Shown here in pieces: positions 1 to 42,001 of a stretch of DNA of 42,001 nucleotides; positions within the stretch are counted from its first letter, which is position 1; the number at the start of each line of letters is the position of its first letter. This DNA is from Candidatus Thiothrix namsaraevi (GTDB taxonomy: Bacteria; Pseudomonadota; Gammaproteobacteria; Thiotrichales; Thiotrichaceae). A program made the translations under genes and the position numbers. The notes under the pieces are model-generated. The model saw nothing but the letters and a program-made list of their open reading frames with translations, was not told the DNA's origin and searched no databases. The stretch spans positions 1-42,001 of the forward strand of contig JBEUIR010000001.1 in assembly GCA_040415395.1 (NCBI GenBank). Reading direction: 5' to 3'.

Positions 1-1
1 C

Positions 2-103
2 CCCAGCCTGATTAATCGCCCCGGCAAAGGCTACGAAGGTCGGACATTCCTTGCCGCGCAGGATGTGGAAGATGTTATCGCTTACCTGGGGACACTGAAA
101 TGA
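2..103 (+). CDS. soxX: SoxX c-type cytochrome, 3' end (partial, runs off the window start)
   Basis: My translation of frame 2 gives PSLINRPGKGYEGRTFLAAQDVEDVIAYLGTLK*, a typical SoxX C-terminal helix. Its TGA (101-103) overlaps the soxA ATG (ATGA). Confidence 0.75.
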   Translation, partial: PSLINRPGKGYEGRTFLAAQDVEDVIAYLGTLK

Positions 104-864
104 AATACTACCTCGCCCTCAGCTTGCTGATGACCGCTGGGATGGCATGGGCAGATGCCCCCAGTCCTGCCAAGTCCGGTTACGAATTCGTCAAGGAGGA
201 AACCCGTGCCATGCAGGACGACGAATTCCAGAACCCCGGTTTTATTGCGGTGGAAGAAGGGCGTGGATTGTTCAACAGCCAGCCTGCTTCCGGCAAATCC
301 TGCGGCAGTTGCCACGGTGATGACGGTGCCAAGCTGGAGGCAAAAAACTTGGCTCGTTACCCTATCTACGACAAGGAATTGGGCGGTATTGTGCGTCTGG
401 ATGACCGTATCAATGTCTGCCGTGAAAAACAGTCGGGCGAAAAACCGTTCCCGGCGTATTCCAAAGAATTGCTGGCATTGGAAACCTTTGTGCGCCATCT
501 GGCGATTGGTGAGCCAGTCAATGTGCAAACCGACGGCGAAATGGCAGATTTGCTGAAAAAAGGCGAAGATCTGTACAAAATCCGCTTTGGCTTGATTGAT
601 ATGTCGTGCGCCCATTGCCATGACAGCTACCCGGGGCAATTTATTCGCGGGCAGAAAATCAGCGAAGGGCAGGGTAATGGTTTCCCTGCTTACCGGCTGG
701 ATACCGGGGAAATGGCAAACCTTGATTTGCGTATCAAGCAGTGTCTGTTGTTAATGCGGGCAGAACCGTTTGCCCCTGATGCCGAAGAAAGCAAACTGCT
801 GGGCGCTTACATCATGTCGCGTTCCAATGGGCTGAAAATCGAAACGCCAGCAGTGCGGTATTGA
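100..864 (+). CDS. soxA: SoxA, sulfur-oxidation c-type cytochrome (diheme)
   Basis: Sec signal peptide; two CxxCH motifs (CGSCH, CAHCH); GFPAYRL motif; active-site R-x-x-x-C (LRIKQC...RAEP); C-terminal IETPAVR. Confidence 0.92.
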   Translation: MKYYLALSLLMTAGMAWADAPSPAKSGYEFVKEETRAMQDDEFQNPGFIAVEEGRGLFNSQPASGKSCGSCHGDDGAKLEAKNLARYPIYDKELGGIVRLDDRINVCREKQSGEKPFPAYSKELLALETFVRHLAIGEPVNVQTDGEMADLLKKGEDLYKIRFGLIDMSCAHCHDSYPGQFIRGQKISEGQGNGFPAYRLDTGEMANLDLRIKQCLLLMRAEPFAPDAEESKLLGAYIMSRSNGLKIETPAVRY

Positions 865-869
865 TCATT

Positions 870-1190
870 TTAGACTAAATCATGCCCCAGCATATCGCCT
901 TCCGTATTCATGTGGATTTCGCGTACTTGCGGCATCCGCTTGAGGATGTAGGCTGCCATTAGCGTCCCGCTTTTTTGGTTGCCATTGGAAAGTGCGGTCA
1001 AAATCTTGTCTGCCACAATTTGGCAGCGTTGTTCCTGATTGGGGTTGTCTACCCATTTGCGGCTCATTTGATAGCCTTTGCTCATGTCCTGATCCATCTG
1101 TGCGAAAAAGTCTTCGCCTTCCGCCAGCATAAAATCCGGCACGTCAATATCGCGTGTGGTGTCGTTGATTTGTATCCGTAATTGCATCAC
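870..1190 (-). CDS. Hypothetical protein (106 aa), single Cys (QRCQIVADK)
   Basis: The ORF fills the space convergent with soxA and divergent from the next gene, with globular composition. No family recognised with certainty. Confidence 0.75.
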   Translation of the reverse strand: MMQLRIQINDTTRDIDVPDFMLAEGEDFFAQMDQDMSKGYQMSRKWVDNPNQEQRCQIVADKILTALSNGNQKSGTLMAAYILKRMPQVREIHMNTEGDMLGHDLV

Positions 1191-1253
1191 TCTTTACCCT
1201 GTGCTTCTGTCTGGTGGGCAGATTACCCGATTCCGGCTTTGAAAGGAAATGCC

Positions 1254-1922
1254 ATGCTCTTACTGATTAAAAATGTCCTTGATGCGCAACGTGTGAAAGA
1301 AGTGCAGGAATTGCTTGCCACGGGTGAATTCGTGGATGGGCGCTTTTCGGCCGGTATGGAGGCGGCAAAGGTAAAATACAACCAAGAGCTTTCCCCGAAT
1401 AGCCCCTTGCATCGGCGCTTGAACGCGATGGTGATGTCGCCGCTGGTGCAACACCCGGAATATCAGGCGGCGGTGATGCCGTTGCGGGTGGCGACAGCGT
1501 TTTATGCGCGTTATTTGCCAGGGATGACGTATGGTTTCCACGTGGATGATCCGGTCATGGGACCAATGTCAGGGCGTTACCGTACCGATGTGTCCACGAC
1601 GGTGTTTCTTAACGATGATTATGACGGTGGAGAAATCGTTATCCGTACCGCTTATGGGGAAGAAAAAATACGCGGGGAAGCCGGTGATGCGGTGGTGTAT
1701 GATTCTGGCAGTTGGCACAAAGTCGCGGAAGTGACCAAGGGTATCCGTTTGGTAGCGGTGACATGGGCGCAAAGTTTGGTGAAAGACCCGCAGCAACGCG
1801 AGTTGCTCTACCAATTAGCCAAAGCACGTGAAGGCGTCATTGCGAAGTTACCTCAGTCCGAAGAGGCTGCCAGCGTCAGCACCGTGCATATTAATTTGCT
1901 GCGGATGTGGAGTGAAGTGTAG
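1254..1922 (+). CDS. PKHD-type Fe(II)/2-oxoglutarate hydroxylase (PiuC/YbiX family)
   Basis: Motifs FVDGRFSAG..AAKVK.NQEL, YGFHVDD (HxD), RTDVS, YDGGE, H.V.EVTKG.R, WAQSLV, NLLRMWSE. Start moved to ATG 1254 after SD AAGGA. Confidence 0.9.
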   Translation: MLLLIKNVLDAQRVKEVQELLATGEFVDGRFSAGMEAAKVKYNQELSPNSPLHRRLNAMVMSPLVQHPEYQAAVMPLRVATAFYARYLPGMTYGFHVDDPVMGPMSGRYRTDVSTTVFLNDDYDGGEIVIRTAYGEEKIRGEAGDAVVYDSGSWHKVAEVTKGIRLVAVTWAQSLVKDPQQRELLYQLAKAREGVIAKLPQSEEAASVSTVHINLLRMWSEV

Positions 1923-2045
1923 TTACTCATGCAAATTCACCACTAAGCTGAAAATTCCTGTTCTTTATCTGGAATGCAGTTTGCATCCCTCCATTTTTAG
2001 TGGAAAAAGGAGGGATAGTGTAGATGCGACTACAAGGAGTTTTGC

Positions 2046-2927
2046 ATGGGGCAACTGGTAATTAAAAAAGCGTCATGGCTGGAAAGCCATGCCAAGCAGC
2101 TTGTGATTTGGGGGCCGATCGCCGCCGTACAAGCCAGTACCTTGGTCGGTTTGGGATATTTTTCTCAACGTCTTAATGCGTTGGAAGCTAATGAGACACC
2201 GCAGCCACATGCGCCATCTGTCTTGGCAGTCAGTACGTTGCAAGATGTGAAGCCGCCCACGCTGGTGCGAGCCAGTCGTATCCCTCTGCCGCCCCCACCT
2301 GCTGCGCCAGCCGTTGTTAGCATTCCCGTTGCAATGCATAGCCCTGCCGTGATCGACTTCATGCGTGTGGGGCAGGATTTTTCTGCGGTAACAACAACCA
2401 AGCCGGTTGCCGTGAAGAAAAATGTTACGCAAAAAACGGCACAGGTAGCGAAGCCGGTGGTGAAACCGGTTGCAGTTGTTAAATCCAGCGATGAAGAGCG
2501 AGTGGTACAAGCTAACCTTGCAAAAATCCCCAGTAAACCGGAAGCGAATGAGATTGACTTTAAGGTTGCAGATACGAGGGTTATTGATCCTGTGGTGATT
2601 CCTGAGGAAATTCCGCGTGGCAAGCCACTACCTGTCGGTATTGTCGCATGGGTTTATTTGGGTGAGTTACGTGAACAAGGCTGGCATGGGCAGCGTTTAC
2701 ATATTGCGTCAGATAGTGGTTTGCCCGTTGTAGGCGAGCAATACCGTACTCAAAAAATCCACGGTATTTATGATCAGCCTTATGGCAGCCGCACGATGGG
2801 TGGTTTCCAAAAGGGTGATATGGTCAAGATTTTAGACGTGCGCCATGAGGCGAATTTTGGCGTCTGGGCTCAGGTGCGTAAAGTGAGTGCGGTGGGGAAG
2901 CCGGGATGTGTAACGTGTACTCAGTAA
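2046..2927 (+). CDS. Hypothetical membrane-anchored protein with Pro/Val/Lys-rich linker, possible SH3-like C-terminal domain and terminal CxxC
   Basis: SD AAGGAG upstream; N-terminal hydrophobic segment; PLPPPPAAP linker; GFQKGDMVKILDV..VWAQV resembles SH3b; ends in CVTCTQ. Confidence 0.65.
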   Translation: MGQLVIKKASWLESHAKQLVIWGPIAAVQASTLVGLGYFSQRLNALEANETPQPHAPSVLAVSTLQDVKPPTLVRASRIPLPPPPAAPAVVSIPVAMHSPAVIDFMRVGQDFSAVTTTKPVAVKKNVTQKTAQVAKPVVKPVAVVKSSDEERVVQANLAKIPSKPEANEIDFKVADTRVIDPVVIPEEIPRGKPLPVGIVAWVYLGELREQGWHGQRLHIASDSGLPVVGEQYRTQKIHGIYDQPYGSRTMGGFQKGDMVKILDVRHEANFGVWAQVRKVSAVGKPGCVTCTQ

Positions 2928-2951
2928 GAGTGTTGAGCGGTCATTGGCACT

Positions 2952-2978
2952 AAAAAAGCCGCTATGTAGCGGCTTTTT
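2952..2978. terminator. Bidirectional intrinsic terminator
   Basis: AAAAAAGCCGCTA-TG-TAGCGGCTTTTT between convergent genes, with A and T tracts on either side. Confidence 0.85.
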
Positions 2979-2999
2979 ACGCATTTGCAGCTTTGCAGC

Positions 3000-3191
3000 T
3001 TACTTCCAGAAATTCGCTTCTTTGGAGGCAATTTCACGGACTTCGTTAGTCAGTTCTTGGTAACGCTCACGGTAAGCTTTCCACTCACCTACGTAGTATT
3101 CTTCCGCGTTGAATTGACCAGATTGTTCGTATGCGATGAATTTCTTCTGCATTTCCAGCATTTCGCTAATCAGCTCTTGCTTAGTGCTCAT
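3000..3191 (-). CDS. Small helical hypothetical protein (63 aa), last gene of the divergent cluster
   Basis: MSTKQELISEMLEMQKKF...; SD GAGG upstream of ATG 3191; followed by a terminator. Confidence 0.75.
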   Translation of the reverse strand: MSTKQELISEMLEMQKKFIAYEQSGQFNAEEYYVGEWKAYRERYQELTNEVREIASKEANFWK

Positions 3192-3248
3192 GTTCGGTGC
3201 CTCTTCAAATTTAACCAAATCCTGAAAGTAGGATAAACGGATTCAGGT

Positions 3249-3270
3249 AAAAGGGGGAATACCCCCTTTC
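3249..3270 (-). terminator. Hairpin or weak terminator after the DsrC-like gene
   Basis: Minus strand GAAAGGGGG-TATT-CCCCCTTTT with only a 4-U tail. Confidence 0.5.
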
Positions 3271-3279
3271 GGGTAGAAA

Positions 3280-3624
3280 TCAATAGCCGCCTTTGCGGTT
3301 AGTGGCTGGCAGACCTGCGACTTTCAGACCTTGCTTGCTCGGTGCGCGTGGGAACAGGGTGTACATGTCTTTACTGGACAGTTTTTTGTCGCCCCACTGA
3401 TCAGCCATTGCTTTCTGGATAATACGTTCCATTGGCTGTGTGCCGCCGTTGTTGATGTACTGGTCGCGCAGGTAGTTAATGACGTCCCAGTGACGTTCAG
3501 TCAACTCACCAATGCCTTCTTCGGCAGCAATAACTTTAGCAACTTCTTCGTTCCAGTCGTTCAGGTCTACCAAATAACCTGCTTCGGTGGTTTCGATGGT
3601 TGTGCCGTTTACTTCGTAAGCCAT
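3280..3624 (-). CDS. DsrC/TusE-family paralogue lacking all cysteines (RspA-like)
   Basis: GYLVDLNDWNEEVA..IA..EGI.ELTERHWDVINYLR..Y...LFP..P..QG.KVAGLP is the DsrC/TusE fold. The C-terminus is NRKGGY rather than PTGCV. Start ATG 3624 after SD GAGGA. Confidence 0.88.
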   Translation of the reverse strand: MAYEVNGTTIETTEAGYLVDLNDWNEEVAKVIAAEEGIGELTERHWDVINYLRDQYINNGGTQPMERIIQKAMADQWGDKKLSSKDMYTLFPRAPSKQGLKVAGLPATNRKGGY

Positions 3625-3681
3625 GTTTAATTCCTCATGCAAAAGTGAATGTTGCCATTCGATGAAATTCTTGACCGCAAA

Positions 3682-3687
3682 ATTATA
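3682..3687 (-). promoter_or_regulatory. Possible internal -10 box (TATAAT) for the DsrC-like gene
   Basis: Perfect TATAAT on the minus strand about 58 nt upstream of the ATG. No good -35 at 17 bp. Confidence 0.3.
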
Positions 3688-3736
3688 CGAAAAAGCAGTA
3701 AACCGCCCATTCCTCAAAAGGGATACGCCATTCTCG

Positions 3737-3778
3737 CTCCTCTCCACCCTTGAGGGAGAGGGGCTGGGGGTGAGGGGT
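3737..3778 (-). repeat. C-rich REP-like palindromic element, copy 1
   Basis: Minus strand CCCCTCACCCCCAGCCCCTCTCCCTCAAGGGTGGAGAGGAG, beginning 4 nt after the cas6 stop. Confidence 0.7.
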
Positions 3779-3781
3779 TCT

Positions 3782-4471
3782 TTACTCAGTAGGCTTCAAG
3801 GTTTTGATGCCCTTGTGAGGCATAAAAAGCCCGCAACCGAGTTTGCGCCCCTCACCCAGTCCGTATTGCTGCAAGCGGATTGAGGGTTCGCTGTCTAAGT
3901 CCGCAATCATTAAATGACGGGTATGCAATACGCCTGTCGGGGTGAGTAAGGTGTGGCTCTTGCCGCACAGCATTTTTTTTACGTTGAAATCAGCGACCCG
4001 TTTTACTTCTGCCGCCATGCGTTGCAGAAAGCTGTTTTCGTCTTCTGCTGCGTCAGAGAGCACGTAGCGGGCGAATACCACCGAGGTGTGGATGAACGGT
4101 TTTTCCTTCATGTCCCGCAAGCCGACAGCATAGCCATTCACATCCAGTTTTGTACCAGAGAGCGTCTTGGTCTCAGGGATACGGATTTTGGGAATGCGTA
4201 AAAACAGCCGTGTGCGCCGCGAAGGTAGCAGGAATTGATTAGCCGCATCGTCGGGGCGTTCCCAGCCATTGCCACTTTCAGCAACGTGAATGGGGTGGAC
4301 ACCCGCGATGCTTTCATCAGCAAACCAAGGCAGGGCGCGTTGGACAGCTTGTGCCAAATCCCACGCATGATCCAGCGGCAACTGCTTGCAGTCGATGGCG
4401 AAACTAACATCCAGCACCTCATCGGGTGCTTGATAGGGGAGGGTTTTATCCTCGTCTTCCTGCCAAAACAT
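3782..4471 (-). CDS. cas6: Orphan Cas6 RAMP-family endoribonuclease, type I-MYXAN (Cmx6)-like
   Basis: N-terminal D-V-x-F...LPLDHAWDL (P-x-D-H motif); GVHPIH; SRRTRL.LRIP; C-terminal S..LQ..GLGEGRKLGCGLFMPHK Gly-rich loop diagnostic of Cas6. Confidence 0.85.
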   Translation of the reverse strand: MFWQEDEDKTLPYQAPDEVLDVSFAIDCKQLPLDHAWDLAQAVQRALPWFADESIAGVHPIHVAESGNGWERPDDAANQFLLPSRRTRLFLRIPKIRIPETKTLSGTKLDVNGYAVGLRDMKEKPFIHTSVVFARYVLSDAAEDENSFLQRMAAEVKRVADFNVKKMLCGKSHTLLTPTGVLHTRHLMIADLDSEPSIRLQQYGLGEGRKLGCGLFMPHKGIKTLKPTE

Positions 4472-4476
4472 CGTGT

Positions 4477-4674
4477 TTACCTCGCCGACGAAAACGTGAT
4501 TTCCAATTGGTCGTACCAGTCTTCCGGGCGGTCTTTGTAGCCGGGTGGCTCAATGTCAATCTGGAAGAAAATCGCGCCGGTTTCCAAGGCGCGTTGCTGC
4601 ACGATTTGTTTCAGCTCCTCGAAGTTGCTGATGTTGTGACCATCTACCATTAAAATTTGACTTAAACTGAGCAT
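4477..4674 (-). CDS. Small acidic hypothetical protein (65 aa), apparently coupled to cas6
   Basis: Strong SD GAGGAG. Its stop is 5 nt before the cas6 ATG, and the cas6 SD (GAGG) lies in its last codons. Confidence 0.8.
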   Translation of the reverse strand: MLSLSQILMVDGHNISNFEELKQIVQQRALETGAIFFQIDIEPPGYKDRPEDWYDQLEITFSSAR

Positions 4675-4694
4675 ATTCTCTCCTCATGTCTTGT

Positions 4695-4734
4695 TCCCCT
4701 CACCCCTTGCGGGGGAGGGGTTAGGGGTGGTGGG
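4695..4734 (-). repeat. C-rich REP-like palindromic element, copy 2
   Basis: Minus strand CCCACCACCCCTAACCCCTCCCCCGCAAGGGGTGAGGGGA, overlapping the stop of the TauD-like gene, same orientation as copy 1. Confidence 0.7.
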
Positions 4735-5614
4735 TATCCGTGACCCGATCAAAATAACGCCCGCGATACAGCAAGCGGGTTTGTGCTGGGTCTTCACTGT
4801 CTCTAAATGCGGTGCGGCAGTGCAGCACGTTATTGCACAACAAGCCTTCGCCTGCCTGTAATGTGTACCTTATTTTGTAAGGTGAGTCCTGTTGCCATAA
4901 ATTCAATAGGAAATCGGCGGCTTCCCGTGTCATCGGGTCATCGCGCCAGATTACATTGCGCTGGCGGGCGGAATAGCGCATGTGCAAATGCCCCGCAGCG
5001 GTGACGCTAAACACGGGGCCAGATTGTTCGGGGCGAATGATTTCCCCGTTCAAGACATTGGCAGGAATGCTGAAAGCATTCGGATGCATCAGGGCGTGAA
5101 TGTAATCAGGGTTAGCATCGCGTAATAAAATGTAGGCAATTTCATGATCCATCAACCAGCTTTCACCGCCTTCGAGTGCGGGTTGGGCACAATGCAATAA
5201 CATGCCATGAATTTGCTCTTCTGGCAGGTTGTAGTATCCGTCAGTATGCCAACTTAGCGGTTTATTGGTGTAGGGAATGTAATCGTGCTGCCCCGCGTGC
5301 GAGGTAACGTGCAAGGAGGTGAGGCTGTCTGCATCAGCACACAAGTTGTTATCCAGCCGAAACAAACCGACTTTTTGTCCTAAACGATGGACATGGCGTT
5401 TGCTGCGCACGTCGCCTTGCGCAAAATGATACAACGCGAGATTGTGTTCGCGGCAAATGTGCTGGAGTTGCGCTATTTCGGTCTCACTGGGATTTTCGGG
5501 GTCTGCAATTGTGGTGAGCAAGGCGTTCGGCAATAGGGGGTAGGCGGATAATTTTTTGTTGCGCCACGTCTGATACGTCGTTAACGCTTTGATATTAAAG
5601 GGAGAATTATGCAT
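4721..5614 (-). CDS. TauD/TfdA-family Fe(II)/2-oxoglutarate dioxygenase
   Basis: WHTDGYY (HxD), LLHC..PA..GGES.L.D, L..GE.L..NN.LH.R..F (distal His), R.LYRGRY (2OG-binding Arg). Confidence 0.88.
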   Translation of the reverse strand: MHNSPFNIKALTTYQTWRNKKLSAYPLLPNALLTTIADPENPSETEIAQLQHICREHNLALYHFAQGDVRSKRHVHRLGQKVGLFRLDNNLCADADSLTSLHVTSHAGQHDYIPYTNKPLSWHTDGYYNLPEEQIHGMLLHCAQPALEGGESWLMDHEIAYILLRDANPDYIHALMHPNAFSIPANVLNGEIIRPEQSGPVFSVTAAGHLHMRYSARQRNVIWRDDPMTREAADFLLNLWQQDSPYKIRYTLQAGEGLLCNNVLHCRTAFRDSEDPAQTRLLYRGRYFDRVTDTHHP

Positions 5615-5654
5615 ATTGTAGACCTCGATAAAGACCGATAATTACTATAGCTAT

Positions 5655-5682
5655 TTGCAATATTAAAAAATCCGAATATGCT
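5655..5682 (+). promoter_or_regulatory. Candidate sigma70 promoter for the dsr operon with overlapping inverted-repeat operator
   Basis: TTGCAA-N16-TATGCT, with ATATTA-AAAAATCC-GAATAT (5660-5679) spanning the spacer. A second candidate, TTGCTA-N16-TATGTT, lies at 5692-5719. Confidence 0.4.
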
Positions 5683-5935
5683 ATTGTACCGTTGCTAGTG
5701 GACTATTTTTGATTATGTTAAGCGCCTATCTCCTTGGGGATACAGCATGGATTCAGCTAACACCCCATGGGTGAGATTCTATGACGGGAGCATGACGCAT
5801 ACACTTAGCCCACTCGCAAATAGCAGCGAACACAGTTACGTGACCCGTTTTTGATTTGATGTTTCCCTTGGCTTTTAGTTTGTAGAGCAGGTCAAGAGGA
5901 ATCGCCATTGCAATCGTTTTACTGAGGAGGCAGGT

Positions 5936-7231
5936 ATGGCAACGAATAATTATCCAACACCTATGCTGGATGTGCTGGAAGAAGGCCCATGGCCTAGCTT
6001 CATCACTGGTTTCAAGAAACTGCGCGATGAGCATCCAGATGAGCGCATCCGCAATGTGATCAATGGCCTGATGGGTCAGTTGGAGCATTCTTACGAAACC
6101 AAAATGGGCTACTGGAAAGGTGGTACCATTTCTGTCTTCGGTTACGGCGGCGGCATTATCCCGCGCTTCTCTGAAGTCGGTCACATGTTCCCGGAATCCA
6201 AAGAATTCCACACGCTGCGTGTACAGCCGCCTGCTGGCAACTACTACACCACTGATATGCTGCGCCAATTGGCTGATAGCTGGGAAAAGTGGGGTTCTGG
6301 TTTGCAGACCTTCCACGGTCAAACCGGTAACATCATGTTCATCGGTGCGAACAGCGTTAACTTCCAGCACTTCTTTGATGAAATCAACGAATACGGTTGG
6401 GACTTGGGTGGTGCAGGCCCTTGCGTGCGTACCGGTATGTCTTGCGTCGGTGCAGCACGTTGCGAAATGTCTAACTGTAACGAACACGCGATCCATCGCC
6501 GTCTGATGAATAACTTCACGGATGACGTGCATCGCCCGGCTCTGCCTTACAAGTTCAAGTTCAAGGTTTCTGGTTGCCCTAACGATTGCCAGAACGCGAT
6601 TGAGCGTGCGGACTTTGCTGTTATCGGTACTTGGCGTGATGAGATGAAGGTCAACCAAGAAGCCGTTAAAGAAATGATCATGAAAAAAGCCAAGGAAATT
6701 GGCAAAGAAGGTGATCGTTCTGCGGGTCGTCAATACATGTTCGATAACGTGATTAGCCGTTGCCCAACGCAGGCTATCAAGCTGAACGACGACGACACCA
6801 TTACCGTTGATAACAGCAACTGTGTACGTTGTATGCACTGCCTGAACGTTATGCCAAAAGCACTGCAAGTCGGCGACGACAAAGGCGTAACCATCCTGAT
6901 CGGCGGTAAGCGTACCCTGAAAATCGGTGACTTGATGGGTACAGTCGTTATCCCATTCATGAAGCTGGATAACGAAGAAGATTATGAGCGCATTGTTGAG
7001 TTGGCTGCTTCCATCATCGACTTCTGGGCTGAAAATGGTCTGGAACATGAGCGTTGCGGTGAGATGATCGAACGTATCGGTCTGGTGAACTTCTTGGAAG
7101 GCATCGGTATCGACCCGGATCCAAACATGATCAAACAGCCGCGTAACGTTTCTTACGTGCGTACTGATGGTTGGGACGAAGCTGCTGAAGCTTGGTTCAA
7201 CCGCAAGCGTGAAGAAAAAGCAGCGGCGTAA
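5936..7231 (+). CDS. dsrA: Reverse-type dissimilatory sulfite reductase alpha subunit
   Basis: TPMLD.LE.GPWPSF, WKGG...VFGYGGG.I.R, CVG.ARCE, YKFKFKVSGCPNDC, CVRCMHCLN, ER.GE.IER. SD GAGGAGG. Confidence 0.98.
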   Translation: MATNNYPTPMLDVLEEGPWPSFITGFKKLRDEHPDERIRNVINGLMGQLEHSYETKMGYWKGGTISVFGYGGGIIPRFSEVGHMFPESKEFHTLRVQPPAGNYYTTDMLRQLADSWEKWGSGLQTFHGQTGNIMFIGANSVNFQHFFDEINEYGWDLGGAGPCVRTGMSCVGAARCEMSNCNEHAIHRRLMNNFTDDVHRPALPYKFKFKVSGCPNDCQNAIERADFAVIGTWRDEMKVNQEAVKEMIMKKAKEIGKEGDRSAGRQYMFDNVISRCPTQAIKLNDDDTITVDNSNCVRCMHCLNVMPKALQVGDDKGVTILIGGKRTLKIGDLMGTVVIPFMKLDNEEDYERIVELAASIIDFWAENGLEHERCGEMIERIGLVNFLEGIGIDPDPNMIKQPRNVSYVRTDGWDEAAEAWFNRKREEKAAA

Positions 7232-7242
7232 TACCGCACTTC

Positions 7243-7272
7243 CAACTGGGGCAGGCTGGCTTGCCTCAGTTG
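7243..7272 (+). other. Intercistronic stem-loop between dsrA and dsrB (no U tail)
   Basis: CAACTGGGGCAGG-CTGG-CTTGCCTCAGTTG, 13 bp including two G-U pairs. Confidence 0.7.
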
Positions 7273-7318
7273 TCTGATACTTAACGAATTTTGAGTTTAC
7301 TCTGACGGAGGCTTCGCA

Positions 7319-8395
7319 ATGGCCGCACCAGAAATGCGCGATCCTATTGAATCTGGATGCCCGGACGGTTTCCAGTACATGCACCCTGTTATGCGCCGCA
7401 ACTACGGTTTGTGGGCATATCATGAAGACCCACGCCCAGGCGTTTTGGTTCACGTTTCCAAAACTGGCGAAAAGATTTGGACAGTTCGTGCCGGTACTCA
7501 ACGTATCCTCGACGTGTTCACGCTGCGCAAGCTGATGGACATCGGTGATACTTATGGTGATGGTTATGTCCATTTCACTATTCGTTCCAACATCGAATTC
7601 CAGATTGCTGACGGCGCGAAAGTAGAGCCACTGGTAAAAGCATTGGAAGATGCGGGTTTCCCAGTCGGTGGTACTCGTAACTCCGTGACTTCACTGTCTC
7701 ATACTCAAGGCTGGTTGCACTGCGACATTCCGGGTACTGACGCATCCGGTGTGGTTAAATCCATGATGGATGAGTTGCTGCCTGAGTTTAAAGCATGGAA
7801 CATGCCTAACCGCGTTCATATCACCACGTCTTGCTGCCAGATCAACTGCGGCGGTCAAGGTGACATCGCGATCAACGTCCAGCACGTTAAGCCACCAAAA
7901 ATCAACCACTCGCTGGTTGGTAATGTGTGCGAACGTCCTACCGTTGTAGCCCGTTGCCCAGTAGCGGCTATCCGCCCTGCTATGGTTGACGGCAAGCCTT
8001 CCTTGGAAGTTGATGAGAAGAAGTGCATTTGCTGTGGTGCTTGCTATCCGCCATGCCCACCTATGCAAATCAACGACCACCAGTACACCCAATTGGCTAT
8101 CTGGATCGGTGGTAATCACTCCAATGCACGTGGCAAGCCTACTTTCCAACGTTTGGTGGCAGCGGGTATCCCGAACAACCCACCACGTTGGCCTGAAGCG
8201 ACCGCGATCGTTAAGAAGATTCTGGAATGCTACAAAGCAGGTGCGAAAGACTGGGAGCGTATCAACGAGTGGGTTGAGCGCATCGGCTGGCCGCGTTTCT
8301 TTGAAGTGACTGGTTTGCCATTCACGAAGTACCACATCGACAACTGGCGTGGTGCGCGTGCGAACCTGAACTCTTCAACGCACATCCGCTTCTGA
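7319..8395 (+). CDS. dsrB: Reverse-type dissimilatory sulfite reductase beta subunit
   Basis: HTQGWLHCDIP, TSCCQINCGG, CERP...ARCP, CICCGACYPPCP, PNNPPRWPE, ERIGWPRFF. Confidence 0.98.
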   Translation: MAAPEMRDPIESGCPDGFQYMHPVMRRNYGLWAYHEDPRPGVLVHVSKTGEKIWTVRAGTQRILDVFTLRKLMDIGDTYGDGYVHFTIRSNIEFQIADGAKVEPLVKALEDAGFPVGGTRNSVTSLSHTQGWLHCDIPGTDASGVVKSMMDELLPEFKAWNMPNRVHITTSCCQINCGGQGDIAINVQHVKPPKINHSLVGNVCERPTVVARCPVAAIRPAMVDGKPSLEVDEKKCICCGACYPPCPPMQINDHQYTQLAIWIGGNHSNARGKPTFQRLVAAGIPNNPPRWPEATAIVKKILECYKAGAKDWERINEWVERIGWPRFFEVTGLPFTKYHIDNWRGARANLNSSTHIRF

Positions 8396-8423
8396 TCGAC
8401 AACGGTACGAGGAATAGCACGGA

Positions 8424-8816
8424 ATGAAATACACAATTATGGTTAACGAAGGCCCGTATCAGCACCAATCTGCTGATACTGCCTTGCAGTTCACCCGTGC
8501 CGCGCTGGAGAAGGGACACGAGATTTTCCGTGTGTTCTTCTACCACGACGGCGTAAATAACGGCACACGCCTGAGTGTTCCACCGGCTGATGACCGTCTG
8601 ATCCAGAAATCTTGGTCAGAATTGGCTGAAAAGCACGGCTTGGATTTGGTTATCTGTATTGCAGCGGCACAACGCCGTGGCTTGATGGATGCCGATGAAG
8701 CCAAACGTCAAGGTCTGGACGCTAACAACATTGCCCCCGGTTTCCGTATTTCGGGCTTGGGTCAGTTGGTTGAAGGCGGTATCCAGTCTGATCGTTTAGT
8801 CGTGTTTGGCGATTAA
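8424..8816 (+). CDS. dsrE: Sulfurtransferase DsrE (TusD family)
   Basis: EGPY, VFFYHDGV, active Cys in VICIAAAQRRG, GFRISGLGQL. Confidence 0.96.
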   Translation: MKYTIMVNEGPYQHQSADTALQFTRAALEKGHEIFRVFFYHDGVNNGTRLSVPPADDRLIQKSWSELAEKHGLDLVICIAAAQRRGLMDADEAKRQGLDANNIAPGFRISGLGQLVEGGIQSDRLVVFGD

Positions 8817-8829
8817 GGAGCTGAAGAAA

Positions 8830-9234
8830 ATGTCTACAAAGAATTTTTTGTTTGTCAATCGTAAAGCTCCTTACGGCACAGTCTACGCACTGGAGGCGTT
8901 GGAAGTCGTGCTGATTTCCGCTGCGTTTGAGCAAAACGTTAGTTTGGCATTCATCGACGACGGTGTTTACCAAATTACCAAAGGCCAAAACAGCAAAGAA
9001 ACCGGCATGAAGAATTTCTCGCCGACTTTCCGCGCATTGGGTGATTACGACATTACCAAGTTGTATGTCTCTACCGAGTCTTTGGCAGAACGTGGTCTGA
9101 CGGTTGATGACCTGATGGAACTCACTTACGAAGATGCTGACGACGATTACGCTGAAAAGCCTTCCATTATTCTGGTCAACCGCGAGGAAATGACTGCAAT
9201 GATGGCAGAGCAAGAAGTGATTTTGAGCTTCTAA
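8830..9234 (+). CDS. dsrF: DsrF (TusC family)
   Basis: RKAPYGT..A.EALE, F.DDGVYQ..KGQ, ESL.ERGL. ATG 8830 after SD AAGGAG. Confidence 0.95.
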   Translation: MSTKNFLFVNRKAPYGTVYALEALEVVLISAAFEQNVSLAFIDDGVYQITKGQNSKETGMKNFSPTFRALGDYDITKLYVSTESLAERGLTVDDLMELTYEDADDDYAEKPSIILVNREEMTAMMAEQEVILSF

Positions 9235-9248
9235 CGGAGGATTTGAAC

Positions 9249-9554
9249 ATGTCTATGTTACATATTGTCAATAAGTCCCCGTTTGAACGTGTGGCTTTTG
9301 AGAGCTGCTTGGCTCATGCCAAGGCAGGTGATTCGATCCTGATGATTGAAGATGCCGTGGTTGGTGCAGTCGACGGGTCAAGCTTTTCTGGTAAAGTAAA
9401 GGCTGCGATGTCTGATAAGACGGTGTATGTGTTGGGTGCAGACCTAGCGGCACGCGGTTTGGAAGGCAAAGCAATAGACGGGATTGTGAGCGTTGATTAC
9501 GCGGGTTTTGTAGACCTGACGACAAATAACGACACCACCCAAAGCTGGCTGTAA
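9249..9554 (+). CDS. dsrH: DsrH (TusB family)
   Basis: MLHIVNKSPF, SCL, IEDAV, DL.ARG, VDY.GFVDL, QSWL. SD GGAGG. Confidence 0.95.
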   Translation: MSMLHIVNKSPFERVAFESCLAHAKAGDSILMIEDAVVGAVDGSSFSGKVKAAMSDKTVYVLGADLAARGLEGKAIDGIVSVDYAGFVDLTTNNDTTQSWL

Positions 9555-9585
9555 GTTTTAACATTTTTTGACAGGAGGCCACACA

Positions 9586-9921
9586 ATGGCATCAATTAAC
9601 GTTGGCGGTAAAGAGATCGCGCTGGACGAAGAAGGCTATCTGGAAAACCTGAGCGACTGGACTCCAGAAGTGGCAGAAGTTCTGGCTAATGGCGAAGACG
9701 TAACCCTGACTAGCGAACACTGGGAAATCCTGAATTTCCTGCGTGAATACTATGAAGAGTACCAAATTGCTCCAGCAGTGCGCGTTCTGACTAAAGCAGT
9801 TGGTAAGCGTTTGGGTGCTGACAAAGGTAACTCCAAGTATCTGTACAGCCTGTTCCCATACGGCCCTGGCAAGCAAGCTTGTAAATACGGCGGTCTGCCT
9901 AAGCCAACGGGTTGCGTATAA
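9586..9921 (+). CDS. dsrC: Sulfur carrier DsrC with both conserved C-terminal cysteines
   Basis: DEEGYL..L.DW, HWE...FLR.YY, LFPYGPGKQACKYGGLPKPTGCV. SD AGGAGG. Confidence 0.97.
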   Translation: MASINVGGKEIALDEEGYLENLSDWTPEVAEVLANGEDVTLTSEHWEILNFLREYYEEYQIAPAVRVLTKAVGKRLGADKGNSKYLYSLFPYGPGKQACKYGGLPKPTGCV

Positions 9922-9925
9922 TGTC

Positions 9926-9953
9926 GTAGGGGCGGTTCATGAACCGCCCGTAC
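9926..9953. repeat. GTAG-type REP palindrome downstream of dsrC
   Basis: GTAGGGGCGGTTCATGAACCGCCCGTAC, a 28-bp near-perfect palindrome starting with GTAG. Confidence 0.75.
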
Positions 9954-10070
9954 AGAGCATATATATACCGTTGGTGTATGAAAGAGTTGCTCCGGCTCGC
10001 CGGAGCCTCTTCTTAAGCCCTGTTGTTGACAGGTTTTCAGAAGAGAGACTAATGACTTCAGGAGTACGCA

Positions 10071-10841
10071 GTGACATTCGTAAGTATTCTTTACGGACTG
10101 TTGTTTTGGGCGGCAACGTTAATTTTGATTGGCGGTGTGGCTATGAAGGTCCGCCAGTATTGGAACACCCCAGCCCCATTGAAGATTCCGACCACACCCG
10201 CACCGGTTACGCAGGGCGGTGTTGTATGGCGCATGTTCCGTGAAGTGGTGTTTTTTCAGAGTTTGTTCCGTTCCAACAAAACTTTGTGGTTGTTTGCGTT
10301 CCTGTTCCACATTTCCTTGTGGTTGGTGCTGATCCGCCATACCCGTTATTTCATGGAAATGGGGGCAGTGCTAACGTTCCTGCAACCGTTTGGGAAGTAT
10401 GCTGGTTTCACGATGGTGTTGGGTCTGGCAGGTTTGTGGGCGCGTCGCTTCCTTGTGGATCGTGTGCGTTACATTTCCGCGCCTTCTGACCATTTGATGT
10501 TGGCATTGCTGATTGCCATTGGTGGCAGCGGTTTACTAATGACCTTTGTAACCCATACGGATGTCACTCAGGTTAAAGCATTCTTCGGTGGTTTATTGAC
10601 CTTCGGTTTCTTTGGTGACGCAGGCGGCTTGCCAGCCGATCCGATTGTATTGGTGCATTTGTTGTTAGTGGCATTGCTAATGATCATTTTCCCGATCAGT
10701 AAGTTAATGCACGCTCCGGGTATCTTTTTCAGCCCGACTCGTAACCAAGTGGATAACCCGCGTGAAAAACGCCATGTATCCGGCTGGGCATTGGAATTGG
10801 AACGTCAAGGTAAAAACTACCTCGACGAACTGAAGAAATAA
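10071..10841 (+). CDS. dsrM: DsrM, NarI-like membrane b-type cytochrome
   Basis: GTG start; TM helices with His ligands (FH, RH, VH, MH); RVRYIS.PSD; PISKLMHAPGIFFSPTRNQ. Confidence 0.95.
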   Translation: MTFVSILYGLLFWAATLILIGGVAMKVRQYWNTPAPLKIPTTPAPVTQGGVVWRMFREVVFFQSLFRSNKTLWLFAFLFHISLWLVLIRHTRYFMEMGAVLTFLQPFGKYAGFTMVLGLAGLWARRFLVDRVRYISAPSDHLMLALLIAIGGSGLLMTFVTHTDVTQVKAFFGGLLTFGFFGDAGGLPADPIVLVHLLLVALLMIIFPISKLMHAPGIFFSPTRNQVDNPREKRHVSGWALELERQGKNYLDELKK

Positions 10842-10854
10842 TGAGGTAAGCATC

Positions 10855-12411
10855 GTGGCTGATTACGAAGTTCCAAAATTGACGGGTGAAGGGTATTGCG
10901 AGATTCCCGCAGTACGCGAAGGCGTGATGGAGAGCAAAGGCCCTTTCATCGCTAAGCCAGATTTTCAGTCGGCCTTGCATTTTCCGGCGGATTTTGATGC
11001 AGCAGGGTCATTAGTACCCAACTGGAAAGAACGTGCCCTCGACAAAATGGCTGATTTGAAAGGTCGTTACCGTTCGCTGCAAGTGTTCTTGGATATTTGC
11101 GTCAAATGTGGCGCGTGTACTGACAAGTGTCATTACTTCATTGGAACATCTGATGCGAAAAACATGCCCGTGGCGCGTCAGGACTTGTTGCGTAAAGTTT
11201 ATCGCCGTTACTTCACGTTTGCGGGTAAATATTTCCCCAAACTGGTCGGTGCAACTGACCTGACCGAAGAAGTGTTGGCAGACTGGTATAACTATTATCA
11301 CCAGTGTTCTCAGTGCCGTCGTTGTTCCGTGTTTTGCCCTTACGGCATTGATACGGCCGAAATTTCAATGGCAGCGCGTGAAATTCTTGATCATGTTGGT
11401 TACGGTCAAAAGTATTGCAACGAGATTATCGGCAAGGTCTTTAAGATCGGTAATAATCTCGGTCTGCCAGGCCCGGCATTGTTCGATACAGTGGAGGGTT
11501 TGGAAGAAGACGTTGAGATGGATACCGGCATTAAAGTCCGTTTCCCGCTCGACGAAGACGGCGCGGAAGTGTTGTTGGTAACGCCGTCAGCAGACTTCTT
11601 TGCCGAACCGCATATCGACGGTTTGATCGGTTACGCGAAAGTGTTCCACGAAACTGGCGTGACTTGGACGATGAGTACCATTGCGTCAGAAGCGGGTAAC
11701 TTCGGCATGTTCATTGGCTCTTACGAGACCATGCGCAGGGTTTCTTTGCGGGTTCGAGAAGCCGCGATCAAGCACAAAGTTAAGCGCATTGTGTTCGGCG
11801 AATGTGGTCATGCATGGCGGGTAGCTTACAGCTTCCTGAATACCTTGGCTGGGCCGTTTGATTTCTTGGATCAGCGTTACCCTGTGCCACAACACATTCT
11901 GGAGTTCACTTGGAGCCAAATTCAAGCCGGTAACTTGCAGATTGATAAGACTGAGAATGACGACAAAGTCTTGACCTTCCACGACTCGTGCAATGTAGCG
12001 CGTGGTAGCCGCATGGGTGATTACCCCGGTGGTCAGTTCGACATTCCGCGTAACGTTATTCGTGCGGTATGTAACAACTTTGTGGACATGCCAGCCGATA
12101 CCATCCATGACGCGACTTTCTGTTGCGGTGGTGGCGGCGGTTTGCTGACTGATGACTTGATGGAAATCCGTGTGAAAGGTATTCAGCCGCGTGCAGAAGC
12201 CCTCAAGCATGTCACCACGCACAATGGTGTGACGCACATGGCTGCGATTTGCGCGATTTGCAAATCACAATTTACGAAAGTGTTGCCGTATTACGGTTTC
12301 ACGATGGATCAAATTGTTAGTGTTCACCAGTTGGTGAGTAACGCGCTTGTCCTGCAACGGCAAGTGTCCGTGCAGGCACGTCCCGACGATGAAGACGGCG
12401 ACGAAGACTAA
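10855..12411 (+). CDS. dsrK: DsrK, HdrD-like Fe-S catalytic subunit
   Basis: CVKCGACTDKC, CSQCRRCSVFCP, GECGH.WR, HDSCN..R, CCGGGGG, CAIC. Confidence 0.97.
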   Translation: MADYEVPKLTGEGYCEIPAVREGVMESKGPFIAKPDFQSALHFPADFDAAGSLVPNWKERALDKMADLKGRYRSLQVFLDICVKCGACTDKCHYFIGTSDAKNMPVARQDLLRKVYRRYFTFAGKYFPKLVGATDLTEEVLADWYNYYHQCSQCRRCSVFCPYGIDTAEISMAAREILDHVGYGQKYCNEIIGKVFKIGNNLGLPGPALFDTVEGLEEDVEMDTGIKVRFPLDEDGAEVLLVTPSADFFAEPHIDGLIGYAKVFHETGVTWTMSTIASEAGNFGMFIGSYETMRRVSLRVREAAIKHKVKRIVFGECGHAWRVAYSFLNTLAGPFDFLDQRYPVPQHILEFTWSQIQAGNLQIDKTENDDKVLTFHDSCNVARGSRMGDYPGGQFDIPRNVIRAVCNNFVDMPADTIHDATFCCGGGGGLLTDDLMEIRVKGIQPRAEALKHVTTHNGVTHMAAICAICKSQFTKVLPYYGFTMDQIVSVHQLVSNALVLQRQVSVQARPDDEDGDED

Positions 12412-12472
12412 TTACGACATTTATTTCCGCGTGGCATAGCCGCGAGTGGACTGAAATTAACAGGAGATAGGC

Positions 12473-14434
12473 ATGGCAACCGCAGCTCACGACAGCAAGC
12501 TTTTAGGTCAAGGTCACACGTACCGCCGTTTTAAAGATGGCGACAACGAATGGGGCAGTATGCACGACAGTATTTTCGTGCAGGATACAACCCATAAATG
12601 CCCTACCTACATTCACAAAACGCCACCTTGCCAAGGTAGCTGCCCGTCGGGTGAAGACATTCGTGGCTGGTTGCAGATCGTGCGCGGCATTGAAAAGCCC
12701 CCCGTTGGCATGACCATGCAAGAGTATGCATTCCGTCGCTCCACCGATGCTAACCCGTTCCCGTCGATGATGGGTCGTGTTTGCCCGGCTCCTTGTCAAA
12801 CCGGTTGTAACCGTAACGACGTTGACGATTTCGTCGGCATTAATGCGGTCGAGCAATACATCGGCGATAGCGCGATTGCGGCTGGTTTCAAGTTTGATGC
12901 ACCTAGCGAGCTGAGTGGTAAGAAAGTGGCTATCGTTGGCGGTGGGCCAGCGGGTATGGCGGCTGCTTATCAATTACGTCGTATGGGTCATGCGTCTACC
13001 GTGTTTGAACAGCACCCTGAATTGGGCGGCATGATGCGTTACGGTATTCCGGGTTATCGTGTACCACGCGACAAGCTGGGTGCGGAAATGCAACGTATCA
13101 TCGACATGGGTGACATCACGATTAAGTGTAACACCACCGTCGGTAAAGACGTAAGCATCGAGCAACTGGAAAGCGATTTCGACGCAATCCTGTGGACGGT
13201 TGGTTGCTGGAATGGTCGTGGTCTGTTCGTTGATAAGTTTGCAGAAACACCAAACTGCGTGTCTGCGGTTGACTTCCTCGAAGCCTATAATAAAGGCACG
13301 ATGAAATACACCGCACCTCGCGTGGTGTGCGTGGGTGGTGGTGATACCTCCATCGACGTGGTTTCCGTCTCACGCCGTATCGGTACATTGGCGAACTACG
13401 CAGAAAATGCGGAAGATTCCGCGACTGGCAAACTGACTCACGGTGATGTGGGCGAGAAGGCACCTGCAACTGTTACCCTGACTACCTTGTTCCCGCTGGA
13501 TCAAATGACGGCTGCGGAACACGAAGTACAGGACGCGCTGAAAGAAGGCGTGACTATCCTGACGCAAGTGATGCCGAAGGAAATCATTTTCGGTGCTGAC
13601 GGTCGGGCGATTGGTCTGAAGGTTGTCGAGTGCGTGATGAAAGGCAATATGCCGCAAGCGTGCGAAGGTGGCAAAGAAACCATTATCGAAGCGGACATTA
13701 TCGTTTCTGCTATCGGTCAGTTCGGTAAATTGGATGGTATCGAAGCTCTGAACAATGGTCGTAACCAAATCAATGCTGACGCACTGTATCAAGTGCCGGG
13801 CAAGAAAGGTCATTTCGCAGCGGGTGACGCAGTACGTCCTCACTTGTTGACGACGGCTATTGGTCAAGCGTCTATCGCATCTGAAACGATTCATCGTTAC
13901 TTGCTGGCGGAAGAACAAACCAAGCGTCCGAAAGTGGATAAGCACCACTTTGACCTGATGGCAAAACTGCAAGAGGCAGGTTTGGAACCAGCAGGTTATG
14001 AGTCAAGCCGTGCAGAAGACATGCGCGGTACAGACGGTGCGAAATACGCGGTACATAACTACGATGACCGTTCCAAAAACGTGATCGTGCCTTCCAAAGA
14101 TTTGTTCTTGGGACACTTCAATACCGTAGCACGTAACCTGCGTACTGAAGACGTACCAACGGCTGAAGAAGTACTGGGTCACTTTGCAGAGCGTATGAAC
14201 CCATTGCCAGAAGCCGATGCGGTTAACGAAGCCAAGCGTTGCATGAGTTGCGGTATGTGTTTCGAGTGTGACAACTGCGTTATTTACTGCCCGCAAACTG
14301 CCGTTTACCGCGTGCCTAAGAAGCAGGCGACGCTGGGTCGTTATGTTGCAACCGACTACTCCAAATGTATCGGCTGCCATATTTGCGCAGACGTTTGCCC
14401 AACTGGGTACATCGAAATGGGTCTGGGCGAGTAA
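12473..14434 (+). CDS. dsrL: DsrL, NAD(P)H:acceptor oxidoreductase Fe-S flavoprotein
   Basis: PPCQGSCP, GRVCPAPCQ.GCNR, GGGPAG, GGGDT, EAKRCMSCGMCFECDNC, C-terminal ferredoxin CIGCHICADVCP. Confidence 0.96.
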   Translation: MATAAHDSKLLGQGHTYRRFKDGDNEWGSMHDSIFVQDTTHKCPTYIHKTPPCQGSCPSGEDIRGWLQIVRGIEKPPVGMTMQEYAFRRSTDANPFPSMMGRVCPAPCQTGCNRNDVDDFVGINAVEQYIGDSAIAAGFKFDAPSELSGKKVAIVGGGPAGMAAAYQLRRMGHASTVFEQHPELGGMMRYGIPGYRVPRDKLGAEMQRIIDMGDITIKCNTTVGKDVSIEQLESDFDAILWTVGCWNGRGLFVDKFAETPNCVSAVDFLEAYNKGTMKYTAPRVVCVGGGDTSIDVVSVSRRIGTLANYAENAEDSATGKLTHGDVGEKAPATVTLTTLFPLDQMTAAEHEVQDALKEGVTILTQVMPKEIIFGADGRAIGLKVVECVMKGNMPQACEGGKETIIEADIIVSAIGQFGKLDGIEALNNGRNQINADALYQVPGKKGHFAAGDAVRPHLLTTAIGQASIASETIHRYLLAEEQTKRPKVDKHHFDLMAKLQEAGLEPAGYESSRAEDMRGTDGAKYAVHNYDDRSKNVIVPSKDLFLGHFNTVARNLRTEDVPTAEEVLGHFAERMNPLPEADAVNEAKRCMSCGMCFECDNCVIYCPQTAVYRVPKKQATLGRYVATDYSKCIGCHICADVCPTGYIEMGLGE

Positions 14435-14472
14435 TCGTCCTTTCCATGAGTGCAGGCTCGACAGGAATCAGC

Positions 14473-14985
14473 ATGACTAGCAAGTTTTCTAACATCTTTT
14501 TGGCTTCAGTGTTGGCATTAGCCACGCTGTTGTCGGGTTGTGATTCAGCACCAGCAGCGGGGACTAACCTCGAAACAGCTAAGCAAAAAGCTGATCAGTG
14601 TGTTGAACCAACCGACAAAATGCGTAGTAATCACATGAGCATGTTGGATCACCAGCGTGATGCTACGATGATTGAAGGTATTCGTACCAAGCAACACAGC
14701 TTGAACGAGTGCATCAATTGTCACGTTGCGCCGACTAAAGATGACGGTACGCCGTTGCATTACGGTGATGATCAGCATTTTTGTACCACTTGCCATGCGG
14801 CGGTGGGGCAGAAGATTGATTGTTTCCAATGTCATGCTGACCGCCCAGCAGGTGATGAAAATTACCAGCATAAAGTAGGCAGTGCGGATGCACATCACTT
14901 TACCCAAGGTGTTGTCAGTGCTGCTATGCCTACGGCTGCTGAAGTGCAAATGGTGGTTCAACCACAACAAGGAGCTGCGCAATGA
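14473..14985 (+). CDS. dsrJ: DsrJ, triheme c cytochrome (lipoprotein-type signal)
   Basis: CVEP...MR.NHM..L.HQRD; three CxxCH motifs (CINCH, CTTCH, CFQCH); lipobox LSGC. Start is 14473 or possibly 14446. Confidence 0.92.
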   Translation: MTSKFSNIFLASVLALATLLSGCDSAPAAGTNLETAKQKADQCVEPTDKMRSNHMSMLDHQRDATMIEGIRTKQHSLNECINCHVAPTKDDGTPLHYGDDQHFCTTCHAAVGQKIDCFQCHADRPAGDENYQHKVGSADAHHFTQGVVSAAMPTAAEVQMVVQPQQGAAQ

Positions 14986-15734
14986 ATCAGAACCGTGTTG
15001 ATGAATACCGCCGCAATTTTATGACAGCCTTGGGTGGTGTCGCGGCAGTCGCGGTGGTTGCGCCTAGTTTTGTGTTGCAGACAGCACACGCGGCTGGTGA
15101 AGTCACTGCGAAACCTGCGGATCAGGCGGTTACCGATGCGAAGCGTTGGGGCATGTTGATTGACGTGACCAAGCTTACCGATGGCGGCGCAGCTATGGTC
15201 GCCGCGTGTAAAAAAGAACATGGCTGGGGTGATGAAGCGCATTCTGACGCTACCCAAAAAGCGCATTGGGCGCGGGTGGTGAAAGTCACGGATAAGCTGA
15301 CCCAGAATAGTTTCAGTCTGCCAGTGATGTGCCAGCATTGCGAAAATCCACCGTGCGTTGATGTTTGCCCAACGGGCGCATCCATGAAGCGTGCGGATGG
15401 GATTGTGCAAGTTAACAAACATACTTGTATCGGTTGCCGTTATTGCATGATGGCTTGCCCGTACAAAGCACGTAGCTTTGTACATGAGCATTTGGTTGAT
15501 CAAAAAGCACATTCGCCACGCGGTATTGGTACGGTTGAATCGTGCAATATGTGCGTGCATCGCGTGGATAATGGTCAGTTACCAGCCTGTGTAGACGCAG
15601 CACCGGATGCAGTGACCTTCGGTGACTTGAATGACCCTAACAGCACGCTGAGCCAAACGTTGAAAGCTATCGGTGGGAAGCAAATCCGTGCTGATCTTGG
15701 TTTAAATACTGGCGTGCGCTACCACGGCATCTAA
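14982..15734 (+). CDS. dsrO: DsrO, periplasmic Fe-S protein (NrfC-like)
   Basis: Tat motif RRNFM; CQHCENPPCVDVCP; CIGCRYCMMACPY; CNMC..R..PAC. Confidence 0.95.
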   Translation: MNQNRVDEYRRNFMTALGGVAAVAVVAPSFVLQTAHAAGEVTAKPADQAVTDAKRWGMLIDVTKLTDGGAAMVAACKKEHGWGDEAHSDATQKAHWARVVKVTDKLTQNSFSLPVMCQHCENPPCVDVCPTGASMKRADGIVQVNKHTCIGCRYCMMACPYKARSFVHEHLVDQKAHSPRGIGTVESCNMCVHRVDNGQLPACVDAAPDAVTFGDLNDPNSTLSQTLKAIGGKQIRADLGLNTGVRYHGI

Positions 15735-15752
15735 CGGAAAGGACGAACAGCA

Positions 15753-16961
15753 ATGGCTAGTCAAGCAATCATTTTCCGCGAAACCAACGACGGCAAGGGT
15801 TTTTACATCCTGTTGGCGGTTTTGGGTGCATTCCTCGCACTGGGTGCGCTGGCATTTTTCAATGCTGAACATCATGGTCATCATGTCACAGGCATGAATA
15901 ACCAAATTGTTTGGGGTTTGCCGCACGTTTTTGCGATTGGTTTGATCGTCGCAGCTTCCGGCGCATTGAATGTCGGTTCAATCGGCACTGTATTCGGTAA
16001 GAAAATCTATCAACCCATGGGGCGTTTGTCGGCATTACTGGCGATTTCCTTACTGATTGGTGGTTTGATCGTGCTGGTGCTGGATTTAGGTCGGCCTGAC
16101 CGTTTGATCGTGGCGATGACCACCTTTAACTTTAAGTCGATCTTTGCGTGGAACATTATCCTCTATAACGGTTTCTTGGCCTTATCAGCGGTATATATCT
16201 GGACGATGATGGATCGTCAGGTGAAGGGCTATTACAAGATGGCGGGTATTGCGGCATTTACTTGGCGTTTGGTCCTGACTGCTGGTACTGGCTCGATCTT
16301 CGGCTTCTTGGTGGCGCGTGATTTTTACAATTCAGCGGTCATGGCTCCGTTATTTATCGTCATGTCATTTGCAATGGGCTTAGCGGTTTTCATTTTGGTC
16401 TTGCACTTTGCGTATGCTTGGACAGGTCGCCAATTGGGTAATGCGGTGATGAACCGCTTGCGTTATTTGCTGGCAGTGTTCATCGGTGGCGTATTGTTGC
16501 TGGAAGGCGCACGTCATTTCACCGGTTTGTACATTGCACAGAAGGCTGGTGTGGAAAACTTCATTTTGTTTGACGGTGGTGTTTACACGCAGTTGTTCTG
16601 GGTTGGGCAAATTCTGCTGGGTAGTTTGCTGCCTTTGTCGCTGATTTTCTGCCGTAGGCTGGCAAATAACCGTGTGGCATTACTGTTGGCCGCAGCGTTC
16701 ACTATCGTGGGTAGCTTTGCGCAATTGTATGTGATTTTGATTGGTGGGCAGGCTTACCCGTTGGTCTTGTTCCCCGGTGCTGAAGTTTCCAGCGATTACT
16801 TTGATGGTGTGATTAATAGCTACGTGCCAAGCATTTGGGAGTTGATGTTAGGTTTGGGTGGTGTGGCGCTTACCTTAGTGATGGTGACTGTTGGGGTGAA
16901 AGTGCTGCGTTTCCTGCCGGATTCTTTGTCGGATGCAGTGGCTGATCCGCACAGCAAGTAA
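15753..16961 (+). CDS. dsrP: DsrP, NrfD/PsrC-family membrane protein
   Basis: TGM...I.WGLPH, LDLGRPDR, about 10 TM helices, IGGQAYP. Confidence 0.95.
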   Translation: MASQAIIFRETNDGKGFYILLAVLGAFLALGALAFFNAEHHGHHVTGMNNQIVWGLPHVFAIGLIVAASGALNVGSIGTVFGKKIYQPMGRLSALLAISLLIGGLIVLVLDLGRPDRLIVAMTTFNFKSIFAWNIILYNGFLALSAVYIWTMMDRQVKGYYKMAGIAAFTWRLVLTAGTGSIFGFLVARDFYNSAVMAPLFIVMSFAMGLAVFILVLHFAYAWTGRQLGNAVMNRLRYLLAVFIGGVLLLEGARHFTGLYIAQKAGVENFILFDGGVYTQLFWVGQILLGSLLPLSLIFCRRLANNRVALLLAAAFTIVGSFAQLYVILIGGQAYPLVLFPGAEVSSDYFDGVINSYVPSIWELMLGLGGVALTLVMVTVGVKVLRFLPDSLSDAVADPHSK

Positions 16962-16993
16962 GTAGCAGCATTTACGTGCTTGAATTTTAAGAG

Positions 16994-17022
16994 AACCGGC
17001 TTTTTGCCGGTTTTCTGTTTTT
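16994..17022 (+). terminator. Intrinsic terminator ending the dsr operon
   Basis: AACCGGC-TTTTT-GCCGGTT followed by TTCTGTTTTT. Confidence 0.8.
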
Positions 17023-17027
17023 GTGGT

Positions 17028-17061
17028 TAAAAACGGCATACGCAATGGCAATGCGTTGCCG
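17028..17061 (-). terminator. Intrinsic terminator for the minus-strand yhbY operon
   Basis: Minus strand CGGCAACGCA-TTGCCAT-TGCGTATGCCG-TTTTT, 11 nt after the stop at 17073. Confidence 0.6.
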
Positions 17062-17072
17062 ATGTTACGGTT

Positions 17073-17765
17073 TCAAGGCTTCCAGTAGCTTAGTAATGCC
17101 TTGGTTTGTTCCAGTAAGTACTGTTTGCGCCAGTGATCTTCCGCTGTTGTTTTCAGGATGGATTCCAGTTGGTGTAGGCAAGCACTTTGGCGTTTATTAT
17201 GATGCTTAGACCAGTCTTTCAGTAAGGCGAGCAAGTGACTGTCTAGGTCCAAATCGAGATAACTCGGTTTGGCGTGTTCGAGCAAAATTCGCTCAAAAAG
17301 TGCTTGCTGGCGTTCGTTGGGTAGTACGCTGTAACACTCCCACAACGTGGTACAGGATGTCTGCATCAGGCGATACAGGTGTTCATCCGGGTCTTCCATT
17401 TTGTCCGCTAACAATGGTAGCGAGCCAATCACGGCTAAACATAAGTCCAGTGTTTCGCGGGTTGGGGTGGTGGCCTTACGTGCAACATTGAGTAAGTGGT
17501 GGATGGCCGTGGTCAGATGATTGGCACTGGCAACATGAATATACCCCTCTGCATTGGCGTGGCGTTGCGTCATATCTGCCAGCATTTGCCGGTATTTTGG
17601 CTCACTTGGCTCGTCGCTACCCAATAGATCGGCAAAACAGATTAGCAGAGTGTCGCGGAAGTCAGCATCCTGCAAGGCTTTTTCCCGAACAAACGTTTGC
17701 AGTTCCTGATGGGAAAGTTGTTCGAGGATATAGTCAATTTGCCCAATGCGCGTGGTCGGTTTCAC
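17073..17765 (-). CDS. Hypothetical all-helical protein (230 aa)
   Basis: GTG start directly abutting the yhbY stop; Leu-rich helical pattern; own terminator. Confidence 0.75.
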   Translation of the reverse strand: MKPTTRIGQIDYILEQLSHQELQTFVREKALQDADFRDTLLICFADLLGSDEPSEPKYRQMLADMTQRHANAEGYIHVASANHLTTAIHHLLNVARKATTPTRETLDLCLAVIGSLPLLADKMEDPDEHLYRLMQTSCTTLWECYSVLPNERQQALFERILLEHAKPSYLDLDLDSHLLALLKDWSKHHNKRQSACLHQLESILKTTAEDHWRKQYLLEQTKALLSYWKP

Positions 17766-18080
17766 TCAAAAAGCCTGCTCTTTGAGAATGTCGGGGCGAT
17801 CAGGGTTGCGGCGATATAATACAGCGACATTTCCTACCCGTTGAATCAATTGGGACTGACTGTATTGGGTAATTTGCTCAATCATTTCATCGCGCAAGTC
17901 CCGATCACCGACGCTTAATTTAATTTTAATCAGTTGATGGTAGTCAAGCGCACCCGTGATTTCTTCCAGTACAGTGGGTTTTAAGCCATGCTGACCGATT
18001 AAGACGACAGGATTAAGAGCGTGAGCACGACTCCGTAGGCGCTTTTTCTGAGTTTCTGTCAATGTTCCGGTCATTTCCAT
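17766..18080 (-). CDS. yhbY: Ribosome assembly RNA-binding protein YhbY (CRM domain)
   Basis: LT..QK..LR..AH.L.PVV.IG..G, H.LIK.K, VLYR; divergent from rlmE as in many gammaproteobacteria. Confidence 0.93.
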   Translation of the reverse strand: MEMTGTLTETQKKRLRSRAHALNPVVLIGQHGLKPTVLEEITGALDYHQLIKIKLSVGDRDLRDEMIEQITQYSQSQLIQRVGNVAVLYRRNPDRPDILKEQAF

Positions 18081-18126
18081 GATACGCTTCCCTAAATTGA
18101 CGAAGTGTAATGAGTGATAACACGGC

Positions 18127-18747
18127 ATGGCAAGAAGCAAAAGCAGTCAAAGGTGGCTGGGTGAACATTTTAGTGACGAATACGTCAAAAAAGCACAGCA
18201 GGAAGGGTACCGTTCCCGTGCAGTGTACAAGTTGCAGGAAATTCAAGAGAAAGATCGTATTCTCCAACCGGGCATGAAGGTGGTGGATTTGGGCGCTGCT
18301 CCCGGTGGGTGGAGTCAGTATGCTACCAAGTTTGTCGGGCAAAAGGGGCGGATTGTGGCAAGTGATATTTTGCCATTGGATCCCTTGCCTTTTGTTGAGT
18401 TTGTGTTAGGGGATTTTCGTGAGGAATCTGTCCTGATGGAAATGCTGAATTTACTCGGTGGCGATAAAGCTGACCTTGTTATTTCGGATATGGCACCCAA
18501 TATGAGTGGTGTTGATGCCGTTGATCAGCCGCGCTCCATTCATCTGTGTGAACTTGCATTGGATATGGCGCGTCAGGTATTAAAGCCTGGTGGCACTTTT
18601 CTGGTGAAACTGTTTCAAGGGGATGGCTCAGAAAGCTTTCTCCGCGAGGTGCGCAGTAGCTTTAAAACAGTAAAAGTAAGGAAACCGGCTGCATCAAGAC
18701 CACGTAGTCGGGAGGTTTATGTATTAGCGCAAGGTTTTGTGTTGTAA
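18127..18747 (+). CDS. rlmE: 23S rRNA Um2552 methyltransferase RlmE
   Basis: [45 protein letters not shown]. Confidence 0.97.
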
Positions 18748-18803
18748 TATCTCGGTAATAGGTGTTACACGTGGATAACACGAATTGATAGTGGAGAAGT
18801 CAC

Positions 18804-20735
18804 TTGAACGATTTAACCAAAAATTTGCTGATTTGGGCTGTTATTGCTTTCGTGTTGATTGCAGTGTTCAGCAAATTCAGTGTGCCAGCCCAACCAATGA
18901 CCACAGTGCCGTACTCGGACTTTTTAAGCAATGTGCGTAGCGGTGGAGTCAAGGATGTTGAAATCAGAGGCCAAAAGATCATTGGTACAGACGGTAGCAA
19001 TGCGCGATTTGTGACGTACAGTCCGCCGAATGATGCGAAGTTGGTGGACGATTTGGTCGCCAATAACGTTAAGTTCCAAGCATCACCGCCAGAAGAGCGC
19101 TCGGTGTTGTGGGATATTATCATTAGCTGGGTACCGTTCCTGCTGATCATTGGTTTGTGGATTTACATTATGCGCCAGATGCAAGGTGGCGGTGGCGGTC
19201 GTGGGGCAATGTCCTTCGGTAAGAGTCGTGCCCGCATGATGACCGAAGATCAAGTCAAAATTAACTTCAACGATGTGGCTGGTTGCGAAGAAGCCAAGGA
19301 TGAAGTGGCTGAACTGGTTGAGTTTTTGCGTGATCCCGGCAAATTCCAGAAGCTGGGCGGTAAGATTCCGCGTGGCGTATTGATGGTGGGTTCACCGGGT
19401 ACGGGTAAAACCTTGCTGGCAAAAGCCATTGCGGGCGAAGCTAAAGTACCATTCTTCAGCATTTCCGGTTCCGATTTCGTGGAAATGTTTGTTGGTGTGG
19501 GCGCTTCTCGTGTACGTGACATGTTTGAGCAGGCCAAGAAACACGCACCGTGCATTATTTTCATTGACGAAATTGATGCGGTAGGCCGTCAACGTGGTGC
19601 AGGCGTAGGCGGCGGTCACGATGAACGTGAGCAAACCCTCAACCAATTACTGGTCGAGATGGACGGTTTTGAAGGCAGTGAAGGCATTATCGTGATTGCT
19701 GCGACTAACCGTCCTGACGTGTTAGATGCTGCTTTGTTGCGCCCTGGTCGTTTCGACCGTCAAGTGGTCGTACCATTGCCTGATGTACGGGGTCGTGAGC
19801 AAATTCTCAAAGTTCACATGCGTAAAGTGCCGTTGGGCGATGATGTTAGACCATCCCTGATTGCACGCGGTACACCGGGTTTCTCAGGTGCTGATTTGGC
19901 GAATCTGGTGAATGAAGCTGCTTTATTTGCCGCGCGTTCTAATAAACGCACAGTCGATATGCACGAGTTTGAAAAAGCCAAAGACAAGATCATGATGGGC
20001 GCTGAACGCAAGTCAATGGTCATGAAGGAAGAGGAAAAATTAGCAACGGCTTACCACGAAGCGGGTCATGCCATTGTGGGTTTGAGCGTTCCTGAACACG
20101 ATCCGGTCTACAAAGTCAGTATCATTCCACGTGGTCGTGCGTTGGGTGTTACCATGTATTTGCCGGAAGAAGACCGTTACAGTGCCAGCAAGCAGCGTTT
20201 GGAAAGCCAGATTTCTAGCTTATACGGTGGTCGTATTGCTGAAGAGTTGATCTACGGTGTGGAAGGTGTCACTACGGGGGCATCCAACGACATTGAACGG
20301 GCCACTAGCATTGCACGTAATATGGTCACTAAGTGGGGCTTGTCTAACCGCATGGGGCCATTAGCCTACTCAGAAGACGAAGGTGAAGTGTTCTTAGGGC
20401 GTTCGGTTACACAGCATAAGCATGTTTCTGATGAAACGGCTCACGCGATTGACGGTGAAATCCGCGAAGTAATTGATCGCAACTATACCCGCGCTAAGCA
20501 AATTCTCACCGAAAAAATGAGTGTGTTGCACGCCATGGCACAAGCCTTGATGAAGTATGAAACCCTTGACCGTGGGCAGGTAGATGCATTGATGCGTGGC
20601 GAAACGCCACCACCACCAGCCGATTGGACTGATGATGATTCTTCTGGTGGCAAAGGCACGCCAACGAAACCACGTCCTATTGAAGGCAATAAAACGGATG
20701 GTGGTGTGATTGGTGGAGCAGCCAGTTCGCATTAA
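18804..20735 (+). CDS. ftsH: ATP-dependent zinc metalloprotease FtsH
   Basis: TTG start after GGAG; 2 TM helices; Walker A GSPGTGKT; IIFIDEID; RPGRFDR; HEAGH. Confidence 0.98.
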
Positions 20736-20764
20736 GTTTCGTTAGTATCACCCCTCACTGATTT

Positions 20765-20796
20765 AAGGCGCGAGTATTGCACTCGCGCCTTTTGTT
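20765..20796 (+). terminator. Intrinsic terminator after ftsH
   Basis: AAGGCGCGAGT-ATTGC-ACTCGCGCCTT-TTGTT. Confidence 0.85.
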
Positions 20797-20810
20797 TATG
20801 GAATCACGCA

Positions 20811-21626
20811 ATGGCATGGCAAATCACACAATCCTCTGTGCAGGTAATGGGCATTTTGAATGTCACCCCGGATTCGTTTTCTGACGGTGGTCAATTTCAT
20901 GCACGTCACTGCGCTTTACGGCATGTTGAGCAAATGCTGTCGGAGGGCGTGGATATTATTGATGTGGGTGGGGAATCCACTCGTCCCGGTGCGGCATCCG
21001 TTTCGGTTGAAGAAGAGCTAGAACGGGTTATTCCAGTAATAACGGCGATTCGTGAACGTTTTGATGTGGCATTGTCCGTCGATACCAGCAAGCCTGAGGT
21101 TATGCAGGCGGCGGTGAGCGCGGGTGCTGATTTAATCAATGATGTGTGTGCCTTACAGCAACCCGGTGCATTGATAGCCTGTGCACCGCTTACCGTGCCA
21201 ATTTGCCTGATGCACATGCAGGGGCAGCCACGCACCATGCAGCAGTCACCTCGTTATCACGATGTGGTGCAAGATGTTTCACAATTTTTTCAAGAGCGTA
21301 TTGCGACGTGTGAAACGGCTGGAATAGCACGGCAACGCTTAATTCTTGATCCAGGGTTTGGATTTGGGAAAACTTTATCGCATAATGTGGACTTATTGCG
21401 CAGATTGACGGCGTTTTCTGATTTGGGCTTGCCTATACTCGTAGGGCTTTCACGTAAATCCATGATCGGCACTTTGTTGGATAATCGTCCGATAGAGGGA
21501 CGTTTGCATGGCAGTGTAGCTGGCGCGGTAATCGCTGCCATGCAAGGCGCAAATATTGTACGGGTACACGACGTGGGCGCAACGGTCGATGCACTCAAAA
21601 TCGTCAACGCAGTCATGAATAGATAA
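20811..21626 (+). CDS. folP: Dihydropteroate synthase
   Basis: MGILNVTPDSFSDGG, GGESTRPGA, DPGFGFGK, SRKS, RVHDV. Confidence 0.97.
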   Translation: MAWQITQSSVQVMGILNVTPDSFSDGGQFHARHCALRHVEQMLSEGVDIIDVGGESTRPGAASVSVEEELERVIPVITAIRERFDVALSVDTSKPEVMQAAVSAGADLINDVCALQQPGALIACAPLTVPICLMHMQGQPRTMQQSPRYHDVVQDVSQFFQERIATCETAGIARQRLILDPGFGFGKTLSHNVDLLRRLTAFSDLGLPILVGLSRKSMIGTLLDNRPIEGRLHGSVAGAVIAAMQGANIVRVHDVGATVDALKIVNAVMNR

Positions 21627-21647
21627 TTCAGTAAGGTAGATGGGCGA

Positions 21648-22982
21648 ATGGCAAGAAAATATTTCGGTACAGACGGGATTCGCGGCAAAATCGGGCGTTA
21701 CCCGATGACCCCTGATTTTGTATTAAAGTTAGGTTGGGCAGCGGGAAAAGTGCTGGCAAGTAACGGGCATCCCCTCGTGTTGATTGGTAAGGATACCCGG
21801 ATTTCCGGTTACATGCTGGAGTCTGCATTGCAAGCCGGTTTAGTGGCAGCAGGGGTCAATATCCGTTTATTGGGGCCGATGCCTACACCGGCGGTAGCGT
21901 ATTTGACCCGTGCGTTCCGCGCTTCTGCGGGCATTGTGATCAGTGCTTCGCATAATCCGTATGATGATAATGGTCTGAAGTTTTTCTCCGGTGATGGCAC
22001 AAAATTGCCTGACGAAGTAGAAGAAGAAATCGAACGTTGGCTGGATATGGATTTTAAAACTGTGTCTTCTGATGAGCTGGGTAAAGTCGAACGTGCTAAA
22101 GATGCGGCGGGGCGTTACATTGAATTTTGTAAACGTGCATTGCCGAATAGTGTTTCACTCAAGGGCTTGCGGATTGTCGTCGATTGCGCCAATGGTGCGA
22201 CTTATCACGTAGCACCCGATGTGTTCGGGGAGCTGGGCGCAGAAGTCATTGCAATAGGCAACACGCCTGATGGCATCAATATCAATGAAGCGTGCGGCGC
22301 AACCCATGTGGATGGTTTGTGCGATGCCGTTTTACGTTATCGTGCTGATCTTGGCATTGCCTTGGACGGTGATGGTGATCGTTTGATCATGGTGGATCAG
22401 CGCGGCGCTACGGTCGATGGCGATGAAATTCTCGCGATTATTGCGCACCACCGTCATGCTGAAGGCAAGTTGCAAGGTGGTGTGGTTGGCACGCTGATGA
22501 GCAATCTCGGTTTGGAAAAGTCAATTCAGGCGTTGGGCGTACCGTTTTACCGCGCTAAAGTCGGCGACCGCTACGTGATTGAGCAAATGACCCAGCACGA
22601 TTGCGATTTGGGTGGCGAATCATCCGGGCATATTATCGTGCGCAATTTCATCACTACGGGTGACGGCATCATTGCCGCGCTGCAAGTGTTACGGGCGATG
22701 CGCATGAGCGGCAAGCCCTTGCATGAGCTGAAAAGCGTGATGGCAAAATACCCTCAAACCCTGATTAATGTGCCGACCAAGCACAAGATTAATCTGGATG
22801 AATCCGTTGCGATTCAGGATGCAGTGCGTCAGGTTGAGCAACAATTGGGTAATCGTGGACGGGTATTATTGCGTGCCTCCGGCACTGAGCCGCTGATTCG
22901 GGTGATGGTGGAGGGTGAAGATCCCCACGAAACTGCTGAATTGGCAGAGCAAATCGCCAGTGCGGTGCGGGCTGCGGCCTGA
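21648..22982 (+). CDS. glmM: Phosphoglucosamine mutase
   Basis: [50 protein letters not shown]. Confidence 0.97.
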
Positions 22983-22999
22983 CCTGCCCGGAATGAAGA

Positions 23000-23028
23000 T
23001 TGATTTTCACCGCTTATGCAGGTAATCT
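23000..23028 (+). promoter_or_regulatory. Candidate sigma70 promoter for tpiA
   Basis: TTGATT-N17-TAATCT, 30 nt upstream of the ATG. Confidence 0.5.
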
Positions 23029-23058
23029 TTCGCCCTTGCTTGAAAGAGAGGTGGAGTT

Positions 23059-23811
23059 ATGCGTCAGAAATTGGTTGCAGGTAACTGGAAACTAAACGGG
23101 TCAAAGGCGAGTATCGAGTCTTTGATGGGTGGCATTCTAGCTGGACTGGAAGGCATGGATAATGTGGCGGTGGCAGTTTGCCCACCTTACGTCTACATTC
23201 CCATGACTCAAGCGCTGGTGGCTGGAAGCCGTATCGGTCTGGGTTCTCAGGATATTGCTGATCAAGACGCAGGGGCTTTCACTGGCGAAGTTTCCGGGGC
23301 GATGCTCAAGGAATTTGGCTGTGACTACGCGATTGTGGGTCACTCTGAACGCCGTGCGATTTACGGCGAGCAGGACGCTGATACTGCACGTAAGTTTGCC
23401 GCAGCACGTAAGCACGGTCTGAAACCGATTCTGTGTGTGGGCGAAACGCTGGAAGAGCGTGAAGCTGGCATTACTGAAGCGGTTGTGGCACGTCAACTGG
23501 ATGCAGTGATTGCGCTGGAAGGCGTGGAAGCACTAACTGACGGTGTGATTGCTTACGAACCGGTGTGGGCGATTGGTACGGGTAAAACCGCTAGTCCGCA
23601 ACAGGCTCAGGATGTCCATGCTTTTATTCGCGGTAAATTAGCGACGCTGAATGCGATGGTCGCGGCGAATGTACAAATTTTATACGGTGGCAGCGTCAAA
23701 GGCGCGAATGCTGCTGAATTGTTTGCAATGCCGGATATTGACGGTGGCCTGATTGGTGGCGCATCTCTGGATGCCAACGAATTTCTGGCTATTTGCAAAG
23801 CCGGTAACTAA
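23059..23811 (+). CDS. tpiA: Triosephosphate isomerase
   Basis: [32 protein letters not shown]. Confidence 0.98.
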
Positions 23812-23825
23812 GGTTCAAAAACGCT

Positions 23826-24272
23826 ATGTTATACAATGTCTTGTTGATCATGTTGATCGTTGTTTCTGCTGCTATGATTGTGTTAATTCTGATGCAACAG
23901 GGTAAGGGTGCGGATGCGGGTGCTGCGTTTGGCAGTGGTGCGTCAGGTACGGTATTTGGGTCGCAAGGTTCTGCCAACTTTTTGAGTCGCACGACGGCAG
24001 TTTTGGCAACGCTTTTCTTTTTACTGGCATTGGCATTAGCGTTTCTGGCTTCAGGGCGTACTATTCAATCGGGCAGTATTATGGAAGCGGTTACACCAAG
24101 TGGTCAAGCGGTGGAAACCGCACCACCGGTGCCAAACAGTGACGTACCGCCTGCGCCTGCTGCGCAAGAAGCGGCCACGAGTGACGTGCCGCCTGCACCA
24201 GCCGCTAAGACTGAAGAAAAATCAGAAGAAGTGCCTAAGAATGCAGAAAAACCCGTGCAAGAGTCGAAGTAA
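23826..24272 (+). CDS. secG: Preprotein translocase subunit SecG
   Basis: L.QQGKGA.AGA.FGSGAS.T.FGS.G..NFL.R.T; 2 TM helices; long Pro/Ala-rich tail. Confidence 0.95.
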
Positions 24273-24283
24273 TAGCATAGAAT
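24255..24283 (+). promoter_or_regulatory. Candidate promoter for tRNA-Leu
   Basis: GTGCAA-N17-TAGAAT followed by a GC-rich discriminator (GCGCC). Confidence 0.45.
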
Positions 24284-24296
24284 ATGCGCCTGCTTT

Positions 24297-24381
24297 GCCG
24301 ACGTGGTGGAATTGGTAGACACGCTATCTTGAGGGGGTAGTGGCGCAAGCTGTACCGGTTCGAGTCCGGTCGTCGGTACCA
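24297..24381 (+). tRNA. tRNA-Leu(GAG)
   Basis: 85 nt; acceptor GCCGACG/CGTCGGT; D-loop GGAATTGGTAGAC; anticodon loop TTGAGGG; long variable arm; GGTTCGAGTCC; encoded CCA. Confidence 0.96.
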
Positions 24382-24386
24382 TACAT

Positions 24387-24420
24387 AAAAAGCCTGTCAT
24401 CGTGAGATGGCGGGCTTTTT
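24387..24420 (+). terminator. Intrinsic terminator after tRNA-Leu
   Basis: AAAAAGCCTGTCATC-GTGA-GATGGCGGGCTTTTT. Confidence 0.85.
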
Positions 24421-24605
24421 GCTTTTATGCCTAATTCTTGCTAAAACCTGACAATACCCACTTTGGGGAATTAATCTGTGGTTCATGCACCGTTATATTC
24501 GACTGCATAAAGAAATAATGATACAAACAGTAAGTGTTTGGAATCATGCATCACAGACAGCCGAGTGGTTTGGAGAGAGCACTACGGTTTGCACCAGGAG
24601 TTAGT

Positions 24606-24962
24606 ATGTTAGGTGAGTACCTCCCGATTCTCGTTTTTCTGGCAGTCGGTTTTGGCTTAGCAGTGGTATTGCTAGGTTTGGGTTTGCTTGCAGGCCCGCG
24701 CCGACCGGACGCAGAAAAAGATTCAGCGTTCGAGTGCGGCTTCCCCGCGTTTGAAGACTCTCGCATCAAATTTGACGTGCGCTACTACCTCGTCGCCATC
24801 CTTTTCATCATTTTCGACCTTGAAATCGCCTTTTTGTTCCCCTGGGCCATTGTGCTCGACTCCATTGGGGTGTTCGGCATCGTGGCGATGGGTATTTTCC
24901 TGACTATCCTGATTGTTGGTTTCATCTACGAGTGGAAAAAAGGGGCATTGGAATGGGAGTAG
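24606..24962 (+). CDS. nuoA: NADH-quinone oxidoreductase subunit A
   Basis: [50 protein letters not shown]. Confidence 0.97.
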
Positions 24963-25429
24963 AAGGGGTTCTGGAGAAAGGCTTCGTCACCACGACAGCC
25001 GATGCCCTGATCAACTGGGCGCGTACTGGCTCGTTGTGGCCGATGACCTTTGGTCTGGCGTGCTGTGCGGTCGAAATGATGCACGCGGGGGCTTCACGTT
25101 ACGATTTAGACCGGTTTGGTATTGTATTCCGTCCTAGCCCGCGCCAATCGGATGTGATGATCGTGGCAGGAACGCTGACCAACAAGATGGCTCCGGCGTT
25201 GCGCAAGGTCTATGATCAAATGGCGGAACCGCGTTGGGTGATTTCGATGGGGTCTTGCGCCAATGGTGGCGGTTACTACCATTATTCCTACGCGGTGGTG
25301 CGCGGGTGTGACCGGATTGTGCCGGTGGATATTTACGTACCCGGTTGCCCGCCAACCGCTGAAGCCCTGCTGTATGGCATTATCCAGTTGCAGAATAAAA
25401 TTCGTCGAACCAACACGATAGCGCGGTAA
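24953..25429 (+). CDS. nuoB: NADH-quinone oxidoreductase subunit B
   Basis: [31 protein letters not shown]. Confidence 0.97.
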
Positions 25430-25432
25430 TTC

Positions 25433-26146
25433 ATGGCTGTATCACTCGAATTTGTTAAGAATTACGTTCAGCAAGGACTCGGCGATAAGCTGTCAGCCAG
25501 CGTTCTGGCGCACGGCGAGTTGACGCTGGAAGTCGCGGCTGAACACTGGCTGGAAGTGGCGCGTTTCCTGCGGCACGATTCCATGTTGGATTTTGCGCAA
25601 CTGACCGATTTGTGTGGGGTCGATTACCTCACCTATGGCGATGCCGAATGGGATGTGACCACAGCCTCGCGCAGCGGTTTTAGCCGCGCTGCACAAGCCA
25701 CTGAGGCGGATCCGTTTGATTTTGATGCGCAAGAAGAAGGCAGTCAGTTCGCGGGTAAACGTTTCGCAGTGGTAATCCACTTGTTATCAGTAAGCCGTAA
25801 CCTGCGTATTCGGGTGCGCACGCGCTGCGATGACAACGATTTTCCGGTAGTGGCATCGTTGGTGGACATCTGGAGTTCGGTGAATTGGTACGAGCGTGAA
25901 GCGTTTGATCTGTTTGGGATTATGTTCAGTGGACACCCGGATTTGCGCCGAATCCTCACCGACTACGGTTTTGTCGGACACCCCTTCCGTAAAGATTTCC
26001 CGCTCATTGGTCAGGTTGAAATGCGTTACGATGCTGAGCAAAAGCGCGTCATTTATGAACCTGTATCCATTGAAGCGCGGGTGTTAGTGCCGCGCACTAT
26101 CCGCGCTGACCAGCGTTTTTCCCCAGCCGTGGAGCGTGATGACTAA
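25433..26146 (+). CDS. nuoC: NADH-quinone oxidoreductase subunit C
   Basis: [44 protein letters not shown]. Confidence 0.97.
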
Positions 26147-27399
26147 TGCCTGAAATCCGCAATTTTACGCTGAACTTTGGCCCAGCTCACCCCGCCGCGC
26201 ACGGTGTGTTGCGTCTGGTGCTGGAAATGGATGGTGAAACCATCGTGCGTGCTGACCCGCACATTGGCTTGCTGCACCGTGGCACTGAAAAGTTGGCAGA
26301 AAGCAAACCGTATAACCAAAACATCGGTTACATGGATCGCCTCGATTACGTATCAATGATGTGCAATGAACACGGTTACGTGCTGGCGATTGAAAAGCTG
26401 TTGGGGATTACCCCGCCAGAACGTGCGCTCTACATTCGCACCATGTTTGACGAAGTTACCCGTATTCTCAACCACTTGCTGTGGATTGGCGCACACGCGC
26501 TGGACGTGGGGGCAATGACCATGTTCCTGTACGCTTTCCGCGAACGTGAAGATTTGATGGATGCGTATGAAGCGGTATCCGGCGCACGCTTGCACGCGAC
26601 TTACTACCGTCCGGGTGGGGTTTACCGCGATTTGCCGGATTCCATGCCGCAATTTTTGCCAAACCGTTTCCGCACTGAAGCCGAAGCTAAGCGTTTGAAT
26701 GCCAATCGTGGTGGCTCGTTGCTGGATTTCTTGGAAGATTTCACCAACCGTTTCCCCGGTTATGTGGATGAATACGAAACCCTGCTGACCGATAACCGCA
26801 TCTGGAAACAGCGTCTGGTCGGGATCGGCGTGGTGTCACCGGAGCGTGCGCTGCAACTGGGTTTCAGTGGGCCGATGCTACGCGGTTCGGGCGTGGAATG
26901 GGATTTACGCAAGAAGCAACCCTATGCCGCCTATGACAAGATGGATTTCGATATTCCGGTGGGAACGCATGGCGACAGTTATGACCGTTACTTGGTGCGG
27001 GTCGAAGAAATGCGCCAGTCCAACCGCATTATCAAGCAATGCATTGACTGGCTGCGCGTGAATCCCGGTGAAGTGATGCTGGAAGACAGCAAAGTTGCCC
27101 CGCCGAAACGCGCTGAGATGAAGCAAGACATGGAAGCGTTGATTCAGCACTTCAAGCTGATGACCGAGGGATATTGTTTGCCGGAAGGCGAAGCGTATGC
27201 GGCGGTGGAACATCCGAAGGGTGAATTTGGTTGCTACATTGTGTCGGACGGCGCGAATAAGCCGTATCGCTTAAAAGTACGTGCGCCAGGGTTTGCGCAT
27301 TTATCGGCTCTGGATGAAATGACCAAAGGCCACATGCTGGCTGACGTGGTGGCGATTATCGGCACCCAAGATATTGTTTTCGGGGAGGTTGACCGTTGA
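26146..27399 (+). CDS. nuoD: NADH-quinone oxidoreductase subunit D
   Basis: [36 protein letters not shown]. Confidence 0.98.
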
Positions 27400-27920
27400 T
27401 GACTGAACATCCTATCACGATGCTCAAGCGCAAAAGCGCCTTGCTCAGCCATCACGAGCGTGAAGACATTGATAGCTGGTTGGCACGCTATCCGGCGGAT
27501 AAAAAGCAATCGGCACTGCTGGCGGCGTTACGTGCGGTGATGCACGAGGACCATTATTTATCCCGCGAAAAAATGGATGCGGTGGCTGATTATCTCGGCT
27601 TGCCCGAAATTGCCGTTTACGAAGTGGCTAGTTTCTACTCCATGTATGAACTGGATAAGAAGGCAGCGGCAAAATACAGCATTTCGGTTTGTACCAATGT
27701 CTCCTGCATGTTGTGCGGTTCTGATGTGATTCTCGATCATGTTGAGAGAAAGCTGGGCATTAAGCTGGGCGAATCCACACCAGATGGCAAATTCTTCCTC
27801 AAAGTCGAGGAAGAGTGCCTCGCCGCGTGTAGCAGTGCGCCAATGATGCAGGTCAACCACGTATACCACACCCATCTCACCCCTGAAAAAGTGGATGAGA
27901 TTTTGGACGGACTGGAGTAA
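27399..27920 (+). CDS. nuoE: NADH-quinone oxidoreductase subunit E
   Basis: EVASFYSMY; 2Fe-2S ligands VCTNVSC and ECLAAC..APM. Confidence 0.95.
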
Positions 27921-27924
27921 GCAC

Positions 27925-29205
27925 ATGGCAAATCAAGTCTGTTTCATTACGACCCAATTTGGCGACCAAGCCAATACCTTGGAAAGCTACCTCAAAGTGG
28001 GCGGCTATCAGGCATGGCGTAAAATTCTGGCTGAAAAAACACCTGCTGAAGAAATTATTGATACGATCAAAGACTCCGGTCTACGCGGGCGCGGCGGTGC
28101 GGGTTTCCCCACCGGCATGAAGTGGAGCTTTATGCCGCGCACTATGCCGGGGCAAAAATACATCGTGTGCAACTCGGATGAATCCGAACCGGGGACGTGC
28201 AAAGACCGCGACATCCTGCGTTTTAACCCGCACGCGCTGGTCGAAGGCATGGCGATTGCGGGTTACAGCATTGGCGCGACAGTGGGTTACAACTACATGC
28301 GCGGCGAGTTTATGGATGAACCGTTCATCCATTTCGAGCAAGCGGTGAAAGAAGCCTACGAACTCGGTTTGCTGGGTAAAAATATTCAAGGCAGTGGCGT
28401 TGATTTTGATCTGTACGGCACGCTCGGTGCGGGTGCGTATGTGTGCGGCGAAGAAACTGCCTTGCTGGAATCGCTGGAAGGCAAAAAAGGTCAGCCGCGT
28501 TTCAAGCCGCCATTCCCCGCGAGTTTCGGTTTGTACGGTCGCCCGACGACGATTAATAACACTGAAACGCTGTCCTCCATCCCGGTGATCATGCGTAATG
28601 GTGGCAAGTGGTTTGCCGATTTAGGCGTGAAAAATGCTGGTGGGGAAAAGCTGTTTTCGGTGTCTGGGCATTTGAATAATCCCGGTAACTTTGAAATTCC
28701 ACTGGGAACACCGTTTCCTGAACTGTTGGCAATGGCAGGCGGGGTGCGCAACGGACGCAAGTTGAAAGCGGTGATTCCGGGCGGCTCGTCCGTTCCGGTG
28801 TTACCGGGTGATGTCATGATGGGCTTGACGATGGACTACGACACCATTGCCAAAGCCGGTTCGTACCTCGGTTCGGGCGCGGTCATTGTGATGGACGACA
28901 CCACCGATATGGTCAAAGTGTTACAACGTATTTCCCGCTTTTACTTCTCCGAATCCTGCGGGCAATGCACGCCTTGCCGTGAAGGCACTGGCTGGTTGTA
29001 CCGGATGTTGACCCGCATTGTGGAAGGCAAGGGCAAGATGGAAGACGTTACGCGGCTCGAAGAAATTTCCCACAATATCGAAGGCCGTTCCATTTGTGCC
29101 TTGGGTGAAGCGGCGGCGATGCCAGTGTGGAGTTTCGTCAAGCATTTCCGTGAGGAATTTGAATACTACGTCAAGCACGGTCGTAGCATGGTGGGACAGG
29201 GGTAA
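27925..29205 (+). CDS. nuoF: NADH-quinone oxidoreductase subunit F
   Basis: [48 protein letters not shown]. Confidence 0.98.
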
Positions 29206-29208
29206 CAC

Positions 29209-31512
29209 ATGGCAGAAGAATTCGTCACCATCGAAATTAACGACCAGCCAGTTCAGGCTCGCAAAGGTGCGATGCTGATTGAAGTGGCTGATGATAATGG
29301 AATTTCCATTCCACGTTTTTGCTACCACAAAAAGCTTTCCATTGCCGCCAACTGCCGTATGTGCTTGGTGGAAATGGAAAAGTCGTGGAAACCGGTTCCC
29401 GCTTGCGCCACGCCCGTGAATGCAGGCATGAAATTCTGGACGCGCTCTGACAAAGCCAAGAACGCGCAGAAAGGCATTATGGAGTTCTTGCTGATTAATC
29501 ATCCGCTGGATTGCCCGATTTGCGACCAAGGTGGCGAATGCGAATTGCAGGATGTCTCAGTCGGTTACGGTAGCAATAAATCGCAATACGCTGAAATCAA
29601 GCGCGTGGTGCAAGACAAAGACATTGGCCCGTTGATCGAAACCGAAATGACCCGCTGCATTCAATGCACCCGCTGTGTGCGTTTCGGTGATGAAATCGCC
29701 GGAATGCGTGAAATGGGCGGGGTAGGGCGTGGTGATCGGCTCGAAATCGGCACGTATATTGAGAAATCGCTTAAATCCGAACTCTCCGGCAATGTGATTG
29801 ACCTCTGCCCTGTGGGTGCGCTGACCGCGAAACCGTCACGCTACAAAGCACGGGCGTGGGAAATGGTGGCGCATGATGCGATTGCCCCGCACGATTCGGT
29901 TGGTTCACACCTTCAGGTGCACACCTTCCGCAAAGAAGTGGTGCGGGCAGTGCCACGTGAAAATGACGCGATAAACGAATGCTGGATTTCTGACCGTGAC
30001 CGTTTCAGCTATCAAGGCATTGCCAGTGCTGACCGGATTACCAAGCCAATGCTCAAGCGTGATGGGCATTGGTATGAAGTGAGTTGGCAACAGGCGTTAG
30101 ATGCGACCGCAGAAATTTTGCGGGCGGCTGACCCAGCGCGTACCGGTGCATTGGCAAGCGCGACTTCCACTGTGGAAGAACTGTATTTGTTCCAGCGTTT
30201 AATGCGCGGTCTGAACATTCGCAATATTGACCACCGTGTACGCCAGGCTGATTTCAGCGACCAAAGTGCTGCACCGCTTTGCCCATCATTGGGAATGCCC
30301 ATCGCGCAGTTGGAACAGCAAAATGCGGTATTGTTGATTGGTTCTAATGTGCGCCAAGAACAGCCATTGTTGAATCACCGCATCCGTAAAGCCGCATTGA
30401 AAGGCGCGGCGGTGATGGCGTTGAATCCGCGTGCCTTCGATTTTAACTTTGATGTAGCCCAGCAAGCGGTTGCTCCGGCAGATATGCTGCAAGCTTTACA
30501 AGCGATGGCGAATGACCCTGATAATGCGGTGATGGCAACGCTAAAACAGGCAGAACACGCGACGGTATTGCTGGGCAATGTCGCCGTTCAGCATCCCGAT
30601 TTTGCGGCGTTACGCGGCTTGGCTTTCACGATTGCTGAACAAACGGGCGCAACCTTTGGCTATTTGGCGGAAAGTGCTAATAGCGTGGGTGCGTGGGTAG
30701 CAGGTGTGGTGCCGCACCGTTTATCGGCGGGACGCGAACTCAAACAAGCGGGTGTGCCGGTTGGTGAGTTCCTCAGTGAAAATACCCGCACGTTTGTCTT
30801 GCTGAATACCGAGTTGGCAGATTTCGCGAATCCGCAACAAGCAATGAAAGTGCTGAGTGCGGCGGAAAACGTGATTGTGATTGCGCCGTTTGCGGATGAT
30901 ACCACGCGCAAATACGCGACAGTATTATTGCCCGGTTCGACGTTTGCCGAAACTTCCGGCACGTTCATTAATGCAGCGGGGCAGTGGCAAAGTTTTAAGG
31001 GCGCGACTGTGCCGCCGGGCGAGGCGCGACCTACTTGGAAAGTGCTGCGGGTGTTGGGTAATACGGCGGGTGTGCCTGAATTTGATTGGGTTGCCACCGA
31101 AGAAATAGTTGCCGAGTTGCACCTCGAACTCGACGGTGTAGAGGTTTGTAACAACCGTTATGCTGGCACTGTGGGTAGAGACGCAAAATCTTGCGTCTCT
31201 ACGGCGGATGGGGCGTTTCAGCGTATCGGCGACGTGGAAATGTACCGTGTTGACCCGCTAGTACGCCGTGCGAAAGCCTTGCAAGCAATGATTCCTCCGG
31301 CAGCGGTGCAGTTGAATCCGCAAGATGCGGCGAATATGGGTGTCGCGGCTGGCGATACGCTTAAAGTCTCGCAGGGGGCGGTGACGATCACGTTGCCAGC
31401 ACAACTGGACACGGGTATTCCAGCAGGTTGCGCCGGGTTGCAGTCGGGCATTGCAGTATCCAACGTGTTGGGCGCGGCTTTCGGTGCGCTTCAAATAGCA
31501 AAGGCAGGTTAG
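29209..31512 (+). CDS. nuoG: NADH-quinone oxidoreductase subunit G
   Basis: [53 protein letters not shown]. Confidence 0.97.
31175..31202. repeat. GTAG-type REP palindrome inside nuoG
   Basis: GTAGAGACGCAA-AATC-TTGCGTCTCTAC, a perfect 12-bp inverted repeat of 28 bp total. Confidence 0.8.
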
Positions 31513-31516
31513 GGGA

Positions 31517-32587
31517 ATGATGGAAATACTCGCAAATTTCTTCGGTGCCTTCCTCCCTGAGTGGATGGTGACGCTGCTAATCATTCTGATCAAAGTCATG
31601 GCCATTGTGCTGCCACTGATTTTGTTGGTGGCTTACGCGACTTACGCAGAACGTAAAATCATCGGTTTTATGCAGGTGCGCGTGGGGCCGAACCGGGTTG
31701 GGTTCAAAGGCTTGTTGCAGCCGTTTGCGGATATGTTCAAGCTGATTTTTAAGGAAATTGTGATTCCTGCGAAATCCAACCGCTTCCTGTTTTTGATTGC
31801 ACCCTTGTTGGCAATGGGGCCTGCGTTTGCGGCTTGGGCAGTGATTCCGTTCAGTGACGGCATGGTGTTGGCGGATGTGAATGCGGGGCTGTTGTTCCTG
31901 TTGGCACTGACTTCCTTGGGAATTTACGGGGTCATTATTGCGGGTTGGGCATCGAATTCTAAGTATGCGCAATTGAGCGCAATGCGTCTTGGGGCGCAAA
32001 TGGTGTCGTATGAAATTGCAATGGGGTTTGCGCTGGTCGGGGTGCTGATGGCAGCCGGTAGCTTGAATCTGGGCGATATTGTGCGGGCGCAATCCGGTAG
32101 CATTTTTAGCTGGTTTGTGTGGCCTTTGTTTGGCTTGTTCGTGGTGTATTTTATTTCGGGTGTGGCAGAAACCAACCGTGCGCCGTTCGACGTGGCGGAA
32201 GGCGAGTCCGAGATCGTGGCGGGTTTCCATGTGGAATATTCTGGCATGGCGTTCTCGATTTTCTTCCTCGCGGAATACGCCAATATGTGGCTGATTGCCG
32301 CACTGACTTCATTGCTGTTCTTGGGGGGCTGGTTGTCGCCGTTCCAAGGGTTGACCTTTTTGACGGATACGCCGGTGATTGGGCTGTTTTTTGGGGATGG
32401 TATCCACTGGTTATTGCTGAAGGCATCGTTCTTCATGCTGCTGTTCTTTTGGTTTCGCGCCACGTTCCCGCGTTACCGTTATGACCAAATCATGCGCTTG
32501 GGGTGGAAGATTCTGATCCCCGTGACCTTGGTGTGGATTTTTGCGGAAGGGCTGGCGATTGCGCTGGGCTGGAAACCGTGGCTGTAA
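31517..32587 (+). CDS. nuoH: NADH-quinone oxidoreductase subunit H
   Basis: [52 protein letters not shown]. Confidence 0.98.
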
Positions 32588-32597
32588 GGAGACTGAT

Positions 32598-33089
32598 ATG
32601 AGTTTCAACTGGAAACATTATTTCAAGACGTTCAGCCTGAAAGAACTGATGCAGGGCATGGGCGTGACGGGGAAGTATTTCTTCGAGCGTAAGATCACGA
32701 TTCAGTACCCGGAAGAAAAAACGCCGATTTCCAACCGTTTTCGCGGGCATCACGCCTTGCGGCGTTACCCGAACGGTGAGGAACGTTGCATTGCCTGCAA
32801 ATTGTGCGAAGCGGTTTGCCCGGCACTGGCAATCACGATTGATTTGGAAGAACGCCCGGATGGTACACGCCGTACCACGCGCTATGACATAGATATGTTT
32901 AAGTGCATTTACTGCGGTTTCTGTGAGGAAGCCTGCCCGGTGGATGCGATTGTGGAGACCAATATTTTCGAGTATCACTTTGAAAATCGTGGTGAAAATA
33001 TTCAAACCAAAGAGAAATTGCTGGCAATCGGTGACAAGCACGAAGCTGAGATTGCCAAGATGAAAGCCGCTGATGCGCCGTACCGTTAA
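32598..33089 (+). CDS. nuoI: NADH-quinone oxidoreductase subunit I
   Basis: [32 protein letters not shown]. Confidence 0.97.
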
Positions 33090-33098
33090 GGGGATGAC

Positions 33099-33698
33099 AT
33101 GACATTTGAGCAGATTATCTTTTACCTGTTTTCCGCTGTATTACTGGCAGCGGCAGTGGGGATGGTGACGGTACGCAACCCGGTGTATGCGGCGTTGTGC
33201 CTGATTTTGAGCTTTTTCACCAGTGCCGCGTTGTGGTTGCTGTTGGAAGCGGAATTCCTTGGCTTGGTGCTGGTATTGGTGTACGTCGGGGCGGTAATGG
33301 TGCTGTTCCTGTTCGTGATTATGATGCTGGACTTGAACACCGACCCGGTGAAAGAGGGACTGGTGAAATACGCGCCTGCTGGATTTTTAGTGGCGGCAGT
33401 GATTGCGGTGGAAATGATTATGGTGCTGCAAAGTGCGCCGTTTCAGATTGCGACACCGCTGAACCCGCCTCCGGCGAATAATACCGAAGCCTTGGGTTTA
33501 ATTTTATACACTGATTATGTCTATCCGTTTGAAATTGCAGCGGTAATTTTGTTGGTGGCAATTGTTGCGGCGATTACTTTGACGCTGCGCCGCCGCCCGG
33601 ATTCGCGTAAACAAGACATTAGCCAACAGGTGCAGGTGAAGCGGGCAGACCGTGTACGTCTGGTGAAGATGAAATCCGAAACCAAGGAGCAAGCATGA
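33099..33698 (+). CDS. nuoJ: NADH-quinone oxidoreductase subunit J
   Basis: RNPV...[28 protein letters not shown]. Confidence 0.96.
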
Positions 33699-34000
33699 TC
33701 CCTTTGTCGCATTTCCTGATTGTGGCGGCGTTGCTGTTTGCTATCAGCATCGCAGGCATGATTATCAACCGTAAGAACGTGCTGATCTTGTTGATGTGTA
33801 TCGAGATGATGTTGTTGGCGGTGAACCTGAATTTTATCGCGTTTTCCCATTATTTGGGGGATATGGCAGGGCAGGTATTCGTGTTCTTTATCCTCACGGT
33901 GGCGGCGGCGGAAGCGGCGATTGGCTTGGCGATTTTGGTGGTTTTGTTCCGTAACCGGCGCACGATCAATGTTGAACAACTTGATGCGATGAAGGGGTAA
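33695..34000 (+). CDS. nuoK: NADH-quinone oxidoreductase subunit K
   Basis: NR.N....[29 protein letters not shown]. Confidence 0.97.
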
Positions 34001-34003
34001 GCG

Positions 34004-36031
34004 ATGGAAGCGATTTATCTGGCTATTCCGCTTGCACCGTTGTTCGGGGCGATTGTTGCGGGGCTGTTTGGGAAAAAGATTGGGCGTGCAGGGGCGCATT
34101 GGGTCACGATTTTGGGCGTGGCGGTGGCGTTTTTGCTGTCGGTTTACGTTGCCTATGATGTGATGAGCAATGGCAATACGTATAACGGTACGGTGTATAC
34201 GTGGGCAGTGATTGCAGATATTCGTTTTGAAATCGGTTTCATGCTGGATAACCTCAGTACCATGATGATGCTGGTGGTCACGTTTGTGTCGTTGATGGTG
34301 CATATTTATACGATTGGCTATATGCACGATGACCCCGGTTATCAGCGTTTCTTCAGTTATATCTCCTTGTTTACCTTTTCGATGCTGATGTTGGTCATGA
34401 GCAACAACTTTTTGCAGTTGTTCTTCGGCTGGGAAGCAGTCGGCTTGGTGTCGTATTTGTTGATTGGTTTCTGGTATAAAAAAGACACCGCGATTTACGC
34501 GAATATGAAGGCGTTTTTGGTGAATCGGGTGGGGGATTTTGGGTTTTTGCTGGGGATTGCTGTGGTGTTGGCGCACTTCGGCACGTTAAATTATGTGGAA
34601 GTCTTCGCGGGCGTACCCAGTTTGGTGGGAGCGGAGATAGCGATTGTTGGGGATACTAAGTGGAGTGTGCTGACACTCGCTGCTATTTTATTATTCATCG
34701 GGGCAATGGGTAAATCGGCGCAAGTACCTTTGCATGTGTGGCTGCCCGATTCGATGGAAGGTCCTACACCTATTTCAGCATTGATTCATGCGGCAACGAT
34801 GGTAACAGCAGGTATTTTCATGGTGGCACGGATGTCACCAATTTTTGAAGTGTCGGATACTGCGCTGAATCTCATTCTGATTATTGGCGCAACCACTGCG
34901 TTCTTTATGGGGCTGATTGGGATTGTGCAGAATGACATTAAGCGGGTGGTGGCGTATTCCACCTTGTCGCAGCTTGGTTATATGACGGTCGCTTTGGGGG
35001 CGTCGGCCTACTCAGCGGCAGTATTCCATTTGATGACCCATGCCTTCTTTAAGGCATTGTTATTCTTAGCGGCTGGTTCGGTGATTATGGCGATGCACCA
35101 TCAGCAGGATATTCGCAAAATGGGTGGTCTGAAAAAGTATATGCCGATCACGTATTGGACGGCTTTAATTGGCTCCTTGGCATTAATTGGCTTCCCCGGT
35201 TTCTCTGGTTTCTTTTCTAAAGACTTAATCATTGAAGCGGTACATGAATCGAATCTGTGGGCGGCTGGTTACGCTTATACGCTGGTATTGTTGGGTGTGT
35301 TTGTCACGGCTTTTTACAGTTTCCGTATGTTTTTCCTAGTGTTCCACGGTAAAGAGCGTTTTGACACGCATGATCATGGACACGGTCATGATGATCACGG
35401 ACATCATGGGCACGGTGGTAAGCCGCATGAGTCACCTTGGGTGGTGACGATTCCTTTGATTGCCTTGGCGATTCCGTCAGTATTTGCCGGGTATTTGCTA
35501 GACCCAATGGTAGTAGGCGCATTTTTTAAGGATGCAATATTTGTTAATGATGCTGCACATGGGTTTGATCCGGGTTTTAAAGGCTTGCAGTCAGCGCATT
35601 TGGCGATTGAGCATATCAGTGCTGCGTATCATGGGGTGATCGGTTTCATTGTACATGGTTTGATGATGCCGCCTTTCTGGTTGGCAATGGCAGGTTTGGC
35701 TGCCGCTTGGTTTATTTACCTGAAAGATGATTCACTGGCACGCTGGGCTTATGACAAGTTCCGTTGGCTGCATACCTTGTTGGATCGTAAATATTATTTG
35801 GATGATTTTAATCAGAGTGTGTTTGCGAAAGGCTCTATCAGTCTGGGGAACGGGCTGTGGGCTTTCGGCGAGCGTGTGATGATTGATGGTTTTGTGGTGA
35901 ATGGCGCAGCAAAAGCAGTCGGATGGCTTTCGGGTTTGATGCGTCATCTTCAGACCGGGTATTTGTATCACTACGCCTTTTCGATGGTGGCAGGCATTCT
36001 GTTGATGCTTACTTGGTTTTTGTTTTTCTAA
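34004..36031 (+). CDS. nuoL: NADH-quinone oxidoreductase subunit L
   Basis: GWE.VGL.SYLLIGFW, NRVGD, GKSAQ.PLHVWLPD.MEGPTP.SALIHAATMV, HAFFKALLFL. Confidence 0.98.
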   Translation: MEAIYLAIPLAPLFGAIVAGLFGKKIGRAGAHWVTILGVAVAFLLSVYVAYDVMSNGNTYNGTVYTWAVIADIRFEIGFMLDNLSTMMMLVVTFVSLMVHIYTIGYMHDDPGYQRFFSYISLFTFSMLMLVMSNNFLQLFFGWEAVGLVSYLLIGFWYKKDTAIYANMKAFLVNRVGDFGFLLGIAVVLAHFGTLNYVEVFAGVPSLVGAEIAIVGDTKWSVLTLAAILLFIGAMGKSAQVPLHVWLPDSMEGPTPISALIHAATMVTAGIFMVARMSPIFEVSDTALNLILIIGATTAFFMGLIGIVQNDIKRVVAYSTLSQLGYMTVALGASAYSAAVFHLMTHAFFKALLFLAAGSVIMAMHHQQDIRKMGGLKKYMPITYWTALIGSLALIGFPGFSGFFSKDLIIEAVHESNLWAAGYAYTLVLLGVFVTAFYSFRMFFLVFHGKERFDTHDHGHGHDDHGHHGHGGKPHESPWVVTIPLIALAIPSVFAGYLLDPMVVGAFFKDAIFVNDAAHGFDPGFKGLQSAHLAIEHISAAYHGVIGFIVHGLMMPPFWLAMAGLAAAWFIYLKDDSLARWAYDKFRWLHTLLDRKYYLDDFNQSVFAKGSISLGNGLWAFGERVMIDGFVVNGAAKAVGWLSGLMRHLQTGYLYHYAFSMVAGILLMLTWFLFF

Positions 36032-36063
36032 TCCCGTTCTGTTGGCTTTAACTGGAATTGCAC

Positions 36064-37602
36064 ATGCTTGATTTGCCAATACTGAGTTTGTTGATCTGGT
36101 TGCCGATTATCGGTGGCTTGGGTGTATTAATTGTGGGCGATCGTTCTGGCGCTAAACAGTTTGCACTGGGAATTGCGTTACTGACGTTTGTGATCAGCTT
36201 GCCCTTGTATACACACTTTACCCCCGGTACTGCTGAGATGCAGTTTGTGGAGCTTATCCCTTGGGTTGAGGCGTTTAACATTAATTACCATCTGGGGGTG
36301 GATGGCATTTCCATGCCATTGATTCTGCTGAATACCTTTATTACGGTGATGGTGGTGGTTGCGGGCTGGGAAGTGATTACGTATCGAATTTCCCAATACA
36401 TGGCAGCTTTTTTGATTATGGCGGGGATTGTCAATGGGGTATTTGCGGCGCTGGATGCGATGCTGTTCTATATCCTGTTTGAGGCAATGCTGATTCCGCT
36501 GTTCCTGATCATTGGGATTTGGGGTGGTGCACGTCGGGTGTACGCCACGATTAAGTTTTTCTTGTATACCTTTTTGGGTTCAGTATTTTTGCTGATTAGT
36601 TTGATCTACCTGTATCAATTGGGCGGCAGTTTCGCGGTGGCGGATTTGCATAAATTGCCGATTGATATTGTGCCGCAAACTTTAATTTTCTTGTCATTCC
36701 TATTGGCTTTCGGGGTGAAAGTGCCAATGTGGCCGGTACATACTTGGTTGCCGGATGCGCACGTGGAAGCACCAACAGGTGGTTCAGTAATTTTGGCAGC
36801 GATTACGCTGAAAGTAGGTGGTTATGCTTTCTTGCGGTTTGCCTTGCCAATCGTGCCTGATGCGGCAGCACAATTGGATTGGCTGGTGATTTTCATGTCA
36901 CTGACAGCCGTGGTGTACGTCGGCTTTGTGGCGTTGGTGCAACAGGACATGAAAAAGCTGGTGGCTTACTCGTCTATCGCGCACATGGGGTTTGTGACGT
37001 TAGGCTTTTTCGTGATTTATGGCATTGCCGAGAGCCAGAATGTTGAAGGTGCGATGAGTAGCGCGATCTTGGCGATCCAGGGCGGTATGGTGCAAATGGT
37101 TTCGCACGGTTTTATTTCCGGCGCGATGTTCTTGTGTATCGGGGTTTTGTATGACCGGATGCATACCCGTGACATCAATGCCTACGGTGGGGTTGCTAAT
37201 CAAATGCCGACGTTCGCGGCTTTCTATGTGCTGTTTGCGATGGCGAATACCGGCTTGCCGGGTACGTCGGGGTTTGTGGGTGAATTCATGGTGATTTTGG
37301 CAAGTTTCCGCGCGAATCCGTGGATTGCGTTTGCGGCAGCAACGACCTTGATTGTGGGGGCTGCTTATACGCTGTGGCTGGTCAAACGGGTAATGTTTGG
37401 TGAAGTGAAAAACGCGGAAGTGGCTGCTTTGCAGGATATTGGGCGACGTGAGTTTTGGATGTTGGCAGTATTGGCGGGTGCGGTATTGTTACTGGGCTTA
37501 TGGCCTCAACCTTTGACGGATGTGATGGAAGTGTCAATTGAAAATCTGTTGTCTCAGGCGTTGCAGAGTAAGTTGTGCGCTGGGCTTGCGGGGGGGTGCT
37601 AA
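36064..37602 (+). CDS. nuoM: NADH-quinone oxidoreductase subunit M
   Basis: LGVDG.S, KFFLYT, VKVP.WP.HTWLPDAHVEAPT.GS..LA, AYSS.AHMG, GLPG.SGF.GE. Confidence 0.97.
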   Translation: MLDLPILSLLIWLPIIGGLGVLIVGDRSGAKQFALGIALLTFVISLPLYTHFTPGTAEMQFVELIPWVEAFNINYHLGVDGISMPLILLNTFITVMVVVAGWEVITYRISQYMAAFLIMAGIVNGVFAALDAMLFYILFEAMLIPLFLIIGIWGGARRVYATIKFFLYTFLGSVFLLISLIYLYQLGGSFAVADLHKLPIDIVPQTLIFLSFLLAFGVKVPMWPVHTWLPDAHVEAPTGGSVILAAITLKVGGYAFLRFALPIVPDAAAQLDWLVIFMSLTAVVYVGFVALVQQDMKKLVAYSSIAHMGFVTLGFFVIYGIAESQNVEGAMSSAILAIQGGMVQMVSHGFISGAMFLCIGVLYDRMHTRDINAYGGVANQMPTFAAFYVLFAMANTGLPGTSGFVGEFMVILASFRANPWIAFAAATTLIVGAAYTLWLVKRVMFGEVKNAEVAALQDIGRREFWMLAVLAGAVLLLGLWPQPLTDVMEVSIENLLSQALQSKLCAGLAGGC

Positions 37603-37604
37603 TC

Positions 37605-39041
37605 ATGAATATTGCAATTGCACTGCCGGAAATTTTTCTGCTGAGTACGATCTGCCTGATTTTGCTGCTTGGTGTGTTCCTGAGCAAAGATTGTCGTATG
37701 GTGACGTATCTATTGGCTCAGGTAGCGTTGTTGGCGACTGCCTTATTGGCTTACGGCGCAATGGATGGTCAGAAAGTGACTGGTCTGAATGGTATGTATG
37801 TGCGTGATGATTTGGGCGGTGTCCTGAAAGTCAGCATTTTGCTGCTAACGTTTGCAGTATTTGTGTATGCCCGCAAGTATCTGAAAGACACTAATACGTG
37901 GATTGGGGAGTTTTTCTTCCTAGCGTTATTTGCCGTGCTTGGTATGTTGGTGATGGTTTCTGCCAATCATTTGCTGGTGATGTATTTGGGATTGGAGTTA
38001 CTGGCGTTGTCGATGTATGCCTTGGTGGCATTTAATCGTGATGATGGGCGTTCCTCTGAGGCGGCAATGAAGTATTTTGTGCTGGGGGCGGTTGCTTCTG
38101 GTTTGTTGTTGTATGGGATTTCCATGCTGTATGGCTTGAGCGGAAAGCTGGAGTTTGCTGAGGTAATGGTTTACGTCAGTGCGCAAAATGTGCTGGAAAA
38201 TATTCCGTTGTTGTTTGCGCTGGTCTTTATTGTGGCGGGTATTGCCTTTAAGTTTGGTGCAGTGCCTTTCCATATGTGGGTTCCCGATGTGTATCAGGGA
38301 GCGCCGACTGCGGTAACCCTGTTTTTGGGGAGTGTGCCGAAACTGGCGGCGTTGGCAATGTTATTGCGGGTACTGGCAGAGTCTATGGGTGCTGCTCAGC
38401 CCGGTTGGGCGCAATTGCTCTTGGTGTTTGGGTTGTTGTCGGTATTTTTGGGTAATCTGATTGCGATTGCACAGTTTAACCTTAAGCGGATGTTGGCTTA
38501 TTCTACGATTGCGCACATGGGGTTCATTCTGTTGGCGGCGCTAACAGGGACATCGGAAGGTTATTCTGCCGCACTGTTTTACACCATTACTTACGCCATG
38601 ATGGCTGCGGGTGGTTTTGCTATCCTGATTTTGCTGGGGCGTGAAGGCTTTGAGGCGGAAACGCTGGATGACTTGAAGGGTTTGAACGAGCGCAATCCCT
38701 GGTATGCCTTTCTCATGATGGTCTTCTTGTTTTCGATGGCGGGGATTCCGCCAACAGTGGGCTTTTATGCGAAATTGTTCGTCATTGAGTCTGTGATGCA
38801 GGCGGGTTATTTGTGGGCTGCGGTGTTCATGGTGTTGATGTCGGTGATCGGGGCGTATTACTACTTACGCGCGATTAAAATGATGTACTTTGATAAGCCG
38901 GAACAAACCGCACCGATTCAGGCTGAACTTGATTTTAATGTGCTGATCAGTGTAAATGGCGTACTCATGGTGTTGCTGGGAGTGTTCCCTGGAACGCTAA
39001 TGGGAATTTGTTCAGCAGCAATGGTCGCTAGTCGTTTATGA
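37605..39041 (+). CDS. nuoN: NADH-quinone oxidoreductase subunit N
   Basis: EA..KYF.LGA..SG, FK....PFHMW.PDVY.GAP, KRMLAYS.I.H.G, SMAGIPP..GF..K. Confidence 0.97.
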   Translation: MNIAIALPEIFLLSTICLILLLGVFLSKDCRMVTYLLAQVALLATALLAYGAMDGQKVTGLNGMYVRDDLGGVLKVSILLLTFAVFVYARKYLKDTNTWIGEFFFLALFAVLGMLVMVSANHLLVMYLGLELLALSMYALVAFNRDDGRSSEAAMKYFVLGAVASGLLLYGISMLYGLSGKLEFAEVMVYVSAQNVLENIPLLFALVFIVAGIAFKFGAVPFHMWVPDVYQGAPTAVTLFLGSVPKLAALAMLLRVLAESMGAAQPGWAQLLLVFGLLSVFLGNLIAIAQFNLKRMLAYSTIAHMGFILLAALTGTSEGYSAALFYTITYAMMAAGGFAILILLGREGFEAETLDDLKGLNERNPWYAFLMMVFLFSMAGIPPTVGFYAKLFVIESVMQAGYLWAAVFMVLMSVIGAYYYLRAIKMMYFDKPEQTAPIQAELDFNVLISVNGVLMVLLGVFPGTLMGICSAAMVASRL

Positions 39042-39328
39042 GTTTATCCGTTTTGCAGTGGGGCTTTCTGGGTCTCGCGTTGTTATTGGCTAATTTGCCC
39101 TGGTTAAGTCAGCGTTGTTTTCTCATTTTGCAATGTGAACGCAAATCAGCTTGGTTACGTTTGTTGGAATGGTTTGTATTGTACTTCGTCGTGGGTGCTT
39201 TGGCATTGTTGCTGGAGCAGCGTGCGATGGGAACCATACACGCTCAGGATTGGGAATTTTACGCCGTTACCTTGTCTTTGTTTTTGGTATTCGCGTTTCC
39301 TGGCTTCATTTATCGCCATGTACGTTAA
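39038..39328 (+). CDS. Small membrane protein, DUF2818-like (commonly follows nuoN)
   Basis: ANLPW.S.R, RL.EW...Y, E...G..H.Q.WEFY..T..LF.V.AFPGF.YR; overlaps the nuoN stop (ATGA). Confidence 0.85.
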   Translation: MSLSVLQWGFLGLALLLANLPWLSQRCFLILQCERKSAWLRLLEWFVLYFVVGALALLLEQRAMGTIHAQDWEFYAVTLSLFLVFAFPGFIYRHVR

Positions 39329-39352
39329 TTTCAAGTTTTGTTTCGATAAGGC

Positions 39353-39381
39353 TTGCAAGGGTCAATCCTTTGCTTTATAGT
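39353..39381 (+). promoter_or_regulatory. sigma70 promoter for the tRNA-fMet-rimP-nusA-infB operon
   Basis: TTGCAA-N17-TATAGT followed by a GC-rich discriminator, 12 nt before the tRNA. Confidence 0.7.
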
Positions 39382-39393
39382 TCGCTCCTCTGA

Positions 39394-39470
39394 TGCGGGG
39401 TGGAGCAGTCTGGCAGCTCGTCGGGCTCATAACCCGAAGGTCGCAGGTTCAAATCCTGCCCCCGCTACCA
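39394..39470 (+). tRNA. Initiator tRNA-fMet(CAT) (metY-like)
   Basis: 77 nt; anticodon stem with three consecutive G-C pairs (GGG-CTCATAA-CCC); unpaired 1:72; TTCAAAT T-loop; CCA; located upstream of rimP-nusA-infB. Confidence 0.96.
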
Positions 39471-39478
39471 ATTATAAG

Positions 39479-39505
39479 AAGGCCCCTATCAGGGCCTTTT
39501 TTATT
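39479..39505 (+). terminator. Terminator/attenuator between tRNA-fMet and rimP
   Basis: AAGGCCC-CTATCA-GGGCCTT-TTTTATT. Confidence 0.75.
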
Positions 39506-39536
39506 ATGTGCTACCCAAGAAGGTACCCAAGACGTA

Positions 39537-40013
39537 ATGCAAGAAAGATTAGATACGCTGATTCATACCACTGTCACCGGCCTCGGTTATGATTTGTGGG
39601 GTTATGAGTACCGTCCACAAACGGAAAGTGCGTTGTTACGTATCTTCATCGACTCTGAGCAAGGTATTACGGTAGATGACTGCGGACGTGTCAGCAACCA
39701 GTTGAGTGCCGCACTCGATGTGGACGACCTGATTCCCGTTGCCTATATTCTTGAAGTATCTTCGCCCGGAATTGACCGGGTGTTATTCATCCCCGCACAC
39801 TATGCTCTGTATGTAGGCAAGCACATTAAAGTGCGTACCCGTCTGCCGGTGGAAAAACGCCGCAACTTCGTCGGGAAGTTGAAGGATGCGAACGACACCC
39901 ACATTTCCATGGAAGTGGAAGGCACAGTCTTTGAGATTCCTTACGATGTTATTGATCGTGGGCGAGTTGTTCTGGATATTCGACCTCAGCGCAAGGGCGG
40001 TAAACACGCATGA
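39537..40013 (+). CDS. rimP: Ribosome maturation factor RimP
   Basis: LR.FID...GIT.DDC..VS...S..LDV.D.I...Y.LEVSSPG.DR. Start ATG 39537. Confidence 0.96.
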   Translation: MQERLDTLIHTTVTGLGYDLWGYEYRPQTESALLRIFIDSEQGITVDDCGRVSNQLSAALDVDDLIPVAYILEVSSPGIDRVLFIPAHYALYVGKHIKVRTRLPVEKRRNFVGKLKDANDTHISMEVEGTVFEIPYDVIDRGRVVLDIRPQRKGGKHA

Positions 40014-41506
40014 ATAAAGAAATTCTCTACGTTGTTGATGCAGTCTCCAATGAAAAAAATGTCAGCAAGGAATTAATTTTCCAGGCAGTAGAAACAGCGT
40101 TGGCAATGGCTACCCGTAAACGTTACGGTATGAATATCGATGCACGTGTCTCGGTAAACCGCCAAACCGGGGATTATGAAACCTTCCGCCGCTGGAAAGT
40201 GGTGGACGATGAAGACCCCGATTTTGAAAGCCCTGAACGCCAAATTTTGGAAAGCTATGCCAAAGATCGTGGCTTGAGTGTTGCTATCGGCGATTACGTT
40301 GAAGAAGCCATCCCCTCGGTTGAGTTTGGTCGTATTGCGGCACAAACAGCCAAGCAAGTCATTGTTGCCAAGGTGCGTGAGGCTGAGCGTGAGAAAGTGG
40401 TTTCCGCGTATCGGGATAAAGTCGGGCATTTGATCATGGGTGTGGTTAAACGTGCTGACCGTAAAGGTATCGTGCTGGATATGGGGGAAAATGCGGAAGC
40501 CTTTATTCCCCGTGAAGAAATGATTCCCGGTGAAATGCTGCACGTTGGCGCACGGGTTCGAGGTTATCTGAAGGAAATTCATCAGGACATGCGCGGCCCG
40601 CAGATTATTGTCAGCCGTTCGGATGTGAATTTTCTGATTGAGTTGATGAAACTTGAAGTTCCTGAAGTCAGTCAGGAAATGATTGATATAATGGGTGCTG
40701 CCCGTGATGCGGGTTCACGCGCTAAAGTTGCCGTTCGTGCTAACTTGCCGAACATTGATCCGATTGGGGCTTGCGTTGGGATGCGTGGTTCACGTATTCA
40801 AACCGTCACCAACGAACTCGGTGGTAAAGAGCGCGTCGACATTGTGCTCTGGAACGAAGACATCGCCACCTACGTGATGAATGCGATGGCTCCTGCTGAA
40901 GTACTCTCCATTGTGGTGGATGAGGACAGTAAGAGCATGGATATTGGTGTGGATGGTGAAAAGCTGTCACAAGCCATTGGGCGTGGCGGGCAAAATGTAC
41001 GCCTTGCCAGCGAACTGACTGGCTGGACACTGAATGTCATGAGCGTGGAAGAAGCCGAAGCCAAGACCCAAGCGGAGCAACAATCCATCATCAACCTGTT
41101 CATGGAAAAACTGGATGTTGATGAGGAAGTGGCAGTGATTTTGGTGGAAGAAGGTTTCTCTACACTGGAAGAAGTGGCTTACGTGCCAATTGAAGAATTC
41201 ATGGCCATTGAAAGCTTTGACGAAACGATTATTAATGAATTGCGTGACCGTGCCCAAACAGCGTTGTTGTCGCAAGCCATTTCTCAGGATACCCACTTGC
41301 CAGCAGCAGATCTCCTGCACATGGAAGGCATGGATGATACCTTGGCCTTTAAGTTGGCAACCCAGGGCATTTGCACGATGGAAGATTTGGCAGAACAATC
41401 CGTGGATGAACTCACGGAATTGGCTGGCATTGATGAGGCGCGTGCTGCCAGTTTGATTATGAAAGCCCGTGAGCCTTGGTTTACGGACGATAAAGCAGAA
41501 GCTTAA
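40010..41506 (+). CDS. nusA: Transcription termination/antitermination factor NusA
   Basis: MNKEIL.VV.AVSNEK, FGRIAAQTAKQVI, GAC.GMRG.R, AIGR.GQNVRLAS.LTGW, acidic AR repeats. Confidence 0.98.
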   Translation: MNKEILYVVDAVSNEKNVSKELIFQAVETALAMATRKRYGMNIDARVSVNRQTGDYETFRRWKVVDDEDPDFESPERQILESYAKDRGLSVAIGDYVEEAIPSVEFGRIAAQTAKQVIVAKVREAEREKVVSAYRDKVGHLIMGVVKRADRKGIVLDMGENAEAFIPREEMIPGEMLHVGARVRGYLKEIHQDMRGPQIIVSRSDVNFLIELMKLEVPEVSQEMIDIMGAARDAGSRAKVAVRANLPNIDPIGACVGMRGSRIQTVTNELGGKERVDIVLWNEDIATYVMNAMAPAEVLSIVVDEDSKSMDIGVDGEKLSQAIGRGGQNVRLASELTGWTLNVMSVEEAEAKTQAEQQSIINLFMEKLDVDEEVAVILVEEGFSTLEEVAYVPIEEFMAIESFDETIINELRDRAQTALLSQAISQDTHLPAADLLHMEGMDDTLAFKLATQGICTMEDLAEQSVDELTELAGIDEARAASLIMKAREPWFTDDKAEA

Positions 41507-41527
41507 TTCTGCGGGAGGAAGAAATAG

Positions 41528-42001
41528 ATGTCGGACATAGCAGTCAAAAAACTTGCCGAGATAGTCAATGCTCCCGTTGAAGTTCTGCTCAAGCAGTTAC
41601 AGGACGCAGGTATTCATGTGAATGGCCCTGATGCTTGGATTACTGATGCACAGAAACTGAAATTGTTGGCACATATCCGTCAAGGCACCGCCCCAGTCAG
41701 TAGTGGTGGCAACAAAATTACCATTAAACGGCGCTCAACCAGTGAAATGAGCGTGGGTGCAGGTGGTGCGCGTAATAAAACGGTGAACGTTGAAGTTAGG
41801 CATAAGAAAACCTTTGCTCCCGGTTCCGTTGCCAAGCCGACCGAGCAGCAGCACAGTGCGGTTGAAGTGCCGCCCAGTAATGGCGCACCTGCTACTGGCG
41901 GAGCGCGTCTGAGCCGAACCGAAGAATTGGCGCGTCAGTTATCCGCTGAGCGTCAGGCGCGTGAGTCTGCCGTGCACAAATCTGGGCAGGAGCGTCGCCA
42001 A
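41528..42001 (+). CDS. infB: Translation initiation factor IF-2, N-terminal part (partial, runs off the window end)
   Basis: My translation is MSDIAVKKLAEIVNAPVEVLLKQLQDAG...KITIKRRSTSE...KTVNVEVRHKKTF, the IF2 N-terminal domain. SD GGAGG; follows nusA. Confidence 0.93.
   Translation, partial: MSDIAVKKLAEIVNAPVEVLLKQLQDAGIHVNGPDAWITDAQKLKLLAHIRQGTAPVSSGGNKITIKRRSTSEMSVGAGGARNKTVNVEVRHKKTFAPGSVAKPTEQQHSAVEVPPSNGAPATGGARLSRTEELARQLSAERQARESAVHKSGQERRQ

Follow-up and report, generated by a model that had tools for sequence, protein, structure and literature searches.

A conserved gene set with an orphan Cas6 and a cysteine-less DsrC paralogue accompanies the reverse dsr genes of Gammaproteobacteria

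Why would an orphan Cas6 and a DsrC paralogue devoid of cysteine be encoded head-to-head with the reverse dsr genes of a Thiothrix-like bacterium? In the window (the whole stretch of 42,001 nucleotides that was analysed), five genes lie on the minus strand: dsrQ, encoding a TauD-like protein of 297 aa (4721-5614; TauD PF02668, E 3.6e-19), the gene for P65, an acidic protein of 65 aa that matches no known family or fold (4477-4674), an orphan cas6 (3782-4471; 229 aa; Cas6 PF09559, E 1.7e-53), rspA, encoding a DsrC paralogue of 114 aa counted from ATG (3280-3624; DsrC PF04358, E 8e-36), and the gene for P63, which has 63 aa counted from ATG and belongs to no family (3000-3191). An earlier note had described these genes as co-oriented and closely spaced, and the ORF coordinates bear this out, with gaps of 46, 5, 157 and 88 nt from dsrQ to P63 and 321 bp between the end of dsrQ at 5614 and the divergent dsrA start at 5936. 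There the partner operon dsrABEFHCMKLJOP begins on the plus strand (5936-16961), with a canonical DsrC carrying both Cys encoded at ~9589-9921 and a dsrJ that is named from its position, as it has no Pfam match. The terminator of which the note speaks is likely a bidirectional intrinsic one: at 2953-2978 (no strand assigned; -20.6 kcal/mol, z -2.1), an inverted repeat flanked by runs of T closes the gene set and serves a convergent gene as well.

The note also read these genes as an accessory module of reverse Dsr in which a domesticated CRISPR protein (Cas6) and a DsrC without Cys take part; co-occurrence and gene order both speak for such a conserved set. Among 401 gammaproteobacterial genomes, the Cas6 family and DsrA occurred together in 120, neither was found in 270, and DsrA alone or Cas6 alone was found in 5 and 6, respectively, counts that include kin and hence non-independent genomes. 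Most of the 11 one-gene-only genomes reflect contig breaks or true CRISPR loci; of the six with Cas6 only, two are explained by genuine CRISPR loci that include cas3, and in three the contig stops on the dsrA side. When one DsrA-positive genome was taken per family (67 genomes), Cas6 was present in 65, DsrQ in 64, RspA in 60, P65 in 54 and P63 in 45. A divergent dsrA lies within 4 kb at 48 of the 59 loci with enough flank, and the dsrA count of 72/83 is partly circular. Conservation of gene order beyond close relatives likewise holds, and because the order recurs across many families, the comparison indicates that the five-gene arrangement is not due to chance; two genomes of 1.1 Mb retain all five genes in this order. 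Several genomes encode Cas6 away from P65 and RspA, and dsrQ-P65-cas6 travels as a block at four loci. One complete DsrA-positive genome (G420) has no match for Cas6, DsrQ or P65, and a search of 37 DsrA-positive genomes from classes other than Gammaproteobacteria gave no Cas6, and therefore reverse Dsr can exist without it.

The note called this system undescribed, a label that does not fit all of it: the literature already has names for dsrQ, with its location across from dsrA, and for the RspA class. The name dsrQ belongs to a gene resembling tauD that faces dsrA (Lenk et al. 2012, as cited in PMC7596348 and PMC9371685), and the gene in the window is of the same family and in the same divergent position upstream of dsrA. 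In their accessible portions, these two accounts deal with this single gene and leave Cas6, P65, P63 and the operator unmentioned. The DsrQ protein has the HxD...H triad and 2OG-binding Arg of Fe(II)/2OG dioxygenases (TauD/TfdA), with H123-x-D125...H265 and R267/R280 intact and invariant in 50/50 aligned sequences. Its best profile and structure-sequence matches, none of which reaches the cut-off, are to hydroxylases (TmpA, trimethyllysine and butyrobetaine dioxygenases), and its NCBIfam matches include no taurine-dioxygenase model.

The assertion that the DsrC paralogue is Cys-less was confirmed, as the PF04358 match comes with no Cys anywhere in the protein. It thus lacks the CysB-X10-CysA arrangement of DsrC carriers and the C-terminal CysA that is kept in TusE, and belongs with RspA, a DsrC-family protein without CysA in the definition used in the available text of PMC9371685. 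RKGGY forms the C-terminal end in 84/84 RspA proteins, and two of these carry a Cys at another position within the final 20 residues. The RspA class has been proposed to be regulatory (2014 review, as cited in the accessible parts of PMC8477390 and PMC9371685); our proteins share with the RspA of these sources the DsrC fold without the active-site CysA, but they form a clade that lacks both Cys, has an invariant RKGGY tail and travels with Cas6. RKGGY-type RspA is also encoded on three viral contigs, in one case directly behind a canonical dsrC, which suggests that some viral 'dsrC' genes are the RspA paralogue.

The orphan Cas6 is of the type I-B/Myxan (Cmx6) family (TIGR02807, PF09559; PDB 8fcj/8fcu), with a TIGR02807 score of 98.1 bits, just below the cut-off of 98.85. 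It has the double RRM fold and the C-terminal G-rich loop, its model aligns with the type I-B CAST Cas6 (8fcu) at a TM of 0.76, and the D-H motif is present. H35, kept in 98% of 115 sequences and in 3/3 CRISPR-linked relatives, lies in the first helix (D34-H35) and, judging from other Cas6, is likely the catalytic residue. The three CRISPR-linked relatives also have R92, R209 and the G-loop in common with the orphan. Cas6 proteins are RNA binders, and the notes to TIGR02807 reportedly refer to an orphan in Thiobacillus denitrificans. The accessible text of PMC11096372 does not say which residue of Cmx6 is catalytic. The orphan nevertheless differs from Cmx6 in being ~30 aa longer and less basic (median core net charge +1, versus +5 to +8 in three CRISPR-linked Cas6), in its clade-specific invariants (W3, H59, H62, N68-G69-W70 and H219-K220), and in forming a separate, long branch (100/99) away from the CRISPR-linked Cmx6. 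Also unlike Cmx6, it is tied to dsrA, with which it occurs nearly always as a single copy. The window locus lacks the cas3, cas8, cas7, cas5 and array of a type I-B (Myxan) system, and arrays or cas1/3/5/7/8 matches were found at 0/83 loci. No full-length Cas6 of the sulfur-oxidiser kind was found in phage collections, and the long open frames around cas6 are not fusions.

What such a Cas6 might act on was sought in the surrounding RNA. No conserved intergenic hairpin was found at the loci of relatives, and 13 coding regions showed no run of fixed synonymous codons that would betray a hidden RNA element. The hairpins that the window holds at 3735-3782 and 4690-4740 were discarded as possible targets because both belong to REP-like repeats spread through the genome (28 and 40 blastn lines), and most relatives lack them. 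The small proteins P65 and P63 have no PDB or Pfam relatives and are unrelated to each other in profile comparison; P63 matches unnamed clusters in the atlas. For P65, Foldseek gave no fold match at E 0.001 and VIA a best Z of 4.9, a result that does not show a new fold. No fused form was found either: a search for longer proteins containing P65 yielded six candidates, none of which scored, which is weak evidence. P65 usually adjoins cas6 or a sixth gene of ~230 aa, which elsewhere lies between the P65 gene and cas6 and in the host genome is on another contig.

A further link between the two divergent gene sets is a palindrome, TAYCCC-N4-GGGRTA, which is new here and occurs upstream of dsrA/dsrQ, rspA, the P63 gene and other sulfur genes, with its centre at ~-43.5 from the -10 box. 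The dsrQ/dsrA divergent region holds a strong operator-like palindrome at 5726-5743 (no strand assigned), the best match in the genome, and a second, weaker plus-strand site at ~5761-5776 with a predicted dsrA -10 box at 5800-5805 (5761-5805 together), placed from the conserved spacing. On the minus strand, an operator-like site at 3709-3726 and a predicted -10 box at 3687-3682 would form an internal rspA promoter (3682-3726), and a site at 3259-3276, which overlaps a terminator-like hairpin, precedes P63 together with a predicted -10 box at 3235-3230 (3230-3276); P63 likely has its own promoter. The EM log-likelihood of the palindrome was 643, versus 73-80 for shuffled sequence. With Thiothrix loci held out, the dsrA site ranked first in 3.3 Mb, and the top 14 of the same ranking held the rspA, P63, trpD-like/sel1 and qmoA-like sites. 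In sets outside training, the palindrome lies upstream of trpD-like genes in 10/10 and of sel1 in 13/14 cases; TAnnnT stands at offset 39 in 30/44 P63 sites, and in other genomes the palindrome precedes aprB/soeA-like, tusA-like and Alvin_2107-like genes. Genome-wide, matches of at least 11 bits numbered 27, versus 25-33 in shuffles. Three genomes that retain Cas6, P65 and RspA, namely the two of 1.1 Mb and G033, have no palindrome before dsrA, and pattern matches in a 1.1-Mb genome lie inside genes and look like chance. An RNA hairpin was rejected as the form in which the palindrome works, since its arms are fixed in sequence, often mispaired as RNA (35/162 positions in P63 sites) and upstream of the promoter.

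Judged by its placement, the palindrome is likely an activator site for a regulator, a role that fits because it lies upstream of the -35. We take it to resemble CsoR/RcnR operators. Activator boxes of the LuxR family (lux/tra-box type) are, like the palindrome, centred near -43.5. The likeness to CsoR/RcnR/CstR operators, as given in the accessible part of PMC3902906, lies in a C-tract/G-tract pseudopalindrome. The PSOS-1/PSOS-2 operators of green sulfur bacteria (available text of bioRxiv 10.1101/172254) are footprinted motifs that likewise lie before sulfur genes (dsr and sox) but, unlike the palindrome, overlap the -6 box or +1 and are read as repressor sites.

An activator role for the palindrome would mean that the genes probably form several co-regulated units and not one operon. 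The single-operon reading in the note is doubtful because operator and -10 elements precede rspA and P63, each of which probably has an internal promoter, and because the genes are separated in many genomes. In a relative, an RNA-library contig runs from the 3' end of dsrQ to the 5' end of rspA, though a contig is no proof of a single transcript. RNA-library contigs of relatives from several studies cover the module, and four runs gave almost no cover of 1238-3096, a weak hint.

These observations lead us to a tentative reading, to which we give somewhat less than an even chance: the genes would be a companion set of oxidative Dsr in Gammaproteobacteria, likely co-activated with dsrAB through the common palindrome and likely tuning the DsrC sulfur cycle. 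The palindrome would serve as a class-II-type activator site for dsrAB and probably three units (dsrQ-P65-cas6, rspA and P63). RspA, with a DsrC fold, a basic surface and a Tyr in place of the sulfur-carrying Cys, may occupy the docking sites of DsrC (on DsrAB, DsrK or DsrEFH), acting there as a decoy or plug unable to carry sulfur. Cas6 may have kept its ability to bind, and possibly to cleave, an RNA hairpin and so adjust sulfur-oxidation transcript output, with P65 as its likely partner, and DsrQ would use O2 and 2-oxoglutarate to hydroxylate some small molecule or a side chain, tying the module to oxygen. A more far-reaching version is possible, if somewhat doubtful: a CRISPR RNA-processing enzyme would have been domesticated once, early in gammaproteobacterial sulfur oxidisers, and would, together with the RspA decoy and the oxygenase, control the oxidation of stored sulfur post-transcriptionally. 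This layer would answer to a master activator not described before, with its operator at apr, soe, qmo and tusA genes as well.

Cas6 might instead do no RNA work and be a protein scaffold or maturation factor that, for example, holds P65, the ~230-aa helical protein or RspA during DsrAB/DsrMK assembly. We regard this as rather unlikely but worth serious attention, as the clade-specific invariants, the lowered charge, the low pLDDT at the Cas6 N-terminus and the 63-73 loop (common in docking segments) and the failure of hairpin, motif and codon searches to yield an RNA target all speak for it, whereas H35, R92, R209 and the whole G-loop are as in CRISPR-linked Cmx6, and the partners of Cas6 are not always adjacent. 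Far harder to credit is that Cas6 remains a CRISPR enzyme processing arrays elsewhere: the host genome has three short arrays, with cas1 and cas3, on other contigs, but on one array contig an ORF with a Cas1 match encodes a separate Cas6-like G-loop, and the orphan's bond with dsrA, single copy and long branch all point away from this role, to which we attach next to no credence. That one module protein, most plausibly Cas6, binds the palindrome is very improbable, even though both Cas6 and the palindrome were found in Gammaproteobacteria only and a CsoR/RcnR-family gene (PF02583) was not found in the host genome (96.7% complete, 876 contigs). RspA was rejected as the binder, as the motif is present in single-contig genomes without it (G036 and G400), and so was P65, which G400 also lacks; for Cas6, the two small genomes have the protein without the motif, and mispaired arms do not suit an RNA binder.

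The remaining alternatives concern DsrQ. The five proteins may have separate jobs and cluster through a common sulfur regulon, with DsrQ freeing sulfite from sulfonates, a role raised as speculation in the accessible text of PMC7596348, and the others in unrelated roles. The separate operator and -10 elements of rspA and P63, the splitting of the genes in many genomes and the presence of DsrQ without Cas6 in 8/10 genomes of other classes fit this idea, but the hydroxylase-like matches of DsrQ, the missing taurine-dioxygenase match and the movement of dsrQ-P65-cas6 as a block do not, and we consider it unlikely. Quite unlikely, too, is an oxygen sensor or shield, in which DsrQ and two more 2-oxoglutarate oxygenases of the island would hydroxylate a protein, for example the Arg-Lys tail of RspA, and so gate the O2-sensitive DsrAB. 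The RKGGY tail is invariant, the wider island repeatedly contains two 2OG-Fe(II) oxygenases, one of them PKHD-type, and dsrQ is absent from six Chromatiaceae loci, consistent with its report from aerobic chemotrophs in the available text of PMC7596348; RspA and Cas6, however, persist at loci without dsrQ, and substrate support of any kind is absent.

Gammaproteobacterial sulfur oxidisers, among them the Thiothrix of sludge and the purple sulfur bacteria, oxidise their stored sulfur mainly through reverse Dsr. The genes of the module, kept in 45-65 of the 67 genomes chosen one per family and retained even at a genome size of 1.1 Mb, are likely unrecognised parts of this pathway. If Cas6 has become fixed in energy metabolism, it would be a clear case of a defence protein co-opted for housekeeping. 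The palindrome makes the question of a dsrAB activator directly testable and provides a motif for regulon mapping. Since the five genes accompany dsrAB in most of the gammaproteobacterial sulfur oxidisers searched and a palindrome is common to them, the textbook account of the pathway probably lacks some components as well as a master switch.

The module lies on the minus strand of the window and comprises dsrQ (TauD-like; 4721-5614), P65 (for a 65-aa protein; 4477-4674), cas6 (3782-4471), rspA (for a Cys-less DsrC paralogue; 3280-3624) and P63 (for a 63-aa protein; 3000-3191), and we recovered the five open reading frames, the gaps of 46, 5, 157 and 88 nt between them and the 321-bp region divergent to dsrA just as an earlier note on this DNA had described them; the terminator it placed at the module end corresponds to a terminator-like inverted repeat at 2953-2978. 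Pfam and NCBIfam searches assigned the TauD, Cas6 and DsrC families to three of the proteins (the nearest named relatives of Cas6 being from Thiothrix) and returned no family match for P65 or P63. G/C-rich REP-like hairpin repeats flank P65-cas6 in two intergenic gaps (3735-3782 and 4690-4740) and belong to genome-wide repeats present in dozens of copies. RNA-library contigs of relatives cover the module genes, a coverage uninformative on strand, ends and levels. A 293-aa Pro-rich ORF (2046-2927) is seen in close relatives only, and a wider island of genes for a PKHD-type hydroxylase (1254-1922), a conserved 106-aa protein of unknown function (870-1190, minus strand) and soxA (100-864) is found next to the module at roughly half of the loci.

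Gene order was compared at 83 loci, a set biased toward the best Cas6 matches (one was dropped, its cas6 start not having been called). As the earlier note suggested, similar sets sit near dsr operons in other sulfur oxidisers: dsrA is divergent within 4 kb at 48 of the 59 loci with sufficient flank, and the exact five-gene order is present in at least 16 of 61, a floor since the script missed some genuine cases. P65, DsrQ, RspA and P63 are in place next to cas6 at 53/72, 45/65, 53/76 and 34/73 loci, respectively, and two 1.1-Mb genomes carry all five genes in order. The most constant neighbour is Cas6, which directly faces dsrA in two genomes; no array and no cas1/3/5/7/8 match was found among the 83 loci. 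A sixth member, a gene of ~230 codons without a Pfam family, lies between P65 and cas6 at 27/76 loci; 92 of 400 genomes have it, of which 91 are DsrA-positive. In Candidatus Thiothrix namsaraevi this gene, for a helical protein, is not in the window but at the end of another contig (C205:4103-4747, minus strand; locus L031). Frequent next genes encode the PKHD-type hydroxylase, the 106-aa protein, a second 2OG oxygenase, and Sfum_1244-family, Alvin_2107-family, TrpD/YbiB-like and Sel1 proteins. At three loci from small genomes of one family (L117, L119, L120), P65 remains with the ~230-aa gene while cas6 has relocated to the position right after rnc (RNase III), in a row with era, recO and pdxJ.

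A single draw of 401 gammaproteobacterial genomes gave DsrA matches in 125 and PF09559 matches in 126; we took both searches as the same draw because their family tallies were identical, most negative genomes not being itemized. The proposed co-occurrence held for Cas6 and DsrA, with 120 genomes having both, 5 DsrA only, 6 Cas6 only and 270 neither, counts that are descriptive rather than tests because kin are not independent. Two Cas6-only genomes (G296, G045) have CRISPR loci with cas3, in three (G166, G136, G285) the contig ends on the side facing dsrA, and the sixth (G426) has no dsrA match and a broken dsrQ. This 1.4-Mb genome (locus L117; C4:25460-25954) keeps cas6, P65, the ~230-aa gene and rspA, has two stops in dsrQ, and has possibly lost the Dsr pathway recently. 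Among the DsrA-only genomes, dsrA is near a contig end in 3/5, G235 is a draft in 470 contigs, and G420 seems genuinely to lack Cas6. With one DsrA-positive genome per family (67 genomes), Cas6 was found in 65, DsrQ in 64, RspA in 60 (requiring a match reaching the model's last position), P65 in 54 and P63 in 45; searches in DsrA-negative genomes covered Cas6 and the ~230-aa gene. Cas6 was found in none of 37 DsrA-positive genomes from other classes of the phylum, ten of which yielded DsrQ in 8, P65 and RspA in 1 each, and P63 in 0. At two loci of another class (L152, L153), dsrQ lies opposite dsrA and is followed by an unknown gene of 74-88 codons, L153 also having P65; both are without cas6 and without the palindrome described below.

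The Cas6 model (pLDDT 85) best matches a type I-B CAST Cas6 (TM 0.76, E 2e-16). Across 115 sequences D34-H35, R92, R209 and the G-loop are kept and are common to three CRISPR-linked relatives, compared to which W3, H59, H62, N68-G69-W70, R86 and H219-K220 are additions and the core is less basic. In a 41-row tree the three CRISPR-linked rows separate from the 38 others on a long branch (support 100/99), an outgroup too small to date or orient a transfer. Distances among Cas6 proteins are correlated with those among DsrA proteins (r 0.62, 68 loci), consistent with shared descent without proving co-evolution. The genome's own CRISPR arrays have their own cas genes; on contig C327 a short array is adjacent to a long ORF that begins with a Cas6-type glycine loop and matches Cas1 in a later part, and this ORF is probably a Cas6-RT-Cas1 fusion truncated by the contig end.

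The C-terminus is RKGGY in each of the 84 RspA proteins from the loci retrieved, and RspA keeps the P-x-x-R-x-x-x-K and KQ motifs of DsrC, with a C-terminal half of equal net charge. RKGGY-type RspA is also encoded on three viral contigs (L189, L190, L191); on L190, of 220 kb, it sits between a two-Cys canonical dsrC, which it directly follows, and a PstS-like gene. Viral dsrC genes without one Cys, described in a portion of PMC4164917, may be a different group. In DsrQ the metal triad is intact, and the models closest to it, none of them reaching cut-off, are hydroxylases; a second dsrQ-like gene occurs in 15/80 genomes. The label "undescribed" in the earlier note falls for dsrQ and RspA, which are named in print. 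According to a section of PMC7596348, the tauD-like gene facing dsrA was named dsrQ by Lenk et al. 2012 and is present in most aerobic chemotrophic sulfur oxidisers, a role in sulfonate use being speculation. Passages of PMC9371685 and PMC8477390 use RspA for DsrC-like proteins without CysA, and the former gives, in an alphaproteobacterium, dsrQ, a 66-aa protein, an 89-aa protein and RspA in a row (identities as given there), the products being detected by proteomics and RspA being ~5.5 log2 up on thiosulfate versus methane, with an equally high level on ethanol. The label may still hold for the tie between Cas6 and dsr: a full-text literature search, largely at title/abstract level, found no published mention of a Cas6-dsrAB link, the RKGGY tail or the palindrome.

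This operator-like palindrome, TAYCCC-N4-GGGRTA, emerged by EM from non-coding DNA before dsrA (75 sequences; log-likelihood 643 versus 73-80 shuffled) and before P63 (48 sequences; 370 versus 65-74). Scored with a matrix from which the window and loci L032-L044 had been held out, the window's dsrA site ranks 1 in its genome (19.8 bits) and those at trpD-like/sel1, P63, rspA and qmoA-like genes rank 4, 7, 11 and 14, the genome-wide total of matches being no higher than in shuffles. Sites of at least 10 bits precede dsrA in 72/83 (partly circular), P63 in 25/54, rspA in 15/83, trpD-like genes in 10/10 and sel1 in 13/14 cases, and dsrB, dsrM and cas6 in 0/67, 0/47 and 0/40. The palindrome before dsrA is missing in G185, G330 and G033 and from 10/10 loci of other classes. 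Matches in five other genomes (16 loci were read, and genes were named by sequence inspection) precede dsrA, trpD-like/sel1, aprB/soeA-like, tusA-like and Alvin_2107-like genes, and also several unrelated genes. One dsrQ-like gene of G067 lies ~10 kb from an aprB/soeA-like operator site.

In 30/44 P63 cases the palindrome start is followed at 39 nt by a TAnnnT box, placing the palindrome centre near -43.5; on the dsrA side a second, weaker site ~33 bp further is again at about -44 from a predicted -10 box. A cooperative activator would fit this tandem arrangement, with sites separated by three turns and located just upstream of -35. In the window's genome the palindrome also occurs at C139:608, flanked by TrpD/YbiB-like and Sel1-repeat genes (the YbiB-like protein being a candidate DNA binder), and before a qmoA-like gene (C24:15002). 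Operator-like sites are present 59 nt ahead of the gene for a 249-aa LuxR-like protein (C651:1147) and near a LytTR-like response regulator gene (C136:212-1599), both named by eye; either protein could be the palindrome's regulator, or its site a chance match.

Beyond the anatomy, conservation, co-occurrence, motif and spacing observed here, activation of genes through the palindrome is fairly likely. DsrC docks on DsrAB, so RspA could plausibly serve as a DsrC decoy, and DsrQ would, we infer, act as a hydroxylase. Cas6 may tune the system at the RNA level, a role about even with that of a scaffold since searches for conserved intergenic hairpins and for stretches of fixed synonymous codons turned up no RNA target. 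The five genes form a genuine accessory set for oxidative Dsr that is conserved very widely, and there is a fair chance that this set represents a new kind of control system.

Follow-up and report, generated by a model that had tools for sequence, protein, structure and literature searches.

The closest described relatives of the gene analyzed here are the Cas6/Cmx6 proteins of type I-B (I-MYXAN) CRISPR systems (structures 8FCJ_B and 8FCU_B), with which its product shares the double-RAMP fold, the glycine-rich loop (G-loop), and residues D21, P32, D34, L39, R92, R135, F148, and Q201. Unlike these proteins, the form linked to the reverse-dsr locus (hereafter designated dsr-type) has no adjoining cas3, cas8, cas7, or cas5 gene or array, is acidic rather than basic, and occurs as a single copy tied to dsrA. 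It has lost Y37 and H51 together with the RR hairpin and R208, and it has acquired a W-x-E extension at the N-terminus, an NGWxRP loop, and a PHK tail at the C-terminus. Stand-alone Cas6 proteins, which serve type I-A and III arrays from another locus according to the available part of PMC5965381, likewise have a gene apart from the effector operon; however, they remain dependent on genomic arrays and effectors, whereas half of the dsr-type carriers have no cas1. Accessory Dsr proteins of sulfur oxidizers, covered in the available part of PMC8477390 (DsrEFH, DsrL, and the DsrC/TusE/RspA family), resemble the present Cas6 relative in being co-distributed and co-located with oxidative dsrAB, and its downstream neighbor is a cysteine-less DsrC/TusE/RspA-family member. 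It differs from them in its CRISPR-derived fold, in going unmentioned in that part of PMC8477390, and in its restriction to Gammaproteobacteria (0/40 in other dsrA-positive Pseudomonadota).

The dsr-linked Cas6 relative is apparently undescribed in the openly accessible literature searched, and subscription work on Allochromatium vinosum (transcriptomes, proteomes, and mutants) may list it. The available parts of PMC5728499, PMC10952691, PMC8477390, PMC9372919, PMC11096372, PMC5965381, PMC10910872, PMC5294841, and PMC5944118 contain no dsr-linked Cas6, and the last of these places a DsrC-like gene at a distance of four locus tags from that cluster of dsr genes with no Cas6 mentioned there. We consider that the protein has a Cas6 fold domesticated away from CRISPR (probability about 0.93), and that a gene derived from a Cas gene is held as tightly as a dsr gene across globally important sulfur oxidizers. 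If true, this would be a Cas protein fully domesticated into core energy metabolism; to our knowledge, reuse of Cas proteins is known mostly within nucleic-acid defense, mobility, or guide-directed regulation. An orphan member from Thiobacillus denitrificans is presumably recorded in the curator's note of TIGR02807; in that case, it had already been noticed, though without its dsr link.

A Cas6 fold in an operon divergent from dsrA

The 229-aa ORF at positions 3782..4471 (minus strand) of the window, that is, the whole stretch of 42,001 nucleotides analyzed, has the acidic N-terminus MFWQEDEDK and the motifs P32-L33-D34-H35, S84-R-R-T-R88, and G204-L-G-E-G-R-K-L-G-C-G-L-F216, all as read in the first-pass annotation of the sequence. 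Its placement there in the Cas6 I-MYXAN family was borne out clearly by PF09559 (E 1.7e-53, 181.9 bits, cut-off 26.7) and marginally missed by TIGR02807, for which the score of 98.1 bits is borderline to the curated cut-off of 98.85; two dsr-type orthologues passed this cut-off (129 and 101.3 bits), and CRISPR-linked copies scored 188–219 bits. A fold search with the AlphaFold2 model (pLDDT 91.5, built from 144 sequences) gave Cas6 proteins as the best matches, the top one being 8FCJ_B, the Cas6 of a type I-B CAST (Z 23.6, rmsd 2.3 Å, 196 residues aligned, 24% identity). In the model and the alignment, the protein has the duplicated ferredoxin/RAMP fold with the C-terminal G-rich loop, whose residues G204, G206, G212, and G214 are conserved at 99–100% among 148 dsr-type copies. 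Close homologues carry the name Thiothrix, and the ESM Atlas, queried with the homologue P0001, returned Cas6/Cmx6 clusters only. Longer, fused forms were not found in 929 candidates (weak evidence), nor was a relative found in the viral contigs searched. Among contigs from RNA libraries of relatives, one from X5 spanned positions 3587–4862 and a 247-nt piece from X2 lay over the gene, with no cover by those from X3 and X4; such contigs are assembled and may include DNA, and they were not counted as expression.

The gene lies in an operon that encodes, in order, a TauD-like dioxygenase, a 65-aa microprotein, the Cas6 relative, a DsrC/TusE-family protein, and a 63-aa protein, and that diverges from the reverse-dsr operon dsrABEFHCMKLJOP (5936..16961, plus strand), identified by profile search of the window ORFs. 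By its profile, the first gene (4721..5614, minus strand) encodes a TauD/TfdA-family 2OG-Fe(II) dioxygenase-like protein. The pairing with a non-cas microprotein, noted at first pass, holds: the 65-aa ORF (4477..4674, minus strand) ends 5 nt before the start of the Cas6 relative and matched no family in Pfam or NCBIfam, and the model of its acidic, three-helix product (pLDDT 83.9) had a best fold match of Z 4.9, nothing being assignable. The RspA-like DsrC/TusE-family protein (3280..3624, minus strand; start codon from sequence) is without the C-terminal redox cysteines and has an R-K-G-G-Y tail, and the last gene (3000..3191, minus strand) encodes the 63-aa conserved hypothetical protein. The counts among 80 named loci, many of which are cut by contig ends, were 75 for the microprotein, 62 for the TauD-like gene, 59 for dsrA, and 52 for the 63-aa gene.

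A DsrC-family gene immediately follows the Cas6 relative on its 3' side in 42 of 56 other loci, and 101 of 103 such downstream frames have no cysteine in the last 14 residues, nearly all ending in K-G-G-Y. The near-invariant R-K-G-G-Y stands where DsrC has its catalytic cysteines. This paralogue may act as a mimic of DsrC or an inhibitor of DsrAB, or as a DNA-binding regulator; dsrA-positive genomes contain it whether or not the Cas6 relative is present. Other conserved neighbors are two more 2OG-Fe(II) oxygenases, Sfum_1244/DUF6866, Alvin_2107, and a TrpD-like protein; the clustering of up to three 2OG-Fe(II) oxygenases at the dsr locus hints at oxygen-dependent control.

Several minor features were also observed around the operon. 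At positions 870–1922 of the window, an unknown protein of 105 aa and a PKHD-type Fe(II) hydroxylase are encoded near the module, being present in 44 and 50 of the 80 named loci, respectively. In 22 of 56 loci (e.g., L080:6561–7274), an acidic unannotated protein of ~237 aa lies between the microprotein and the Cas6 relative and largely replaces the 63-aa gene; it does not occur in this window. REP-like palindromes at 3731–3782 and 4691–4735, with ~13 similar sites in the genome, bracket the Cas6–microprotein pair; the copy at 4691–4735 is strain-specific, since contigs of relatives in two runs are without 4684–4743.

Linkage to dsr and independence of cas genes

The first-pass designation of the gene as an orphan proved correct for the locus and incorrect for the genome. 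In the window, none of the other 44 ORFs scanned matched a cas family, no regularly spaced repeats occurred among the 20 largest repeat families, and an array finder run on contig C1 detected no CRISPR array. Other contigs carry cas1 at five loci and three or more arrays (C226, C327, and C354), the cas types read from frames being I-C (C91), II-C (C207), an I-D-like operon (C152), and parts of type III. Other Cas6 candidates are present as well: C133 has a PF10040 match (1e-15), C152 a G-loop protein within its type I-D-like operon, and C327 an RT-Cas1 frame with a Cas6 tail; in this genome of 876 contigs, not all arrays are assignable to operons. PF09559 itself is single-copy here. The C327 frame (1225–3018) starts with a Cas6 G-loop, runs on into RT-like and Cas1 sequence, and lies next to a CRISPR array; it probably represents a Cas6-RT-Cas1 fusion truncated at the contig end.

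The distribution of the protein was analyzed with PF09559, dsrA, and cas1 profiles in a sample of 401 genomes of Gammaproteobacteria, which was spread evenly over taxonomic families and restricted to a completeness of 90% or more. PF09559 was detected in 126 and dsrA in 125 genomes, with 120 having both, 6 PF09559 only, 5 dsrA only, and 270 neither (phi 0.94), whereas the corresponding numbers for PF09559 and cas1 were 65 with both, 61 with PF09559 only, 87 with cas1 only, and 188 with neither (phi 0.19); no p-value is given for co-occurrence, because related genomes are not independent. (The cas1-only row includes one unpublished genome, G037, on which no conclusion rests.) Among the 120 genomes having both PF09559 and dsrA, cas1 was absent in 60 and present in the other 60. 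Moreover, a CRISPR-type copy occurred in only 4 of the 126 PF09559-positive genomes. Many annotations as "type I-MYXAN Cas6" in Gammaproteobacteria thus do not denote a CRISPR system, 120 of the 126 PF09559-positive genomes being dsrA-positive.

The linkage is also physical. Of 130 places of PF09559, 94 were within 6 kb of dsrA, every one of them in divergent orientation (94/94), 4 were far off on the same contig, and 32 were on other contigs. The gene is single-copy in all but 2 of the 126 genomes, also in the 1.1-Mb genomes G159 and G304. Among 12 cas1-less carriers checked, none had type III RAMPs and 10 had no cas3 above the cut-off (it was present in G374 and G071); several closed carrier genomes have no cas1, cas3, or RAMP gene. 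A search with PF01905 (DevR/Cas7) was uninformative, as it missed the positive control G019.

The exceptions to the co-occurrence are of several kinds. The six genomes with PF09559 but no dsrA comprise G019 and G270, whose copies are truly CRISPR-linked; G259, whose locus shows part of a dsrA; G110, an assembly of 430 contigs at 90% completeness; and G140 and G400 (both listed as 100% complete), which have a dsr-type gene with no dsrAB found. Three of the five dsrA-positive, PF09559-negative genomes have a contig end just 5' of dsrA; G394 (10 contigs) and G209 lack the microprotein too. In the family of G400 (L046), G125 (L049), and G279 (L050), the module is scattered across the genome; G400, where no dsrAB was found, retains the microprotein and the RKGGY protein as well as the Cas6 relative.

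In a phylum-wide sample of 301 genomes, the Cas6 relative was present in all three dsrA-positive Gammaproteobacteria and in none of 40 dsrA-positive members of other Pseudomonadota (0/5 on retest with the clade's own profile). It is therefore not present wherever oxidative dsrAB is (120/125 in Gammaproteobacteria, 0/40 in other Pseudomonadota) and is an accessory rather than a universal Dsr part. Twelve non-gammaproteobacterial loci were fetched, of which five have a divergent TauD-like gene and three the microprotein; the RKGGY tail was found in the same three genomes (3/5) as the microprotein, the Cas6 relative being absent. These results indicate that the module extends beyond the range of the Cas6 relative; the latter is either a gammaproteobacterial addition or lost elsewhere, and it is not the obligate partner of the microprotein and the RKGGY paralogue.

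Among 258 loci with a Cas6 match, none held both dsr-module and cas genes. After 29 short or duplicate rows were dropped, 229 sequences entered an unrooted tree, in which 148 dsr-type copies (144 with module genes in the locus and 4 assigned by score) and 81 CRISPR-type copies (63 with cas genes and 18 without context) were split, unmixed, by one branch (FastTree support 0.98; SH-aLRT 100 in a subsample of 48 rows). Three proteobacterial copies and five cyanobacterial plasmid copies served as seeds for the CRISPR side, so that the tree does not cover all Cmx6, and the direction from CRISPR to dsr is suggested by the remainder of the Cas6 superfamily. L097, the deepest dsr-type copy, retains DHGY, has lost H51, has no NGW loop, and is already located between dsrA and the DsrC paralogue. 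In 88 loci, distances of the Cas6 relative correlated with those of DsrA (rho 0.38, against a maximum of 0.17 in permutations), and the trees shared 13 of 31 supported splits with 7 conflicting, so the congruence is only moderate. The dN/dS values against three Thiothrix orthologues were 0.049–0.060, with dS partly saturated, indicating that the dsr-type gene is under purifying selection. On plasmid pGMOR1 of Gloeobacter morelensis (L263:3971–6169), a Cmx6 gene without cas3 or cas8 in the fetched stretch adjoins PAPS-reductase-family and hypothetical genes; the former is reminiscent of the CysH-like genes in type IV-B systems.

Exchange of conserved surfaces

Besides the shared residues named at the outset, H35 (98% of dsr-type and 86% of CRISPR-type copies) and the G-loop glycines are kept in both groups. 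Other positions separate them sharply. CRISPR-linked copies keep Y37 (98%), H51 (98%), R172 (100%), R173, R176, K180, and R208 (94%), none of which is conserved in the dsr clade; Y37 and H51 occur together in 61 of 63 CRISPR-linked copies versus 1 of 148 dsr-type copies, and the present protein has W37, A51, S172, H173, and G208 at CRISPR-invariant sites. The mean number of Lys and Arg residues is 5.1 versus 1.8 in the beta-hairpin and 2.8 versus 1.5 in the G-loop, and the median net charge is +7 for CRISPR-type versus −5 for dsr-type copies (−1 when the first 18 residues are excluded). The earlier reading of intact catalytic-type motifs is hence right for His35 and the G-loop and wrong for Tyr37 with His51 and the Arg-rich hairpin, which are gone.

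The His35 position is presumably where Cas6e and Cas6f have their catalytic histidine. In 8FCJ_B, the Y37 and H51 positions are kept, and Asn stands at that of His35. The Cas6 of P. furiosus has the active-site residues Y31, H46, and K52, according to the available part of PMC5965381. We infer from the similar Tyr–His spacing that Y37 and H51 may be the catalytic pair of Cmx6, although His35 could be catalytic instead; the equivalence with Y31 and H46 is one of spacing, because the CRISPR-type Cmx6 profile missed the P. furiosus Cas6 among solved structures.

In exchange, the dsr clade has gained, at 84–100%, W3, C28, H62, N68-G69-W70, R72-P73, S84, R86, R97, K166, R185, M188, H219, and K220. 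C28 is present in 89% of dsr-type copies, the same position being Gly in 95% of CRISPR-type copies, and falls to 60% among more distant representatives; H59, H62, and H219 occur in 97%, 89%, and 89% of dsr-type copies, respectively. The invariant basic residues that remain are R86, R92, R135, K166, R185, R209, and K220.

Putative role in the sulfur relay

Exaptation to sulfur metabolism, as proposed at first pass, is strongly supported by the presence of the gene in 120 of 125 dsrA genomes (half of which are cas1-less), the separate clade, the purifying selection, and the RAMP fold. Since the residues kept on the CRISPR side are lost, a non-cutting job there is likely. We infer that a Cas6-fold protein of a type I-B (Cmx6) system left CRISPR when it was recruited, once, by a pre-existing module, consisting of the TauD-like oxygenase, the 65-aa microprotein, and the cysteine-less DsrC paralogue, which occurs without the Cas6 relative in other proteobacteria, and that it would now be a fixed single-copy accessory of the reverse-Dsr locus in Gammaproteobacteria. 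CRISPR-type hairpin cleavage would have been lost and a new binding site gained. From the ferredoxin-fold topology and the secondary structure of the model, C28, H62, N68-G69-W70, R72, S84, and R86 are predicted to gather at the β2–β3 end of the N-terminal domain, and K166, R185, H219, and K220 probably lie on the C-terminal sheet; the new His/Trp/Arg patch may be where an anionic ligand or a partner protein binds. Tentatively, and at slightly less than even odds, the protein is a putative non-cutting adaptor that tunes or matures the DsrAB/DsrC sulfur relay at the protein level.

On a broader level, we think it somewhat probable that the Cas6 fold with its rebuilt site is an unrecognized part of a putative regulatory or maturation module, made up of the oxygenase, the microprotein, the Cas6 relative, and the cysteine-less DsrC mimic, which controls the DsrAB/DsrC relay in nearly all gammaproteobacterial sulfur oxidizers, spanning free-living filaments to 1.1-Mb genomes. 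Counting against the adaptor interpretation are G400 and G140, in which no dsrAB was found, G394, which has dsrA without the Cas6 relative, and the moderate congruence with DsrA. A complex prediction in which the microprotein, the Cas6 relative, and the DsrC paralogue formed three chains scored 0.02 against a mark of 0.32 and weighs neither way on binding, three-chain jobs being unlike the tool's calibration. Regulation and maturation of reverse Dsr are poorly understood, and the operon, the promoter palindrome described below, and the specific residues provide testable handles.

The main rival, which we regard as possible but on the unlikely side, is a non-cleaving RNA-binding regulator that holds RNA in the inter-domain cleft and alters its translation or stability, the ligand being single-stranded or loosely structured dsr mRNA, a small RNA, or tRNA. 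The invariant basic residues, His35, and the G-loop glycines would suit RNA binding as well as an adaptor, R86, R92, R135, K166, R185, and K220 being set in a double RRM-like fold with the G-loop retained; the P. furiosus Cas6 binds RNA opposite its active site (available part of PMC5965381). Inspection of 21 operons by eye showed GC-rich hairpins, variable in sequence, after dsrC in most of them and after dsrA in about half, and these are possible RNA targets recognized by structure only; however, the 1.1-Mb genome G159 is without the hairpins yet keeps the gene, and the protein is net acidic. Searches for a target also speak against this rival: no sequence-conserved RNA element was found by k-mers in the regions upstream of the module genes, no 7-mer was common to more than 6 of the 21 operons in dsr intergenic regions, no run of synonymous-site constraint stood out in nine gene families, the spacer between the Cas6 relative and the DsrC paralogue was unstructured on folding in 58 loci (median z −0.16), and Rfam gave no match in window positions 1–20000.

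Doubtful, and less likely again, is the model of the first-pass annotation, in which the protein is an active endoribonuclease that processes dsr or accessory-operon mRNA through His35. The retention of His35 in 98% of the clade leaves room for RNA binding or His35-based cleavage, as does that of the G-loop glycines (99–100% of 148 dsr-type copies), and Cas6 active sites vary, some being without any histidine (available part of PMC5965381). Nevertheless, Y37 and H51, the Arg-rich hairpin, and one G-loop Arg (R208) are lost, the structurally closest Cas6, 8FCJ_B, is without His35, and neither a conserved cleavage-site motif nor a conserved RNA element was found in the searches above, which weighs against an mRNA-processing role.

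It is improbable that the protein is a small-molecule enzyme or a sulfur- or metal-handling protein acting through the new Cys28/His59/His62/Arg patch. The frequencies of C28, H59, H62, and H219 in dsr-type copies and the neighboring 2OG-Fe(II) oxygenases and sulfur-relay homologues are consistent with such a function, but the drop of C28 to 60% in more distant representatives and the lack of any enzyme fold scoring near Cas6 are not, and the failure to find fused forms weakly disfavors it. Finally, service in trans to arrays elsewhere in the genome, for which the five cas1 loci and the arrays here and the cas1 genes of 60 of 120 carriers could be adduced, or descent as a recent CRISPR remnant nested among CRISPR-linked Cas6 proteins, is very improbable and largely refuted at the clade level by the other Cas6 proteins of this genome, the 60 carriers without cas1 (including closed genomes without cas3 or RAMP), and a deep separate clade under purifying selection (dN/dS ~0.05) that is present in 120 of 125 dsrA genomes.

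The locus comparison also revealed a 16-bp palindrome, TAYCYC-N4-GRGRTA, at 5727..5742 (no strand assigned) in the divergent dsrA/tauD promoter region. It was found in 37 of 58 loci, 126–275 nt 5' of dsrA, compared with a mean of 0.4 and a maximum of 3 in shuffles. Because the half-sites vary independently while their spacing is fixed, the palindrome is likely a DNA operator rather than an RNA hairpin; we take it to resemble operators of the CsoR/RcnR/InrS family. Within 5727–5775, it is followed by a second site like CACCCCATNGGNAGG, and many loci have a TAGACT hexamer 5' of dsrA. Three more matches to the palindrome occur in the genome, on C57, C139, and C147.
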